Positions 1-64,000 are shown, counted from the first letter of the stretch. The stretch is DNA of 64,000 nt from an uncultured Candidatus Saccharibacteria bacterium (GCA_964350985.1 CAYGLK010000002.1:165406-229405); one strand, 5' to 3'. Notes: a model not told the origin generated them from the sequence alone. Numbers and translations: made by a program.

Positions 1-320
1 CTCTTACTTTCTTATTGATCTTTACTGAGTAATCTTTTGTACTGATTGGCCCATGAGCCACACCTCCTCCAACCCAGATTGGTGAACGAGTAGAACCGTG
101 TCGAGCGCGTCCTGTTCCTTTTTGCTTCCAAGGCTTTTTACCACCTCCTCGCACTTCACCTCGACCCTTAGTATGAGCAGTCGTTTCGCGAGCGTTAGCT
201 TGCATTCCGACAACTACTTCGTACACCAAGTCAGCATTCCAATTGAGACCAAAGACGGTCTCTGGAAGTGAGATTTTTCCTACTTCCTTTCCCTCGTGGG
301 AATAGATTTTTGAATCCATA
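1..320 (-). CDS. rplD: 50S ribosomal protein L4 (3'-partial; runs off window start)
   Basis: Minus-strand frame from ATG at 318-320 translates [76 protein letters not shown]..., the uL4 signature (GTGRAR). It lies directly downstream of rplC. The supplied ORF 22..213 is in a different frame and is spurious. Confidence 0.85.
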
Positions 321-333
321 TATTTATGCTTAC

Positions 334-954
334 TTAGATGCCACGCACCTCTACTAATGTTCCTTTTCGACCTGGTATAGCTCCGGCGATCAATAATACA
401 TTTTCAGCTGCATTAACTTGAAGTACTTCCAAGTTGATTACAGTAATCTTGTCTGAACCCATTCGTCCGGCCATTCGAGTTCCTTTGATAACTCGCTTGA
501 ATCCAGTTGAACCAATTGATCCTGGTTCACGTTCTGAGTGCTTTTGTCCGTGACTTCGACGACCTCCGGCAAAACCGTGTCGCTTAACCACTCCTTGAAA
601 TCCTTTTCCTTTTGAAATTGCAGAAACCGCAATCACGTCTCCAGGACTGAATACAGAAGCGTCGAAAGCAGAATCTTTTACAAGTTCACTAATCGTTGCT
701 TCTTCTCCAACTTTTGGACGAAACTCTTTTACATAGCGAGCGCTAGTTCCAGAGTGACCTTTTTGAGCTTTTGCTACTCGGTGTTCTTTTTGCTCTCCAG
801 TTGCAACCTGTACGGCTACATAACCATCTTTCTCAATATTTTTTACTTGAGAAATTTTGGCTGGAGCTACTTTAAGAATAGTAGCGGCCTTACAAACACC
901 GTTTTCATCGAAAACTTGTGTCATTCCAGCCTTAGTTCCAATAATGAATTTCAT
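334..954 (-). CDS. rplC: 50S ribosomal protein L3
   Basis: 206 aa; [19 protein letters not shown]... with [13 protein letters not shown] motif, typical uL3. Sits in S10-operon context. Confidence 0.95.
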
Positions 955-989
955 TACGTATAACTAAACTAATAATGTTCTAAGACCGC

Positions 990-1055
990 CACAACAAACC
1001 GCGCCTACAAAATGTAGGGACACAAGGTCCACACATAAATAAGCGCGGTTTGTGC
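990..1055 (-). promoter_or_regulatory. Structured 5' leader element before rplC: 11-bp long-range helix (acaaaccgcgc/gcgcggtttgt) enclosing hairpins cctaca-aaa-tgtagg and ggac-acaag-gtcc
   Basis: Inverted repeats read directly from sequence; sits between an rpsJ-proximal terminator and the rplC ATG. Confidence 0.4.
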
Positions 1056-1113
1056 CCATTGGTCCAAGTAAGTCGAAACTTAACTTGTACTTAGGTCTTT
1101 AGAAACTGTCGCT

Positions 1114-1141
1114 ACTATAGCGTAATTGAGAGAAAAAGCAA
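1114..1141 (-). promoter_or_regulatory. Candidate sigma70-like promoter (TTGCTT-N16-TATAGT) for rplC-rplD, upstream of a structured about 150-nt leader
   Basis: Minus-strand hexamers read from the reverse complement of 1136-1141 and 1114-1119. Confidence 0.4.
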
Positions 1142-1167
1142 GTATTTATGGACTTAATGATGCTAAA

Positions 1168-1203
1168 TAAAAAAGCCGCCAGCTTTCGCTGGCGGCTTTT
1201 TTA
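1168..1203 (-). terminator. Intrinsic terminator directly after rpsJ (gccgccagc-tttcg-ctggcggc + T-run); palindromic, works on either strand
   Basis: Perfect 9-bp GC stem flanked by an A-run and a T-run, read directly. Confidence 0.7.
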
Positions 1204-1220
1204 TGAATGGCGGATGAATA

Positions 1221-1589
1221 CTACATCATCTTTACATCAATGTTCACTCCCGAAGGAAGTGATAGGTTCGTTAGAGCTTCTACCACTTTTGGTCCTGGGT
1301 TAAGAATATCAACTACTCGTTTATGCATTCGCATCTCGAACTGTTCTCGCGCATCTTTATAAACGAAAGTTGAGCGATTCACGGTATATTTCTTAATCTC
1401 AGTTGGTAGCGGTATTGGTCCAACCACCTTCGCATCAAAACGAAGTGCAGTATCGATTATTTGTTTGATACTCGCGTCCAAAATCTTGTGCTCGTAAGCA
1501 CGAACGCGAATACGCAATTTATTAATCTCGGCTGAAACAGCTTTGGTTTCTTTTGTCTTTGATTCTTTTTTTGTAGTATCAGTGGCCAT
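1221..1589 (-). CDS. rpsJ: 30S ribosomal protein S10
   Basis: 122 aa; core IRIRVRAYEHKILD...IPLPT matches uS10, with a short lysine-rich N-terminal extension. Immediately downstream of tuf. Confidence 0.9.
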   Translation of the reverse strand: MATDTTKKESKTKETKAVSAEINKLRIRVRAYEHKILDASIKQIIDTALRFDAKVVGPIPLPTEIKKYTVNRSTFVYKDAREQFEMRMHKRVVDILNPGPKVVEALTNLSLPSGVNIDVKMM

Positions 1590-1622
1590 AGTGTGTTTAG
1601 AGTTACCTTAGTTTAATAAAAT

Positions 1623-2816
1623 TTAGGCAACGATCTTTGTTACAACACCCGCACCAACTGTCTTACCACCTTCACGAATCGCGAAGTTTGTTTGTTCTTC
1701 CATAGCTACAGGAGCTACTAGTTTTACCTTGAACTTTGCAGTATCTCCAGGCATAACCATTTCTACTCCGTCCGCTAGAGTTACATCTCCAGTTACGTCT
1801 GTTGTTCGAACGTAGAACTGTGGCTTGTATCCAGTAAAGAATGGTGTGTGACGTCCTCCTTCATCCTTGCTTAGTACGTATACTTCAGCTTCAAATTCTG
1901 TATGAGGAGTTACTGAACCCTTCTTAGCAAGTACTTGTCCTCGGTGTACATCTTCTTTCTTTGTACCTCGTAGTAGAATACCAGCGTTGTCTCCAGCTTG
2001 AGCTTGGTCAAGTTGCTTGTTGAACATTTCCACTCCAGTAACTGTTGTTAGTGAAGTATCTTTGATACCAACGATTTCAACTTCCTCACCTACCTTAACA
2101 ATACCTCGTTCTACACGACCAGTTACTACTGTACCTCGACCTTCAATTGAGAAGATGTCTTCGATAGGCATCAAGAAAGGCTTATCTAGGTCTCGAACTG
2201 GTGTTGGGAAGAATGAGTCCATCGCATCAGCAAGTTCAATAATCTTATTGCCCCATTCTGAAGAAGAATCTTCTAGAGCCTTAAGACCTGAACCCTTAAT
2301 AACTGGAGCGTTAGCGCCATCAAAACCATTCTTTGTTAGAAGTTCTCGTAGTTCTTCTTCTACTAGTTCGATCATTTCAGCGTCGTCTACCATGTCACAC
2401 TTGTTTAGGAAAACAATGATGTTAGGTACACCAACTTGCTTAGCAAGAAGAACGTGCTCACTTGTTTGTGGCATCGCTCCATCAGTAGCAGCAACTACAA
2501 GTACAGCACCGTCCATTTGTGCAGCACCAGTAATCATGTTCTTGATGTAGTCGGCGTGACCTGGCGCATCGATGTGTGCGTAGTGTCGGTTTGGAGTTTC
2601 GTACTCAGAGTGTGAGAGTGAAATAGTAATACCTCGAGCTTTTTCTTCTGGGGCCTTATCAATATCTTCAACGGCCTTGACGTTAGCTGAATAGCCATTG
2701 CCTCGAGCTTGAAGAGTAGTAAGGATTGCAGCCGTAAGCGTAGTCTTTCCGTGGTCAACGTGACCAATAGTTCCTACGTTAATGTGTGGCTTAGAACGAT
2801 CAAATGCACCTGCCAT
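1623..2816 (-). CDS. tuf: Elongation factor Tu
   Basis: 397 aa; [26 protein letters not shown] GTPase motifs. Confidence 0.97.
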
Positions 2817-2992
2817 AATAATGATAGATTAATTTATAGTTTATAAACCGCACACAGCTACTAAAAGCCGTGCCCGAGCGTACATTCTAGGCGGCGCGAG
2901 AACAATCGCGCTTAGAATGAACACGGAGGGCGTGTGAAAGAGCAATACTATGTTCGCTCCACAAAACAGCAGGGCTGTATGCGGTATCGGCA

Positions 2993-3020
2993 ATAGTACC
3001 AGAGTGAGATAGTTTTGCAA
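2993..3020 (-). promoter_or_regulatory. Candidate promoter (TTGCAA-N16-TACTAT) for tuf, followed by about 170-nt leader with long hairpin (cattctaagcgcg...cgcgccgcctagaatg)
   Basis: Hexamers at 3015-3020 and 2993-2998 on the minus strand; lies immediately downstream of terminator 3028-3053. Confidence 0.4.
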
Positions 3021-3021
3021 G

Positions 3022-3060
3022 CAAAAAGCCGCCGCACCCTAGGGTGCGGCGGCTTTTTGA
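3022..3060 (-). terminator. Intrinsic terminator hairpin gccgccgcaccctagggtgcggcggc flanked by A-run/T-run (tuf-fusA spacer)
   Basis: 13-bp GC-rich palindrome with flanking homopolymer runs. Confidence 0.7.
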
Positions 3061-3254
3061 CTTAATTGACCAATTTACTACGCTTCTTCTACAACATCCT
3101 TCAGGGTCCTTAAAATAATCACATACAATATGAATCTCAGAGAAAAACACAAATTTCGTTGACTCCTTACAGGAGCAGTACACCTTGTCGATATTTTAAG
3201 CTCTCGGGGAGCAAAAATATCTGACAAGGTCCGTAAAATATATAACGAAGAATA

Positions 3255-3296
3255 AAAATAAAAGCACCCCCTGGAGGGAGTGCTTTTATTTAGAAT
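3255..3296 (-). terminator. Intrinsic terminator after fusA (agcaccccctggagggagtgct + T-rich tract on minus strand)
   Basis: Stem-loop plus T-run read from the reverse complement. Confidence 0.65.
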
Positions 3297-3303
3297 TTTT
3301 TCA

Positions 3304-5475
3304 TTATGCTTCCTCTACAACATCTTTAACGCCTCTTGCTTTCTTAATATCGTTAGCCACGTTTGGTGGTACGACATCATAGTGATGGAATTCCATCATC
3401 ATTGAAGCTCGTCCTTGTGTCATTGACCGGAGCATGTTGGTGTAACCAAACATTTCAGACAGCGGTACTTTTGCAGTAATCACCTTCTTGTCTCCAATAT
3501 CAGCCATTCCTTCTACTTGGCCACGCTTACTAGAAATATTTCCGTTAACGTCACCCATGAATTGTTCTGGTGTTCGAACTTCGATCTTCATTACTGGCTC
3601 AAGTAGAACAGCACCAGCCTTAGCCGCTGCTTCCTTGAAAGCATAGATAGCCGCTAGTTTGAAAGCAATTTCTGAAGAGTCCACGTCGTGGAATGACCCA
3701 TCGTAAAGCTCAACAGTAACATCCTCCATCTTAAACCCAGCCACGAATCCTCGAGACATTGCTTCTTTACAACCTTTCATTACAGCTGGGATGTATTCTC
3801 CAGGAATAACTCCTCCCTTAATACTGTTGATGAATTCGTAGTGATCTTCACGAGTCACGTTCTTAGGAATCTTCTCATCTGGCTCCAGTTCTTTCATTGG
3901 TCGGATACGGATCTTCACGTGACCATACTGTCCCCGTCCTCCAGACTGCTTAACATACTTATATTCTGCCTCCGCATCTCGTTGAATAGTTTCACGATAA
4001 GCTACTTGTGGTGCTCCCACGTTTGCCTCAACGTTAAATTCTCGCTTCATACGATCTACTAGAATTTCTAGGTGAAGTTCACCCATTCCAGCGATAATTG
4101 TTTCCATTGTTTCTTCATCGGTAGAAACTTTGAAAGTTGGATCTTCATCAGCTAGCTTTCGTAGTGCTACACCCATTCTTTCTTGGTCACCCTTTGTCTT
4201 TGGTTCTACTCGAAGTGCTACCACTGGTTCTGGGAACTTAATTTGTTCAAGTATAATTGGGTGCGCTTCGTCACAAAGTGTATGAGAAGTCTTCACTTCC
4301 TTAAGTCCTACTCCAGCAGCAATTTCTCCAGCGTATACTTCCTCGATTTCTGTTCGCTTATCAGCTTGCAGTCGAACAATACGTCCAAGACGTTCCTTTT
4401 CACCTGTAGTTGAGTTGTAGATATAACTACCAGACTTCACCACTCCAGAATATACTCGGAAGAAAGTAAGCTGTCCTACAAACGGGTCAGTTTGTAGTTT
4501 GAAAGCCAAAGCACAAAAAGGTTCACTATCGTCTGGTAGACGAGTAATATCGCTTTCGTCTTTAGGATTAATACCCTTAATTGGTGGTAGGTCTGTTGGA
4601 GCTGGTAGGTAATCAACCACAGCGTCGAGTACTAGCTGTACACCAATGTTCTTTAGCGCAGAACCAGTCATCACAGGGAAAATCTCGTTTGCAATAACAG
4701 CTTTACGTAATGTGATCTTCAAGTCTTCAGTAGTTGGTTCGTTACCAGCTAGGAAAGCCTCCATCAAAACATCATCGTGCTCTACTACTCGCTCTACTAG
4801 TTCAGCTCGATACATCTCAGCATCAGCCTTTAGTTCTTCAGGAATTTCAACTTCCTTAACTTCCATTCCCATAACTCCTTCAAAGACGAAGGCTTTCATC
4901 TTGATCAAGTCAACTACACCCTTTAGTTGATCTTCAGCTCCCCAAGGTAGTTGGATACGAACTGCTTTCTTAGATAGTCGGTCTTGGATACTCTTGTATG
5001 ACTTTTCAAAACTCGCTCCCAATCGGTCCATCTTGTTGATGAAACAAATACGAGGTACACCAGCTTCGTCAGCGTAACCCCAGTTAGTTTCTGATTGTGG
5101 TTCTACTCCTGCTACAGAGTCAAACACTACTACAGCGCCGTCGAGCACACGCATTGATCGCTTTACTTCAGCAGTAAAGTCGATGTGTCCTGGAGTATCA
5201 ATAATATTAAAGTTGTACATCTTTGTCCGATCTTTTCGATCTTCCACTTCTGTTTTAGACCAGTTACAAGAAATAGCCGCTGCGGTAATAGTAATACCAC
5301 GCTCTCGTTCTTGCTCCATCCAGTCAGTGACGGTAGCACCATCGTGCACCTCACCAATCTTGTGACTCATCCCTGTATAGAAAAGTACGCGTTCTGAAGT
5401 GGTAGTCTTACCAGCATCAACGTGCGCCACAATTCCAAAGTTTCGCATTCTATCTACTCCAAATTCTCGTGCCAT
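3304..5475 (-). CDS. fusA: Elongation factor G
   Basis: 723 aa; AHVDAGKTTTSERVL, DTPGHIDF, full five-domain EF-G length. Confidence 0.97.
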   Translation of the reverse strand: MAREFGVDRMRNFGIVAHVDAGKTTTSERVLFYTGMSHKIGEVHDGATVTDWMEQERERGITITAAAISCNWSKTEVEDRKDRTKMYNFNIIDTPGHIDFTAEVKRSMRVLDGAVVVFDSVAGVEPQSETNWGYADEAGVPRICFINKMDRLGASFEKSYKSIQDRLSKKAVRIQLPWGAEDQLKGVVDLIKMKAFVFEGVMGMEVKEVEIPEELKADAEMYRAELVERVVEHDDVLMEAFLAGNEPTTEDLKITLRKAVIANEIFPVMTGSALKNIGVQLVLDAVVDYLPAPTDLPPIKGINPKDESDITRLPDDSEPFCALAFKLQTDPFVGQLTFFRVYSGVVKSGSYIYNSTTGEKERLGRIVRLQADKRTEIEEVYAGEIAAGVGLKEVKTSHTLCDEAHPIILEQIKFPEPVVALRVEPKTKGDQERMGVALRKLADEDPTFKVSTDEETMETIIAGMGELHLEILVDRMKREFNVEANVGAPQVAYRETIQRDAEAEYKYVKQSGGRGQYGHVKIRIRPMKELEPDEKIPKNVTREDHYEFINSIKGGVIPGEYIPAVMKGCKEAMSRGFVAGFKMEDVTVELYDGSFHDVDSSEIAFKLAAIYAFKEAAAKAGAVLLEPVMKIEVRTPEQFMGDVNGNISSKRGQVEGMADIGDKKVITAKVPLSEMFGYTNMLRSMTQGRASMMMEFHHYDVVPPNVANDIKKARGVKDVVEEA

Positions 5476-5680
5476 AATAATTTTACTAATTACTTCTTAT
5501 ACCTATATATGTATTGATAATTGATACTCCCTTTCAGCCCGACGACTTACTTGAAAGTAAGCTTGGAGAAAAGAAAAAGCCTAAACAGGCTTAACGCCGA
5601 TACTATACGGTATTTGAGCCCAATCGGCAACCGTTTAAAGCTACAAAATATAAAAAATGGATTAGGTTAGGTAAAACATG

Positions 5681-5706
5681 AATTATTCCCGAATGTAAAG
5701 ATTACT
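5681..5706. promoter_or_regulatory. Inverted repeat GAATGTAAAG-att-ACTTTACATTTC overlapping the likely promoter (TAGAAT about 8 nt before the ATG) of the oxidoreductase-DedA gene
   Basis: Read directly. Confidence 0.35.
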
Positions 5707-5738
5707 TTACATTTCATAATCTGCTAGAATATCCTTAT

Positions 5739-7820
5739 ATGCAAAATAATACTTTTGACGCAGTAGTGCTGGGAGCTGGGTCAGGCGGACTAACTACAGC
5801 TGTGGGCTTGAGTAAAGTCGGTCAAAAAGTACTTCTGGTTGAGCGTGAACATATGGGTGGCGAATGTACCAATACTGGTTGTGTTCCTAGTAAGGCCCTA
5901 CTCCATCATGCTAAGGGTTATTTTCATGCTACCAAGATTGCCGGTATGACTCCGAAGACCGAGACCTATCGCCAAGAAGCCTTTACCTACGTGCGAAACA
6001 AGATTGAAGAAATTTTAGCAGAAGAAACACCGGAACACTTTCAGAAACAAGGTATCACCGTCGTAATGGGGGAAGCCGAATTTACCGGCCCAGAGAGTAT
6101 TAAGGTTGGCACTGAAGAATACACCTTCAAAAAAGCAGTGATCGCTACTGGTTCTTCCCCGCGTCCACTTGATATCCCTGGACTGGAAGAAAAAATGATC
6201 CTAACCAACCAAAATATTTTTGATCTGACCAAGATTCCCGCTCGCACCCTGATTATTGGCGGCGGTCCAATCGGAATGGAAATGGGACAAGCTCTAGCTA
6301 TGCTTGGAAGCCAAGTAACTATTATTGAAAATGGTCCCCGTTTTGCGAAACTAGAGGATGAGGCTATTAGTCCAATCATTAACAGGAAGTTCGAACAGCT
6401 TGGCATCAAAATATATACCAATGCCAACGTGACCAAGATTGAAAATTACTTGGCTGAAGTCAAAGTAAAAGACGGAGATGGTGCTGAAGTCATGATGCCG
6501 AAGATTGCCTTCGATAAAGTCTTAATTGCGATTGGTCGAGTACCCAATCTTCCAAATGGTTTAGCCCTAGCTCAAATCAAGTGTGAAACTTACGGAATAA
6601 CCGTTAATAAAAACTGGCAGACCGCCAACAAAAACATTTATGCTTTGGGTGATGTCTCGGCCCGGATGAAATTTACCCACGTAGCAGACGACACCGCCAG
6701 ACAAGTTGTTGGCCGCATAGCTAGTAAGGGTTTCTTCAGTGTGAAGACAAAAGAAATTCCCAAAGTGACTTATACCGAACCTGAAATTGCTCAGGTAGGA
6801 CTTTCATACAAAGAAGCTTTGGAAGAATATGGCATTGGAAGAATAATGCGGATTGAAGTCCCATACAGTGAAAACGATCGAGCTAAGACTGATGCTGCTA
6901 CCGAAGGACTCTTAGTCATTACCGCCAAAAGACTTTCCGGAAAAATTTTAGGAGCAAATATTATCGGTGAAAATGCTGGAGACTTAATCGGGACTATTAC
7001 AGTGACAATGCAGCACAATATTTCTCTATACAAACTTCGCTCAACTATCTTTGCCTACCCAACTCTTTCCCTTCTCATCCGGAAAGCAGGTGACAAATTC
7101 TTTGGCCAGCAAATTGCTGACCTGAAGACCGACATCAAAAATCTGCTGAAACGTAATATCCCAAAATTAGTAGCGGTATTCTTCTGGCTATCGCTTATCA
7201 TTGGTTTCAATTATTACCGAGTATCGAATGATCTTTCCTACCAGGATATTTTGATGGAAATGTTAACCTTCTTCACCAGCACGGCTTATGGGCCACTGAT
7301 CTACATGGTTTTATATGCTTTGCGTCCACTCATACTTTTCCCAGCCACGATCCTGACCGCCCTTTCCGGAGCCTTGTTTGGCTTTTGGTGGGGAGTTCTC
7401 TATACCCTTATTGGTGAAAATCTTTCAGCCAACTTCGCCTACTGGATTGGCCGCTACTTCGGTAATGATTTCAAACTAGAAAAAACAGCCATTGGAAAAT
7501 GGGTTGAAGCGCTTCGTAAAAAGCCATTTGAATCTGTCTTATTTATGCGACTCTTCTATGTACCGTTTGATCTAACCAACTACGGCTCTGGAATCCTGAA
7601 GATAAAATGGTCTTCATACTTTACCGCTACCTTGATTGGTATTGTTCCTGGCCTGACTACCTTCGTAGCTCTGGGTGCTGCCGTTGATCTAGACAAGTTC
7701 CGCACAGACGGTATTACTTTTGACGCCTTCAACCCAGCTTTCTTAGCTTTGTCAGTAGGAATCTTTGTAGTTTCAATTATGATTTCTAACTATCTTAAGA
7801 AGAAGAAAGAAGTGAAGTAA
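5739..7820 (+). CDS. Fusion protein: class I pyridine nucleotide-disulfide (FAD) oxidoreductase N-terminal domain fused to a DedA/TVP38-TMEM64 family membrane domain
   Basis: N-terminus has GAGSGG FAD fold and the redox-active GGECTNTGCVPSK CxxxxC motif (lipoamide dehydrogenase/mercuric reductase class). The C-terminal ~230 aa are multi-pass membrane with DedA-like YVPFDLTNYGSGIL segment. Confidence 0.7.
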   Translation: MQNNTFDAVVLGAGSGGLTTAVGLSKVGQKVLLVEREHMGGECTNTGCVPSKALLHHAKGYFHATKIAGMTPKTETYRQEAFTYVRNKIEEILAEETPEHFQKQGITVVMGEAEFTGPESIKVGTEEYTFKKAVIATGSSPRPLDIPGLEEKMILTNQNIFDLTKIPARTLIIGGGPIGMEMGQALAMLGSQVTIIENGPRFAKLEDEAISPIINRKFEQLGIKIYTNANVTKIENYLAEVKVKDGDGAEVMMPKIAFDKVLIAIGRVPNLPNGLALAQIKCETYGITVNKNWQTANKNIYALGDVSARMKFTHVADDTARQVVGRIASKGFFSVKTKEIPKVTYTEPEIAQVGLSYKEALEEYGIGRIMRIEVPYSENDRAKTDAATEGLLVITAKRLSGKILGANIIGENAGDLIGTITVTMQHNISLYKLRSTIFAYPTLSLLIRKAGDKFFGQQIADLKTDIKNLLKRNIPKLVAVFFWLSLIIGFNYYRVSNDLSYQDILMEMLTFFTSTAYGPLIYMVLYALRPLILFPATILTALSGALFGFWWGVLYTLIGENLSANFAYWIGRYFGNDFKLEKTAIGKWVEALRKKPFESVLFMRLFYVPFDLTNYGSGILKIKWSSYFTATLIGIVPGLTTFVALGAAVDLDKFRTDGITFDAFNPAFLALSVGIFVVSIMISNYLKKKKEVK

Positions 7821-7926
7821 TGAGCTTAAAGAAAAAGAGTGGCCAGCAAGGCTGGCCACTCTTTTTCTTGTAGAATAGTATTTTGTACAAATTGCACAAA
7901 ATACTGGTTTAGAGTATAATTTCACT

Positions 7927-8169
7927 ATGAAAATAATTTCCACCAGCAAAGCACGAAATCTATTGCCAAAGTTTATCGCTTCCCTCAAGGAAAGTGACAA
8001 GGCTTTTGTGATTGGTCGTCGCAATACCCCTGAAGCGGTGATTATTAAATTTCCAAGCCATTTTCGAAATAATGTCTCTGATATTACCAATATCAATGCC
8101 TACTCCTCTAGTTTTGACTTCTTAGCAGATGAACCAGATCTGTATAGCGCCGCTGACGTAAAAAGTTAA
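7927..8169 (+). CDS. Type II antitoxin, Phd/YefM-like
   Basis: 80 aa; SKARNLLPKFIASL...FVIGRRNTPEAVII resembles the Phd/YefM N-terminal fold. It sits 3 nt upstream of a MazF/PemK-like toxin. Confidence 0.55.
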   Translation: MKIISTSKARNLLPKFIASLKESDKAFVIGRRNTPEAVIIKFPSHFRNNVSDITNINAYSSSFDFLADEPDLYSAADVKS

Positions 8170-8172
8170 ACA

Positions 8173-8508
8173 ATGAAAAGAAAAGTATTACATTGTAATA
8201 AAGGTGACATCTTACTCATTCCCTTTCCTTTTACTGACCTGTCTAGTAGTAAGCTTCGTCCAGGGGTTGTTCTAGCTCAAGATAAAAACGATATGACCCT
8301 AATCTTTATTACGAGCCAAAAACCAAAAGGAGAAAAGTTTTTGGAACTAAATCCAACCAAAGAAAATGGCATCAAAGTAAAGTCATATATTCGCTACACC
8401 AAAGTTGCCACTCTTGATTTAGCTATGTCACTTGGTCAAATTGGTAAATTAGACAGAGAAACACACAGCAAAATTGTTTCTAGCTTTAACGACTTTATTG
8501 CGATTTAA
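8173..8508 (+). CDS. Type II toxin, MazF/PemK family endoribonuclease
   Basis: 111 aa; GDILLIPFPFTDLSSSKLRPGVVL matches the PemK/MazF signature (GDI..v.fPf.d.s..K.RPa.Vl). Confidence 0.7.
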   Translation: MKRKVLHCNKGDILLIPFPFTDLSSSKLRPGVVLAQDKNDMTLIFITSQKPKGEKFLELNPTKENGIKVKSYIRYTKVATLDLAMSLGQIGKLDRETHSKIVSSFNDFIAI

Positions 8509-8518
8509 TTTTAATTAA

Positions 8519-8548
8519 AAACAGGGCGGCCTACGGCTGCCCTGTTTT
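8519..8548. terminator. Bidirectional terminator between convergent toxin gene and alkylation-repair-like gene
   Basis: cagggcggcc-tac-ggctgccctg hairpin with flanking A/T runs. Confidence 0.6.
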
Positions 8549-8551
8549 TGT

Positions 8552-9718
8552 TTACCCCACCAACTCAAAGTTTTCTTTGACCAAAATCTTTCCATTCACT
8601 TGGATCTCAAGCCTATGTTCTCCGGTATAAAGTGTTCGAGTACTCATCAGTCGAAGCGGGTGTTGTTTACTGAACATTATTTCTCCGTCTGGAACTAAGG
8701 TTTTATTCCCAAGATCAAATACTTTGGCCGCCAATTTCCCGTTTGCCTTTTTAAAATAAATTAGATAGCTAAGTTTTAAATTTTGTTTCTTCTTACTTAG
8801 CGACTTGAGCCCAAAACAAAAGTCTAGTTTCTCACCAATTTTTACCTGGGGTGTTAGAAGCTTAAATTGCTTCACTCCTACCTCAACTTCTCCAAACCCC
8901 AGCAATTTTAGCGCCTTCAAATTTCCCTGCTTAACCAAAGTCCGTAGCGAGTGTTTGATTATAAAATCAACTTCATCTTGATTTTGTTTTTTATCTTTTT
9001 TCCACTTGGTTAAAGTTTTTAACACTAAGTCTGGATAGATCTTGGACAGATCGTTTAGATGATTGGCGACTGAACGAGTAACATAGCGGCTTTTATCAGC
9101 ATGCAAAGTATCTAGAATTGGAAAGAGTAATTTTGGATCAATATTTATTTTTTTAGCCCAGGGAAGATTTGGTCTGGTTCCCTCGCTTGCTAGTCGGCGC
9201 ACGTGATAATTTTTGGACTTAGACCAGACAGCTACTGTAGCTAAAGTTTCTTTAGGAAAATTATTTAGAAAATCCCGCAAGGCACCTTCACAAGAAAATC
9301 TTTTAGTGATTTCTTCAAGTGCGTTTAAAGATACTTTCAAATGTTTTGCAGCACAACCATACTCGGCCACAAAATATGAATACGGCGCATAAATAAAATC
9401 ACCAAAGTCAGCGTCAGTTTTTGTAGGATCAAGTGGTGCTGGTAAAGCTAACAAAATAACCTCAACGGCCTCTTTATAGTCAGTCGGTAAATATTCACGC
9501 AGGCGATCCCTGATACCCATTATTCTCTGCATCAACTCTTGTTCGGGAAAATCTTTCAAAACCGCTTTTACAAAATCTTTTTCTTTGAACACTGGGTAAG
9601 CCTTCTTTATTTCTCTGGCTAACTTTTCTACTTTAACTTTATTAAAAAGCATGTCTTTTAGTAAGAAGATCTTTTCGGTTTGTCGGTGTTTAGTCATATT
9701 TGTATTTTCGCCTTTCAC
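8552..9718 (-). CDS. HEAT-repeat DNA alkylation repair enzyme-like protein (AlkD/COG4335-like)
   Basis: 388 aa; segment WSKSKNYHVRRLASEGTRPNLPWAKK resembles the DNA_alkylation family motif. Assignment by eye only. Confidence 0.45.
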   Translation of the reverse strand: MKGENTNMTKHRQTEKIFLLKDMLFNKVKVEKLAREIKKAYPVFKEKDFVKAVLKDFPEQELMQRIMGIRDRLREYLPTDYKEAVEVILLALPAPLDPTKTDADFGDFIYAPYSYFVAEYGCAAKHLKVSLNALEEITKRFSCEGALRDFLNNFPKETLATVAVWSKSKNYHVRRLASEGTRPNLPWAKKINIDPKLLFPILDTLHADKSRYVTRSVANHLNDLSKIYPDLVLKTLTKWKKDKKQNQDEVDFIIKHSLRTLVKQGNLKALKLLGFGEVEVGVKQFKLLTPQVKIGEKLDFCFGLKSLSKKKQNLKLSYLIYFKKANGKLAAKVFDLGNKTLVPDGEIMFSKQHPLRLMSTRTLYTGEHRLEIQVNGKILVKENFELVG

Positions 9719-9760
9719 AGAGAAATAGCAAGCCTAAAGTTATATTGATATAATGTCAGC

Positions 9761-10111
9761 ATGAATAAATATCACGGAAGTTGTCACTGCGGAAAAGTAG
9801 CCTACGATGTCGAAGCTGATTTTACAGAAGCAATGCGTTGTAACTGTAGTCATTGTAAACGTAAGGGGTTTTTATTAGCCTTTGTGCCTCTAGATAAATT
9901 TAATCTTGTTTCAGGTGAAGAAAATTTAACTACCTACCATTTCAATAAACACCATATTGATCATACTTTTTGTAAGACCTGTGGCACAGAGTCTTTCGCT
10001 AAGGGTCACGATGGGAATGGAAACCACATGGTGATGATCAACCTCAACTGTATTGAGGACTTTGATATCACCAATCTCAAAATCGGCGAGTACGACGGCG
10101 CTAGTGCTTAA
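9761..10111 (+). CDS. GFA family protein (glutathione-dependent formaldehyde-activating / CENP-V-like Zn domain)
   Basis: 116 aa; CHCG...CNCSHC...CKTCG cysteine pattern typical of the GFA domain. Confidence 0.65.
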   Translation: MNKYHGSCHCGKVAYDVEADFTEAMRCNCSHCKRKGFLLAFVPLDKFNLVSGEENLTTYHFNKHHIDHTFCKTCGTESFAKGHDGNGNHMVMINLNCIEDFDITNLKIGEYDGASA

Positions 10112-10124
10112 GTTTAGATAAAAA

Positions 10125-10168
10125 GAAAAGGCGAGGAAGAGTTGCTGTCGCAACCCTTCCTCGCCCAG
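10125..10168. terminator. Bidirectional terminator hairpin ggcgaggaagag...cttcctcgcc between convergent genes
   Basis: 10-bp perfect stem. Confidence 0.6.
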
Positions 10169-10188
10169 CGTCCTTCACAACGATCTCG

Positions 10189-11022
10189 TCAGACGGCAAC
10201 ACCTTCGTTCGTTTCAACCACTTCTAGTTCCTTCGGCTGGTCAGGCTTGCGCGTCAGCACCCAAAGGGTAAACATGGAGAGAAGCGGGACCCAAAAAGCA
10301 GTCAACGCCAAACTCGGTTGGTCCATGGCATGATACATGTTTACCAGAAAATATGGTGCGCATGCCAGGAACAAAATGGAAATTACAATACCAAATAGTC
10401 CAGCGAGCTCGTTCCATGGGGAGTCCTTATCACCTGGCCAGTTTTTGCTAAGTGAATAACTTCGATTGAAGATAGCTATGTACGTTATGAAGGAATAAAT
10501 CAACCCCGCCCAGATCAGATATATAATCATAAGTACCTTTTTATTGTATTGAACATAGCTGATTGAACCTTCGGGGTTTATCCACGCCGGAATCGGCTCT
10601 GATACAGCAGCTAGTCCAGCAATGCTTTGCATTTCCCATGGGTAAAGAGCAGGTGCAATATCGATTTCAAACCAAGAAGGAAGGTCATCTATCCAAGTAT
10701 GATTGGAAAGTAGATAAACTGTTCGTCCATCTATTGTGACTTCAATTGCACCTTCCATTGCACTTTTCTTGAGACGAGCTTTCTCTTGATTCAAACGATC
10801 TGCTTTCTTTTTTTTCTGGTCAAAGTACTCTTCCTGCTTCGCTAACTGCGCCTCGTTGAGGTTCGCCGAGTCGTACGGCGGGACAACCAACTCGTCGGGA
10901 ACCACAAATTTCGCTACCAGAAACAAAAGCACCAAGATGATGATTGTCCCCAAAAAGCGAACATTTGCTTCAAGTGTCTCCGGAGACGCTGGGTCTGCTT
11001 TCTCTTCTATTACCTGATTCAT
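10189..11022 (-). CDS. Hypothetical membrane protein
   Basis: 277 aa; several hydrophobic segments. Lies in a GC-rich block and converges on a hairpin terminator at 10130-10165. Confidence 0.45.
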   Translation of the reverse strand: MNQVIEEKADPASPETLEANVRFLGTIIILVLLFLVAKFVVPDELVVPPYDSANLNEAQLAKQEEYFDQKKKKADRLNQEKARLKKSAMEGAIEVTIDGRTVYLLSNHTWIDDLPSWFEIDIAPALYPWEMQSIAGLAAVSEPIPAWINPEGSISYVQYNKKVLMIIYLIWAGLIYSFITYIAIFNRSYSLSKNWPGDKDSPWNELAGLFGIVISILFLACAPYFLVNMYHAMDQPSLALTAFWVPLLSMFTLWVLTRKPDQPKELEVVETNEGVAV

Positions 11023-11219
11023 GCTTCTCTCCCATTGATTGTGACAGAACGACGAGCGCTTTACTCGTTAAATTGAACGATACAACTTTATAACAATGGT
11101 GTCAATTCAGCCTCGACAGATTTTGTCCGTCTGTTTTATTGACACTACAAATGGCCGTAGTACTGTATTTATATTACCTGCTCTTACCCTTCTGTTCTTT
11201 TCCATACTAGGAGACTCCG

Positions 11220-11552
11220 ATGAAAATCAAAATGGGTCGCCACAGACTCTGGAAGGTTTTTGACAAGGCTGTCACAATCTATTTTTTTGTGGCACTGCTG
11301 CTATCACCCCTTCTGGTAGCCTCATGTGTCACCTTGGTACAGGGCGACTACTTGCCGTGGTACAAGCACCTCACTCTGGCATTCTATATGCCACAAGGAG
11401 TCTGGCTGGCACTAACGGCCTACCTGATAATTCCAACCGAAGAAGATTGGAACTCAAGCTTTAGGAGAGGTCTCAGCCTTGCGTTGGCTCTTACGATCTC
11501 CGTTTTTGGTCTAAGCAATCTGCTGCTGGCGATCATGGAATTCATCAGTTAG
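11220..11552 (+). CDS. Hypothetical small membrane protein
   Basis: 110 aa, 3 predicted TM segments. Followed by hairpin/T-run near 11578-11612. Confidence 0.4.
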   Translation: MKIKMGRHRLWKVFDKAVTIYFFVALLLSPLLVASCVTLVQGDYLPWYKHLTLAFYMPQGVWLALTAYLIIPTEEDWNSSFRRGLSLALALTISVFGLSNLLLAIMEFIS

Positions 11553-11680
11553 TTGGAGGAGGGAGAAACTGAGGCCGGGTGTGCATGCACGTCCGGTTTT
11601 TCTTATGTTTATAATTTGAAATCTAAAAGTAATTCCTCATGAAGAGAAATTTTTTAAAAGTTTAATGCTAAACTTTAAGG

Positions 11681-12520
11681 ATGAATTACGTGCGTGTTCT
11701 TTATCTCGCTCTTATCGCTTATGTTGCCACTCTCTTTGGTGACGCGGGAGACATTGGCATCACTGGTTTTTTAATCCCTAGTATCTTGATGGGGATCGGA
11801 GTCGGGATAGATGTTTTTATCGCTACCCTAGTAAAGTATCGCGACACTAACATGTCTTGGAAAAACTGGACTATACCAGTAGTTATCACTCACATTACTT
11901 TTCCAGCCTTTGGGTATTTTATGTTTTGGTCGCTCTCGACCTCTGTTCCAGTAGCTCAGTTTACTCTAGGAATTATTGGGTTTGTCTTGGTGACATTATT
12001 CATCTATGAAGTCATTTGTGAATCAGCTGGCTTAAAACCAATCTTTGGAATTTCTTCTTGGATCGGTTCTTTCTTTGGTTTTAGAGAAAACGACTCTCGA
12101 CTATTTATTACTGTCCTTGTTGTTAGTTGGGACGCTCTCTGGAGTGGACCAGCCAAAGCTGCTCAAGCAAGTGCTGGAGCGTGGTCAAATTTTGAGGTCG
12201 GGCTTTCATTTGCTATTGCTGGACTGGTAGTAGCTATAGTTGCTGAAGTTGCTCTATTTTTAGCTCACTACCTGCGAACCAAAAATTTCAAAAACCCTAT
12301 CTCAATGTCACGTTTTAATATTGTTGGAAAATATATTGAGTTATCAGTTATTGGTGGCTTTGGAGTTCTCTCTCTTTGGAATAGTTTCTCTAACGAAGCC
12401 AACTTATATCAATCAATCATCATCTCTAGTCTAATACTTCTTATTATTTTTATAATCATCCTCCAACCACTCTGGAATAGACAAATCAAAGAAGCCAGAA
12501 CGGCACTCAAATCTAAATAA
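11681..12520 (+). CDS. Multi-pass membrane protein, possibly DUF204/MntP-like
   Basis: 279 aa; two repeats carrying a conserved Asp in TM context (GIGVGIDVFIATL, VVSWDALWSG), reminiscent of MntP/YtaF. Paralogous to the next gene. Confidence 0.35.
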   Translation: MNYVRVLYLALIAYVATLFGDAGDIGITGFLIPSILMGIGVGIDVFIATLVKYRDTNMSWKNWTIPVVITHITFPAFGYFMFWSLSTSVPVAQFTLGIIGFVLVTLFIYEVICESAGLKPIFGISSWIGSFFGFRENDSRLFITVLVVSWDALWSGPAKAAQASAGAWSNFEVGLSFAIAGLVVAIVAEVALFLAHYLRTKNFKNPISMSRFNIVGKYIELSVIGGFGVLSLWNSFSNEANLYQSIIISSLILLIIFIIILQPLWNRQIKEARTALKSK

Positions 12521-12739
12521 AACCCTTATTCACAAGCTTGACTTATAGTCAAGCTTGTGCTACTGTCTCGAAGCAAATCGAAATTGCTGTACATCTTGTT
12601 CTTCGAAAACTAAGTAGAGGAACCATAACCGCGGGAGTTACAAACCATGAAGATTTGGAAGACCGCCTGCACGGCACTTGCCGTGTCCTGGGACGAGCTT
12701 TTGCTCTCCCTCAACATCCGCACAACCGAGGGGTAAGTC

Positions 12740-13603
12740 ATGAATCTCATCGATGTTTTGTCCATCATTGGACTCGCCATCGCTGTGGGTGTTGGTGTCT
12801 CGATGGACGTCAGCGGCTACAACATCTCGATGGCGGGGAACAGGGAATACTCTGAAGCTCCAATCAGACGCTCCCTGTTTCACGCCTTCTGGCACGGCCT
12901 GTTCCTTTCTCTTGGAATTGGTCTGATTACAGCTGTTGGAGCCATCTTCGAGCACCTGCTGATCAAGTACAACCTCGGCTGGATTTTCGAGTGGATTTCC
13001 AACATCCTTGCTTGGCTTCATCCAAGCCAAGTCGTGGTTTGGATTCTGGCCATTGTGGGCATCGGGCTTTGGACCAAGCTCTATTATGACAAGCTCCGCG
13101 GCGAAGGCGGTGACGAACACGTCCCAGGATGGCTGAAGTGGTTTCTGACCCTCTTCAAAGTTCCCATCACTCAAATGATGTTCGTTCTCGTCGCCGTCGA
13201 CATGTGGTTTCTGACACCACTGATCAAGGCCTTGATCGAGATGTACACCATCGCTGGGAAGGCCATGTTTGTTGCGTTCGTATTCGCAACTGTGTTCACT
13301 TGCAGCATGATATCGATCAAGTACGGGCAGCGATTCCTCAAGAGCGGGAACGTGAAGGCGTTGTTTTTCTGGTTGGTGGCGCTCGTGTTTATTGAGCCGC
13401 TGATTACCGGTTACTTCGGCGGGCGTACAGCCTACTGGGCACTTACCGGAACCTGGGACAACAACGTATCTCTCATTCTTTTCTCGGCGGTGATTGTGAT
13501 GATCTTGTCAATTGGCAAGTTCGCAGGGATCGTCGAGGACAAGTGGGACGAAGCCAACGAAGCAGTCCACGGAAAACCGCAGGAACCTGAAGCGGCAGCG
13601 TAG
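12740..13603 (+). CDS. Multi-pass membrane protein, paralog of 11681..12520 (DUF204/MntP-like?)
   Basis: 287 aa; VGVGVSMDVSGYNIS and VAVDMWFLTP motifs at equivalent positions. GC-rich; followed by terminator 13627-13660. Confidence 0.4.
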   Translation: MNLIDVLSIIGLAIAVGVGVSMDVSGYNISMAGNREYSEAPIRRSLFHAFWHGLFLSLGIGLITAVGAIFEHLLIKYNLGWIFEWISNILAWLHPSQVVVWILAIVGIGLWTKLYYDKLRGEGGDEHVPGWLKWFLTLFKVPITQMMFVLVAVDMWFLTPLIKALIEMYTIAGKAMFVAFVFATVFTCSMISIKYGQRFLKSGNVKALFFWLVALVFIEPLITGYFGGRTAYWALTGTWDNNVSLILFSAVIVMILSIGKFAGIVEDKWDEANEAVHGKPQEPEAAA

Positions 13604-13626
13604 AACATCGCTGCAGAAGAACTGAG

Positions 13627-13790
13627 CACCCCCCGGCCAATGCGGCTGGGGGGATTTTGTATTGAAATATTAAGAGTTTTGGAGTGAAGAAAAAAGCGCG
13701 ACCGTAGGTCGCGCTTTTTCTTTATATCTTTTTCAGCTTTACCAAAAAATAAAACCTTTCAGTTAACTGAAAGGTTTTATTTTCGACTTC
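13627..13790. terminator. Cluster of three intrinsic terminator hairpins (13629-13653; 13690-13720; 13751-13778) in one 165-bp convergent spacer
   Basis: Three independent GC stems, each with a T-run on at least one strand. Confidence 0.6.
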
Positions 13791-13796
13791 TTGTAC

Positions 13797-15284
13797 TTAT
13801 TTAGACTTTTTAGCGAGATCCAAAGTCTCGTCAATGCGGATTTGTTCCACAAAGTCTGCCACGTGAGAAACCAAAATCATCGCGCCTTTATAATCATGTA
13901 AAGCTTGAGCAATCACTGGAATGTGACGGAAGTTAATGTGGTTGGTTGGCTCGTCTAAAATCAACAGCCCTGGTTTTTCCATTGTTAGTTTTGCAAAAGC
14001 GACTAAACCTTTTTGTCCTTCAGAGAGGTTACCTACTTTAGTCTTCATCACGTCACCGAAAAGCAGGAAGCCGGCAGCAATAGAGCGCATCTCCTCCTCC
14101 AACTTTCTTTGCATTGAGTCCATCAACGTTTCAAACACTGTTTTATCAAAATCTAAGTTAGAGAAGTCTTGGCGGTAGTAACCGATCTTTACTCCTGGAG
14201 CAATATGCTCCCCTTCTGCATGACCTGAAGCTAGTCGTTCAAGCAAGGTTGTCTTACCAATTCCATTTGGACCAACAATACGCAAGTGTGTACCTCGTTT
14301 CAAAACCAAGTCACACTCCACCTCTTTTGGTTCGTGGTTTTTTATCACTTGGTACGAAGTAAGTTTTACCACTTCAAGTGGTACGTCTCCATGCGGTTCA
14401 ATCGTAAATGGCCGGATAGTTTTATCTTCACGACGGACATCAACCTTGTTTTCTTCTGCTTCTTCTACTTCGTCACGCATTCGCTTGGCTACCAAACGCA
14501 TCTTTCCTCCCTTGTTGGAAAAGTAGTTAATCTTGTCTTTGTTGGCTTGGATCTCTTTAGCTAATCTAGCGTTTTCCCGTTGCTCCTTTTCTACTTGAGC
14601 GGCAATATCTTTTACCACAGCGTGATAGTTACCGTTATATTGTTCTACCTGACGTCGTTGCGTATTGAGATAAAGTACTCCTTGAGTAAATGAGTTCAAA
14701 AAGTCTGAATCGTGAGAAATAACCAAAACTGTCTTATTGTATTCCTTAAGGAAAGTGGTCAGGTGCTCAATACCAGCCACATCAAGATTGTTGGTTGGCT
14801 CATCAAGGAGTAGGACGTCTGGCTTTTGAATCAAAGCCTGGGCTAGAAGCAGACGCGCTTGTTGCCCTCCAGAAAAACTACCGATGATTCGATCTTTGAA
14901 AGTCTCGCGCTGCTTTTCAGTTGGAGTAAGGTTTACTACTTCCAAGACATCCTCAATCTTTGGGTCAATATCATAAATCTTCTCTTCAAAACATTTTTCG
15001 AAAAATTCTCGGACTGTTAGTTTTAGTTCTGGACGAGGAATGATCTGGCGAGCGATCGCGATAGTAGTCCGCGGTTCAATATTAATATCTCCATCATCAG
15101 CATGACGGTCTCTAGTAATAAGAGAAAAGATTGTACTTTTACCAGCGCCGTTTTGCCCCATCAGAGTCAGTTTGGCGCCACGACGCACTACAAAGTTGGC
15201 CTCTTTTAAGATTGGCCTAGTTGCGTCGTACTCGTACGAAACATTTTTAAAAACAATAATTCCATCGCTGCGTGACATAGGCAA
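13797..15284 (-). CDS. ABC-F family ATPase (tandem ABC domains, no TMD)
   Basis: 495 aa; two Walker A motifs (GQNGAGKST, GPNGIGKTT) and two signature motifs (LSGGQQARL, LSEGQKGLV). Confidence 0.85.
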   Translation of the reverse strand: MPMSRSDGIIVFKNVSYEYDATRPILKEANFVVRRGAKLTLMGQNGAGKSTIFSLITRDRHADDGDINIEPRTTIAIARQIIPRPELKLTVREFFEKCFEEKIYDIDPKIEDVLEVVNLTPTEKQRETFKDRIIGSFSGGQQARLLLAQALIQKPDVLLLDEPTNNLDVAGIEHLTTFLKEYNKTVLVISHDSDFLNSFTQGVLYLNTQRRQVEQYNGNYHAVVKDIAAQVEKEQRENARLAKEIQANKDKINYFSNKGGKMRLVAKRMRDEVEEAEENKVDVRREDKTIRPFTIEPHGDVPLEVVKLTSYQVIKNHEPKEVECDLVLKRGTHLRIVGPNGIGKTTLLERLASGHAEGEHIAPGVKIGYYRQDFSNLDFDKTVFETLMDSMQRKLEEEMRSIAAGFLLFGDVMKTKVGNLSEGQKGLVAFAKLTMEKPGLLILDEPTNHINFRHIPVIAQALHDYKGAMILVSHVADFVEQIRIDETLDLAKKSK

Positions 15285-15339
15285 CTACCATACACTATTT
15301 TTAAGTGAGATGTAAGTCTAAAGCTCAAATAGAGGTAAC

Positions 15340-15639
15340 TTAATCCTCAACATGCTTACCCCACTGCCACTTTGGTTTTTCTCCCTTCCAATACGAAATA
15401 AAGATCAGAATGAGAGTTAGCAATATAATTGGCGCAAAAAAATCTTTTTTTATTTCAGACAGGCTCATTTCTTCATTTAATTTTGAAGCGAAGTACACAA
15501 CCCCGATCAGATATCCAAATACTACCAACCACCCCTGGTAACGCGCCGGAGTCCAGCCCCAACCATACAGCTTTCTCTTAAACCAATAGCCTTTCGGATT
15601 ATCTTTTAGGTACTGAGCGTAGTCTCTAATGATTTTCAT
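15340..15639 (-). CDS. Hypothetical small membrane protein
   Basis: 99 aa, two hydrophobic segments. Confidence 0.4.
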   Translation of the reverse strand: MKIIRDYAQYLKDNPKGYWFKRKLYGWGWTPARYQGWLVVFGYLIGVVYFASKLNEEMSLSEIKKDFFAPIILLTLILIFISYWKGEKPKWQWGKHVED

Positions 15640-15713
15640 ATAATTTATTATGCGCTTAGTTAATAAAAATTCAAGTATTATAAAAAATAGCAGTCATAAA
15701 TGACTGCTATTTT

Positions 15714-15782
15714 TTATTTCTTTTCACCCTTGTCTTTCTTTGGCTTCTTCTTTTCTTTACGCATGTCCTGACCCTTAGCCAT
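15714..15782 (-). CDS. Possible 22-aa lysine-rich peptide MAKGQDMRKEKKKPKKDKGEKK
   Basis: ATG at 15780-15782 (minus), TAA stop at 15714-15716. Immediately followed on the minus strand by a perfect hairpin (15682-15710) plus T-run. Not in the ORF track (<60 aa). Confidence 0.25.
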   Translation of the reverse strand: MAKGQDMRKEKKKPKKDKGEKK

Positions 15783-15842
15783 AATGCTTTTGTCTTATGT
15801 AATAAAAACCAATATCTATATTATAGCAAAGCTCTATAATTA

Positions 15843-16430
15843 TTAGTTGAAGAGGATGGGTATTTCTAGGGCGTCGTCATTTTCTGGCAAACCGGATGGG
15901 TTATCCTTGTGTAGAATCAAAGTTCCCCTTTTCATGAACTCAGGATCCCCTTCATTATATGGAGAAACAAATTCTAGCTGAGTGCTAAAAGGTACAAATT
16001 CCTCAGTCATCCAATCTCCGGCCGCAGTTGCAAAGCCTTCAGCAATAATTAGCCCATCCCAGTTAGTAAGTACTATCGGGAAGCTAGCTTCGAAGTACCA
16101 GTAACCGCGAGCCTGTCCGCTAATAGTTTGCGGGGATTCAATTTTTCCGTTCGGGACTGGAGTATCTAATCTAATTAGATCACTTTTAGAATCAATGTGT
16201 GCTTGTATATCAGCCTCTACTTCTGGTAAAGCTGGGCAGACAAATTCACAATTTGGACCAGTACGTCCCACATAAGATCCATCCGGACACATCATCGCGT
16301 CCATTGTACAAGCGACAGCATCGTCCTCGGACGGCAGAGGTCCAACCACTTCAGTTCTAGGTGAAATAAAAAACTGCAGCAAAGCGAGCACCACTGCTAA
16401 ACCAATCAAAATATATATTGCTTTTATCAT
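15843..16430 (-). CDS. Secreted protein with Gmad2-like immunoglobulin-like domain
   Basis: 195 aa; N-terminal signal/TM, Cys-rich linker, C-terminal GYWYFEASFPIVLTNWDGLIIAEGFATA...EFVPFSTQLEF resembles the Gmad2 domain. Confidence 0.35.
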   Translation of the reverse strand: MIKAIYILIGLAVVLALLQFFISPRTEVVGPLPSEDDAVACTMDAMMCPDGSYVGRTGPNCEFVCPALPEVEADIQAHIDSKSDLIRLDTPVPNGKIESPQTISGQARGYWYFEASFPIVLTNWDGLIIAEGFATAAGDWMTEEFVPFSTQLEFVSPYNEGDPEFMKRGTLILHKDNPSGLPENDDALEIPILFN

Positions 16431-16673
16431 ATTAAATATTATAGCAAACTAGCCTAATAAAAGAGACAGAAATCTCTTTGTCGAAACCGTCGCTCCAGCA
16501 AAATCTTCATAGACGACTATCTACGCGTTCCCTAAGGAGCTTGGTTTTTCAATATTTCTAAGAGATTTTAGCTATTTCACAGCTATTATTTGACCGTAAA
16601 ATTTTAATATGTTTAGATGCCTGTTGGTTAGCTCTTTATGTGACCTGTTTCATCAACTTCCCCTTTTGCTTTT

Positions 16674-17246
16674 TTGGAGTGTCGCGTGTCAGAAGATACG
16701 GCTGCAACAATTCATCCCAAATCACTTTCAGGAGTAACGTCTGCTTGGGCAGGCCTGGTCTGGATATGCGTGGTGATAGCAATCATCGCGTTACATATCT
16801 ACATTGCAAATGATGTCACTCTTTTACTAGCAGGTACTTTGATCTTGGTATTTTCTGGTATCCTCGTAGTCTCAGCACTCACCAGTAAGCTGAACTCCAG
16901 TCAGCTGGAAGGCTGCATTGAGTACTTGACTCATCTTTCGATGGCACAAGGACTAGTGATCAATCACCTGTCTGACTTGCCAAGCGAAGAAGAGTTGGCT
17001 AAAGCCTTAAAGCCCCTGATCATCTGCTTCCACCTTTTCACAAATCCGAGCTTGCTCAAGAGACATGTTTCTCTGCAGAACAAGGTAATCAGGGATATCA
17101 TCTATTGGGAACTTCACCAAATGCGGGAGGAGGCAGAAGAGGTTTATAACAACCCCAAAAAGGATGAGTCGACAAGGATAACGGCCGGCGACAAGATCTA
17201 CAATCTCAATAAACTGATGGAGGTTCTCTCTCCGACGGTGAAGTGA
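16674..17246 (+). CDS. Hypothetical membrane protein
   Basis: 190 aa ORF with two TM segments, moderately GC-rich. Start uncertain. Followed by terminator 17268-17302. Confidence 0.35.
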   Translation: MECRVSEDTAATIHPKSLSGVTSAWAGLVWICVVIAIIALHIYIANDVTLLLAGTLILVFSGILVVSALTSKLNSSQLEGCIEYLTHLSMAQGLVINHLSDLPSEEELAKALKPLIICFHLFTNPSLLKRHVSLQNKVIRDIIYWELHQMREEAEEVYNNPKKDESTRITAGDKIYNLNKLMEVLSPTVK

Positions 17247-17267
17247 GGCCAGCAGTCGTCGCCGATT

Positions 17268-17302
17268 AAGTTCGCGCCCCCAGGGCGCGAATATTTTTAT
17301 AT
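17268..17302 (+). terminator. Intrinsic terminator ttcgcgcccccagggcgcgaa + T-run
   Basis: Read directly. Confidence 0.65.
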
Positions 17303-17468
17303 TAAAAATAGAAAAGACCCGAGTGGGACACTAGTCAAGTAAATTTTAAATAACATTTGTAGTGACTGAGATTTTCTAAACGAGACAAAGCAAAAGGCCG
17401 GAAAATTTGTGAGCTGTACTAATTAAATAGGTAAATTTTATTTTGAAATGAAGTACGAGGCGAATAAC

Positions 17469-17513
17469 AAAAAAGCCGCGAGGCGTACTGAACGTACGAC
17501 GAGCGGCTTTTTC
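17469..17513 (-). terminator. Intrinsic terminator downstream of rpsG (gccgcgaggcgtac...gtacgacgagcggc + T-run on minus)
   Basis: Read directly. Confidence 0.6.
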
Positions 17514-17548
17514 TGTGTATTCAACGAAGTAATTCGTTCAAAATAGGT

Positions 17549-18019
17549 TTACCAAGCGAAGTGGGCAAAGGCTCGGTTAGCCTCAGCCATCTTGTGAGTA
17601 TCTTCCTTCTTCTTCACTGCATTTCCTTCTTCCTTAGCAGCTAGCTTAAGTTCTTGAGCTAGAGCTTTGTGCATTGGCACGCCTTTTTGATTTCGTGCTC
17701 CAGCAATGATCCATCGTAGGGCCAAAGCCATTCGGCGCTCTGGTCTCACTTCTCGTGGAACCTGGTAGTTTGCTCCACCAACTCGACGTGAACGCACTTC
17801 CATCATTGGACCAGCGTTTCGGAGAGCAGTGTTGAATACTTCCAAAGGATCACCTCCTTCTTTATCATTCTTGATTTCTTCAAATGCACCGTAGACAATC
17901 TTGCGCGCAGTTTCTTTTTGACCACGAAGCATGATGTAGTTGATCAGTCGTTCTACTTCGACAGACTGATGAACAATATCAGGATTTACTACAGGACGTT
18001 TTTTAATTGGACGTCGCAT
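17549..18019 (-). CDS. rpsG: 30S ribosomal protein S7
   Basis: 156 aa; [14 protein letters not shown]...GANYQVP... typical uS7. Confidence 0.95.
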
Positions 18020-18203
18020 AAATTTTAAATTAATTGATTCTTAAGGGTCTTGCTACGACATTAAGAATGAGGAGTGTGTATGACATTCTCATTCTTCGCA
18101 TAATTTGATTCCGAAGCTTTTTAGGCTTGAATCGCATCCGTTATCTGTAGCGAATATAAACTATTTGTAATTGCTCTTACTTCAAGTAGCAGGTAACCCT
18201 GGA

Positions 18204-18611
18204 CTACTTAGGCTTCTTCGCACCGTAGCGCGAACGTCCCATTCGTCGCTCCGCAACTCCAGTAGCATCGTACTTTCCTCGAACAATAGTGTATTGCACA
18301 CCAATGTCCTTTACGCGTCCACCTCGAACCAAAACCACTGAGTGCTCTTGCAAGGTATGCTTGATACCAGGAATGTAAGCAGTGATTTCTTGACCGTTAC
18401 TTAGTCGTACTCGGGCAATCTTTCGAATCGCTGAGTTCGGCTTTCGCGGAGTCTTAGTAGTAACACGAGTACAAACGCCACGTTTAAATGGAGAGTTGTA
18501 AGAGTTTGGCCGATTCTCGATTTTGTTAAATCCAGTATGCAAAGCCCCAGTCTTACTCTTCTTCACTGGATCGCGTCGCTTCTTTCTTGTTAATTGTTGT
18601 ATTGTTGCCAT
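18204..18611 (-). CDS. rpsL: 30S ribosomal protein S12
   Basis: Start reassigned to [14 protein letters not shown] (ATG at 18609-18611), the canonical S12 N-terminus. The 13 upstream codons of the ORF are an extension. Confidence 0.95.
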
Positions 18612-18743
18612 AAAGCTCGCATACAATACTATAACTAGCTTTTTTTGCAACCATTAGAGCCCCTCATCAAGGTTCGACCTTGATATAAATAATATCTCGT
18701 AAGCAGAGCAGACCGCCTCAAACACCAAAACAAAAAGTTATAC

Positions 18744-19697
18744 TTACTTGGCCACGAATAGATACCGAAAGCGTCTGTTTGGCTTGTTCCACTCGATCCA
18801 GTAATCACCTGCGTTAAGGCGGCGCTTGCCGTCATCATCACAATAAAGACGCGGGGTTTTAATCTCGCTGTCCAAAATACTGTTGCTGCAAAGCCATTCA
18901 TTACGCTTTTTATTGAGATCTGGTCTTTGTATACCTAAGGCTACTAATTCAGCAAATGTAAGTGCGCGATAACCAGCTTGGTCCATGTCAGCAACTAACC
19001 GTTCTTGCTCTTCTGGATTAGTTTGATACAACCCGTTTGATATTCTTTCAAAATCTGTAATCTCATAATCGATAAACAGGACATCAAAAGTAATGTTCGC
19101 AGGTGGGTTCCAGGGGATGTTTTGGAGTTCACTACGAACCGCTGCTGGTGAAGCGTTGTCAGCTGCCATGAAGGCTCCTTTAGCTGTCTCCCAGTCCTTC
19201 AATTGTCTTTTTAGTTCCCGGGATATTTCAATAGTGACTATTCCTCCTTCAAAGCTTGTGTCTAATGTAGCTGGAGTACCGAGTTCTTTCAATTTATTTA
19301 TTACATTAAACCTACTTACGCCTCTGAGATTTTCCTGTAAAGAATCTAAATGATCTTGCTTAATGAAATCAGGTAGAGCATCTTTTTTTAAGTTCTTAAA
19401 GTGTGCTAGTAATTGCAGCCAGAGCTCACTAAACTCATGTTTTTGTTTATCAGTAAATTGAAGAGATTCGTATATTTCATTGCTTTTAATCTTACATTCG
19501 TCCAAAACCGCAGATGCTCTATCCATTATTGCTTGAAACTTTTCTTCCTCCTGCTCAACTAACTCTCTTGCCTGCGCCCTAAACACTTCTCCAGGTATCA
19601 TTAAATTGTCAATTTCTGCATCAAAATCATCGGCTTTTGCCTCATCTTTAAAAGAAGCAAACGATTTATAAGGTTTTTCTCCAGATTCATTTCCCAT
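18744..19697 (-). CDS. Hypothetical protein (317 aa), upstream of rpsL on the same strand
   Basis: Long ORF with no recognisable motif; acidic N-terminus. Confidence 0.45.
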   Translation of the reverse strand: MGNESGEKPYKSFASFKDEAKADDFDAEIDNLMIPGEVFRAQARELVEQEEEKFQAIMDRASAVLDECKIKSNEIYESLQFTDKQKHEFSELWLQLLAHFKNLKKDALPDFIKQDHLDSLQENLRGVSRFNVINKLKELGTPATLDTSFEGGIVTIEISRELKRQLKDWETAKGAFMAADNASPAAVRSELQNIPWNPPANITFDVLFIDYEITDFERISNGLYQTNPEEQERLVADMDQAGYRALTFAELVALGIQRPDLNKKRNEWLCSNSILDSEIKTPRLYCDDDGKRRLNAGDYWIEWNKPNRRFRYLFVAK

Positions 19698-19784
19698 ATT
19701 TAAAATAGTTACTAAAATTATACCAAAGCAACTACAGATGTATAGCCTAATAGATAAATGCCACTTTAAAATGTTCTTGTCGCT

Positions 19785-20420
19785 CTAGCCCCCAATCAAA
19801 AGCATGGTGAAGCTACGAGTCAAAACGTAAAGTGGTGGTCCGAGGAAAAGGATAAAGGCAATAATGACAACTGAGAATGAAATAGCGATATTTTGTTCCA
19901 TAAATTGACGGAAGCGATCGTAACTCATCGCTAGCGAATAAGGTAGGAATTTAGGCAGAATCTTTGAACCATCAAGCGGTGGAATCGGTACTAAGTTAAA
20001 CAGAGCCAAAAAAATGTTTAAGATAATGATATTGACTGATAGGCCAACAAAAGTGTCTGAAAGCTGTAAAATGTCGGCACTTCTGACCAAGACAGCAAAA
20101 ACTATCGCAATGAAGATATTGGCTAGTGGTCCAGCTGCAGCAACAATAGCCTCCCCCCACTTTTGGTTGGTGAAGTTGTAGGGATTGTAAGGAACTGGCT
20201 TAGCTGCACCAAAAAGGAATGGTGAACCGCTCAAAACAAGCAAGGCTGGAAGGATAACTGACATTAAAGGGTCAATATGAACAAGAGGGTTGGCTGACAA
20301 GCGTCCCTGAAGGCGTGCTGTAGGGTCGCCAAGCCAATTAGCGGCGTATCCGTGAGCCATTTCATGAATAACGACAGAAAGTACGAGAGCGACGATAATA
20401 GCGATTTGTATTGGATCCAT
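19785..20420 (-). CDS. Site-2 protease family (M50) membrane zinc metalloprotease
   Basis: HEMAHGYAANWLGD (HExxH in TM helix) and downstream NLVPIPPLDGSKIL motif. Start trimmed to MDPIQIAI because the ORF's 5' extension overlaps the divergent rpmB. Confidence 0.75.
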   Translation of the reverse strand: MDPIQIAIIVALVLSVVIHEMAHGYAANWLGDPTARLQGRLSANPLVHIDPLMSVILPALLVLSGSPFLFGAAKPVPYNPYNFTNQKWGEAIVAAAGPLANIFIAIVFAVLVRSADILQLSDTFVGLSVNIIILNIFLALFNLVPIPPLDGSKILPKFLPYSLAMSYDRFRQFMEQNIAISFSVVIIAFILFLGPPLYVLTRSFTMLLIGG

Positions 20421-20495
20421 AGTGTTCTTATAGTACTTATGAAAGCTTGCAATATCAAGTATGCATGCTAGTATAGCGGGACTAAAAACAAGCAT

Positions 20496-20738
20496 ATGGC
20501 AAAACAATGCGACATCACAGGAAAGAAGACCCAAATCGGGGGACGATACAGTAACCGCACTCGTGCGACGCAGTTTAATCCGTGCGGAAAAACAAAGCGT
20601 TCACCAAACCTACAGAAGAAGAGAATCTATGTAGCAGAGTTAGGAAAGTCAGTTACAGTAAAAGTTTCTACTAAAGGACTTCGAACTATTGCAAAGAACG
20701 GAGCGTACAAAACTCTTCGAGAAGCAAAGTTGGTTTAA
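20496..20738 (+). CDS. rpmB: 50S ribosomal protein L28
   Basis: 80 aa; MAKQCDITGKKTQIGG...NLQKKRIYV...VSTKGLRTIAKNG matches bL28. Confidence 0.8.
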   Translation: MAKQCDITGKKTQIGGRYSNRTRATQFNPCGKTKRSPNLQKKRIYVAELGKSVTVKVSTKGLRTIAKNGAYKTLREAKLV

Positions 20739-20744
20739 CCAAAA

Positions 20745-20785
20745 CAAAAGACCGGCGCCCTAGGGCGCCGGTCTTTTGTTTTACT
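20745..20785 (+). terminator. Intrinsic terminator after rpmB (agaccggcgccctagggcgccggtct + TTTTGTTTT)
   Basis: Perfect 11-bp stem. A near-identical hairpin recurs at 40246-40268. Confidence 0.7.
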
Positions 20786-21667
20786 TTACTCAATCCATAT
20801 TTGCTGACCATCCGTTTTAAAAACTACAGTCCCCTGCTCTGCTGTCGAAAAAAGCTCAATGTTTCTTTTACTTAATTTATCTAGTACCTCAGTGTGTGGA
20901 TGTCCGTAACTATTTCCTTTACCAGCAGACACTACAGCATAATCAGGCATAACCAGATCTAAGAATAAATCAGCTGTGGCAGTCCTAGATCCGTGATGCC
21001 CCAACTTTAAAACTTCACTTTCTAAAACATCTCCATAAGTCTTACCTATGTACTCTTCAATATTTAGAGTGGCATCCCCAGTCAACATAAACTCAATATC
21101 GCCATAACGTAGCTGCAAGACAATAGACGAAGTATTACTTTCCCAACTAGTCGGATCAGAAGCGGGAGAAAAAATAACTAAGGTGGTAGATGCACCAAGC
21201 TGAATCGTTTGCCCGGCGCGAGCCAATAGAATATCACTGGTCTCATTTTTTACCGCGGAAGAAAAAGAGCTAGATACAGCTGAGTCACTGGTATTTTCGG
21301 TGGTAATAATCTTGTCTACTTGATAACGAGCAAGCACATCAACCAGTCCACCAATATGATCTTTGTCTGGATGAGTAGATAAAACAATATCTAAATCTCG
21401 ATCCCAAATCGACATTTGCCTTGGCAACTCGCGCAAGACCGTATTGTCCGGACCACCATCAATCAGCAACTGCACACCATCAAACGTCTCAATAAAAATA
21501 GCATCTCCTTGGCCAACATCTAGAAAGGCCACGGTCAAAATTTCGTCACTTAGCGAACCGGCGCTACTAGCACTCTGTTGTCCGATATAGCCTGGATATA
21601 AAAACACAAAACCAACGAGGAAAATCAGCGCTGTCAAAAACAATATCCTAGCTCGCAAAACAGACAT
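20786..21667 (-). CDS. ComEC-type metallo-beta-lactamase domain protein (stand-alone C-terminal module of ComEC/Rec2)
   Basis: 293 aa; N-terminal signal anchor, then HPDKDHIGGL and LKLGHHGSRTA...YGHPH MBL motifs typical of the ComEC C-domain. Confidence 0.75.
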   Translation of the reverse strand: MSVLRARILFLTALIFLVGFVFLYPGYIGQQSASSAGSLSDEILTVAFLDVGQGDAIFIETFDGVQLLIDGGPDNTVLRELPRQMSIWDRDLDIVLSTHPDKDHIGGLVDVLARYQVDKIITTENTSDSAVSSSFSSAVKNETSDILLARAGQTIQLGASTTLVIFSPASDPTSWESNTSSIVLQLRYGDIEFMLTGDATLNIEEYIGKTYGDVLESEVLKLGHHGSRTATADLFLDLVMPDYAVVSAGKGNSYGHPHTEVLDKLSKRNIELFSTAEQGTVVFKTDGQQIWIE

Positions 21668-21736
21668 TCTTTTATTATACAGCTCAGTATTTTTATCTCT
21701 GCTATAATATTTAAAATATAAGTTAAATACATCTAT

Positions 21737-22315
21737 ATGAATTACGAACCAAAAACATTCAACGTCCCGGAATTAGCCGGAATTAGTAAGGAAACTATTG
21801 ATGAACACATCGGTCTATACCAAGGCTACGTCAAACACGTAAATCTAATTCGCGACAAAATTACTGCCTACAGCAATGACAAAGACAACAACGGCTACGC
21901 TATTGCTGAAATGCAACGTCGTCTTGGTTTTGAGTTTGGCGGTATGCGCAATCATGAATATTACTTTACGCAATTTGAAGGTGGTGCAAAGAAGCTACCT
22001 GATGGAAAATTCAAAAATTTAATCGAAAAACAGTGGGGTAGCTTTGATGACTGGCTGGAGAGATTCACTGAGATTGCCCTTACTCGAGGAGTTGGTTGGG
22101 CGATGCTTTATTTTGATTCAAAGACAGAGCAGTTGGTTCAGACCTGGGTAGACGAACAACAACTTGGACAACTAGCTGACTTAGACATTGTCTTAGCTCT
22201 AGATATGTGGGAGCACTCATACATGTTAGATTTTCCACCAAGCAAAAAGAAAGAATACGTAAAAGCTTTTTTTGAAAATCTAAACTGGGAAGAAGTTGCT
22301 AGTCGAGTAGACTAA
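21737..22315 (+). CDS. sodA: Fe/Mn superoxide dismutase
   Basis: 192 aa; NHEYYF and DMWEHSYMLDF motifs (SOD D-x-WEH-x-YY signature). Confidence 0.75.
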   Translation: MNYEPKTFNVPELAGISKETIDEHIGLYQGYVKHVNLIRDKITAYSNDKDNNGYAIAEMQRRLGFEFGGMRNHEYYFTQFEGGAKKLPDGKFKNLIEKQWGSFDDWLERFTEIALTRGVGWAMLYFDSKTEQLVQTWVDEQQLGQLADLDIVLALDMWEHSYMLDFPPSKKKEYVKAFFENLNWEEVASRVD

Positions 22316-23982
22316 CGGAAGAAGATCGGAGTATCCGAATCAGACGGTAAGTCAGCTCCTGACTTACCGTCTGATTTTTTAGATCCATTTTTGAGGTCAG
22401 TCACGTTATCTTTTTCCTCCACAATCACCCAATTGGTTAGATCAATTTTTGCGGTTTGTGATTTCTCAGTTTTATTATTCAGTCTTAAAAGTTTTTCGCC
22501 CATTTCACTATAACCAAACTCCCCACCTTGGCTATACCTGCGCCAAATAAAATATCCAAGTAACGTATATGCGAGGATAACCAAATAAAATGGGAAGACT
22601 GGAACTGTGTAGGCAGCAAAAGGAAGTCCAGCAAACCATAGCGCCATACTGTTTATATATGTCAGAGAGAAATATGTTGGTACAGCCACTAAAGAAGATA
22701 GTGGTAGGGATACAAAACCGACTAAGCCGGTTAAAAAAGTAAGTAACATCGCCACTGGTACCATTGGTAAAACTAAAACATTAACTAGAACGGCCACAAC
22801 TGACAGCTCGCCGATTTGATATAAAAGCAAAGGCAATACTGCTACTTGAGTGGCTAAGGTAGCAATCATAAAACCCCTAATACCAATGAAGTTCGGAACA
22901 CGCGTTAGAAATGATTCTAAACCAGGAGCGATTAGAATTAGTCCGAGCGTAGCTAAAAATGAAAGCTGAAAACCAACGTCATAAACAAGTAGATGAGGAT
23001 TTATTAGAACCATAATAGCCCCAGCTAAAAGTAGTCCTCGCAAGACAAAATAAACTCGACCAGTTACTTGAACAACAAGAAGTAGTGAAGCCATGATACT
23101 GGCTCGCATTACCGTGGCAGACAGACCAACCAATAGGGCAAATAGAGTTATGGCCATAACTCCCGCTATCACTCTAGGTTTTGGTGGCAAAAAATAACCG
23201 AGGATAAACATCACAAATATAACGACTAGCATAATATTGTAGCCAGACAAAACCACAATATGAATAATACCCGTCTTTCTAAAAGCCAACTCTAACTCTT
23301 CTCCTAGGGCTTGCTTAACTCCGAGCAACAATCCCTCTCCCAAAGCAACAGCTGGTTCACTAATCACCTGCTCTAAGTTTTGCATAAATGATTGCTTAAA
23401 CTTAATCAGAGAAGCAACAATCAGATTACCCTCTCCTGAACCTAGTACGGCAACTTCAGCAAAGCTTATTTTATATTCAATTCCTTTTGCTTTTAAATAG
23501 CCAGGATAATTAAAAGTTCGACCCAAGTCAGTGGTAAAACTTTCCGGTTTTTCTAAAACACCCGTGACCGAAACAACGTCACCATAATTAATTTTTTGAT
23601 ATTTATCGACCGAGACTAGCACCGAGTCTCTTTCTGTCTCAATCTGAAGCATTGTGTTCTTGGCGCGGACATCAGGTTCTGAAACCACTATTCCTTCTAT
23701 ACTAATTTCGCTTCCAACCTTATCACTCAAAAAAGAATTACTGAAAGACTGTTCAGCAAAATCTACTCGCAAGGCACCCAAGCTTGCAGTCATGATAAAT
23801 ACCCCGATAAATAAAAAACCTCTGATCTCAACTTTATTTAAAGTGCGGTGCCAGAGTAAAGTAAAAACAAAACCAAAAAATATGAGAACTGTTATTTCTG
23901 GCAAGGAGAGTGGGAAGAAAGTAGCTAAAGCAACTCCAAGTAAGAAACTCAATGTTATTAGATAAAAATAATGAATTAGCAT
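22312..23982 (-). CDS. comEC: ComEC/Rec2 competence membrane channel (N-terminal OB/DUF4131 plus competence TM domain; no MBL domain)
   Basis: 556 aa polytopic membrane protein; VYDVGFQLSFLATLGLIL matches the ComEC competence-domain signature. Confidence 0.75.
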   Translation of the reverse strand: MLIHYFYLITLSFLLGVALATFFPLSLPEITVLIFFGFVFTLLWHRTLNKVEIRGFLFIGVFIMTASLGALRVDFAEQSFSNSFLSDKVGSEISIEGIVVSEPDVRAKNTMLQIETERDSVLVSVDKYQKINYGDVVSVTGVLEKPESFTTDLGRTFNYPGYLKAKGIEYKISFAEVAVLGSGEGNLIVASLIKFKQSFMQNLEQVISEPAVALGEGLLLGVKQALGEELELAFRKTGIIHIVVLSGYNIMLVVIFVMFILGYFLPPKPRVIAGVMAITLFALLVGLSATVMRASIMASLLLVVQVTGRVYFVLRGLLLAGAIMVLINPHLLVYDVGFQLSFLATLGLILIAPGLESFLTRVPNFIGIRGFMIATLATQVAVLPLLLYQIGELSVVAVLVNVLVLPMVPVAMLLTFLTGLVGFVSLPLSSLVAVPTYFSLTYINSMALWFAGLPFAAYTVPVFPFYLVILAYTLLGYFIWRRYSQGGEFGYSEMGEKLLRLNNKTEKSQTAKIDLTNWVIVEEKDNVTDLKNGSKKSDGKSGADLPSDSDTPIFFR

Positions 23983-24082
23983 TTTTTAGTCTACTCATTA
24001 TAACAATAGTGACTCAGTAAAATTTAAAATAAAAAAACCGCTGAGCGCCGGTGTTGGCGCTCGCGATGTTTGACTTTGCTGG

Positions 24083-24421
24083 CTATGCAGCGCTACGGAC
24101 AAGGCTTCCCTTGAGAGTCACTTTGACCCTCTTCAGGTGTTGCACCTCTGCACCGAGCGCGATAGAAAGAGACTGGTCCTCATTGATCATGTCGACGAGA
24201 ACATTGAGCTCTCGATGGGCAGCGATGATTTCGAGGCGAGTCATGCTACTAATCCGATTCTTGACGAAGAAATTTTTGTACTTTTGGTAAGCTTCTCTCA
24301 CCAAGTCGAAATTCGTCATCGTCGGGGACACACTTGAATCTGAACGCATAACAGCTCCCAGCTGCAGCACACGTTGTACTGCTTCAGACAGGACGATACA
24401 TTCAGATACAAAAAAAGTCAA
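24083..24421 (-). CDS. Hypothetical protein (GC-rich islet)
   Basis: 112 aa ORF followed on the minus strand by hairpin terminator 24043-24062 plus T-run. Confidence 0.35.
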   Translation of the reverse strand: MTFFVSECIVLSEAVQRVLQLGAVMRSDSSVSPTMTNFDLVREAYQKYKNFFVKNRISSMTRLEIIAAHRELNVLVDMINEDQSLSIALGAEVQHLKRVKVTLKGSLVRSAA

Positions 24422-24560
24422 TCACACTGATGTGCGATCAACCTGTTTGGAGGGTCGCGACGAAGTCGCGACCCATCCCCTCACTTCTTCGGCTCAACCG
24501 GTCTTGGGCGACCTTTTTGCGGATACCCTCCGGTTGGTTTTCTCTTTTGTTTTTGGTGAT

Positions 24561-24872
24561 TCAAGCGACTACTCTCTGTCGCTCAGTTTCAGAAGGCGGA
24601 AAAGCCGGCAGTGGCGGCGACTCCTCTTTGAGTTGCCTGAGTCGGATTGACATCCAAGACTTCCAAGCAACCAACCTGGTAAAGGTAGGCACCCCGTAGT
24701 GCACGCCTTCTTTGCGACACTCAGTGACCAGCTGGCCGATTTCTTCATAAAGTTTTTCTACATCCTTCACACTGAGTGCGAAATTCTCTCCGCTTTCGTT
24801 GAGTTCGGATAGACGCAGGATCATTCTATCAAGCCTCTCGGTCAAAGACTCTACTTGCTTTCTGACTTTCAT
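24561..24872 (-). CDS. Hypothetical protein (GC-rich islet)
   Basis: Likely start MKVRKQVESL preceded by hairpin gcagcacatggagtgctgc; predicted coiled-coil. Confidence 0.35.
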   Translation of the reverse strand: MKVRKQVESLTERLDRMILRLSELNESGENFALSVKDVEKLYEEIGQLVTECRKEGVHYGVPTFTRLVAWKSWMSIRLRQLKEESPPLPAFPPSETERQRVVA

Positions 24873-25030
24873 TTTGTCGCACCTATGCAGCACTCCATGT
24901 GCTGCTCCGTGTTGGAATATAACAAACACATACAATAACGCAAGTAACATTTGTGATCTTTACAAGCTAACTCATTTAAAAAAGAACGAACCACCCCGAG
25001 GGGTGGTTTTGATCGCAACCCACCGGGTTG

Positions 25031-25261
25031 CTATTTGACAGTTTGTTCAAGGCTGTTTCGCAGGCCAACAAGCCTCTTCCGGCGCAGTGGGTCGTTCCTT
25101 ACTTCGGCGATGGCTCTCAAGACCATCGTGAGGAAGGCCTTTGCTTTCTTCAAGCAGCGAAATTCCCTCTTGGTCTGCAAGAAACCCTCGACCCTATCCA
25201 ATGGGTCTTTCTTTTCTGCAGCCTTTTGGTTCGATTTCCGGTGTCTTTTCGGCTTGGACAT
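25031..25261 (-). CDS. Hypothetical basic protein (GC-rich islet)
   Basis: Likely start MSKPKRHRK; followed on the minus strand by terminator hairpin 24991-25008. Confidence 0.3.
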   Translation of the reverse strand: MSKPKRHRKSNQKAAEKKDPLDRVEGFLQTKREFRCLKKAKAFLTMVLRAIAEVRNDPLRRKRLVGLRNSLEQTVK

Positions 25262-25334
25262 TAGCGTCTCTCCCTCAGCACGGGATGTGCTGCCAAAAGT
25301 GAATATAGCAAAAAATCTGACTCTAGTAAACTGT

Positions 25335-25763
25335 TTATTTACCGTCCAAGGCCTCATTAACTAAACGATCGGCCTCTTTGTTTTTTTCTCGTGGAACGTG
25401 GACAAAAGTAATGTTAGGAAAACTAGCAACCCGCATATTATGAATCTCAATAAACATTGGTACTAGACCGGGTTCTTTTATTTGATAGATGCCGCTTAGC
25501 TGCTTTTGGACCAATTCACTATCAAGACGAATCTCAAACTGCATTGTTTTAGACTTCTTACCATAGAGCTGCTTAAGTGTTTGTAGAGCGAGCATAACTC
25601 CGTAATACTCAGCAAAGTTGTTAGTGGCATTTCCGAGAGTCTTTTTTTCCTCATGAACTACTTCTCCTTTAACGTCAGTAATATAAACTCCAGCGGCCGC
25701 TGGTCCTGGGTTACCTCGTGACCCTCCGTCAGTGTAAGTAATTATTTTTTCCATTTCGTTCAT
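25335..25763 (-). CDS. rnhA: Ribonuclease HI
   Basis: MNEMEKIITYTDGGSRGNPGPAAAGV...EYYGVMLAL...HVPREKNKEADRL: RNase H catalytic motifs. Confidence 0.8.
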   Translation of the reverse strand: MNEMEKIITYTDGGSRGNPGPAAAGVYITDVKGEVVHEEKKTLGNATNNFAEYYGVMLALQTLKQLYGKKSKTMQFEIRLDSELVQKQLSGIYQIKEPGLVPMFIEIHNMRVASFPNITFVHVPREKNKEADRLVNEALDGK

Positions 25764-25791
25764 TATAACAAAAATCGATCTAAAACACGAC

Positions 25792-27501
25792 TTAGAGAAT
25801 ATCGACAATACGAAGTCTCGTTTGTAGTCGGTTCATAAAATAACTCTCCTCAAAGTGCACCAACAAAGAACACTCCGCTTCGGTAGTCGGAGTACTGGAA
25901 AACTGAGTGACTGTCTTAAAGAAAGCAATAGCTTCTTTAGCTAAACCTCTAGTATCGAAAGATAACTTAGTATGTTCCTTAGCTTTACCAAAAGCAGTAA
26001 CGGCTGTGGGGCGAACTTTATTGATTAAATACAATGGCTTGCGATTATCACAACCAAAGGGAGCACATTGTCTTTGGGCTCGAAGTAACTCGTGATCAAA
26101 TTGATCTAGGGTAAGTGTCATATCAACCAACAGTGGCTCAGAAACAGCTGCTGCCGCACCTAGTTTCTTATACGCTCCAAGCAAACCTTCAGCTAGGTCG
26201 TGGATTTTTTCTTCATTGACCGAAAAACCGCCAGCAACATGATGCCCACCAAACTCAGAGAAAATTTCTGGAATCTCCTCCATTAGACGAACAACACTTA
26301 TGCCACCGCCTGAACGACAAGAACCTTTAATAACACCGTTGCCATCTCGACCCCACAAAAAAGCCGGTCGATTATTTTCTTCAGCTAACTTTCCGGCGGC
26401 TAAACCGACCAAGGAAGGTCTCCACTCTGTGTTACCAAGGACAATCACCTCAGGTAGCTCAATCATTTTTTTTAGACGAACATGAACCTCTTTGGTCATT
26501 TGCGCCACAGCTGATTTGCGATCAGTGTTTAGCTTTTCTAGGTGCTTTAGATATTTGCCAGCTTCACCTTCGTCTGTTGTCGCCAGAAGATTAAAAGCGT
26601 CTTCAGGAGTATCCATCCGCGACGCGGCGTTTATCCTTGGACCTATTGAAAAACCGATATCATCTTCAGCTAAATAATTCTGGTTAATTTTTTGTTTACG
26701 AAGTAACTGCTGCAAGCCTGGACGTCGGGACTTTCGTAAAACTGTTAGTCCGTAGTGAGCGAGGACGCGATTCTCATCTGTTAGCGGCACCATGTCAGCA
26801 ATCGTAGCAATGCCTACCATATCTAAAAACCACTTTTCCTGTCCTTCTTTCAAATCAAACTTTCCACGCTCAATCAGAGCTTGCACCAACTTAAAAACAA
26901 CTGCCGCGCCGCATAAGCCAGAAAAAGGATACGTGTCACCTACTTTTGGATTTACTACTGCTACTGCTTCAGGTAAATTTTCTTTTGGTTCATGGTGATC
27001 AGTGATAATGACGTCAATATTGTTTTCCTTAGCCAACTTCACCGCTTCAATATCAGTGGTCCCACAATCAATGGTGATAATCAGAGCAGGGTTTTGTTCT
27101 TCTTTTAACTTCAAAACTGCTTTTTCACTTAAACCAAAACCATCAAAATGACGATGTGGAATATGATTATAAAAATTTTCAAAACCGATAGCTTTGAAAA
27201 AATCATGAAGGACAACTGCGCCTGGAATACCGTCACAGTCATAGTCACTGTAAATAATTACTCTTTCGTTTTTAGAGATCGCTTTCAAAACTCTAGTGAC
27301 TGCTTTTTCCATATCGTGTAAAAGAAATGGATCATGCAGCTTTTCAGCGTAAGAAGGATTCAAAAAATCTTCTGCAGCTGCAGTATTTTTTATTCCTCGA
27401 TTAAAAAGTAAAGTTCTAAGAACCTCACTATAATTAGATAACTCCTGGTTGGTTTCATCAGAGAGAGATGGTAAAACCTCAAAGATAGACATATAACCCA
27501 T
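25792..27501 (-). CDS. recJ: Single-stranded-DNA-specific exonuclease RecJ
   Basis: 569 aa; DHH motifs (YSDYDCDGI, ITDHH) and DHHA1 region. Confidence 0.85.
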   Translation of the reverse strand: MGYMSIFEVLPSLSDETNQELSNYSEVLRTLLFNRGIKNTAAAEDFLNPSYAEKLHDPFLLHDMEKAVTRVLKAISKNERVIIYSDYDCDGIPGAVVLHDFFKAIGFENFYNHIPHRHFDGFGLSEKAVLKLKEEQNPALIITIDCGTTDIEAVKLAKENNIDVIITDHHEPKENLPEAVAVVNPKVGDTYPFSGLCGAAVVFKLVQALIERGKFDLKEGQEKWFLDMVGIATIADMVPLTDENRVLAHYGLTVLRKSRRPGLQQLLRKQKINQNYLAEDDIGFSIGPRINAASRMDTPEDAFNLLATTDEGEAGKYLKHLEKLNTDRKSAVAQMTKEVHVRLKKMIELPEVIVLGNTEWRPSLVGLAAGKLAEENNRPAFLWGRDGNGVIKGSCRSGGGISVVRLMEEIPEIFSEFGGHHVAGGFSVNEEKIHDLAEGLLGAYKKLGAAAAVSEPLLVDMTLTLDQFDHELLRAQRQCAPFGCDNRKPLYLINKVRPTAVTAFGKAKEHTKLSFDTRGLAKEAIAFFKTVTQFSSTPTTEAECSLLVHFEESYFMNRLQTRLRIVDIL

Positions 27502-27537
27502 GTTAACACGAGCTGTAATTACGGTATACTATTCAGC

Positions 27538-27954
27538 ATGATTGATACAATTTTTAGCAAAATAATTGCTCGAGAAATTCCTGCAAACATTGTTTATGAA
27601 GATGATTTAGTGTTGGCTTTTCTAGACATCACACCAGTGAATCATGGACACACTTTGGTGATACCTAAAAAACCTTTTGTGGATATTTTTGATGGAGATA
27701 CGGAGACTCTAGCGCAGATGATGCGGGTTGCACAAAAAATTTCCCTAGCGTTAAAACAGTGCGGTTTAGCAGAAGGGGTTAACCTGATCATGAATAACGG
27801 TGAAGCTGCTGGACAAGAAGTCTTTCATTCTCACCTTCATGTAGTTCCGAGAATTACCGGTGACGAGGTATTTCTAAAACCTAAACACGTAGAAAATCCA
27901 ACCGATAAATTTGAAGAAGTGACAGAAAAATTAACAAAAGCCCTGGCTAACTAA
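27538..27954 (+). CDS. HIT family (histidine triad) hydrolase
   Basis: 138 aa; HSHLHVVPR histidine triad. Confidence 0.85.
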   Translation: MIDTIFSKIIAREIPANIVYEDDLVLAFLDITPVNHGHTLVIPKKPFVDIFDGDTETLAQMMRVAQKISLALKQCGLAEGVNLIMNNGEAAGQEVFHSHLHVVPRITGDEVFLKPKHVENPTDKFEEVTEKLTKALAN

Positions 27955-27984
27955 AGCTCGGGCTTTTGTTTATACTTTAAATAA

Positions 27985-29109
27985 TTATTTTTGGAGCTTA
28001 TCCAAAACTGGAGTTGTTCCGTGTTCAAGCAGAGTAAGCATCGACCCGCCGCCAATAGAGACAAAGCCGAACTGTTCGTTTAAGCCTAGCTTTTCAACCG
28101 CTGCTACTGTATCTCCGCCTCCAAGGACACTAAAGCCTGGCGCCTCAGCGATAAGTTTTGCGACCGCTTCAGTACTATCTACAAATCCCGCCTCGTAATT
28201 CCCAAATGGTCCATTCCACAAAATGGTCTTTGCCTCTTGTATATATGACGTTAGCATAGCTACAGTGTCAGGACCCATATCCATAATTTTTTCTTCAGGT
28301 AGCACTTGATCTACTGGTTTTGTCAGCACCCCTTCTGGGCCATCAACAATAACGTCAATTGGTAAAAGTAGTTTTTTGTTATTTAAAAACGAAGCCCCTT
28401 CCAGAGAAACTTCAGATACTAAAGACTTGCCTACTTCAAAACCTTTGGCTTTAAGAATATCATTGGTTAACGCTCCTCCAATAAACACGTGATCGTAAAG
28501 ATCAAGATACTTTTCTACCAAAGGCATCTTGGTTTCAAACTTAGCTCCTCCAAGTAAAAAGAGGGCTGGTTTTTCTGGCTGCATCACCTTAGCTACTCCA
28601 GTAACTTCAGCCGCTAATGCGATACCGGCGTAAGCTGGTAATACTTCTGCCAATCCAAGAGTCGATGCATGATCACGATGCACTTCTGCAAAAGCGTCGT
28701 TGACATAGAGATCCACTCCTTCGGCCATAACCGTTACCAACTCTTGATTGTTTTCTTCTTCACGAGAGTCTTGTCTTAGGTTTTCACAAAATAAAATCTC
28801 GCCGTCTTTCATTGATTCAAGTTTTTGAGTAAAGTCTGCATCAGTGATTTTTCCGCCCCAGGTCATTTCTAGTGAATTTTTTAGTTCTTCAAAAACAGGA
28901 TATAGGGTCTCTTCTGGTTCACGTCCAATATGCGAGATAACTATTGTGCGAGCTCCTTTTTCTTTTAAATACTCAAGGGTTGGCAACGCGCGGCGAAGTC
29001 GGAAAGAATTACGGACCTTTCCATCCACTAGTGGTACGTTGCAAGAAGACCTAACTAAAACAACTTTTCCTTGAAGGCCTTCGACTTCTGTTATTACTTT
29101 AAGATCCAT
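27985..29109 (-). CDS. pgk: Phosphoglycerate kinase
   Basis: 374 aa; N-terminal RSSCNVPL, GGGA/GGGD motifs. Adjacent to tpiA. Confidence 0.9.
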   Translation of the reverse strand: MDLKVITEVEGLQGKVVLVRSSCNVPLVDGKVRNSFRLRRALPTLEYLKEKGARTIVISHIGREPEETLYPVFEELKNSLEMTWGGKITDADFTQKLESMKDGEILFCENLRQDSREEENNQELVTVMAEGVDLYVNDAFAEVHRDHASTLGLAEVLPAYAGIALAAEVTGVAKVMQPEKPALFLLGGAKFETKMPLVEKYLDLYDHVFIGGALTNDILKAKGFEVGKSLVSEVSLEGASFLNNKKLLLPIDVIVDGPEGVLTKPVDQVLPEEKIMDMGPDTVAMLTSYIQEAKTILWNGPFGNYEAGFVDSTEAVAKLIAEAPGFSVLGGGDTVAAVEKLGLNEQFGFVSIGGGSMLTLLEHGTTPVLDKLQK

Positions 29110-29112
29110 AGA

Positions 29113-29877
29113 TTATTTTTTTGTTTCTGTTGCTTTAATAATAGCGGTAAAATCTTTTGCCAATAGACTAGCTCCTCCGACCAAAAATCCAGTCATGCCA
29201 CTTTGTGAATACAATACTTCTGCGTTACTTTCTTTAACCGACCCCCCATAGATAAGACGAACCTTTTCAGCGGTCTTTCGATCAAATAACTTTGTTAAAG
29301 TACTAACAATAAAAAGCTGAATTTCCTTAACGTCTTCCGCTGTCGCTGTCTGTCCAGTACCAATAGCCCATATCGGCTCGTAGGCAATAACTATTTTAGA
29401 GAGTTGTGGAGTTAAAAGATCAGTAGTTAATTCTTTAATTTGATTTGCCAGGTGATTAAAAAACTGACCTTGGGTGTCTCTTTTTATTTCACCAATACAA
29501 ACTACTGGAGTCAGTTTTCTTTTTAATAGAGCGTGCACTTTTTTATTCACTTGCTTATCAGTTTCACCTAAAGCTCTCCTCTCTGAGTGACCAACTATTA
29601 CGTACTCTACTCCATAGTTAGCTAACATCGCTGGGCCAATCTCTCCGGTTACAGCTCCTCTTTCCTCGTAGTGTGAATCTTGGGCCGCAAGTCTCACCTG
29701 ATCGTTGGCTAACTTTGAGACTTCAGGAATAAAAAGAAATGGAGGCGCAATGACAACTTTTGCTGAGATTGTTTTAGGTAATGCTTTTTTTACATCACTA
29801 AATAAAGTCTTTGCTTCAAGTGCATTTCCTGGGTTAAGCTTCCAATTTCCGATAACTAAGGCTTGTTGGTGTTTCAT
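29113..29877 (-). CDS. tpiA: Triosephosphate isomerase
   Basis: IGNWKLN, VIVGHSERR and IAYEPIWAIGTG motifs. Start placed at MKHQQALVIGNWK. Confidence 0.9.
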   Translation of the reverse strand: MKHQQALVIGNWKLNPGNALEAKTLFSDVKKALPKTISAKVVIAPPFLFIPEVSKLANDQVRLAAQDSHYEERGAVTGEIGPAMLANYGVEYVIVGHSERRALGETDKQVNKKVHALLKRKLTPVVCIGEIKRDTQGQFFNHLANQIKELTTDLLTPQLSKIVIAYEPIWAIGTGQTATAEDVKEIQLFIVSTLTKLFDRKTAEKVRLIYGGSVKESNAEVLYSQSGMTGFLVGGASLLAKDFTAIIKATETKK

Positions 29878-29947
29878 ATGACAAAATTGTAGCATATAGA
29901 AAAAGAGTCAGGCCGGTGAGGCCTGACTCTTTTTCTATAACTTTTAG

Positions 29948-31414
29948 CTACTGATTATCTCTCCATTCTGTAACAGTATAAACATCAGACGTTTTTGGTA
30001 CTAGCGGTGGCGGGTTAAGTACCAGGTTACGATCGTAGCTGTTAAAACGATTTTCAAAACCTGAAGTTGTATTACCACTACCATTACTCCACCGCGTACC
30101 AACTCTGCCGTTGGAGACAATTGTTCCATTAATTGTAAGAGAATCTCTAATGTGATACTGATCTAATGAATTCGGTGACAAGCCCTTATTTCCATCATCC
30201 CAACAATTCTGACAGTAATAATTTCGTCCAAAACGCCCTTGTTGAGCAACAAAGATTCCATTTAAAGTCATAACATCTGGCACATTAAGGCCTACCAAGA
30301 CATCCTGCTCGGCTATTGCCAATAAGCCCGAGGTAGTTGCCGAAGTATAAGTAATATTGTCGTTTAAAATAATCTGTGGGTTAATAGAGGCTGAAGAAAT
30401 ATCAGCTGCTGCAATAGTAACTTTTTGACTAACTACTCCCTGAAGCCATACTTTATCCTGAACAAAAATTAAAGGGCACAATGGATTTATAGGATAATCA
30501 GTTGTTGGCCCACTTGTATTTGAAATTACATGTCTCTCTGGTTGCCAATCATCTTGGCTTGAATATCCCCAATATTGAGTAGTTCCTGTTACTCTTCTAA
30601 CGCTGATTGTGTTGTCGCTGTTAAAGGTTATTCGGTAACCAAAAGCACCAGATGGTGGAATAAAGACACCTCCAGTAGCATTTTGAGCACGATCCTGCAT
30701 TTGCGCCAAGTCGATAGTTAAGCCAGTGAAGTCGATCGGCGCTGAAGGAAAAGAAAATAAACTTGGATTTGCATTAGCAGTAGTGGTAAAAACTCCGTCG
30801 CGGTTTCCGCTCGGAGAACAGAAATCACAATTCCAGGTTGTCTGACCACTTGTTACAGTGGAGTAGTTTGTTCCATCCATTCTAATACCGCCGTTAGAGT
30901 GATACGGTCCGACAATCTGACGATCAGCCCCAGCCCAGACGTTTGAGTTAATAATGTAGGCATACTCAGCTACACTGGGCCTTGAATACCTAGCAGTAAT
31001 ATTTCTCGACAATGTTGGGTCGGCGTAAGTATAGCCGGTTGAAGAGACTTCGATTGAAGCGATATCTCCGCAATAAGCACTACTATCTACTTCAAGAGAG
31101 AATTCTCCGATCGCAGCTCCTTCTGGGTCATAATAGACTTGAGTATATGGTCCAGGTAATCCAGTACCGTTAGTAATATCATTTGGATAGTGAGCTAAAA
31201 ACCATTTGTAATAGTTAAGTCCGGCTTCAGCAATGTCTAAAGCTTTTTGTAATTCAACTCTTTGAATCACTGCTTTATTTTGTGTGGCAATATAACCAAA
31301 GAAAGAAGATATGATCAAAAAAAGGATTCCGCCAAAAACCAAAACGACGACCAATAAATAACCCTTTTGTTGTAAATTATTATCTTTATTTTTTATAGAA
31401 AAAATATTTTGCAT
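29948..31414 (-). CDS. Type IV pilus minor component, PilX-N-like, with large C-terminal extracellular domain
   Basis: 488 aa; N-terminal hydrophobic anchor, then KALDIAEAGLNYYKWFL (PilX_N-like). Overlaps the upstream pilin gene. Confidence 0.5.
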   Translation of the reverse strand: MQNIFSIKNKDNNLQQKGYLLVVVLVFGGILFLIISSFFGYIATQNKAVIQRVELQKALDIAEAGLNYYKWFLAHYPNDITNGTGLPGPYTQVYYDPEGAAIGEFSLEVDSSAYCGDIASIEVSSTGYTYADPTLSRNITARYSRPSVAEYAYIINSNVWAGADRQIVGPYHSNGGIRMDGTNYSTVTSGQTTWNCDFCSPSGNRDGVFTTTANANPSLFSFPSAPIDFTGLTIDLAQMQDRAQNATGGVFIPPSGAFGYRITFNSDNTISVRRVTGTTQYWGYSSQDDWQPERHVISNTSGPTTDYPINPLCPLIFVQDKVWLQGVVSQKVTIAAADISSASINPQIILNDNITYTSATTSGLLAIAEQDVLVGLNVPDVMTLNGIFVAQQGRFGRNYYCQNCWDDGNKGLSPNSLDQYHIRDSLTINGTIVSNGRVGTRWSNGSGNTTSGFENRFNSYDRNLVLNPPPLVPKTSDVYTVTEWRDNQ

Positions 31415-31415
31415 A

Positions 31416-32033
31416 TTAAAGATTGTCTTTTAGGTTTCTTGGAGTTACCCCACTACGTAGTAGGAATTCTCCTGGTGAACGAACAGGGTCTATATTCACT
31501 ATTATCTTTGTGTCGATATATCGTACATCTGTGAGCAATGCACTTGGGGGAGTAAGAGCTGCTCCTGCACTATCGAAGTATAAAAACGTACTTGTACCTT
31601 GGACGATGTTTTGTACATACTCTGACAGAATTTCTACTCGATCAGGTGTTACTAAATTATACACTGGGGGTGTACCTGAAGCTTCATAAATATTTTTATA
31701 AATAGTAGTTCCAGTTAATACATACTCAACATATTCAACTGAAAGATCCTGGTCAGTATTAGTATAAAAACCAAAACGATGTGGCTGAATGACAGCTATA
31801 GGAAATGTCCCTGTATCGGAATAAGCCATTTCTCGAGCGTCACTAAGCCAATTTTGTAAACCTCTTCTAGCTTGATCAATTTCATAGGACTGAGCAATTG
31901 TATAACCATTTGCCTGGTAGAGATTAAAAATACTAGTATAGATCACTAATGTCATCATAGTATAAAGACTAACAACTACAATTGTCTCAACTAAAGTAAA
32001 CCCTTGGTTATGAAAAATTTTTTTCATAACCAC
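31416..32033 (-). CDS. Type IV prepilin-like minor pilin/pseudopilin
   Basis: 205 aa; class III signal QGFTLVETIVVVSL (G/FTLxE cleavage-methylation motif). Confidence 0.6.
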   Translation of the reverse strand: MVMKKIFHNQGFTLVETIVVVSLYTMMTLVIYTSIFNLYQANGYTIAQSYEIDQARRGLQNWLSDAREMAYSDTGTFPIAVIQPHRFGFYTNTDQDLSVEYVEYVLTGTTIYKNIYEASGTPPVYNLVTPDRVEILSEYVQNIVQGTSTFLYFDSAGAALTPPSALLTDVRYIDTKIIVNIDPVRSPGEFLLRSGVTPRNLKDNL

Positions 32034-33782
32034 TTATGGAGCTAAATTAATTACTTGTACAGAGGAGCCACCTATTACGTACGGATCTAATACTTGGGTA
32101 GCATAGCCTGGAGCACTAACTTCTAGTCTGTAGTCAGCTGCATCTAAAAGACCTCCAAAATAAGACTGTCCGCACCAACCAGTATTAATAGTTGAACTGT
32201 AAGCTGGTCTAGTCAAAGTTACAGTAGCGTCGATAATAGACGATTCTAAACCTGAATCATTCACTACTACTCTTAAATTATTTGTTGAACTGGTTGTGGT
32301 TCTAACGTCTAGGGTCACTTCAGAGCCTGGGTTAACAGTGATAGGGTTTGACGCGCAAGCTTCCATAATAACTGAGCCTCCTGTTAAGCTAACTAAGTAA
32401 GAATCCCATTCAATGTCATTGAACACCCTCTGACCTGAACCATCAGTACTAGAACTGACATCAAACTTATAGACAGTTGTAAGCGCTGAATTTGTTCCGA
32501 TTGATTTATTGCCGCGGAGGTTGAAATTGACTCCCGACAGCATGTTTTTGGACTCAATATAAGAAATAACTAACTCATCAATTCTTGGAGTAACTGTAGT
32601 GTTAGAAGTAGTCAGCTCAATCCCAGCTACTATTGTAGAGAACGTGCCAGCATCGAGCCCGCGCAGGTCAATAAACCTGTCAGAGAAACCAACAGAGTTT
32701 CCTGGTAAATATGTGTCGGAGATAATATCTGCTGTATTCGTACTTGTGTAAAACCGAACACGAAAATCTGTACCTGATGGCTTACTTGAAGTTACTTCTG
32801 CTACCCCCCAAGATTCAATAGTACTTGGGGTTAATGGATTTAAAACTACCGCACCAGAGATATCGTAAACTCCAGCTACTTGGTTTAATACTAAATCCCC
32901 TCCAGCAACCTCAACACTACTTGTTGCGGCAGCATTTAGTAAGTCGGTAAATTCTTCTGAGATGTTTTGTATTACAGGGTTATTGAAAATATTGACGGTC
33001 AAATCTCCAAGAAGATCGATTTGAAAATTCATAGTAGTGATATCACTTTCCAAAACTGTCACTGGTAGTTTAGAAGGATTCTCCAAAGAGGTAGTGGCTC
33101 GACGAGTCTGATCAGATGAATACCCCGGCGCAGATACAAAAAGTTCATACTCAGAAGCAGCTGGTGCTCCTGTAAAATACGCAATTCCAGTTGCATCAGT
33201 TTTTCTAGTGATATCAATCGTACTGGTAGTAGTTTCATTAAGGAGCCGAACATCTATACCAGCCAGCGGAAGGACGTTGGCATCAAAAACATTAACACGG
33301 ATAGTCCCTCCTCCAGCTGTGGTTTCAATTGATCTCGGTACAATTGTCGTAATTAGACTAAATGACTTAGCCCCACCATAAATATTCCAAGAATACTCAA
33401 CTTTAACAGTCTTATAATCAGCCAAAATCAAATTACTATCTGCTGGTCCAAAACCGTCAGCATCATCATCTTCGTATTGAATATATACCCGTTCGTTAAA
33501 CTCAATGCCATTTAATGAAACTGTACGATTTTGAGGAATCAAACCCTCTGGAATACCTGAAATAGTTCCTACATCGTTATAAGGTAGTGACTGAATGTAT
33601 TCGAGTCGATCAGTTGCCAACGAGAGCGCTGTCATTTGAGCTCTAGATTGAGCAATCACTTTTAGAGTGAATTCAAAAGAAGCAAAAAGACCTCCAAACA
33701 CTAATACTGTAATCGCAATCACCACTAAAACTTCAATCAAAGAGATTCCTCTGTTGTATTTTTGTTGAAGTGGTTTAAACAT
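32034..33782 (-). CDS. Type IV prepilin-like minor pilin (PilV-like) with about 540-aa extracellular extension
   Basis: 582 aa; RGISLIEVLVVIAI prepilin N-terminus. Large T/S-rich beta-rich C-terminal region. Confidence 0.6.
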   Translation of the reverse strand: MFKPLQQKYNRGISLIEVLVVIAITVLVFGGLFASFEFTLKVIAQSRAQMTALSLATDRLEYIQSLPYNDVGTISGIPEGLIPQNRTVSLNGIEFNERVYIQYEDDDADGFGPADSNLILADYKTVKVEYSWNIYGGAKSFSLITTIVPRSIETTAGGGTIRVNVFDANVLPLAGIDVRLLNETTTSTIDITRKTDATGIAYFTGAPAASEYELFVSAPGYSSDQTRRATTSLENPSKLPVTVLESDITTMNFQIDLLGDLTVNIFNNPVIQNISEEFTDLLNAAATSSVEVAGGDLVLNQVAGVYDISGAVVLNPLTPSTIESWGVAEVTSSKPSGTDFRVRFYTSTNTADIISDTYLPGNSVGFSDRFIDLRGLDAGTFSTIVAGIELTTSNTTVTPRIDELVISYIESKNMLSGVNFNLRGNKSIGTNSALTTVYKFDVSSSTDGSGQRVFNDIEWDSYLVSLTGGSVIMEACASNPITVNPGSEVTLDVRTTTSSTNNLRVVVNDSGLESSIIDATVTLTRPAYSSTINTGWCGQSYFGGLLDAADYRLEVSAPGYATQVLDPYVIGGSSVQVINLAP

Positions 33783-33784
33783 GT

Positions 33785-35014
33785 TTAAGATAACCCGTCT
33801 GAGATAGAGTAGATTGGTGAAATCATCGCTAGTGCAAAGAATCCAACTACTCCTCCAATCACAACCATCATAATCGGTTCAATAATAGTAGAGAGGTCTT
33901 TGGTCTTTCGTTCAACTTCTGTTTCATAAAAAATTGCCAACTCGCCTAGCATCCCGGAGATCTGACCTGTCTCCTCTCCAACTAGTATCATCTCCCCTAC
34001 CAGAATCGGGTAAAGGTCAGAGCGCTCAATAAATATTTCTGAAAGTGGAGTACCTTTCTCTACCCGCAACTGGGCTTCGGCTAAGACCTCTTTATAATAA
34101 ACATTCTGAACAACTTCAGCTGTAATTCCAATAGCTTGAATGACATCAACTCCAGAATTCAAAAGTGAAGACAAGGTCCTGGCAGTTCGAGCTGAGTTTG
34201 TCTCTTTTGCCATATTTCCAATAACTGGAAGTTTAGGAATAACATATGAAGTAAATTTTTTACCAATTTTTGACCGCAAGAAATAAATCACTCCGACTAC
34301 AAACCCAACTACAGCCAAAAGAGCGACCAGTGTATGTTCAGCGAAGAAGTCACTAGTATTGATCAATAAGACAGTGGTAGCAGGAAGGTCGATCTTCATA
34401 TCTTTAAAAACACCTGTAATCTGAGGTAAGACAAAGATCATCATTAAAATACCAATAATCACCATCACCGACATCACAATTCCCGGGTAGATCATTGCCC
34501 CTTTAATCTTTTTGGTTAGATTACTTGATCGTTCCATCTGTATCGCTAAAGTCTGCAGTGACTCAGATAGGTTTCCACTTTCTTCTCCCGACTTAATCAT
34601 CGCTACATATAGATCACTAAAGACTTCCGGAAATTCTTTTAGAGCTACGTAAAATTGTTCACCATTATTGATTCTTTCGGCAATTCTTTTTAAGACCCAT
34701 TTTGTCTTAAGGTTACTACTTTGTCTTTCGATAACTGACAAAGCTCGAGTAACTGTCAGTCCCGCCTTAAGCATTGACCCAAAGTTACGGGTCATCATCA
34801 CGAGTTCGTCAGCTGAGACGCGACTCATCATTAGGTTGATCTTTTCTAGATTAAAAAATTTACCAAAACTTGCCTCACCGTTTTCTTCAATATTGGAAAC
34901 TCGGTCACCATCTCGCCTAGCGATATCGTAGACAGCATAACGATCGTCAGCGCTCACCGTCTTGGTGATTTTTTGCCCCTCAGCATCTTCTCCAGTGTAA
35001 GTAAATTTAGGCAT
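33785..35014 (-). CDS. pilC: Type IV pilus inner-membrane platform protein PilC/GspF
   Basis: 409 aa; two GspF-type repeats and three TM segments. Confidence 0.85.
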   Translation of the reverse strand: MPKFTYTGEDAEGQKITKTVSADDRYAVYDIARRDGDRVSNIEENGEASFGKFFNLEKINLMMSRVSADELVMMTRNFGSMLKAGLTVTRALSVIERQSSNLKTKWVLKRIAERINNGEQFYVALKEFPEVFSDLYVAMIKSGEESGNLSESLQTLAIQMERSSNLTKKIKGAMIYPGIVMSVMVIIGILMMIFVLPQITGVFKDMKIDLPATTVLLINTSDFFAEHTLVALLAVVGFVVGVIYFLRSKIGKKFTSYVIPKLPVIGNMAKETNSARTARTLSSLLNSGVDVIQAIGITAEVVQNVYYKEVLAEAQLRVEKGTPLSEIFIERSDLYPILVGEMILVGEETGQISGMLGELAIFYETEVERKTKDLSTIIEPIMMVVIGGVVGFFALAMISPIYSISDGLS

Positions 35015-35019
35015 ATAAA

Positions 35020-36771
35020 CTATTCATTAATAACGCGCAATACTTCTTCAATGCTTGTTAGTCCTTTAGCAGCTTTATAGATACCGTCTTCAAGCATAGT
35101 GAGCATGCCTTCTTTTCTGGCTTGTGCTTCGATCTCGTCTCCAGTTTTTTGCGCCATTACCATCTCTTTGATGGTTGGAGATACTTGCAAGACTTCATGA
35201 ATTCCCATTCGGCCTTTGTAACCATCTTCAGTCTCTCCCTTTTCTTTTGGATGATAAAACTGAATATCGTTCCAGGTAGCATCCTCTTTAACTATCTTTT
35301 CTTCTTTTAGAGTATTCAATACTGAGTCGAGGTCAACGTGTGATGCTAATTCATCTCTCTCAGCCTTAGATAAAACATATGGCAAACGATCGTCAGCCAG
35401 CTTACGGACCAGTCGCTGACCAATTGCAACGCGCAAAGTAGAAACAAGCAAGAATGATTCCACTCCCATATCTACCAAACGAGCTACTGTTCCAGAAGCC
35501 GAGTTGGTGTGAACTGTAGCTAATACCAAGTGTCCTGTTAGGGCAGCGTTAATAGCTAGGCTAGCAGTCTCCTGATCACGAACTTCTCCAACCATAATAA
35601 TATCCGGGTCCTGACGCATTAGTGACCGTAAACCAGCCGCAAAAGTAAAGCCGATTTCTGGTTTAACCTGGCTTTGATTTACTCTAGCCATCTGGTACTC
35701 GATCGGGTCTTCAATGGTTGAGATATTTACTTCCGGAGAATTTAACAAGTCGAGAATTGTATAAAGAGTGGTCGACTTACCAGAACCAGTTGGTCCTGTT
35801 ACTAGGATAATACCGGTAGTAGCTCTAGTAGCCTTATGGATTCTCTCTAGAGTCGAACCATGGAAACCAATACCTTCAAGTGAAAAACCACTTCGGCTTT
35901 CACGAAGGAGACGCATAACAATCTTCTCACCAAAAAAGACTGGCAGCATCGAGACACGAAAAGCCACTTTCTGACCATCCATTTCCATTTTAAAACGACC
36001 GTCTTGAGGTAAGCGTTTTTGGTCTAACTTTAAGTTAGATAACACTTTAATTCTCGCTACCAAAGTACCAGCAGCGTGCTTGGGTAGCTTCATAGCATCA
36101 TTTAAAATACCGTCAATTCGGTAACGAACAACCACCTCTTCTTCCATTGGTTCAACGTGAATATCTGAAGCCCCCTGGATGATTGCGTGACGTAGTAAAG
36201 TATCAACAATCCGAACTACCGGTAAGTCCTCAGCCATCTTCTTTAAATCTTTCTCAGAAATCTCTTCCCCACCCTCTTCAGCAATCACTTTCAAAGCTGA
36301 AGCATCTTTCATAATCAATTCACCAAACTCATCTTTCAAAGTCTTCTGATATTGCCGTAGTGCGCCGCGCATTGACTCAGTGTCAGTCAGTCGAGGAAGG
36401 ATTTTTAGACCTACTTTCTTCTTCACAAAGTCGATCGCCGGCAGGTCGGCAGTGTCCAACATCGCCACTTCTAGTTCTTTATCTGTTTTCTTAAAAGCAA
36501 TAATGTTGTGCGTCCGAGCAACTGGCTCAGGGATCATAGTCAGAACATCAAAGTCAATCTTCATGTTCTTCAGAGAAACAAAAGGAACTCCTAGTACATA
36601 GGACTCTACCCGACGCATATCATCTTCTGTCATATGACCTTGAGCTATCAAGGCTTCAGCCAAAGTCCGTCGCTCGTCTTTGGCGACTTTCTCCACGGCA
36701 GCGATCTCTGACTTTTTAATCAAGCCAGCATCGATGATAAAAGTCTTAAGTTGTTCATCTTGTATTCGCAC
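35020..36771 (-). CDS. pilB: Type IV pilus assembly ATPase PilB/GspE
   Basis: 583 aa; N1/N2 domains, Walker A GPTGSGKSTTLYTIL, Asp/His boxes. Confidence 0.9.
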   Translation of the reverse strand: MRIQDEQLKTFIIDAGLIKKSEIAAVEKVAKDERRTLAEALIAQGHMTEDDMRRVESYVLGVPFVSLKNMKIDFDVLTMIPEPVARTHNIIAFKKTDKELEVAMLDTADLPAIDFVKKKVGLKILPRLTDTESMRGALRQYQKTLKDEFGELIMKDASALKVIAEEGGEEISEKDLKKMAEDLPVVRIVDTLLRHAIIQGASDIHVEPMEEEVVVRYRIDGILNDAMKLPKHAAGTLVARIKVLSNLKLDQKRLPQDGRFKMEMDGQKVAFRVSMLPVFFGEKIVMRLLRESRSGFSLEGIGFHGSTLERIHKATRATTGIILVTGPTGSGKSTTLYTILDLLNSPEVNISTIEDPIEYQMARVNQSQVKPEIGFTFAAGLRSLMRQDPDIIMVGEVRDQETASLAINAALTGHLVLATVHTNSASGTVARLVDMGVESFLLVSTLRVAIGQRLVRKLADDRLPYVLSKAERDELASHVDLDSVLNTLKEEKIVKEDATWNDIQFYHPKEKGETEDGYKGRMGIHEVLQVSPTIKEMVMAQKTGDEIEAQARKEGMLTMLEDGIYKAAKGLTSIEEVLRVINE

Positions 36772-37012
36772 AACAAATTGGAAATGAGCTAATAAGTGCT
36801 ATTACATTTATTGTATCACTAAAGCTATTTTTTAAAGCAAGATAATTCCCACAAAAAATTTACTTTTAATAACTTTTGGTCACTTTACTTTATTTGTAAA
36901 AAGGCCTATATTAGAGGAATCACGTGGATTGAATGCTCGGCTTGCGCCGGGCTTTCTTTATAAAGTGATAGTTGAGAAAAATTATCCAATTTATTATTAA
37001 ATATTTATTATT

Positions 37013-38413
37013 ATGTTTGACCTAAAAGTTATTAATGCCGTTTTAACGGAAATGGAAGAAGAGCGAGGAATTCCTCGAGAAAAATTACTAGATGCAATTG
37101 AGCAATCACTAGCAACAGCTTATAAAAAAGAATTTGGTAAAAGAGGCCAGATTATTAACGCTAAATTTGACTTAGCTGCTGGTACAACTACTTTTAATCA
37201 AGTGAAGATTGTAGTTGATGAAAGCATGCTTAAGGCAGAGACTCCAGAGGATGAAGAAGGGGCCGAGGCTGCTGAAGTAGAAGAGTCAGAAGATGAAGGA
37301 GACAAGATTCGTTTTGATGATGAAAAACACATCATGATCAATACTGCCAAAATGATCAAAAAAGATGTTCAGCTTGGTGAAGAACTTATCTTCCCTCTTG
37401 AACCAAAAGATGACTTTGGTCGTATTGCCGCTCAAACTGCAAAGCAAGTAATCGTACAAAAGATTCGAGAAGCTGAAAAAGAATCAGCTCTAGCAGAGTT
37501 TGGACAAAAAGCGGGCGACATTGTTGTTGGTTTTGTGCAGCGTTTTGAACGTGGAAATCTCTACGTTGACCTTGGCCGTGTTACAGCCATCATGCCTTAC
37601 GACGAACAAATTCCTGGAGAACGTTATAAACCAGGCGAAAGAATTCGTGCTATTTTGCTTGCTGTTGAAGAAACTTCACGAGGTATTTTTCTCAAACTAT
37701 CACGTTCTCATCCAGACTTCCTTTCAGAGCTCTTTGCTATCGAAGCACCTGAAATCCAAAGTGGGGCAGTAGAAGTAAAAGCAGTGGCCCGAGAAGCTGG
37801 AGCACGATCTAAGATCGCTGTCTTTGCTAACGATGCACACCTTGACCCGGTTGGATCACTAGTAGGGCAACGAGGAGTACGAGTATCTACTGTTATGAGT
37901 GAGCTTGGTGGCGAAAAGATCGACATCATTGAATGGTCTGCTAACCAAACCGAATTTATTGAAGACTCACTTTCTCCAGCTGAAGTAATGAGTGTGAAGA
38001 TTGTGTCTGAACCAAATGCAGAAACTGGTGAAAGAGGACACGCTATTGCTGAAGTGGCTCCTGATCAACAATCCCTAGCGATTGGTCGCGGTGGTCAAAA
38101 TGTTCGACTAGCAGCTAAGCTAACTGGTTGGAAGATCGACATCACTTCTGCTGAAAGTAAAGAAACTTTAGCTGAAGTTGATGATAGCGGCAATGTAAAT
38201 ATTGAAGCACCGGCCAGCTCTCCAGTAGGCAAAGAAGACGAAGCCTTAGAAGCAGAAGTAGCTACCACTGAAGCGCCTGAAGAAGCTAGTGAAGACGAAC
38301 CAACTAACGACCGAGATACAAATCCTGATACAGAAGAAATGAACGAAATTGATACACCTGAAGAAGCGGAAGCGTTAGTTGCTGAGGAAGAAGAAAAAGC
38401 GAAAGGCAAATAA
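37013..38413 (+). CDS. nusA: Transcription termination/antitermination factor NusA
   Basis: 466 aa; NusA N-terminal domain, S1 and two KH regions (GQRGVRVSTV..., GRGGQNVRLAAKLTGWKIDI), acidic C-terminus. Confidence 0.85.
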   Translation: MFDLKVINAVLTEMEEERGIPREKLLDAIEQSLATAYKKEFGKRGQIINAKFDLAAGTTTFNQVKIVVDESMLKAETPEDEEGAEAAEVEESEDEGDKIRFDDEKHIMINTAKMIKKDVQLGEELIFPLEPKDDFGRIAAQTAKQVIVQKIREAEKESALAEFGQKAGDIVVGFVQRFERGNLYVDLGRVTAIMPYDEQIPGERYKPGERIRAILLAVEETSRGIFLKLSRSHPDFLSELFAIEAPEIQSGAVEVKAVAREAGARSKIAVFANDAHLDPVGSLVGQRGVRVSTVMSELGGEKIDIIEWSANQTEFIEDSLSPAEVMSVKIVSEPNAETGERGHAIAEVAPDQQSLAIGRGGQNVRLAAKLTGWKIDITSAESKETLAEVDDSGNVNIEAPASSPVGKEDEALEAEVATTEAPEEASEDEPTNDRDTNPDTEEMNEIDTPEEAEALVAEEEEKAKGK

Positions 38414-38438
38414 TTAGAAATTTAATTAAGCTATAATT

Positions 38439-38963
38439 ATGAATCTACTTCACGATATCGCTCCTGGAACTAAGGAGGAAATGAATGTTATTGTCGAGAT
38501 CCCTAAATTCTCAAAAAATAAATACGAAATCGATAAGGAAACGGGTTTAATTGCTCTAGATAGAGTGATGCACTCTTCTCAAGATTATCCTTTTGACTAT
38601 GGTTTTGTTCCACAAACACTTTGTGACGATGGTGACGCGCTAGACGTTGTTCTATTCACTACTTACCCACTAGCTTCAGGTATCTTAGTAAAAGCTCGTC
38701 CTGTAGCGATGATGGAAATGATTGATGGTGGTGAACAAGACAATAAAATCGTCGCGGTCCCAGTTGATGACCCTCGGATGAACGACATTAAAGATATGTC
38801 TGACCTGAATTCTCACTTTATCAAAGAGATGACTCACTTCTTTGAAACTTACAAAAAGATTCAAAATAAAGAGGTAAAAATCGGTACTTGGCATGGAGCT
38901 AATGAAGCCAAAACAGAATTTGATAAAAGTTGCGCGATGTATAAAGAAAAAGGTTCAAAATAA
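38439..38963 (+). CDS. ppa: Inorganic pyrophosphatase (family I)
   Basis: 174 aa; EIPKFSKNKYEID...DGDALDVVL signature. Confidence 0.9.
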   Translation: MNLLHDIAPGTKEEMNVIVEIPKFSKNKYEIDKETGLIALDRVMHSSQDYPFDYGFVPQTLCDDGDALDVVLFTTYPLASGILVKARPVAMMEMIDGGEQDNKIVAVPVDDPRMNDIKDMSDLNSHFIKEMTHFFETYKKIQNKEVKIGTWHGANEAKTEFDKSCAMYKEKGSK

Positions 38964-39056
38964 ATAATATTTTCACCTGCGTATAACCCCCGTATCCTTA
39001 ATTGGAGCGGGGGTTATACTTAATATTATTGATTATTGGCTAAATAAAGTAGAACT

Positions 39057-39803
39057 ATGCAATCTTTAACGATGAAAAAAATTATCAGTATTGGAGCTTT
39101 AATACTAGCTATCTTCTTAGCTTTGCATTTTAGTGCTGACGCACAGGAAGAACAAAATACAACTGATGAAGTGAGTGCAACAACTATTGAGAGACAAAAT
39201 AGTTCTGATGAACGACAACAAGAAAATGCTGAGCGAGTGGAGGCAAGACAAGATGAACGCTCAGAACTGAGGGAAGAAAGACAAGATGAACGAAGTGAGA
39301 ATATTGAAGCCAGACAAGAGTTACAAGCCGAAAGAGTTGAAACGAGACAAAACATTCAGGCAGAAAGAAAAGGGGCCCTGGAAGCTGCCCGACAAGAAAG
39401 GGTTATGAATCTTTCTGCCAATATCAGCAATCGTATGGATGCTGCTATCTTAAGGATTGAAAATATCATTGAACGTTTTGCTGAAAGAATAGAAAAAATA
39501 TCAGCTACCGGAGTGAATGTTGACGCCGCTAGAAATAAGTTAAATGAAGCAAGTCGCCTCCTAGAAGAAGCTAAGAATAAGATATCTAACATTGATTCTT
39601 TGGTCTATAACGCTACAACTTCAAATGAACCTAGAAGTGAGTGGCAAAAGGTAAAAGCAACTTATAAAGAAGCTGGAACACTTATCAGAGCAAGTCATGC
39701 AGCTCTAAGGGAGACGTTGGCCCTGCTTAAGACTGCTTTAGGAGAAGCTGATCGAGGAATAAATGAAGCAGTTAGCAGGAATGAGACTGAAGTCACTGAA
39801 TAA
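39057..39803 (+). CDS. Secreted low-complexity repeat protein
   Basis: 248 aa; signal peptide, then ER(Q/E)DERSE... charged repeats and coiled-coil. Confidence 0.45.
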   Translation: MQSLTMKKIISIGALILAIFLALHFSADAQEEQNTTDEVSATTIERQNSSDERQQENAERVEARQDERSELREERQDERSENIEARQELQAERVETRQNIQAERKGALEAARQERVMNLSANISNRMDAAILRIENIIERFAERIEKISATGVNVDAARNKLNEASRLLEEAKNKISNIDSLVYNATTSNEPRSEWQKVKATYKEAGTLIRASHAALRETLALLKTALGEADRGINEAVSRNETEVTE

Positions 39804-39826
39804 ATTATTTTACTAAAACTTATTTT

Positions 39827-40216
39827 ATGGAAAACGAACCACAATTTGAAGGAGAAGAAATGAAACTGCCTGAAGAAGATATTTCCACTGACGCTGATGA
39901 CACACAACCACAAAACAGTTCAGGTGTAGTCATCTTTATACTATTTGCTATTTTGGCAGCGGTCTTGGTAGGGATGTATTTCTGGTACGAAGCTTCAACA
40001 ACAATTCCCCAGACAACTAACGAAGCAAGTAGGCCAACACTTGAAGAAAATAAAGAACCAGAAACTACAACAGCCACAGCCCAGACTGAAAGTTTTAACG
40101 CTATGAGTACTTCTGATGAAATCACTGCTATTGAAGCTGATTTAGAAAGTACAGACCTAGATAACCTCGAAGCAGAGATGCTACAAATCGAAGCTGAACT
40201 AGAAGCTGCAAATTAA
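39827..40216 (+). CDS. Small acidic single-TM protein
   Basis: 129 aa, central TM helix, acidic termini. Followed by two tandem hairpins 40221-40268. Confidence 0.4.
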   Translation: MENEPQFEGEEMKLPEEDISTDADDTQPQNSSGVVIFILFAILAAVLVGMYFWYEASTTIPQTTNEASRPTLEENKEPETTTATAQTESFNAMSTSDEITAIEADLESTDLDNLEAEMLQIEAELEAAN

Positions 40217-40220
40217 TAAA

Positions 40221-40270
40221 ACCCACCAAGTTGGTGGGAGTGACTGACCGGCGCCTTAGGGCGCCGGCTT
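40221..40270. terminator. Tandem hairpins cccaccaagttggtggg and gaccggcgccttagggcgccggc between convergent genes
   Basis: Read directly; second hairpin is almost the same sequence as the one at 20751-20776. Confidence 0.6.
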
Positions 40271-40283
40271 TGTTCATGGCTGC

Positions 40284-40739
40284 TCAAGGAGAACCAAACA
40301 GCCTAGCTTCCATCTGCGCATGTGGCGACTGAACCTCAGGCACGTAGTAGAGGTTCCATCCTGGTGTCACTCCCCATTTCACCCTGCAGGGCATACTCGG
40401 AAAGAGCTCCAATACACTCTGTTCGTAGTAACGCCAGAGGAACCGCGCTCTTGTTTTGAGCACACAACACGCCTCGTTGACGACTGCTGAGAAAGTGTTG
40501 GTCTTGAAAGCATCGTCGTGTAACTGCTGGTAATGACAGTGCAGGTACAAGAGTCTCCGCAGCTCCATCGGTAGGCGGTACGAGCATTCCACCACTCCTA
40601 CTGGAGGAAGGTCCATTTTCTGAACCATGAGGTTCAGCTGATGGGAAGTGACTTCACTCAACTCTCTCTCAAGCCAGGAAACATTGATCATGGCACACTC
40701 CAAAAAAAGAAAAGAAGACCTATCATCCCGACGAAACAC
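40284..40739 (-). CDS. Hypothetical Cys-rich protein (GC-rich islet)
   Basis: ORF of 151 aa (probable start MINVSWLEREL). GC content far above flanks. Confidence 0.3.
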   Translation of the reverse strand: MFRRDDRSSFLFLECAMINVSWLERELSEVTSHQLNLMVQKMDLPPVGVVECSYRLPMELRRLLYLHCHYQQLHDDAFKTNTFSAVVNEACCVLKTRARFLWRYYEQSVLELFPSMPCRVKWGVTPGWNLYYVPEVQSPHAQMEARLFGSP

Positions 40740-40853
40740 TGTTCGTCTTGGTGTCTGAACTATACTAATTAAATGATATTTGTCAAATAAAATTTCTCTC
40801 TCTTTGCTAAATTGGTTGCAATTCTGTTAGATATCCGTAAACTAGCCCGTACT

Positions 40854-41978
40854 ATGTCTAAACATTCACATCATCACGATATTGATTTTAAAAAGGCCTT
40901 TACTGTAGAAGTAGAGCCAAAATCACAAGTAAAAATAAGCGGCGAGATCCCTTATGCTGAATTAGAAGCAGAGCGTGCAAATGCTATCAAATCACTAGGT
41001 CAAAATGTTAGCCTAGATGGTTTTAGAAAAGGTCACGTCCCGGCGGCTGTACTCGAGAAGCATATTGGTGAAATGAACATCCTAACTGAAATGGCTGAAC
41101 GCGCGATTTCACATATGTACCCACATATATTAGAAGCTCATAAAATTGACGCTATTGGTTACCCAAAGATCGAAATTACTAAAATTGCTCCTAAGAGTCC
41201 TCTAGGCTTTACGGCCACTGTAGCTACTATTCCTGAAATTGGTTTACCTGACTACAAAGCGATCGCCAAAGAAACCAATGCTAAAAAGCCAAGTTTGGAA
41301 GTAACAGATGCTGATCTAGAAGAGAAGATTAAAGATATTTTGCGTCAAAAAGCCGCTTACGAAAAAATACAAAAGAAAGCAGCTGAAACTCCAAGTGACG
41401 CCACTGACCTGCCTACTCCAGAAGATACTAAAGAAACAAAGGAAGAGCCAATTCCAGAGCTAACAGACGAAGTTGTTAAAGGACTAGGACAACCAGGACA
41501 ATTTGAAACAGTTGATCAATTCAAAAAAATGCTCCGTGAGCATCTAGAAATCGAAAAGACTCAAGAAGTTAACGCTAATCACCGAGCAAGTATCACTGAT
41601 CAAATTATTGAAAAGAGTACAATTGAATTACCACAGATTTTGATCGATTCAGAACTTAACCAAATGTTTGCGCAAATGGAAGAAGACCTGAAGAGATCAA
41701 ATCTAAAGATGGACGACTACTTGTCTCACATTAAAAAGACTAAGGATGATCTACGCAAAGAATGGTCACCTAGTGCTGAGAAACGAGCTAAGTTACAACT
41801 GATCTTAAACGAAATTGCCAAGAAGGAGAAAATTGTTGCTGATGAAAAACTAGTGTCTGAGCAAGTTAAAGCTTTGCTAGAACAATACAAAGATGCTGAC
41901 GAAGCCAGAGTTAGAGTATACGTATCTTCAATTCTGCAAAACGAAGCAGTGATGAAGAGTTTAGAAGAAATTAAATAA
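40854..41978 (+). CDS. tig: Trigger factor (short form)
   Basis: GFRKGHVPAAVLEKHIG ribosome-binding motif. Immediately upstream of clpP (conserved tig-clpP synteny). Start set at MSKHSHHHD. Confidence 0.7.
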   Translation: MSKHSHHHDIDFKKAFTVEVEPKSQVKISGEIPYAELEAERANAIKSLGQNVSLDGFRKGHVPAAVLEKHIGEMNILTEMAERAISHMYPHILEAHKIDAIGYPKIEITKIAPKSPLGFTATVATIPEIGLPDYKAIAKETNAKKPSLEVTDADLEEKIKDILRQKAAYEKIQKKAAETPSDATDLPTPEDTKETKEEPIPELTDEVVKGLGQPGQFETVDQFKKMLREHLEIEKTQEVNANHRASITDQIIEKSTIELPQILIDSELNQMFAQMEEDLKRSNLKMDDYLSHIKKTKDDLRKEWSPSAEKRAKLQLILNEIAKKEKIVADEKLVSEQVKALLEQYKDADEARVRVYVSSILQNEAVMKSLEEIK

Positions 41979-42086
41979 TTAGAGGTTGCATAAAAAAGGG
42001 CTGCCGTCGGCAGCCCTTTTTTACTTTCTCCCCAAATCTGTTACCATTCACCTTAATCAGTAACGACAGAATTCACATTTTAATTT

Positions 42087-42701
42087 ATGCAAAATAATTC
42101 ACAAAAAGAAACCAATCCCGTAGAGAACTACATGGTACCGATGGTAATTGAAAAGACTCTAGGTGGAGAAAGAGCCTTTGACATCTTTTCTCGTCTGCTA
42201 AAAGAGCGGATTATCTTTATTACCGGACCGATCGAAGACCATATGGCCAATCTAGTAGTAGCGCAGCTACTTTTCCTAGAAGCTGAAGATCCAAAAAAAG
42301 ATATCTTTATCTACATCAACTCACCTGGAGGAAGTGTGACTGCCGGACTTGGTATTATCGACACGATGCACCACATCAAACCTGACGTAGCGACTGTATG
42401 TGTCGGTATCGCTGCTTCAATGGGTTCACTTATCCTTTCTCAAGGGGCTAAAGGAAAGCGAGCTATACTGCCAAATGCTGAAGTGATGATCCACCAACCA
42501 ATGGGAGGTGCTTACGGACAAGCGACTGATATTGATATCACAGCAAAACATATCCTAAAGACCAGAGATAAACTCAACAAGCTCCTAGCTAAAGCTAGTG
42601 GTCAAAAGCTAAGCAAAGTGGAGACAGACGTTGAACGAGACTTCTTTATGGACGCAGAACAAGCTAAGAACTACGGATTGGTAGACAAAATCTACAAATA
42701 A
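42087..42701 (+). CDS. clpP: ATP-dependent Clp protease proteolytic subunit
   Basis: 204 aa; active-site context [14 protein letters not shown]-triad. Confidence 0.92.
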
Positions 42702-42717
42702 ACCAGAAACAAAGTTA

Positions 42718-42758
42718 AAAACAAATCTCTCCTTCTAGGAGAGATTTGTTTTTAAGCC
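42718..42758 (+). terminator. Intrinsic terminator after clpP (aaaaacaaatctctcc-ttct-aggagagatttgttttt)
   Basis: Read directly. Confidence 0.7.
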
Positions 42759-42877
42759 TTTATGGTCAAATTACTAGATAATGGTGGATGCTTTTACAAG
42801 CTGCTATACTTCTGGTATGGTACCGACGAGGAGAGACTGTCACGCCCGGACCATTTAATAGTTGATATTGAAGAAAT

Positions 42878-44401
42878 ATGGATCAAACACTTGCCCTTGC
42901 GCTTGCAATGCTAGTGCTTGGTGCAGCTACTGGATACTATTTTCGATACCTACACGCCCTCTCAAAGAAACGTTCGATAGAAATTGATATAAAAGAACGA
43001 GAGGTTGCGGCTGAAAAAAAAGTTATCGACCTGATTGAAAAAGCGGAAGAAAAAGCCGCCAACATCCTGCACGAAGCCAAGCAAGAAAGAAAAACTCAAG
43101 AAGAAAAATTGTCCCAAAAAGAAGCACACCTCTTAAAAAGGGAGGATCTTATTGATAATAGACAAATTGAATTAGATTCTCAAAAAGAAATGGTTCAAGG
43201 AAAAATTAACGAAATAAAACAAATAAAAACTCAGTTGGATGATCGTAAAGGTGAAATTGATAAAAAGCTTGAAGAAGTAAGTGGCTTAACTGCTGAGGAA
43301 GCTTTGGGTAGATTAGTAACAAAAGTAGAGCAACAACACGAGGATGATCTTCGTGGCCGGATTGAAAAACTTGATCGACAAGGTACTGAGGCTTTTGAAG
43401 CCAAGGCACAAAATATTTTGTTAGCTGCTATTCACCGAGTTGGCAACAATATCCCTTCAAACACAATGACAACTCATGTTGAAATCCCAAGTGATGATCT
43501 AAAGGGTAAAGTTATCGGAAAAGAAGGGCGAAATGTTCGAGCTTTTGAAAGAGCTACTGGCGTAGACGTGATGATTGATGAAACTCCTGGTTTTATTGTT
43601 TTGTCTTCATTTGACCCAATCCGACGTGAGATCGCTCGAGTTGCACTAGAAGCTCTACTTAAAGACGGTCGTATCCAACCAGCTAAGATTGAAGAGATGG
43701 TTGAAACAGCTCGAAAAGAAGTGGCGACCATGGTACGAAAGATGGGTGAGAAGGCCGCCTATGAAGCTAACGTGCCAAACTTACATCCCGATCTTATTAG
43801 TATCTTAGGGCGACTACACTTCCGTACTAGTTACGGACAAAATGTTCTCTGGCACTCAGTCGAGATGGCGCATATGGCTGCGATTATCGCTGAAGAAGTA
43901 GGAGCTGATGTAGCTATTGCTAGAGCCGGCGCTTTGCTACACGATATTGGTAAATGTGTTAGTCATGAAGTAGCTGGAACGCACGTTGAGATTGGTATTC
44001 GTATCTTAGAGAAATATGCCGTTGATCACCAAGTAGTCTTAGCGATGCGAGCACACCATGAAGAATACCCTTACGAAACACCAGAATCTATTATTGTTCA
44101 GGTGGCTGATGCTATCTCTGGTGGACGTCCTGGAGCAAGAAGAGACTCAATAGAAAACTACATCAAGAGACTAACGGATCTCGAAGCTATTGCCACAACC
44201 ATCAAAGGAGTTGATAAAGCCTTTGCAATTGCTGCTGGTCGTGAGATTAGAGTCTTGGTAAATCCAGAAGCATTAAATGACTTAGAGAGTCATACACTAG
44301 CGCGCACTATTGCTACAACCATTGAAGCAAAAATTCGCTTCCCTGGAGAGATCAAAGTGCACGTAATTCGTGAAACTAGAGTCGTCAGTTACGCTAGATA
44401 A
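42878..44401 (+). CDS. rny: Ribonuclease Y
   Basis: 507 aa; N-terminal TM, coiled-coil, KH domain (KGKVIGKEGRNVRAFE), HD domain (LLHDIGK). Confidence 0.85.
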   Translation: MDQTLALALAMLVLGAATGYYFRYLHALSKKRSIEIDIKEREVAAEKKVIDLIEKAEEKAANILHEAKQERKTQEEKLSQKEAHLLKREDLIDNRQIELDSQKEMVQGKINEIKQIKTQLDDRKGEIDKKLEEVSGLTAEEALGRLVTKVEQQHEDDLRGRIEKLDRQGTEAFEAKAQNILLAAIHRVGNNIPSNTMTTHVEIPSDDLKGKVIGKEGRNVRAFERATGVDVMIDETPGFIVLSSFDPIRREIARVALEALLKDGRIQPAKIEEMVETARKEVATMVRKMGEKAAYEANVPNLHPDLISILGRLHFRTSYGQNVLWHSVEMAHMAAIIAEEVGADVAIARAGALLHDIGKCVSHEVAGTHVEIGIRILEKYAVDHQVVLAMRAHHEEYPYETPESIIVQVADAISGGRPGARRDSIENYIKRLTDLEAIATTIKGVDKAFAIAAGREIRVLVNPEALNDLESHTLARTIATTIEAKIRFPGEIKVHVIRETRVVSYAR

Positions 44402-44464
44402 GAAGCACTATAGAAAAATAAAAACGTTGAACCCCCGCATGCTTGGCACGCGGGGGTTTGCCGT

Positions 44465-45286
44465 TCAAATTACGACCAGATCCTTCAGCTCTGGGCAAAG
44501 GAAGAACAGCTTCTGCTTCTCCCGCTCCCCTGCTGGTACAAAAGAATCGAGAGCCGTGAACAGTGCGTGTCTCCAAAAACTCTCTTGGAACATTTCCTGC
44601 TCGACGACTGAAATAGTCTCGACCCCAAATACCTGCCCCAAAGCTGGTTGATAGGGAGCTGGCGGGAGTATAAACAAGCCTCTCCCATCAAGTTGTAGCT
44701 TGGTGATTCTGATTACTTCTTGATCGAGAAGCTCCTTGTACTCAAGCCCACCCAGCAGAGTCATAACTTTCTGCTGAAAGGTTGACGCCAGCATTTCCTC
44801 GCGACAGATTTCTGCCTCACTTTGATCCATCCCACTGGGACCTGATACAAAGTAATGCACATGAAACCCTTCGTGCATGAGGGCTAGTGTTCTGCCGACC
44901 TCACTCAAGGTTGTGCTGTCGTTGACAATCATTGTCCGCATACCCAGACTGAACTGGACTCCCAGGGGCTCCCTGAAGAACTCACTCCATTTCTGATGGA
45001 GGTTTTCATCACCTGGCACCATTGGCACGAAAGAGAACCATTCCCTGGTATTCCCCGACTCCAAGGAGATAACTCCACTTTCATGGGGCTCTCCCGGCAC
45101 AGCGTTGGTCTTGAGGAAGTGAATCATAGCCCTCACCTCAGGGTCTTTTATCTGACTGAGAACTTTCTCTGACCCACTGAACCAGCGCTCCATAATTACC
45201 CTTCTTGACACCACGGAGCTAGCGAAACTGTTGCTCAAAATCAGCAGCAACACGAGAAAAAACGACAACTTCTGCAAGATATTCAT
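44465..45286 (-). CDS. Hypothetical secreted protein (GC-rich islet)
   Basis: 273 aa with N-terminal signal peptide; no recognisable motif. Confidence 0.4.
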   Translation of the reverse strand: MNILQKLSFFLVLLLILSNSFASSVVSRRVIMERWFSGSEKVLSQIKDPEVRAMIHFLKTNAVPGEPHESGVISLESGNTREWFSFVPMVPGDENLHQKWSEFFREPLGVQFSLGMRTMIVNDSTTLSEVGRTLALMHEGFHVHYFVSGPSGMDQSEAEICREEMLASTFQQKVMTLLGGLEYKELLDQEVIRITKLQLDGRGLFILPPAPYQPALGQVFGVETISVVEQEMFQESFWRHALFTALDSFVPAGEREKQKLFFLCPELKDLVVI

Positions 45287-45590
45287 CGAGACTCTCCAGT
45301 GATTACTGCGTGGGTTGGTGAGTGGTGCTTAGTAGTACTACGACAACGAACTTTAACTACTAATGGCTAATCTACGCGACTATTTTCTTATGTCAAGATT
45401 GAGGATTTTTAGGAAAACTTTATCTAACATTATTATGCGCTATAATATTACAACACTAAATAAATAAAATGTAAGGTGTTGCAGCTAATACAGCTTGATA
45501 TATAATGTTGTTAAGCCATTATAAACGGCACCGTGCCTGAGTCATCAACTCAACACATTTTAATCACTCTTAGACATAAGTTTCAAATCT

Positions 45591-45863
45591 ATGAATAAAG
45601 CAGACATCATCAGTAAAGTGCACGAAGTACTAGGATCAACTAAGGCAGATGCTGAACGAGCAGTTGAAGCAGTATTCGGTAGTATCGAAGCAGCTATGAA
45701 AGACGGTACACAAGTATCAGTTGCTGGTTTCGGAATCTTCGAAGCGAAGATGCGAGCAAAGCGAGAAGCTCGAAACCCTCGAACTGGTGAAACTGTTAAT
45801 GTTCCAGCAATGCGAGTACCTAAATTCCGCGCTGCAAAAGCTTTGAAGGACTCTGTAAAATAG
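45591..45863 (+). CDS. hup: DNA-binding protein HU
   Basis: 90 aa; GFGIFEAKMRAKREARNPRTGE...VPKFRAAKALK HU/IHF signature. Confidence 0.9.
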   Translation: MNKADIISKVHEVLGSTKADAERAVEAVFGSIEAAMKDGTQVSVAGFGIFEAKMRAKREARNPRTGETVNVPAMRVPKFRAAKALKDSVK

Positions 45864-45879
45864 ATTCTAATCTATTTAG

Positions 45880-45916
45880 AAAAGGCGCTGTTTTATGAAA
45901 TAAAACAGCGCCTTTT
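45880..45916 (+). terminator. Intrinsic terminator after hup
   Basis: aaaaggcgctgtttt-atgaaat-aaaacagcgcctttt. Confidence 0.7.
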
Positions 45917-46090
45917 CACATCCCCAAACTTATCCCCCACAAATATTAAAAGTAGTGTGATATTATATAAAGGTAGCGGAGGTAAATACGCTATGTGGAG
46001 AATGCAGAGTATTCCTCAGCTATTTCCCATCACAATTTAAACAGGAGCCTCGTACAGCCACGGGGCTTTTGTTTTACCTCGACAGTTTGA

Positions 46091-47266
46091 TTACTTTTTT
46101 CTTATATAAAAATAAAGTGGTAACGTAGTTAATAGGAAACAAATACCCAAAACAAAGAAAGCGATTTGATAACTAGTCTGTTCAATAACAATTCCAAGAA
46201 CAAAACAAATAATACCATTGAATATATTTGATATCTGGGCTTCTGTAGAAAGCAAAGTTGCCTTAAACTTACTTTCCCTAATAATCTCTAATATAAACCC
46301 TCGAGAGACCTGCGAAAGCCCCCATTGAAACCCATTTATAACCAGCAGTACCCCAGCCACAAACCAAGCATTCACACTAACAGCTAAAAGTAACAACAGA
46401 ATAGTGTAGAAAATTATTTTAAACCGATAAAATAAAACAATATTTGGGAAATAATTTTTGATTAAGCCACTGTAGGCGAGTATCAAAGAAGCTAACGCTC
46501 TCCCAGCACCAAATAGTACCCCAAACCAAATTACCGGTATCTCTAAAAAAACTTGATAGGGCGCTCGAAAAATTCCAATACTAAATAAAACGGCGCCAAC
46601 GAAGGCGGAAAAGATAGCGTACCTAAAAAATCCTAGTTTGTACCCAGCTTGCATTACTTGTTTAAAGTTGGTGGTGTTCACTTCAGCAACATGTTCGGGA
46701 GTCACTTGTGGTGTTGTTAGTGATAGAGCAAAAATAAGACCGATCACGTCCAGTACTATAGATAGAGCGAAAGGGACTTTGTAGCTGATACTAACGAGAA
46801 ATGGTGTCAGCACTGTTAAAACGATCGGTACAGCAAAGCCTATCGAACTGGCTTTACCCATAACCTTAGCGTAATCCTCTTCACGATTTAACGCCCTGAG
46901 TGTTTCATGCATGAAAGCTGATCCAGTACCACTAAAGAAGGCCGAAGCCACACTCAAAGAAATAGACCCCAATATAAGCAGTGTAAGACTATTTGAGATC
47001 AGAAAAAAGAAACTGGATAAAATGAAAAAAAGATACGCGACAACAATAGCTTGTTTGTGACCTAATTTATCAGACACATATCCGCTTGGAATCTCAAATA
47101 AAAATCCCGCCATATTACCAATTAGTAGGATTAGCCCAATTGATTGGGCTGTCACATCTGGGATAGTTAAATAATATGCTCCCAGGATCGCAATATAAGT
47201 ACGCTTATTGGTAACAAGCAAAACGGTATATTTCCAAATATTGGCATTCATTTTTTCTAAGTACAT
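46091..47266 (-). CDS. MFS transporter
   Basis: 391 aa, about 12 TM segments, SDKLGHKQ loop motif. Confidence 0.65.
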   Translation of the reverse strand: MYLEKMNANIWKYTVLLVTNKRTYIAILGAYYLTIPDVTAQSIGLILLIGNMAGFLFEIPSGYVSDKLGHKQAIVVAYLFFILSSFFFLISNSLTLLILGSISLSVASAFFSGTGSAFMHETLRALNREEDYAKVMGKASSIGFAVPIVLTVLTPFLVSISYKVPFALSIVLDVIGLIFALSLTTPQVTPEHVAEVNTTNFKQVMQAGYKLGFFRYAIFSAFVGAVLFSIGIFRAPYQVFLEIPVIWFGVLFGAGRALASLILAYSGLIKNYFPNIVLFYRFKIIFYTILLLLLAVSVNAWFVAGVLLVINGFQWGLSQVSRGFILEIIRESKFKATLLSTEAQISNIFNGIICFVLGIVIEQTSYQIAFFVLGICFLLTTLPLYFYIRKK

Positions 47267-47347
47267 GCAGGATAACTATACATTATTGTTAAAGGAGCAC
47301 AATTAGAAAAAGCCGTCCTAAAGACGAGCTTTTTCAAAATAGTTAGT

Positions 47348-47782
47348 TTAGTACCCAAACTCTGAATAGAAGACATTATTACTATAGTTCAGAAGAGACA
47401 CTTTTACATAATCAACAATATTTTCTGGCAGCTGATCTAACTTAAACCAACTTAAGTCATCACATTTTTCTGGTTCTTTGTTACTGATCTCTCCAGAGTA
47501 AGCCTTAGTGGTCATAAAAAAATCAATTCTCTCATCGACACTCCCCTTTCGCTGCATTACGTGGACAACAGATATGTCATCAACTTTAAGATCGATTCCT
47601 ATTTCTTCTTTAATTTCACGCACGCAGCCTTCACGAGCGGTTTCATTTCCTTCTAGATGACCAGCAGGTACACCATAATACCCGTCCATAAAACCCGTGT
47701 TACAACGTCTTTGCAAAAGAATTTCATCACCTTTAATTAGGAATAGATATGCGGAACCAATATATGTAAATCTGTCTGTCAT
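47348..47782 (-). CDS. NUDIX hydrolase
   Basis: 144 aa; Nudix box GHLEGNETAREGCVREIKEEIGI. TGcTATACT box 8 nt upstream of the ATG. Confidence 0.75.
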   Translation of the reverse strand: MTDRFTYIGSAYLFLIKGDEILLQRRCNTGFMDGYYGVPAGHLEGNETAREGCVREIKEEIGIDLKVDDISVVHVMQRKGSVDERIDFFMTTKAYSGEISNKEPEKCDDLSWFKLDQLPENIVDYVKVSLLNYSNNVFYSEFGY

Positions 47783-47820
47783 TGAGAAAGTATAGCAAAA
47801 TATAAAGTGCGGTTAAAACA

Positions 47821-47853
47821 TGCAAAAAGCTGACCATAGGCCAGCTTTTTGCA
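47821..47853. terminator. Hairpin tgcaaaaagctgacc-ata-ggccagctttttgca between two NUDIX genes
   Basis: 15-bp near-perfect palindrome. Confidence 0.55.
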
Positions 47854-47863
47854 TACTAAACTC

Positions 47864-48367
47864 TTATCCAAAATTAAGCTTCTCTCCCCGCAAGAGCTGA
47901 AATGCTTTAACTAAAGCTTTTATCTCTGGGTCATCACCTCTTTTGTTCTTAGTCATCACTTTTTCAATCTCATTTTCAGCAAACCATCCATATTCTGAGT
48001 GATCATCCATATTAATTTTAATATCTTCTACATTAGAAATAATGGTAGCAAAAAATATTACTTCTACTGAATGTGAACCTTTTACATTATTCATATATGT
48101 AAAAGAGGTAAGTGGATCTCCCACGTTAATCTCAATGTCAAATTCCTCTTTGATTTCTCGTTTTAGGCCATCAACAATATTTTCTCCAAAATCTATGTGC
48201 CCACCAGGTATCTCATACACACTTGGTAGAAACTTTTTTGTTGCTGCTCTCTTCGGCAGAAAGATTTTTTCTACACCATTAAATTTTTTATGAATAAGAG
48301 CGCACGCGGTTATAACTTGCTGCCCTTTTGCAGGCACCTCGCTATCGTGAGAAGTTTTAGTTTCCAT
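47864..48367 (-). CDS. NUDIX hydrolase (probable start at METKTSHD; the ORF track's 20-codon 5' extension is the conserved leader uORF)
   Basis: Nudix box GGHIDFGENIVDGLKREIKEEFDI. The upstream in-frame MLSEPETTRLGTLL... corresponds to repeat family B. Confidence 0.7.
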   Translation of the reverse strand: METKTSHDSEVPAKGQQVITACALIHKKFNGVEKIFLPKRAATKKFLPSVYEIPGGHIDFGENIVDGLKREIKEEFDIEINVGDPLTSFTYMNNVKGSHSVEVIFFATIISNVEDIKINMDDHSEYGWFAENEIEKVMTKNKRGDDPEIKALVKAFQLLRGEKLNFG

Positions 48368-48390
48368 AAAGTAAATATTATTTTGTAAGA

Positions 48391-48457
48391 GGGTGCCAAG
48401 ACGCGTTGTCTCCGGCTCTGATAGCATTAAACTACCTGAAAATAATTATTTTGCAAG
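48391..48457 (-). promoter_or_regulatory. Repeat family B copy 1: TTGCAA -35 box, leaderless uORF (MLSEPETTRLGT...) and conserved leader upstream of NUDIX 47864..48367
   Basis: About 50-nt block 48391-48439 is near-identical to 51122-51172; the ATG of the uORF is at 48425-48427 (minus). Confidence 0.55.
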
Positions 48458-48495
48458 TTTTTAGTATTTGTCTAATAAGTTAGATTTTTGAAAAT

Positions 48496-48867
48496 TTAAT
48501 TTAAAGTAGAACCACTTCCAAGATGAAAGTGGAGCTGGGCCACTTCTTGCCTCTTTCCTCCATTGGTAACTATAGTGTAATCAGTGTCTTGCCAGCCTTT
48601 GTCTAAAATAATTTCTTGAGCGACCTCAAGGCATTCTTTTATGTATTTAAAATCATCAGGAGTAGCTTCAGACAGGTTTTTGATGGCTTTTTTAGGGACA
48701 ATCAATATATGCTCTTCCCAGTGCGGTTTAGGGTGCTTAAAGGCAATTACTTTATCAGTTTCCTTAATTCTTTTTACCGGTAAAAGGCCGGATAGTTTTC
48801 CAAAGGCTACTCCAACAATTAATTCACCCAGAGGTGACTTTGCTAGAGTTAAAAGCAATTTTTTCAT
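48496..48867 (-). CDS. HIT-like hydrolase
   Basis: 123 aa; C-terminal HFHLG histidine motif. Leaderless-type promoter module directly upstream. Confidence 0.5.
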   Translation of the reverse strand: MKKLLLTLAKSPLGELIVGVAFGKLSGLLPVKRIKETDKVIAFKHPKPHWEEHILIVPKKAIKNLSEATPDDFKYIKECLEVAQEIILDKGWQDTDYTIVTNGGKRQEVAQLHFHLGSGSTLN

Positions 48868-48912
48868 AGGTTGATTATAGCAAAAGACCTTGTGGGACGA
48901 CGCTAGAACGGT
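48868..48912 (-). promoter_or_regulatory. Junction module A copy 1 (degenerate): 22-mer GTTCTAGCGTCGTCCCACAAGG plus TGcTATAAT extended -10, 7 nt before the leaderless ATG of the HIT-like gene
   Basis: Aligned by eye with copies at 50653, 52009-52050 and 52715. Confidence 0.5.
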
Positions 48913-49017
48913 TTTGATCGAAGATGAAGATATAGAATAAAAAAACTCCCCTTGTACCTTTCGGCCTCGGGGAGATTATTTGTCCATATTCAGGCTGGAT
49001 TACAGTTACTTGGCTGC

Positions 49018-49557
49018 CTAAACAACCTCACACTCAAGGAACCCTCTGATCAGTCGGATAGCTTCAAGCCGCGAGTGTCTGGGACGAAGTTCTTCATAGT
49101 AGTTTGCCTCCATTGCAAAGAGAAGTTTATTAAGCTCCTCCACCTTCGCACCAAACACGGCCTGAACAGTTTGAGTGGGGTCCTTTATCAACTCCTCACC
49201 AAGCTCAACATAGAAATAGCGAATGAGAGAGCCCACTGCAATTACCCCAGCAAGTTTCTGGCGATGTGGCGAGAGGTGCAACTCAGACAAAAGAGCATCT
49301 ATCTCCTCGATTTCTATCTTGGGAATTGCTGACACTGGGACATTTTCGTCCTGTGCCCGTTTCAGAGTCTGAAGCGTTAGTCCTCCAGCACAAGCTTGAG
49401 CCTCTGAACCAGTGACAAATTCCATCAAACCTTTTGACATATCATCATTCCATCCACAAAGTGGCATACATCCTCCAAATATCAATGTTTTTAAAGAACT
49501 ATCAAAAATCTTTTGATAGACCAAGTTTAAGAATATAGCAATATATAATTTTGGCAT
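49018..49557 (-). CDS. Hypothetical protein (GC-rich islet)
   Basis: 179 aa ORF; the minus-strand terminator 48953-48990 follows it. Start uncertain. Confidence 0.35.
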   Translation of the reverse strand: MPKLYIAIFLNLVYQKIFDSSLKTLIFGGCMPLCGWNDDMSKGLMEFVTGSEAQACAGGLTLQTLKRAQDENVPVSAIPKIEIEEIDALLSELHLSPHRQKLAGVIAVGSLIRYFYVELGEELIKDPTQTVQAVFGAKVEELNKLLFAMEANYYEELRPRHSRLEAIRLIRGFLECEVV

Positions 49558-49613
49558 CTAAATAATTATTTATTTAGAAATGCATGATATACCAATTTAA
49601 ATATAGCTAATTT

Positions 49614-49634
49614 TTACTCTACTATGTCCAAAAT
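49614..49634. promoter_or_regulatory. Perfect palindrome ATGTCCAAAATATGGACAT upstream of TrmB-like gene 49671..50441 (candidate operator)
   Basis: 7-bp arms, 5-nt spacer, in an AT-rich promoter region. Confidence 0.4.
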
Positions 49635-49670
49635 ATGGACATAATAGATACTGTTTGATATCATTAAGCA

Positions 49671-50441
49671 ATGAAAAAGTGGACAAAACAGCAGTGTACA
49701 ATACTGGGAATAGACAACAAAGAAGCAAGGATTCTTGATGTATTATCTAGCACGGCAGGAACAAATACTGTAGCCGTAGCAGAAAAATCTTTTATTCCAC
49801 GCATAACTACCAGACGGATATTACAAAAATTAGTGAGCCGAGGACTAGTCACGCGAACCAAACTCAAACAATCAATCAACTGGACATTAGTAAGTCCAAC
49901 AGTATTCGAAAAGAAAATCGCTTCAATATTTCAAGACTCTGATTTGTTCCATACTAGAAACATCGGTTTATCAGAAGTAGGTAGTCTAAATATCTACAGG
50001 GGTGTGAAAGAGATGATTGAAAGTAACCGCAAAATACTTATCGCACATACTGGTGAACGAGTACTAGCCATAGAGCCAAATGGAATTTGGAAGCACTTTG
50101 CGAAAATTGATCCTGAGCCAGTCCATCAATTAAATCTGTTACGGAAAGAAAAACAAATATTAATAGAGATGGTAGCAGAGGAAGGCTTTAAAGAGGTTAT
50201 AGGCAATATTGTCCATCCAAATGTAATCAATTCATTTATGTCTCTCGCTGTTGATATAAAAGTGGTACCTGCTGGTACTCTAGATTCTGCAACAGAAATT
50301 CTCATCTTTCGCGACCAATTATTATTTATGGATTGGGCACATTTAGTAGCAGTAGAAGTTAAAAATCCTAGTACACTTCGTGTCATCAAAGCAATGTTTC
50401 GAACACTTCAATCGAGTGGCTACGACTATGCTTTGAAATAA
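49671..50441 (+). CDS. Putative wHTH transcriptional regulator, TrmB-like paralog
   Basis: 256 aa; N-terminal LGIDNKEARILDVLSSTAGTNTVAVAEKSFIPRITTRRILQKLVSRGLV resembles the TrmB/MarR winged helix. Palindrome ATGTCCAAAATATGGACAT lies 40 nt upstream. Confidence 0.45.
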   Translation: MKKWTKQQCTILGIDNKEARILDVLSSTAGTNTVAVAEKSFIPRITTRRILQKLVSRGLVTRTKLKQSINWTLVSPTVFEKKIASIFQDSDLFHTRNIGLSEVGSLNIYRGVKEMIESNRKILIAHTGERVLAIEPNGIWKHFAKIDPEPVHQLNLLRKEKQILIEMVAEEGFKEVIGNIVHPNVINSFMSLAVDIKVVPAGTLDSATEILIFRDQLLFMDWAHLVAVEVKNPSTLRVIKAMFRTLQSSGYDYALK

Positions 50442-50453
50442 ATACGCAGCTAC

Positions 50454-50652
50454 GGGTGAGAAGAATCGGCGCCAGTTCTAAATAAAATTCTTCGTAAACT
50501 CGAATTTATATTAAGAACCCGCTGCCCCGTCGCTTCTGTACGGACGCTATGCCTTGCGTCCGGCTTCGCCAGAAGCTCTCTTCGATTCTTCTCACACGCT
50601 ACAAACAGCAACGGCCTCAATACATTCGTATTGAGGCCGGCCGATTTGTGCG
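50454..50652. repeat. C-element copy 1 (199 bp): bounded by inverted 15-17-nt copies of the tRNA-Gly(TCC) 3' end (GGGTGAGAAGAATCG ... CGATTCTTCTCACACGC), internally multi-hairpin, then hairpin ggcctcaatac-attc-gtattgaggcc
   Basis: Identical (by eye, 199/199 or near) to 55184-55382. Begins 13 nt after the stop of the TrmB-like gene 49671..50441. Confidence 0.7.
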
Positions 50653-50674
50653 CCTTGTGGGACGACGTTAGAAC
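50653..50674 (-). repeat. Junction 22-mer copy 2 (AAGTTCTAACGTCGTCCCACAAGG on minus), abutting the NUDIX 50677 stop codon and the 199-bp C-element
   Basis: Read directly. Confidence 0.6.
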
Positions 50675-50676
50675 TT

Positions 50677-51099
50677 TTATTGATGATTTGCAGGATCAAA
50701 CATTCCTAAAAGTTTTTTAGGTCCGTCAAAAAGTTCCATACCCTCAACATCGTCTTTGTTAACAAAGCGTATTTCAATACATTCATCTGAAGGTGTGAAA
50801 TTTAAATGCTCTAATTTAGTTTCATACAAAACATTAGCGATCCTTATTTCGGGGTGGTTTGTACTCCTGCCAGTTATGAAGTAGCTAGGGTTACTTGCTA
50901 TGTAAACTGCTTTCAGTCCCATCTCTTCCATTAATTCTCTAGGTAAATCTTCTTGAGGTGTAACGTCCCAATCTAAACCACCGCCCGGTAATTCCCATCG
51001 CCCGTTCTCCTCTTTACAGAGTAAGAATTTATCTTTTGTCTCGTTTAGAACTAAAGCTTTAACACTGACACGATAAAAACAGTTTGGTATTTCACTCAT
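50677..51099 (-). CDS. NUDIX hydrolase
   Basis: 140 aa; Nudix box GGGLDWDVTPQEDLPRELMEEMGL. Preceded by family-B leader with 13-codon uORF. Confidence 0.75.
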   Translation of the reverse strand: MSEIPNCFYRVSVKALVLNETKDKFLLCKEENGRWELPGGGLDWDVTPQEDLPRELMEEMGLKAVYIASNPSYFITGRSTNHPEIRIANVLYETKLEHLNFTPSDECIEIRFVNKDDVEGMELFDGPKKLLGMFDPANHQ

Positions 51100-51116
51100 A
51101 AATATATTTTATGTTT

Positions 51117-51188
51117 TTAATAGGTGCCAAGACGCTGCGCCTCCGGCTCTGATAGCATTAAGTTACCTGAGGAGTGGTTATGTTGCAA
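51117..51188 (-). promoter_or_regulatory. Repeat family B copy 2: TTGCAA -35 box plus 13-codon leaderless uORF MLSEPEAQRLGTY* (51117..51158) 17 nt upstream of the NUDIX 50677..51099 start
   Basis: Direct sequence comparison with copy 1; uORF translated by hand. Confidence 0.55.
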
Positions 51189-51202
51189 GTTTTGAGCCTT
51201 AG

Positions 51203-52006
51203 TTAGTCACTAAAAAGCTCTTTTTTATATGTATTTTTTATTTGCTCAACTCCTTTATCTGTTTCAATTTCACAAGAAGAATAATTAGTCTCGTTTATAT
51301 AAAGTCGCTTGCTACCAAAATCAAAACGTTTGCACCAATCTCCATGAACATTATCTACTTTATGTTGGCTATTTTTATTTAAATATCCTATTTCTATAAC
51401 TGAACCAGAAATATTCGTTAGATCTAATAAATCTTGAATTGGAAAGAGGCTGTAGTAAATTGAAGGAATGCTTCCTGAAGCGGTAAATGTCTTCCTAATC
51501 AATACATCATACTGACCATGTTTATTTTTAACATCTGAAACAAAGTTTTGCTCTGCATTAGAAAGATTTGTGTCATTTTTGAGAATCTCTGTCTTCCAAG
51601 TAGTTTTATATTCTCCATTATTATGTTGAAAAGAAATATCACTCAAAATTTCTTCTGGCGCATTTGAATAGCTTTGGTTCCAAATGCAAAACTCTTTTTC
51701 ACTATCAAGTTTACGGGTAGTCTGAATAGTATGGGAATTTTTTCCGGTAGTATATTTAACAGTTTCCTTTACTTCATTGTCACCAATTTTAAGAAATCCA
51801 TTTTTTTCGAAATCAGTTAGGGTATCTAGTACGACCCACTCGTTTTGCGGAGGTAAACCAAAAACTTCTACCCACCCAAGAAAGGTGTGGTACCGAGGCA
51901 AAACAATAGAAACCTGTTTACCATTAATTTCTAATTTAACGTCGTAGTAGTAAACATTATCTTTATATTCTTTAAATGAAATGTCCAGATTGCCTATTTT
52001 CTTCAT
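51203..52006 (-). CDS. Hypothetical protein
   Basis: 267 aa, AT-rich, no motif recognised. Leaderless-type promoter module directly upstream. Confidence 0.45.
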   Translation of the reverse strand: MKKIGNLDISFKEYKDNVYYYDVKLEINGKQVSIVLPRYHTFLGWVEVFGLPPQNEWVVLDTLTDFEKNGFLKIGDNEVKETVKYTTGKNSHTIQTTRKLDSEKEFCIWNQSYSNAPEEILSDISFQHNNGEYKTTWKTEILKNDTNLSNAEQNFVSDVKNKHGQYDVLIRKTFTASGSIPSIYYSLFPIQDLLDLTNISGSVIEIGYLNKNSQHKVDNVHGDWCKRFDFGSKRLYINETNYSSCEIETDKGVEQIKNTYKKELFSD

Positions 52007-52008
52007 AG

Positions 52009-52050
52009 TTTGATTATAGCAAAACTAACCTTTTGGGATGATGTTAGAAC
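52009..52050 (-). promoter_or_regulatory. Junction module A copy 3: 22-mer overlapping the NUDIX 52044 stop (…EKF-TAA-C…) plus TGcTATAAT-N7-ATG of gene 51203..52006
   Basis: Read directly. Confidence 0.55.
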
Positions 52051-52508
52051 TTTTCTTGAGTATCAGGAAAAGCAAGATTATAAAATTGCTTGAAAAGAGG
52101 AGATATGTTACTTGGTAAGTTATCTTTATCAAACCAGCCTGCTTCTTTAATTTCGTTTAGGTCGATTGTAATTTCACCCTCATTAGCATTAGCAAAAAAG
52201 ACATGGATAGTGTCTTTCTTAAACTCCCCATTATATTTAATTGAACCAAGTTGCTTAATGTTTTTTAACGACAAACCAACTTCTTCTTTCACTTCTCGAA
52301 TTACAGCTTGCTCAAGACTCTCACCCATTTTGATTCCTCCACCAACAGTCGTAAGTAGAGGACTGCCGTATGTATGTTTAATTAAAAGTATTTTGTTTTC
52401 GAGAGTAACAACACATCGGACACCTTCAGTTGTTGGTCTTCTTAAAAACCAATAAGCCTGCAGTACAGGGTAACCAATTTTGTAGAGAGTAGCTTTACTG
52501 AAAATCAT
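52044..52508 (-). CDS. NUDIX hydrolase
   Basis: 154 aa; Nudix box GGGIKMGESLEQAVIREVKEEVGL. Ends ...EKF* inside the junction 22-mer. Confidence 0.75.
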   Translation of the reverse strand: MIFSKATLYKIGYPVLQAYWFLRRPTTEGVRCVVTLENKILLIKHTYGSPLLTTVGGGIKMGESLEQAVIREVKEEVGLSLKNIKQLGSIKYNGEFKKDTIHVFFANANEGEITIDLNEIKEAGWFDKDNLPSNISPLFKQFYNLAFPDTQEKF

Positions 52509-52528
52509 TCACCTACTATAGCAAACTT

Positions 52529-52714
52529 GCGGGTGAGAAGAATCGGGGTCAAGTTTCTAAATAAAATTGTTCGCTAGCTCCAATTTTACTAAGAACTTTC
52601 TCCCCGGACTCGCAGGCCCAAAGGGTCCCCTGCTCCGTCTTTCGATTCTTCTCACCCGCTACCAACGGCAAAGGCCGCCAATGCTTTCGCATTGGCGGCC
52701 TGCCGATTGGTGCA
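52529..52714. repeat. Divergent C-like element: same terminal inverted tRNA-Gly 3'-end copies (GCGGGTGAGAAGAATCG ... CGATTCTTCTCACCCGC) and same helix layout, with compensatory substitutions (aaaattg/caatttt vs aaaattc/gaattt; hairpin ggccgccaatgc-tttc-gcattggcggcc)
   Basis: Aligned by eye to copy 1; stems conserved, sequences differ. Confidence 0.55.
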
Positions 52715-52736
52715 CCTTGTGGGACGGCGTTAGAAC
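52715..52736 (-). repeat. Junction 22-mer copy 4, overlapping the stop of the HExxH gene (…GEKF-TAA-CGCCGTCCCACAAGG) and abutting the divergent C-element
   Basis: Read directly. Confidence 0.6.
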
Positions 52737-53182
52737 TTTTCTCCAACCTGAACCAAAGGGGCTTTATTTTCAATAAATGTTAGTTTTCGTTTATCTCTTA
52801 AATAATTGAACAAACTAAAGATTTGTCTATTTTTCAAATAATTTAAATTTTCTTGGTTGCGATAAGCTTCTTGTTCAACAGCTCGGTATAAGTATCTATT
52901 TTCCGGATTGAGTCTTAAGAGTAAACCAGAGTAAATATCTTCTATAAATCCCAGAACCAAACAACCAATGAATAAGGTTTCCAATTGTTGTCGGAAATGA
53001 ATTCTTTCATGGTTTATAAAGACAGGAGTTGCATATTCTTCTTTACGGACAAAAATAAAAGGAAATATTGCTGCCGCTTTTGCTTTTTGAGCCCCACTTT
53101 TACCAGATGAAAAATATCCAGCTATTTTTACTAGTAGCTCTGATTCAATAATATTTGCCCCATGTTTCCGACAGAGTTGCAT
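52730..53182 (-). CDS. Hypothetical protein with HExxH motif (possible small zinc hydrolase)
   Basis: 150 aa; HERIH motif. Ends ...EKF* inside the junction 22-mer. Confidence 0.4.
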   Translation of the reverse strand: MQLCRKHGANIIESELLVKIAGYFSSGKSGAQKAKAAAIFPFIFVRKEEYATPVFINHERIHFRQQLETLFIGCLVLGFIEDIYSGLLLRLNPENRYLYRAVEQEAYRNQENLNYLKNRQIFSLFNYLRDKRKLTFIENKAPLVQVGEKF

Positions 53183-53204
53183 TAGCAGATTATATCAAAA
53201 AACT

Positions 53205-53240
53205 TTAATGCGGGTGAGAAGATCGGTCACGAATCACTAA
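53205..53240. repeat. Solo element end GCGGGTGAGAAGATCGGTCACGAATCACTAAGTATATTTGTTC, directly upstream of the HExxH gene promoter
   Basis: Reverse complement recurs fused to a tRNA-Pro 3'-end copy at 61053-61117. Confidence 0.5.
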
Positions 53241-53306
53241 GTATATTTGTTCAAATAAAAAAACCGCGCAGTGGTACTGCGCGGGTTTGGTATACCATCA
53301 GGTTCT

Positions 53307-54248
53307 TCAACAGTTGCTAAGTTCGGCTCGAATCTGATTCACAGCCTTCTCCACGTACCCATCGTATGCGTCTAACTTTTTCACTTCTTCGTCATTGTAT
53401 AGGTCAATACCTATATTCATTGGTATCACAGAAATCTGCATGAACTGATGAGTAAGGGCGTGACTGAATAGGTACTTCGCCGGAGATCTCAGCGTCACTA
53501 CATCTTTCATGAGTATATCGATAGCCAAAAGTTCCTCCAGTACCTTACTTTCACTTTCTAACTGAAAGGTTTCACCTAGAGACACATGTCTGTTGCCAAA
53601 CAGACAGTGTTTTATTGTTGCTATGGTCGAGGGCTCGTACTTACCCTGACCTCTGTAGTCCTGAAAGAGGCGCCATAACACGAAACCACTCCAAAGTACT
53701 TTAATCTCCCTCTCGGCTAAACCCATCGCTTCGGTGTCGCCACCAAAGGACTTTTGTAACTCGAAAAGTTGTTTCATCTTTCTGACGAAGTACTTCTTTT
53801 GTATTACTGCTTCGTCTTCATCAAGATGAAACCGTTCTCTCCGCTCGAAATTGCCTCTAATACAGGGGAGTTTGGCACTCTGGCCGTTGTCCTGGTACCA
53901 GAGACTCATTGTCGCATCGACATAGAGTTGAGCCTGTTCTTTTGTGAACAGCTGCTTGTCTACCAGTTTTTGCGACACCAACAATGACAGAACTAACCGT
54001 GAAAGTGGCATGAATGTGTCCTCATAGAACTGCTGTTTCACTGCGTCGTAAAGCACATTGCTGCCGTAGAACTCAATAACTTCCTTGTTTGAGAAGTACA
54101 CATCGTCTATGGCGATTACAAAAGTCTGCCAGTAGACACTATCTCCGACAAAGCTGTAACCGGACTCCTCTATGCGCTGAACGATCTGCTTTGCATAGTT
54201 AAGTAAAAACGACTCAAATTCTTCAGGTTTTTCGAATCCTTTAAACAT
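53307..54248 (-). CDS. Hypothetical protein
   Basis: 313 aa; terminator hairpin 53259-53284 follows on the minus strand. Confidence 0.45.
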   Translation of the reverse strand: MFKGFEKPEEFESFLLNYAKQIVQRIEESGYSFVGDSVYWQTFVIAIDDVYFSNKEVIEFYGSNVLYDAVKQQFYEDTFMPLSRLVLSLLVSQKLVDKQLFTKEQAQLYVDATMSLWYQDNGQSAKLPCIRGNFERRERFHLDEDEAVIQKKYFVRKMKQLFELQKSFGGDTEAMGLAEREIKVLWSGFVLWRLFQDYRGQGKYEPSTIATIKHCLFGNRHVSLGETFQLESESKVLEELLAIDILMKDVVTLRSPAKYLFSHALTHQFMQISVIPMNIGIDLYNDEEVKKLDAYDGYVEKAVNQIRAELSNC

Positions 54249-54423
54249 TGTTTTTCCTCCCTTTATGGGCTTTGTGTAAACGAACTGTTTTAACCGATAT
54301 TAAGATACAATATAAAATACTATATGTCAATAATCTCGTCACTTAGTCACGTCTATATTCAGAATACTGTTGTTTTATAATAGCATTTATGTTATATTTA
54401 TTTTGACAAAATTGTCGTCATTT

Positions 54424-55155
54424 ATGAAAAATAACTACCTAACTGCTTCCGGTCTTGATGAAAAGGAATCTACCGCCTATATAGCTCTACTTGAGCTCGG
54501 AGAGGCAACCATGAGTGAACTTACAAAGAAATCAGAACTAAAAAGGTCGACTCTATATTTTATTGTTGAAGCACTTCACAAAAAAAGATTGATTGGTATT
54601 GTAAAAAAGGGGAAGAAAACCGTCTACTCGGCCGAAGACCCCAAAAGGCTCCTTGAGCAAGCCGACGAGAACCGACGCAATCTTGAATATGCGATGCCAG
54701 AACTTTTATCTGTTGCCAACAATATTGTCAAAAAGCCAAAGGTGAGATTTTTTGAAGGGGTGGACGGTATCAAAGAAGTGTACAGGGATATTCTTAGATA
54801 CCCTGATAATAAGATTTGCGCTTGGGTATCGGAGTCGATGATTACAGAATTTGATTCAAGCTTTATTACTGACCACTATATTCCGAAACGGCTTGAAAAG
54901 AAAATTTGGGCAGAGGTGATTGCCTCTGATACTACTGTTGGTAAGGATTTTAAGTCTAAGGATCTTGAGGCGCTACGAAAAACAAGGCTGCTCGATGAGT
55001 CGCAATTCCCTCTTTCGATTGAAATTAGTCTCTATGGTAAAGATAAAATTGGTTTTATGTCGATAGATGACAAACTTGGCCTCATTGTGGAAAGTAAACC
55101 CATAGCTGACACATTAAAGAGCATATTCAAAGCACAATGGGATTCTCTGTCTTGA
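54424..55155 (+). CDS. TrmB family transcriptional regulator
   Basis: N-terminal wHTH TAYIALLELGEATMSELTKKSELKRSTLYFIVEALHKKRLI plus C-terminal TrmB-like domain. Start set at MKNNYL. Confidence 0.55.
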   Translation: MKNNYLTASGLDEKESTAYIALLELGEATMSELTKKSELKRSTLYFIVEALHKKRLIGIVKKGKKTVYSAEDPKRLLEQADENRRNLEYAMPELLSVANNIVKKPKVRFFEGVDGIKEVYRDILRYPDNKICAWVSESMITEFDSSFITDHYIPKRLEKKIWAEVIASDTTVGKDFKSKDLEALRKTRLLDESQFPLSIEISLYGKDKIGFMSIDDKLGLIVESKPIADTLKSIFKAQWDSLS

Positions 55156-55183
55156 TCGTATTCATAAAATAAAGTTAAATTTC

Positions 55184-55382
55184 GGGTGAGAAGAATCGGC
55201 GCCAGTTCTAAATAAAATTCTTCGTAAACTCGAATTTATATTAAGAACCCGCTGCCCCGTCGCTTCTGTACGGACGCTATGCCTTGCGTCCGGCTTCGCC
55301 AGAAGCTCTCTTCGATTCTTCTCACACGCTACAAACAGCAACGGCCTCAATACATTCGTATTGAGGCCGGCCGATTTGTGCG
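55184..55382. repeat. C-element copy 2 (199 bp), directly downstream of TrmB gene 54424..55155
   Basis: Near-identical to 50454-50652. Confidence 0.7.
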
Positions 55383-55590
55383 GGTGAGAAGATCGGTCAC
55401 GAGTTACTAACTATAATAGTTCGCTTCGCTCCTTTTCTAGTAAGTACTCTCGACCCCAGCTCGCTCATTGCTACGCAATATCGCTGCGCTTTTCGATTCT
55501 TCACGCAAAGCGCGCAGGCGCTTTGCTTCACCCGCACACTATGTTTCAAACGAAAAAGCCCCTTGAAGGGCTTTTTCGGAAACATATGTG
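55382..55590. repeat. Second element between C-copy 2 and tRNA-Gly(TCC): starts GCGGGTGAGAAGATCGGTCACGAGTTAC (same variant end as 53209-53240), ends with an interrupted tRNA-Gly 3' end (ttcgattcttc-[acgcaaagcgcgcaggcgctttgc]-ttcacccgc), then hairpin/T-run 55546-55578
   Basis: Read directly; the shared 5' segment with 53209-53240 is about 26 nt. Confidence 0.5.
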
Positions 55591-55661
55591 TGCGGGTGAG
55601 AAGAATCGAACTCCCGACTACTGCTTGGAAGGCAGTCGTTTTACCACTAAACTACACCCGC
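55591..55661 (-). tRNA. tRNA-Gly (anticodon TCC)
   Basis: Manual fold of the reverse complement: acceptor GCGGGTG/CACCCGC, D-arm GTTT-AGTGGTA-AAAC, anticodon loop CTTCCAA, T-loop TTCGATT, discriminator A; no encoded CCA. Confidence 0.8.
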
Positions 55662-55846
55662 AAGTGAGGTACTAAAAGAAAGTTTATTTTCTTTTATGTG
55701 CCGAATGCAGCAGGTGAAAGCTATGCTTACACCTCGCAACACTCAACTACCAGCTTACTCTAACTAAACCGTTAAACAATTCAGTACGCACGATTCTACC
55801 ACCATTGGGCTAAAAATTCCACCAGGGCTTGCTATACTATTTAAAT

Positions 55847-56941
55847 ATGCAATTTTTAACCGAAGTTTTTATTACGATCATTACAGCTTACTTGGCTTTC
55901 ACAAACCAGCTAGCAGACACTATTATTAATGTAATTGGAGCTGATGAAGAGGCTGAAGAAGTAGAAATGGTTGAAGATGAGGAAGGAATGAGTCTTAGAA
56001 ACCTACCCAGCCAGTTTGGCTCTAAGAGTCTACCTGACATCTTGCTTCGAAGTGCAGCTTACCAGAGAGCTTCTGCCCTAACAGCTGATGACTCTGGCGT
56101 TGTTTCAGAAGATCCCGCTGAAGCGTTGGTAAACATCTTTTGTACTTTCACTAGTCCAACAACTATCAGAACGACAACTGGTTCTGGCTTCTTCGTTCAT
56201 AGTGACGGTGTAATACTCACGAATGCTCATGTGGCTCAATACCTACTCTTAGGTTCTACTGACATTTTAGGTGACGCAGAGTGTATCGTCAGACAAGGAA
56301 ATCCTGCTAGTCCTAAGTATCAAGCCGGCCTTCTCTACATACCTCCAACCTGGGTTCAGGAGAACGCTAGTCTAATTAATGACTCAGCTCCAACTGGAAC
56401 TGGAGAGCGAGACTATGCTCTGCTATACATAACTAAGTCAATCGACAATTCTCCTCTACCAGATACCTTCCCGGCCCTGTCAGTGGATTCTGAGTTATTG
56501 CCTCGTACTGCTTCAGGAAAAGAAGTAACTGCTGCTGGCTATCCGGCTACTGCCTTGATTAAAAGTGGCCCTAGCGCACAACTTTTAGCTGTACTATCTA
56601 CTACCACTATCTCTGAGTTGTATACGTTTGGATCAAACTACGCTGATGTCTTTTCTATTCGCGGTAGTACAGTTGGAGCTGAAGGATCTTCAGGTGGTCC
56701 GATAGTAAATAAAGATGGTGACGTTATCGGAATGATTGTTACTCGTGGAGATGATAAGACTGATGGAGTAGGAAGTTTGAGAGCTATTACTACCTCTTAT
56801 ATTCACCGAACCATCCTCGAAGAAACCGGATTTTCTTTAGCGAGAAATATTAGTGGTAACTTAGCTTCAAGATCACAAATATTCACGAGCACAGTCGCTC
56901 CGTTTATGATTGATCTGCTATCTCAAGAGCTTGGTAACTAA
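55847..56941 (+). CDS. Trypsin-like (S1 family) secreted serine protease
   Basis: Catalytic His context FFVHSDGVILTNAHV and Ser context GSSGGPIV; N-terminal TM/signal. Start likely MQFLTEV. Confidence 0.75.
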   Translation: MQFLTEVFITIITAYLAFTNQLADTIINVIGADEEAEEVEMVEDEEGMSLRNLPSQFGSKSLPDILLRSAAYQRASALTADDSGVVSEDPAEALVNIFCTFTSPTTIRTTTGSGFFVHSDGVILTNAHVAQYLLLGSTDILGDAECIVRQGNPASPKYQAGLLYIPPTWVQENASLINDSAPTGTGERDYALLYITKSIDNSPLPDTFPALSVDSELLPRTASGKEVTAAGYPATALIKSGPSAQLLAVLSTTTISELYTFGSNYADVFSIRGSTVGAEGSSGGPIVNKDGDVIGMIVTRGDDKTDGVGSLRAITTSYIHRTILEETGFSLARNISGNLASRSQIFTSTVAPFMIDLLSQELGN

Positions 56942-56996
56942 TAAACAAAGATATAAAAAAGCGGCCCATGGGGCCGCTTTTTTATATCTCTTTAAA

Positions 56997-58388
56997 CTAA
57001 ACCTCTAAGACTTCCTCTTCCTCTTTGTCTTCCTCATCCTTTTCTTCAGTTGGATCAGTACTAGTAGATTTTTCCTCTACCTTTGGTTCAGTATCTTTTA
57101 TCTGAGGTTCTGTTGGCTTAGCGATCTTAAGCATAGCTGCAACGTCTGAGATGATACTGTAGGCTTCATTACTAACTTTTTCTAGCGTATCTATATCTTG
57201 ATCTGCTGCTTCAAGTAGCGCTGGCAACAGAGCTAACTTTTCTTCAGTTTCGCTAATTGCTAATTCAACTTTTTCTTTTTGATCAGCACTTACTTTGATT
57301 TCTGCAGTTGAGCTTGAAGTAGTTGTAGCGTTTATATCAGCTAAAACAGATTCTAGTGTTGCTTCAGTTGTAGTAATTTGTTGCTTTATCAGAGCTAAAC
57401 GTTGCTCTTTAGTTAAAGTATCTGGAACCAAATCATCAATTGTTAAGTTGGTTCGTACATCGATATTTGTCATGAAAGCGATCAAGCGATGGATTTGTTG
57501 CAGTGCAACAACTAAGTCTTTCTTTGCAGCCAACTCATCTACTTCAGATAAAGCCATCGCTTCTGAAATACGAGTATCAATATCACCTAGTCTATTTGTG
57601 ACAGTACTCTTCTCGTCACTAGTAGCAGAGTCTTCAATTCCTTTTACTAGTTCATAAGCTCGAGTGGTCTCACTCTCTACTTTAGCCAAGAGTCGACTGT
57701 ATGCAGGAAGGTCAATATCAGCAGTTACTGGTTCAGCGGCTTGAGTCGCAGACAATATCGCAGCAATTTTATTGATAGACTTTCCAGCAACTTCTGTCTC
57801 GCTTCGATGCATTAGAGAAGTAGTCTGGATATCAAGAGCAGTGTTAAGACCGATTGACGCTAGTGTAGCTTCGTCTTTGTCAGACAACTTCAAGTTTTCA
57901 ATTTCTTTTCGAGCATTATCACTATGAACCTTCACAGCTGAGACAACACTGGCTTCTACCTCTTCGGTTAGCTTACCTTCGTCAGCCAATAGTCTAGCTT
58001 CAGCGATACGTCGATTAAGTAGTTCTGTTTCCCAAACCACTTTCTCATAAGATCCTCGAGCTAAAGTTCCACGCACTTCTTCATTAAAACCAACCTTAAC
58101 TGCGTACAAGGTATCGCCTGGCACCGCTTTCTCGGCAAAATAAGAAACACTTACTACAAAAACCATGGCCATGACACCACTCCATCGTAAAACTCTCCAT
58201 TTATTAAAATTAAATAAGATGAAATTTTGACCAGCTACAGATACATTCTCACTAGAAGTCTTTAGACTTGCTGGCAAAGGATGGTACTCCATATAAGAAA
58301 CAACTCGCTCTTTGAGCTCACGTTTCTCAGCGACACTCAAATGAATGTCCTGGGCTTTTTTATTAAATTGTTGGCTAAATCTTTTCAT
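56997..58388 (-). CDS. Putative anti-sigma factor-like membrane protein (single TM, long coiled-coil/acidic extracytoplasmic region)
   Basis: 463 aa; sits immediately downstream of an ECF sigma factor. N-terminal cytoplasmic segment, one TM, acidic C-terminal tail. Confidence 0.45.
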   Translation of the reverse strand: MKRFSQQFNKKAQDIHLSVAEKRELKERVVSYMEYHPLPASLKTSSENVSVAGQNFILFNFNKWRVLRWSGVMAMVFVVSVSYFAEKAVPGDTLYAVKVGFNEEVRGTLARGSYEKVVWETELLNRRIAEARLLADEGKLTEEVEASVVSAVKVHSDNARKEIENLKLSDKDEATLASIGLNTALDIQTTSLMHRSETEVAGKSINKIAAILSATQAAEPVTADIDLPAYSRLLAKVESETTRAYELVKGIEDSATSDEKSTVTNRLGDIDTRISEAMALSEVDELAAKKDLVVALQQIHRLIAFMTNIDVRTNLTIDDLVPDTLTKEQRLALIKQQITTTEATLESVLADINATTTSSSTAEIKVSADQKEKVELAISETEEKLALLPALLEAADQDIDTLEKVSNEAYSIISDVAAMLKIAKPTEPQIKDTEPKVEEKSTSTDPTEEKDEEDKEEEEVLEV

Positions 58389-58393
58389 TTATT

Positions 58394-58972
58394 TTATGTT
58401 TTTCTTTTTTTGGTGGCTGCTGCCTCCCCTTCCTCTATTTTGTTCCTTAAAAGTTTCAAACCGCGGTGGATCCGGACTGAGACGACATTTTCCGACTCTT
58501 CGATCAGGGCCGCGATTTCTTTTGGTCCTAGCTCGTCAACGAAACGGAAGAGTAACACTTCTTTATATTCTTCTGGCAAGTCAGCCAAAAGCTCAAAGGC
58601 CTTACGCCCATCAATTGTCGCCGCCAGGGCCTCAACTGTGCTTTCGGACAATTCTGAGAAAGAACCTTCATCTACCCCCTCAACTTCAAGTAGAGCATCG
58701 AGTGAGGCTTCTTTTTTCTTACGGTACTCATCAATGATGAGGTTATTTAAGACCTTATATAAAAATGACCGATAAGAATCAATCTCATGTCCAGCTCGAA
58801 TGTATGACCATACCTTAGTAAAAGTATCGTGTACTACATCGATAGAGCGTTCGCGATTGCTAATCCTAATTGCCGAATGGCGGAAAAGGGCCTCACTATA
58901 CTCTTCAAAAGCTTTCAAGAAGCGTTCCTCCTGGCTTTCTGCTATGTCGTTTGTCTTTTTTAGACTCGCCAT
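58394..58972 (-). CDS. RNA polymerase sigma factor, ECF (sigma-70 family group IV)
   Basis: Region 2 (FTKVWSYI...YLYKVLNNLIIDEYRKKK) and region 4 HTH (LPEEYKEVLLFRFVDELGPKEIAALIEESENVVSVRIHRGLKLLR). Confidence 0.8.
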   Translation of the reverse strand: MASLKKTNDIAESQEERFLKAFEEYSEALFRHSAIRISNRERSIDVVHDTFTKVWSYIRAGHEIDSYRSFLYKVLNNLIIDEYRKKKEASLDALLEVEGVDEGSFSELSESTVEALAATIDGRKAFELLADLPEEYKEVLLFRFVDELGPKEIAALIEESENVVSVRIHRGLKLLRNKIEEGEAAATKKRKT

Positions 58973-59036
58973 GGTATGAAAACCATTATATACGTAGACG
59001 CCCGAATACACGAATTCTTACTGAGCATTATTGATA

Positions 59037-59654
59037 TTAGGCTTTTTTATTGATTGCCTCGATTAATTCAGGCAATTCCCCTACTAAAAAGTGGTTTTTG
59101 TCTTCAAAACTAACAAATTGGGCCTGATCCAGGTATTTTTTGAACTCAAGACTGTGATCATAAGGAACGATAAAATCATCTTTGGAGTGCCAAATTGACA
59201 CCTTAGACTGGTCGACAGATAAATTAGCCAGTGACTGGGGGTCAAACTGAAAACTCCCACAATCATTACCGTCTGGATCAGCACAGGTTCCACAAGGAGC
59301 TGCCAATAAGAAAACTTTATTGACCTCTACTGGCAATTTATTTTCACTTAGATATTTAGCCAAAAACATTCCTCCAAGAGACCAGCCAATCAGAGTCACG
59401 TCTTCTCTTAGGTATTCAAAGTGTCTTTCAAACCAAATAGCCCATTCATCATACTGGGCATTAGTCTTGTTTGGCATACTAGGCATAAAAACCTCATATT
59501 CTTCACCAAGATCAGTAGATAGTGATTTAGTCCAAAAGTCTTTTGAAACTGTATCTGGTAAATTTCTGACAGGAACAGTTTGTAAATAGCGTAAAAAATC
59601 CTCTCTCTTGGAGAAAGCATCTCCTCCATGAATAAAAAATACTTGTTTTTTCAT
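59037..59654 (-). CDS. Alpha/beta serine hydrolase (YdeN/RBBP9-like)
   Basis: 205 aa; nucleophile elbow GWSLGG, FIHGG oxyanion region. Confidence 0.6.
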   Translation of the reverse strand: MKKQVFFIHGGDAFSKREDFLRYLQTVPVRNLPDTVSKDFWTKSLSTDLGEEYEVFMPSMPNKTNAQYDEWAIWFERHFEYLREDVTLIGWSLGGMFLAKYLSENKLPVEVNKVFLLAAPCGTCADPDGNDCGSFQFDPQSLANLSVDQSKVSIWHSKDDFIVPYDHSLEFKKYLDQAQFVSFEDKNHFLVGELPELIEAINKKA

Positions 59655-59745
59655 ATGTTTATGATATTTGATTATTTAAGTCAGACTTGCTTTTTTATGA
59701 AAGTATGATATAAAATATATCGACTTAATTTTGGAGACCTTGTTA

Positions 59746-59904
59746 TGAACAAGGAGAAAGAAGCCCCGCAAACTGGCCCTCCTGAAAGCTTTGCTCCGGA
59801 AACTCCGGAGCAATTGGAGAAATTCCAACAAATGAGGCAGCTGGCGGAGACGCTTGGGAAGGCGATCAGGGAAGCTAACCCAGGGGCAGACAAGAAGAAT
59901 TGAT
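59746..59904 (+). CDS. Possible small protein (52 aa) MNKEKEAPQTGPPESFAPETPEQLEKFQQMRQLAETLGKAIREANPGADKKN
   Basis: GGAG 8 nt upstream of the ATG, and an intrinsic terminator hairpin (gggagcatcttgctccc + T7) at 59927-59955. Below the ORF-track size cutoff. Confidence 0.3.
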
Positions 59905-59953
59905 CAGGAAGAACCTGCATCATATGTTATGGGAGCATCTTGCTCCCATTTTT

Positions 59954-60526
59954 TTAATTTAAGTTACTTTTACGATCTGAAGCTTCTTTCATCAATCTAT
60001 TCCTTTCTGCTTCCTCTCCTACTCCCAATACAGACCCTTCATTATCCACCACCGCAATCAGAGGCTTTGATTCATCAATAGATTTCCTTGCCTCCATCCA
60101 GGTATCCATAATTGATTCTTTACTATTAGGTTTACGGTTCTCAAGAAACTTAAAAAACATTTTAATTTCACCTAAAGAAATTTTGGAGCCGAAACGATCT
60201 GAAAACATTTGTTGCAAGACCGCGGGATCAATTTTTTCTAGCATCCTAAATCCCGCCTCTTCGTTGGCTTTACGATCCAAAAAAGCAAGGCCAATGGCTT
60301 TTTTTTCAGATAATTCTTCACCGTCTCTCTCTGCCTGTTTTATCAAAACCTCAGCTCTAGCAGATATTGATTCATAATCATCGCTAGATAAAAGTTTTAC
60401 GTCTGCCCCTTCAACCAAGCCCATTTCTATCAAACAATCCCGAGCTGACTCTGTGTCACCGAATTCACTAAACCCAGAAAAAGGTGCTCTTGTTTCAAAT
60501 CTATGATTTTCATTATTTCCGTGCAT
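59954..60526 (-). CDS. Hypothetical protein
   Basis: 190 aa, acidic, no motif. Confidence 0.4.
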   Translation of the reverse strand: MHGNNENHRFETRAPFSGFSEFGDTESARDCLIEMGLVEGADVKLLSSDDYESISARAEVLIKQAERDGEELSEKKAIGLAFLDRKANEEAGFRMLEKIDPAVLQQMFSDRFGSKISLGEIKMFFKFLENRKPNSKESIMDTWMEARKSIDESKPLIAVVDNEGSVLGVGEEAERNRLMKEASDRKSNLN

Positions 60527-60845
60527 AAGTATGTTCTAAATTTAAATTTTAAATTAACGATGCTGCCAAACAGACTGCTTACTTCGATTATATCAGACCA
60601 AGTTGGATAACAGTAATTCACTCGCATTTTTTGATGATGGGTGGTATTATCTCAGACACAAATCAATGTGTACTTTGGTTTGTATAGCAAGAGCTTCCCG
60701 GGGTGTATCTTCGATACAACCCTTCTTCGCTCGGTCATGGCGTGGCACAAGCAGAGCTTGTCATTGCTTCAATGTAATTTTATTTAACGAAAGCAAGCTT
60801 TCTTAAATAAAATTACCTTAAAGCCACGCCGCGACCCTCACTCAT

Positions 60846-60916
60846 CGGGGTGTAGCATAGTGGTAGTGTACACGGTTTGGGACCGTGTGGTCCGGGTTCG
60901 ATTCCCGGCTCCCCGA
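60846..60916 (+). tRNA. tRNA-Pro (anticodon TGG)
   Basis: Acceptor CGGGGTG/CTCCCCG (one T-T mismatch at 6:67), anticodon stem-loop CACGG-TTTGGGA-CCGTG, T-arm CCGGG-TTCGATT-CCCGG, discriminator A, then hairpin/T-run. Confidence 0.7.
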
Positions 60917-60949
60917 CAAATAAAAAGGCGGCTTTATGCCGTTTTTTTA

Positions 60950-61117
60950 TTTGTTGGGGAGAAAACGTGCCCTGCGGCACGTTTGACCGGAATCGAAAAG
61001 CGCAGTGATGCCTTTAGGCGAGCGAGCTGTGGTCAAGAACACTTAGTAGATTTGGAGTCGAAGACGAACAAATATACTTAGTGATTCGTGACCGATTCCC
61101 GACTCCCCGACAAACAT
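60950..61117 (+). repeat. Repeat unit 1 downstream of tRNA-Pro (hairpin aaaacgtgccctgcggcacgttt...), ending with GAACAAATATACTTAGTGATTCGTGACCGA fused to a second copy of the tRNA-Pro 3' end (TTCCCGACTCCCCGACAAA) and its own terminator 61120-61160
   Basis: tRNA 3' end duplicated 19/20; about 100-nt unit is homologous to 61148-61260. Confidence 0.55.
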
Positions 61118-61147
61118 AAAATCCTGTAGTCTTTTAAGATTACAGGA

Positions 61148-61260
61148 TTTTGTTGTTTTCAGAGAAGAAAACGTGCCATGTGGCACGTTTGTACGGAATC
61201 TAAAATTGCAGCGATGTATTAGACGAGTGATCTTGGGTTAAGGACGCTTAGTAATTTGGG
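61148..61260 (+). repeat. Repeat unit 2 (gaaaacgtgccatgtggcacgtttgtacggaatctaaaattgcagcgatg...), diverged tandem copy of unit 1
   Basis: Aligned by eye, about 70-75% identity over about 100 nt, including a conserved hairpin. Confidence 0.45.
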
Positions 61261-61405
61261 TTAAGCAAAAGATATCCTCAGCGATTTATTATCGATTACT
61301 GACCCAAAGTAAAGTTGCGGGATAGGGATTATCTTTTCACATGAAACACTACAAATATGTTTCACGTGGTACATATGCTCATATTTACAGACGTTACACG
61401 TGTAA

Positions 61406-61822
61406 CTATTCCAAGATTATATTTGGTAAGTACTTAACAGAAGCATATTTCTCACTCAGAACAACCTTTACAGCAAGGACGTCTATTTGCCACTCCCCTT
61501 CATACTTATATTCCATCAACCAAGACTCTATGGCTCTAGAGAGCTTCTTTAGCTTATAGGAATGGACATTATCCTCTGGTCTCCAGGTACCACGTGAAAC
61601 ACTACCATTTAAATAAGTTTTTGTTTCATATGAAACTGTTTTAACCTCAACGAAGTGAACCTTATTAGTTCCACGTGCAACAATATCGATTTCTCCCCAT
61701 TTTTTAAGATAATTCCTGTTCAAGATATTAAAACCTTTTCTTTTTAAGTAGTTAGAGGCAATTTCCTCACCATAATTACCAATAACTTTATTATTTTTCT
61801 TATTTAAAGTTACTTCTGTCAT
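61406..61822 (-). CDS. YraN/UPF0102 family putative endonuclease
   Basis: 138 aa; GEEIASNYLKRKGFNILNRNYLKKWGEIDIVA...HFVEVKT matches the UPF0102 signature. Confidence 0.65.
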   Translation of the reverse strand: MTEVTLNKKNNKVIGNYGEEIASNYLKRKGFNILNRNYLKKWGEIDIVARGTNKVHFVEVKTVSYETKTYLNGSVSRGTWRPEDNVHSYKLKKLSRAIESWLMEYKYEGEWQIDVLAVKVVLSEKYASVKYLPNIILE

Positions 61823-62180
61823 TAATTTCAGTATATCACTAGAATTTACCTATGTTCTACGTGTAACAGGTAATAAGTGTTTCACGTGGCACACAAAATC
61901 AACATAGCTTGTTTTATATAGCTATTTGTCTTTTATAATTTGTCCTTTATCCACCTATACACCTACTTTTCCACAGTTCTGTTTATATCTTGTAAGTTTG
62001 TCCTTTAGGAAGTTTCTTCGAATTTATTGTATTGGGGGACAGGGGTAATCGCCAGCTTACTGCCGCAGTACACCTTTTGAATATATTCTTCCTTATAGTC
62101 AGAATCTATCTCAAAAGCTCTTCCGATCACCCAAGCAAAATTGAAAAAGACCAGGGTAGAAACCCTGATCTTTCTCAATT

Positions 62181-62205
62181 TGTGCGGCCAGGGGTAATCG
62201 AAACC
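62181..62205 (-). repeat. Perfect 25-bp direct repeat of the tRNA-Gly(GCC) 3' half (TGTGCGGCCAGGGGTAATCGAAACC), 209 bp from the intact copy at 62390-62414; a third partial copy (CAGGGGTAATCG) at 62040-62051
   Basis: Read directly; classic att-like duplication of a tRNA 3' end. Confidence 0.7.
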
Positions 62206-62391
62206 TGACGGTCACCAACGTCCTTTGCTTCAAGTATTCGCAAAGCGACGTGGTGCCGCGGGTCACGCCTCACTTGTTCGTAACCTCACAGTGTTCTGGC
62301 GGTTTCTCATACACAATGGGTGCGCAGGCACCCATTTACCAACCCTTACATATATAAAAATGACCCAAATTAAGGGTCATTTTTATATATG

Positions 62392-62462
62392 TGCGGCCAG
62401 GGGTAATCGAAACCCCGACTGTTGCTTGGCAAGCAACCGTTATACCACTTAACCATGGCCGC
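62392..62462 (-). tRNA. tRNA-Gly (anticodon GCC)
   Basis: Reverse complement folds: GCGGCCA/TGGCCGC acceptor, D-arm GTTA-AGTGGTA-TAAC, anticodon loop TTGCCAA, T-arm GGGGT-TTCGATT-ACCCC. Terminator hairpin follows. Confidence 0.8.
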
Positions 62463-62465
62463 ATT

Positions 62466-63149
62466 TTATTTTTCTAGCTCTTTGGTAGCTAATTCAATCC
62501 AACGGAATAATTTTTTCTTCAGAAGGGTACTGCCGATTATAGTATTGCCAACACCAAAATGCAACGTACGTTTCTTACTTCTTCCTTGTATAACTTGATT
62601 CTTGTAAAATTGACCAACTGAAAGTCCCGTTTTCTTAGCCCAGTGCTTCATACAAGTTACTTCATCTAAATCGGGATAAAGTAATATCCAAAACCTGATT
62701 TTTCTTTTATCTACACCTAAATAAGTGGTGATGAAGCGGATAAATATACGGTGTAAGTCTGGACGACTGTTAGCCATTCTAATTAAATGAGAGTCCTGAT
62801 TATCGCCTTCACTAACATACAACATCAAGCCAGCAATAAAGAGTGGGGAAGAACGATAGTGATTATACTCGATCTCAGCCAACCGGGTAATTTCAGAATA
62901 CTGCTTGCGGCGTTCTGTCATTCTAGCCTTGTTTATCAGAGCTAAACGGGCTTTATTTGTGACAATTGCCTTAGCTTTATTATCTTTAGCTACTGCCCGA
63001 GAGAAAGGCTCATCTTTAAGCCAAGAACTTACAGTTCCGACTGAAACACCGCAGATTTTAGCGATCTCTGTATAGGTAAAGCCTCGCTTCCGGAAAGCAA
63101 TGGCTTGTTCGTAAGCTTCTTTTTTATACTTTCCACGCAAAACTACCAT
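62466..63149 (-). CDS. HTH-domain protein of unknown function, abutting tRNA-Gly(GCC)
   Basis: 227 aa; HTH FTYTEIAKICGVSVGTVSSWLK near the N-terminus; the rest unassigned. Confidence 0.4.
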   Translation of the reverse strand: MVVLRGKYKKEAYEQAIAFRKRGFTYTEIAKICGVSVGTVSSWLKDEPFSRAVAKDNKAKAIVTNKARLALINKARMTERRKQYSEITRLAEIEYNHYRSSPLFIAGLMLYVSEGDNQDSHLIRMANSRPDLHRIFIRFITTYLGVDKRKIRFWILLYPDLDEVTCMKHWAKKTGLSVGQFYKNQVIQGRSKKRTLHFGVGNTIIGSTLLKKKLFRWIELATKELEK

Positions 63150-63251
63150 ATCAAAGTTACTATATTATATATGATCACCAGGGTTCATTTTAAAGATATA
63201 AACACAGCCCTTAGATAAGGGCTTTATTTATATCGCAGTATGAGTGTCTAC

Positions 63252-63536
63252 CTAAAAATCTCCGTTAATCATCTCTCCAATCACTAGCTGACAACCGTCT
63301 GGTCCAACTACAGCAGAGTAGGGGACTTGTGGAATAAAGTTGTATCTATCACCTGCGGTTAATCTTTTAGTATTTCCAGCGACTTTAATTTCAAAGGCTC
63401 CTTCCGCCACAAAGACAGTCACCTTATCTTGATGTTGATGTTCTTCATAAATTGCACCCGGGGCGTCTTGATTTTCATATACATATGTAAAACCTGCTTT
63501 TTCTAGGGTTTGAATACATCTTTCTGATAGTTCCAT
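63252..63536 (-). CDS. Cupin domain protein
   Basis: 94 aa; HQHQDKVTVFVAEGAFEIKV...GDRYNFIPQVPYSAV two-motif cupin pattern. Confidence 0.55.
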   Translation of the reverse strand: MELSERCIQTLEKAGFTYVYENQDAPGAIYEEHQHQDKVTVFVAEGAFEIKVAGNTKRLTAGDRYNFIPQVPYSAVVGPDGCQLVIGEMINGDF

Positions 63537-63613
63537 GGAGTAAATTATAGCAAATATTGTCTTTCTAAACTAAAAACACCGCCTTATAAGGTGGTGTTTT
63601 TAGTTTACTTTTG

Positions 63614-63685
63614 TGCACCTGCCAGGACTCGAACCCAGAATAACTGATCCGAAGTCAGTTGTGATATCCATTTCACTACAGGTGC
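63614..63685 (-). tRNA. tRNA-Arg (anticodon TCG)
   Basis: Reverse complement: acceptor GCACCTG/CAGGTGC, D-arm GTGA-AATGGATA-TCAC, anticodon stem-loop ACTGA-CTTCGGA-TCAGT, T-loop TTCGAGT. Confidence 0.75.
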
Positions 63686-63869
63686 AAGAGAGAAGTTAAA
63701 GAAAAGTTTATTTTTCTTTATGCTTCGAGCGCCGCATCTGCAAACTATGTTTACAGGTGCGAATGAAGAATCAAGCAAATAAAGCCTAATCTCCAATCAA
63801 CTTAGCGAGCTAAATTGATGTTCATCATCATACGTTAAAGCTAGGAAAAAGCAACGCTTTTCTGCTACA

Positions 63870-64000
63870 ATAAACGAATGATACCGCCAACAGCCATTCC
63901 TCTTTCAATTAAAAAAATCAGTGAGGTCTTAGAGAAAAATGGCTACGAAGCATACTTAGTAGGTGGTTGTGTTAGAGACTTGCTTTTAGGACGTACTCCA
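63870..64000 (+). CDS. cca: tRNA nucleotidyltransferase (CCA-adding) / poly(A) polymerase family, N-terminal fragment (runs off window)
   Basis: MIPPTAIPLSIKKISEVLEKNGYEAYLVGGCVRDLLLGRTP contains the GG.VRD nucleotidyltransferase motif. Confidence 0.65.

Follow-up and report, generated by a model that had tools for sequence, protein, structure and literature searches.

Gene-less ~200-nt folded units behind tRNA and tmRNA genes of Patescibacteria: a candidate family of mobile cassettes

A 30-mer repeated at tRNA 3' ends in the window (the whole stretch of 64,000 nucleotides analysed here, from an uncultured Candidatus Saccharibacteria bacterium) is the right end of a ~200-nt, tightly folded element without an ORF, joined to tRNA 3' ends in the T-loop; a preliminary description had rightly taken it for the end of an element. 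Scars had been proposed at three tRNA genes of the window; at least eight copies were found there behind three tRNA genes, seven as cores detected with a covariance model and one truncated (53222-53252). At a probability of roughly 0.55, we regard the units as a family of ~200-nt ORF-less mobile cassettes that integrate into the T-loop/3' end of tRNA and tmRNA genes of Patescibacteria. A gene-less element behind the tRNA and tmRNA genes of this group (CPR) has apparently been undescribed so far.

The exact 30-mer, GAACAAATATACTTAGTGATTCGTGACCGA, occurs twice in the window, at 61066-61095 (plus strand) and 53223-53252 (minus strand), with 0 occurrences expected by chance (100 shuffles), and the identity stretches to a 31-mer (61066-61096, plus; 53222-53252, minus). 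Its fusion to two different tRNA 3' ends was confirmed, the coordinates first given (61053-61082 and 53211-53240) having to be raised by 12-13 nt. The plus copy continues into TCCCGACTCCCCGACAAA (61097-61114), which repeats the tRNA-Pro(TGG) 3' end 180 nt past the real gene (60846-60916), and the minus copy into CTTCTCACCCGC (53221-53210), the tRNA-Gly(TCC) 3' end. The related variant suspected at about 55382 is real: its end (55392-55422, minus) likewise joins CTTCTCACCCGC (55391-55380). As had been described, the junctions lie inside the T-loop, all three directly after the CGAT. The tRNA-Gly 3' end motif occurs nine times in the window (0.06 expected), and in eight other species the exact 31-mer adjoins Gly, Pro, His-like and Glu ends. 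The short duplicates of tRNA ends represent 3' ends that have been displaced. In 40 of 44 cases the direct repeat runs from CGAT to a point no more than 4 nt off the end of the tRNA, and the trailers diverge beyond. The flank after CGAT begins with T in 89, C in 16 and GAAC in 14 cases; the junction is not perfectly precise, which is unusual for conservative site-specific recombination. At three loci (L148, L183, L092) the repeat extends over the trailer hairpin as well, and in L148 a foreign T-stem strand is located in the distal copy, so that a simple model needs additional recombination steps.

The features of the window are given below, with the evidence in brackets (R1, covariance model of the core):

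50453-50652, minus: B3 unit, same sequence as B2 and 5 kb away from the tRNA (R1; blastn)
52529-52659, minus: B1 unit (R1, 75 bits for 52536-52654)
53210-53221, minus: displaced tRNA-Gly 3' end copy after G3 (direct reading; motif count)
53222-53252, minus: G3, right end only, equal to the 31-mer (R1 partial match, 11 bits)
53253-55182, minus: G3 cargo segment (Pfam, NCBIfam)
53307-54248, minus: orphan 313-aa gene in the G3 cargo (own terminator at 53264-53284)
54370-55155, plus: TrmB-like regulator gene in the G3 cargo (Pfam, NCBIfam)
55183-55382, minus: B2 unit, without hairpin 1 (R1, 35.7 bits for 55189-55324)
55380-55391, minus: displaced tRNA-Gly 3' end copy after G1, CTTCTCACCCGC, T60 missing (direct reading; repeat comparison)
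55386-55505, minus: G1 core, three-way junction with hairpins 2 and 3 (R1, 96.7 bits, E 4e-28)
55506-55590, minus: G1 left arm (direct reading; also found in L165 and L169)
55591-55661, minus: tRNA-Gly(TCC), intact (ARAGORN; Rfam tRNA, 72.6 bits)
60846-60916, plus: tRNA-Pro(TGG), intact (ARAGORN; Rfam)
60917-60983, plus: P1 left arm, terminator palindrome and hairpin 1 with CTGC loop (direct reading; repeat comparison; fold)
60984-61102, plus: P1 core (R1, 98.5 bits, E 1e-28)
61097-61153, plus: displaced tRNA-Pro 3' end copy (61097-61114) and terminator (61116-61153) (direct reading; terminator scan)
61160-61310, plus: P2, older decayed tandem copy behind P1 (R1, 32.4 bits for 61190-61302)
62034-62051, minus: C2, T-loop and T-stem of tRNA-Gly(GCC) in another decayed copy (repeat comparison)
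62183-62345, minus: C1, distant relative of the element (R1, 15.2 bits, E 0.02)
62392-62462, minus: tRNA-Gly(GCC), intact (ARAGORN; Rfam)

In tRNA-Gly(TCC), the T-loop CGAT is followed by the 3' part of the gene and then by an element-borne trailer. The left arm of G1 comprises, in this order, the trailer, an intrinsic-terminator hairpin, the trailer complement, the 5' strand GCGGGTGAAG (antisense to the 3' end of the tRNA) and hairpin 1, whose loop reads CTGC; the right end of the G1 core, ...TTAGTAACTCGTGACCGAT, terminates at 55392. B2 has its own terminator at 55342-55369 (terminator scan) and is 100% identical to B3 over 200 nt (blastn self-comparison), while the core of B1 is closed by a 17-nt terminal stem, GCGGGTGAGAAGAATCG / CGATTCTTCTCACCCGC. 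What is left of G3 corresponds to the 3' half of hairpin 3, CTTAG and the Pb 3' strand. For the orphan protein of its cargo, only two homologues were found among 5.8 billion proteins, and Logan contig L001 corresponds to 53223-55212, ending at the repeats. In the P1 palindrome (60909-60961), the 3' strand of the tRNA acceptor pairs with TTTGTTGGGGAG; in the P1 core the 31-mer is located at 61066-61096 and the junction CGAT|T at 61096/61097, and the terminator at 61116-61153 is read as the original one. P2 is 78% identical to the left part of P1. C1 carries a CTGC hairpin and the right end GGTGACCGTCAGG, similar to right ends in L165 and L172, and terminates in duplicated T-loop and 3' end sequence of tRNA-Gly(GCC) (62183-62205).

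Read in the direction of the tRNA, a unit starts with a replacement 3' end for the tRNA, spanning T-loop position 60/61 through the discriminator and another 1-3 nt, followed by its own trailer and intrinsic terminator and by a strand antisense to trailer and 3' end, often with a CTGC-loop hairpin next. The remainder is a conserved three-way-junction core of ~123 positions, which contains the direct repeats ACTTAGTA / ACTTAGTGA, and the right end ...CTTAGTRAYTCGTGACCGAT; as conserved ends, GGAATCGAAAG... and ...CTTAGTRAYTCGTGACCGAT were observed. Replacement 3' end, terminator and antisense strand jointly form one hairpin, the stretch from T-loop to AATCG, with a median of 84 nt and a z-score of -10.8. 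The replacement 3' end is brought by the unit itself: trailer and terminator after copy 1 are common to the window, L165 and L169, whereas the sequence after copy 2 differs. In the 37 cases with differing flank and tRNA, it is the upstream tRNA end to which the 5' strand pairs (4.35 of 5, versus 2.7 of 5 for the flank). The terminal stems vary with the tRNA (Gly, Pro, His, tmRNA and others), and in this one family both hairpin arms match tRNA 3' ends of at least 14 kinds. Cargo-bearing copies retain just the last 30-45 nt of the core, the cargo of the one 2-kb copy being the TrmB-like regulator and the orphan protein.

The fold of the core is conserved by compensatory change. In the alignment, 89% of cells are paired, against 25-39% with partners slid as a control, the covariation score reaches 0.30 (slid controls, 0.085 at most), and two-sided changes amount to 232 cells, where shuffles give 88 +/- 8. 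Retention of a G.T wobble by 68 of 70 sequences identifies the tRNA-sense strand as the one that folds, and the single-sequence fold of P1 reproduces the comparative structure (z -8.25). Such a conserved, covarying single-strand fold is unlike an ordinary double-stranded att site. In Rfam 15, whose scope includes tRNA-like RNAs, tmRNA, group I/II introns, self-cleaving ribozymes and IS605-/HEARO-type RNAs, the core had no match even at E up to 10; only the tRNA and tmRNA genes passed.

A 19-nt end pattern, TTAGTRAYTCGTGACCGAT, matches at least 119 stretches of GTDB genomes, and among the matches listed every lineage named in the titles belongs to the Patescibacteria. Copies are preceded by at least 14 tRNA species and by tmRNA: out of 171 nhmmer matches, 86 follow a tRNA on the same strand at a distance of at most 160 nt, 18 follow tmRNA and 19 another copy, and the orientation is always that of the tRNA. 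Inspection of the tRNA-Gly loci of relatives for empty sites, as had been suggested, revealed no single fixed arrangement: of 23 syntenic tRNA-Gly(TCC) sites, 14 carry this element, five a hybrid, truncated or other body type, and four are empty. This pattern of presence and absence could partly be due to loss. The unit of the window shares 91% identity with those of L165 and L169, which belong to other species, as against 67-68% for the adjacent protease gene. Repeated insertion, also part of the preliminary description, is borne out by tandem arrays; in 10 of 14 of them, and in all three of the window (13 of 17 overall), the copy nearest the tRNA is better preserved. As to the excision proposed alongside, no excised or circular form of the element was seen.

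In the reading that we favour, integration would join the first base of the unit to the T-loop CGAT of the gene, so that the tRNA would stay intact and terminated, with the original 3' end pushed behind the element. Repeated insertion at one place would produce arrays with the oldest copies distal; some units bear cargo genes. The cis-acting substrate may be a folded single strand, either single-stranded DNA or RNA, and the terminal stem of its fold would be a duplex that reproduces the target from T-loop to 3' end. The joining would be performed by machinery encoded elsewhere or by the host, with the units then probably reshuffled by recombination among copies and with incoming DNA.

Several other origins were weighed against such a cassette family. 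Strong covariation, a conserved G.U pair, purine-rich junctions and extreme sequence conservation across Patescibacteria are suggestive of RNA, and together with the constant orientation, a terminal helix that copies acceptor and T stems and a terminator after the displaced 3' end they would suit a small tRNA-like non-coding RNA gene with a cellular function, its acceptor/T-type helix being processed by RNase P, RNase Z and the CCA-adding enzyme. We consider this unlikely: an intrinsic terminator stands directly upstream of the core, promoters are neither conserved nor enriched (30 found, 29.8 expected), the 5' strand tracks the upstream tRNA end and not the flank that would close the RNA, GNRA/UNCG loops account for 2 of 140 loops in hairpins 2 and 3 versus 8 of 56 terminator tips at the same loci, and no Rfam family matches. 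Moreover, many copies are decaying, truncated or tandem (P2, C2, L162, L166), which is unexpected for a needed gene. The spread of such a gene by transformation and recombination anchored in conserved tRNA sequence, which would explain position and duplicated 3' ends, is similarly doubtful, even though the imprecise junction and the T60 absence common to the window, L165 and L169 favour homology-driven transfer over a fixed crossover. A chance repeat or an assembly artefact, for which one could invoke that short-read contigs of the same sample end at these repeats, is refuted by the expectation of 0 chance matches and by the same architecture in more than 100 independent assemblies.

The preliminary description had proposed an integrative or transposable element acting at the T-loop, and expected a full-length element with an adjacent recombinase. 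The first proposal probably holds for a mobile, integrative cassette family and not for a conventional integrase island, and the expected element was not encountered: in 1.15 Mb around ~200 copies there is no recombinase gene close by and none enriched near copies, with only two XerD-like ORFs, both kilobases from any element; near the 119 loci neither a recombinase cluster nor a large ORF family recurring beside copies was found, and a Pfam scan of the window ORFs detected no integrase in the element. It is thus improbable that the repeats are att scars or arm regions left by conventional integrase-encoding islands or prophages entering and leaving tRNA genes, although the repeat spans T-loop to tRNA 3' end like the attL and attR repeats that tRNA-integrating islands reportedly have, one copy holds 2 kb of cargo, and the ACTTAGTA / ACTTAGTGA direct repeats could be putative arm-type binding sites. 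The units are ~200 nt long and self-complete, BLAST against INPHARED phages and PLSDB plasmids gave no element match, pattern scans of IMG/VR gave only chance matches in coding sequence, and long-range compensatory changes and a strand-specific G.T pair are unexpected for a double-stranded protein-binding site. Strand specificity of the fold, hairpins at the ends and insertion 3' of a short conserved target would equally recall a miniature IS200/IS605-like element that an HUH transposase would move as single-stranded DNA and that would insert 3' of (T)TCGAT. We regard this origin as very improbable, since a phmmer search with the IS608 TnpA seed over 3758 ORFs (1.15 Mb) returned no homologue, no large ORF family recurs beside the copies, and the end hairpins are mutually unlike, the left one varying with the tRNA. 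In that reading, the core could be derived from a TnpB-type guide RNA with the flanking tRNA 3' end as guide: the flank after the scaffold is indeed the sequence beside the target motif in the empty site, but the supposed guide is base-paired by the 5' strand, and no IS605-related Rfam family matches.

Compared with known systems, the cassettes resemble tRNA/tmRNA islands and prophages with tyrosine integrases in joining at the T-loop, in a replacement 3' end that leaves the gene intact, in the displaced 3' end as a direct repeat on the far side, in the use of tmRNA as a target and in tandem accretion; the T-loop is reportedly one class of sublocation among tRNA/tmRNA integration sites. They share with such islands, whose repeats begin in the T-loop or anticodon loop, the tRNA 3' repeat from T-loop to tRNA end; scans of INPHARED, PLSDB and IMG/VR yielded no free phage or plasmid form with an attP. 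They differ in having no integrase, a non-coding unit of ~200 nt with a covarying single-strand fold, an antisense strand that makes the tRNA 3' end a hairpin (median 84 nt), and one family serving at least 14 tRNA species. Tycheposons of Prochlorococcus likewise form tRNA-anchored islands by one cargo-bearing insertion after another, in which degraded remnants and partial tRNA repeats are left, but are said to encode their own recombinases and replication genes and to be kilobases long, features by which they differ from the element. MITEs and the palindrome-associated miniatures of IS200/IS605 are similarly small, ORF-less, multi-copy, structured and reliant on functions in trans; here, the terminal stems copy the local tRNA in place of fixed inverted repeats, there is no target duplication of fixed length, and no matching transposase was found. 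IS200/IS605 elements use target sites of 4-5 nt, insertion taking place on their 3' side and leaving no duplication, and have similar subterminal hairpins on either side; the units described here follow (T)TCGAT but are bordered by a repeat of 13-17 nt, and their end hairpins differ.

CTX-phi and similar elements exploit the host Xer recombinases via a folded single-stranded attP. The likeness would be that a folded single strand rebuilds a double-stranded target for an enzyme that the element does not encode; in contrast to these IMEX, which integrate at dif by XerC/D, the sites here are tRNA T-loops and 3' ends, and there is no phage genome. Integron cassettes also grow into arrays at one proximal site, can be ORF-less, and each end in a recombination site whose conservation resides mainly in its single-strand fold; the final part of this fold comes from the beginning of the following cassette. 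In the units described here, IntI, attI and Pc are absent, each array is headed by a tRNA or tmRNA gene with no tyrosine recombinase beside it, the element lacks a GTTRRRY pair of the kind found in R''/L''/L'/R' boxes, and a highly conserved three-way junction takes the place of the simple imperfect hairpin of attC. The strand-specific single-strand fold shared with attC may accordingly be understood as a likeness in how the element works, and not as membership.

An exact 30-mer occurs twice in the window (0 expected in shuffled sequence). It forms the right end (...GTGACCGAT) of an ORF-less cassette of about 200 nt that lies behind tRNA and tmRNA genes. The preliminary description had recognized the repeat in two exact copies but placed both 12-13 nt too low; its observations that these ends and a variant of them are fused to 3' ends of two different tRNAs, with junctions in the T-loop, were borne out, all three junctions falling after CGAT.

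Right ends in the window and the tRNA 3'-end copies joined to them
61066-61095, plus strand: 30-mer of copy P1, leading into a second tRNA-Pro(TGG) 3' end at 61097-61114
53223-53252, minus strand: 30-mer of copy G3, leading into a tRNA-Gly(TCC) 3'-end copy at 53210-53221
55392-55422, minus strand: variant end, leading into a tRNA-Gly(TCC) 3'-end copy at 55380-55391

The identity between the P1 and G3 ends reaches 31 nt. As this 31-mer was found exactly in eight other species, beside Gly, His-like and Glu ends, it represents a conserved subfamily end and need not reflect a recent event.

The DNA of the window is ordinary chromosomal sequence that includes genes for ribosomal proteins and elongation factors. 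Its four tRNA genes (Gly-TCC, Pro-TGG, Gly-GCC, Arg-TCG) all lie within the last 9 kb, and the tRNA-Gly 3'-end motif occurs nine times against 0.06 expected. Copies were scored with R1, a covariance model of the 123-position core; the first 50 kb of the window contained no convincing match (E below 0.1), and every copy has the orientation of its tRNA.

Copies in the window and their covariance-model scores
P1, behind tRNA-Pro(TGG): 98.5 bits
G1, behind tRNA-Gly(TCC): 96.7 bits
B1, behind tRNA-Gly(TCC): 75 bits
B2 and B3, behind tRNA-Gly(TCC): 35.7 bits each
P2, behind tRNA-Pro(TGG): 32.4 bits
C1, behind tRNA-Gly(GCC): 15.2 bits, E 0.02
G3, behind tRNA-Gly(TCC), right end only, truncated: 11 bits

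In the direction of the tRNA, a full copy comprises the tRNA 3' end, a trailer, an intrinsic terminator hairpin and a strand complementary to trailer and tRNA 3' end, followed in most full copies by a CTGC-loop hairpin, and then by the segment G(A/G)AATCGAAAG, the variable hairpin 2, CGAGSCGGGGTCGMGAGYACTTAG, the variable hairpin 3 and CTTAGTRAYTCGTGACCGAT; it finishes with a second tRNA 3'-end copy, after which a different trailer follows. G1 and P1 share about 75% identity; in each, the terminal strands match the tRNA that it follows, and compensatory changes distinguish the CTGC-hairpin stem of one from that of the other. B2 and B3, 5 kb apart, have 100% identity across 200 nt. In G3, a 2-kb segment with a TrmB-like regulator and an orphan 313-aa protein, only the last 31-44 nt of the element are left.

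Downstream of tRNA-Gly(TCC), at 47348-55182, small cargo-like genes (four NUDIX paralogs, a HIT protein, two unrelated TrmB-like regulators and several orphans) are mixed with element copies in what looks like a tRNA-anchored cassette array. The 24-nt motif AAGTTCTAACRYCRTCCCAMAAGG occurs four times (0 expected), each time directly 3' of a small gene; two copies adjoin a B-type unit at ...AAGG|YGCAC, and the motif may mark where a cassette of another type ends, or be a tRNA-like 3' end in decay.

Copies of the 24-nt motif
48888-48911, minus strand
50653-50676, minus strand
52029-52052, minus strand
52715-52738, minus strand

Further along, the gene of a YraN/UPF0102 nuclease (61406-61822, minus strand) is flanked by a 38-nt inverted repeat (74%; 61338-61375 and 61851-61888) containing GTTTCACGTGG, a motif present at 61359, 61590, 61671 and 61879 (four against 0.67 expected); GTTTCAYRTGAAAC motifs resembling it are found close to tRNA-Pro and tRNA-Gly in three loci from other assemblies or metagenomes (L170, L172, L175; such comparison loci carry L-numbers throughout). 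At the other end of the window the str/S10 cluster (334-18650) is split, with S12 and S7 at 17549-18650, EF-G, EF-Tu, S10 and L3 at 334-5475, and about 12 kb of unrelated genes between them, including a MazF-like toxin (8173-8508) and several orphans.

Few mobile elements have been recognized in the tiny genomes of Patescibacteria. A 19-nt right-end pattern was found in at least 119 stretches of GTDB assemblies (one genome per species), and the lineages named in the titles of the listed matches are all Patescibacteria (Saccharibacteria, Paceibacteria, Yonath-, Nomura-, Campbell-, Wolfe-, Kaiser- and Peribacteria); the covariance model identified 147 copies in 100 of the listed loci. A same-strand tRNA lies at most 160 nt upstream of 86 of the 171 nhmmer matches, and the others are behind tmRNA (18), behind another copy (19), at a locus edge (10) or elsewhere (38). 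The tRNA species with an element are Gly, Arg, His, Cys, Pro, Glu, Thr, Trp, Lys, Met, Ala, Asn, Val and Leu. In loci selected for the element, the cassette follows 106 of 210 tRNA and tmRNA genes. The object is a family of ORF-less structured cassettes across many Patescibacteria lineages. With Rfam 15, at gathering and permissive thresholds, nothing was found for the core in the window and nine canonical loci, and the literature searches yielded no description of the element; a structured nucleic-acid family with 123 model positions and clear covariation appears to be undescribed.

For the fold of the core, 70 sequences were aligned. RNAalifold predicted two helices and the base of hairpin 2; the full structure was then drawn up by the analyst and scored on the alignment. 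The structure is closed onto the flank by a terminal helix P_T (GGGAATCG with CGATTCCC), inside which lies a three-way junction with two further helices: Pa, bearing hairpin 2, and Pb (GGTCGMGAGYAC with GTRA-YTCGTGACC, one bulged A), which continues through a symmetric internal loop (CTTAG/CTTAG) into hairpin 3. Paired cells amount to 89% (25-39% with slid partners), the covariation score is 0.30 (at most 0.085 slid, 0.13 in shuffles), and both sides are changed in 232 cells, compared to 88 +/- 8 in shuffles. The single-sequence fold of P1 is exactly the specified structure, with a z-score of -8.25 with both RNA and DNA parameters. The tRNA-sense strand is the one that folds, as shown by a G.T wobble kept in 68 of the 70 sequences and by the rarity of A.C cells. 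A hammerhead-type junction was ruled out, the junction strands being 4, 2 and 0 nt long, and so was a retroviral-type primer-binding site, since the antisense strand pairs with the trailer bases of the gene and not with CCA.

The folded form may be RNA or single-stranded DNA, and the two parameter sets yield an identical fold. The conserved wobble pair, the purine-rich junctions and a tRNA-like terminal helix with a terminator after it argue for RNA. For DNA speak the terminator immediately 5' of the core, the lack of promoter enrichment (30 found, 29.8 expected) and the loops of hairpins 2 and 3, which are dominated by the triloops GAA and GTA and include GNRA/UNCG loops in 2 of 140 cases, compared to 8 of 56 terminator tips in the same loci.

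For a comparison of orthologous sites, 28 metagenome contigs were collected solely via the protease gene adjoining tRNA-Gly(TCC), with 23 sites scorable. These sites differ between relatives: 14 carry this element, five (L161, L162, L166, L170, L176) either a hybrid or truncated copy or a different body type that shares the left arm and the T-loop logic, and four are empty (L167, L178, L187, L188). At tRNA-Pro, an element is present in 1 of 10 of the protease-selected contigs, and it belongs to a subfamily differing from P1. With the units of L165 and L169, G1 shares 91% identity, against 67-68% for the adjacent protease gene, and L169 also has a counterpart of B2 at 90% identity. The copy nearest the tRNA is better preserved in 10 of 14 arrays, as it is in all three within the window. 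Transfer between lineages and repeated tRNA-proximal insertion fit these data, and the core idea of the preliminary description, an integrative element joined in the T-loop whose repeated insertion displaces tRNA ends, is supported.

At least one other body type (...GAGCTRGATT...CCAATTGGGGTACTGAAACTGTAAGTTTCGATT) exists, in L166, L170, L176 and L183/L184; its left arm is the one described here, made up of replacement 3' end, terminator palindrome, antisense strand and hairpin 1, and it finishes in a T-loop copy. Since hybrids with the present core exist (L073, L118, L130, L161), the element bodies are modular. The organism of the window was found in one sequencing run only, ERR3534985, and its contigs break at repeats; short-read Logan contigs from this run (L001, L261, L262) are identical to the window and stop exactly at element repeats, so the elements fragment assemblies at tRNA genes.

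What the unit carries can be read from its repeats. In 40 of 44 cases the direct repeat of the tRNA 3' part ends at most 4 nt from where the tRNA does; beyond it the trailers diverge. Trailer and terminator directly after the tRNA are common to the window, L165 and L169, whereas the sequence after the distal copy differs. Where the distal copy is unlike the tRNA (n=37), the 5' strand of the element pairs with the 3' end of the tRNA itself at 4.35 of 5 T-stem positions, and with the distal copy at only 2.7 of 5. From the T-loop CGAT, through tRNA end, trailer, terminator and antisense strand to AATCG, the sequence forms one long hairpin (median 84 nt, z -10.8) with 16 of its first 17 nt paired. 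Taken together, these features indicate that the unit supplies a replacement 3' end, a terminator and an antisense strand, the original 3' end being the distal copy. In a circularized unit, all three arms of the fold would be capped and the joint would lie inside the terminal stem, which could then be a duplex copy of the target from T-loop to 3' end. That both hairpin arms match the new tRNA might be explained by template switching in the near-palindrome.

A staggered-cut target-site duplication was ruled out as the general rule, because the repeat ends at the tRNA end and the trailer of the first copy travels with the element; it still fits L092, L148 and L183. In L092, L148 and L183/L184 the repeat extends over the trailer hairpin, and in L148 a foreign T-stem strand is found in the distal copy, with proximal copy and antisense strand native. 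The base after CGAT is T in 89 cases and C in 16, and GAAC follows in 14, so that the junction shifts by a base or more. Such exceptions suggest that copies often recombine with one another and with incoming DNA, or that the joining is unlike conservative site-specific exchange. The right end of 14 copies (L067, L083, L094, L097, L138, L140 and others) leads not into a tRNA 3' end but into GAACCC, which is GGGTTC (T-stem 5' strand and loop start) in reverse complement; most of these copies are behind tmRNA and several in tandem arrays.

The full-length element with a recombinase that had been anticipated was not found in about 1.15 Mb of loci around copies. Within 3.5 kb of copies no recombinase family is enriched, and the recurrent neighbours (SmpB, FtsH, HU, protease, YraN) are ordinary synteny. 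A phmmer search of 3758 ORFs from the 1.15 Mb, using XerD, lambda Int, resolvase and IS608 TnpA as seeds, returned only two XerD-like ORFs, kilobases from any copy. Pattern scans of IMG/VR yielded chance matches in unrelated coding sequence for a 16-mer and a 15-mer and none for a 19-mer, and BLAST of phage and plasmid collections gave no match to the element. As new recombinase, the 313-aa cargo protein was ruled out, being without family and with one homologue besides itself; as engine, so were the YraN nuclease, whose positions vary and resemble synteny with tRNA-Pro and tRNA-Gly, and a GIY-YIG nuclease, with ORFs at three loci only, too few for the family. All three GIY-YIG ORFs are fused to the right end, their stop being the TGA of CGTGACC.

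Small GIY-YIG ORFs in elements
L050, 32-337: behind tmRNA
L109, 6218-6565: behind tmRNA
L053, 4182-4448: no tRNA detected upstream of the copy

If this reading is true, the element would be a widespread carrier of small cargo genes and a means by which essential tRNA genes have their 3' ends and terminators rewritten; it would account for assembly breaks at tRNA genes in Patescibacteria genomes, and the 123-position family could join RNA and repeat libraries. It would also pose a sharp question, namely which enzyme recombines the T-loop, and whether via RNA or single-stranded DNA, that is answerable in genetically tractable Saccharibacteria. By the defining tests of each, the element falls outside tRNA-integrating islands, integron attC cassettes and folded single-stranded attP sites, yet these are closest to it in possible mode of action. 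A far-reaching view, which we consider improbable, would make it a new class of mobile element without a protein of its own: the core would be catalytic, or a mimic recruiting a universal host enzyme of tRNA handling or DNA repair, the tRNA-mimicking hairpin would serve as a built-in, re-writable target guide, and the family would be a nucleic-acid-only, tRNA-anchored counterpart of integron cassettes, shaping small gene arrays in Patescibacteria genomes.
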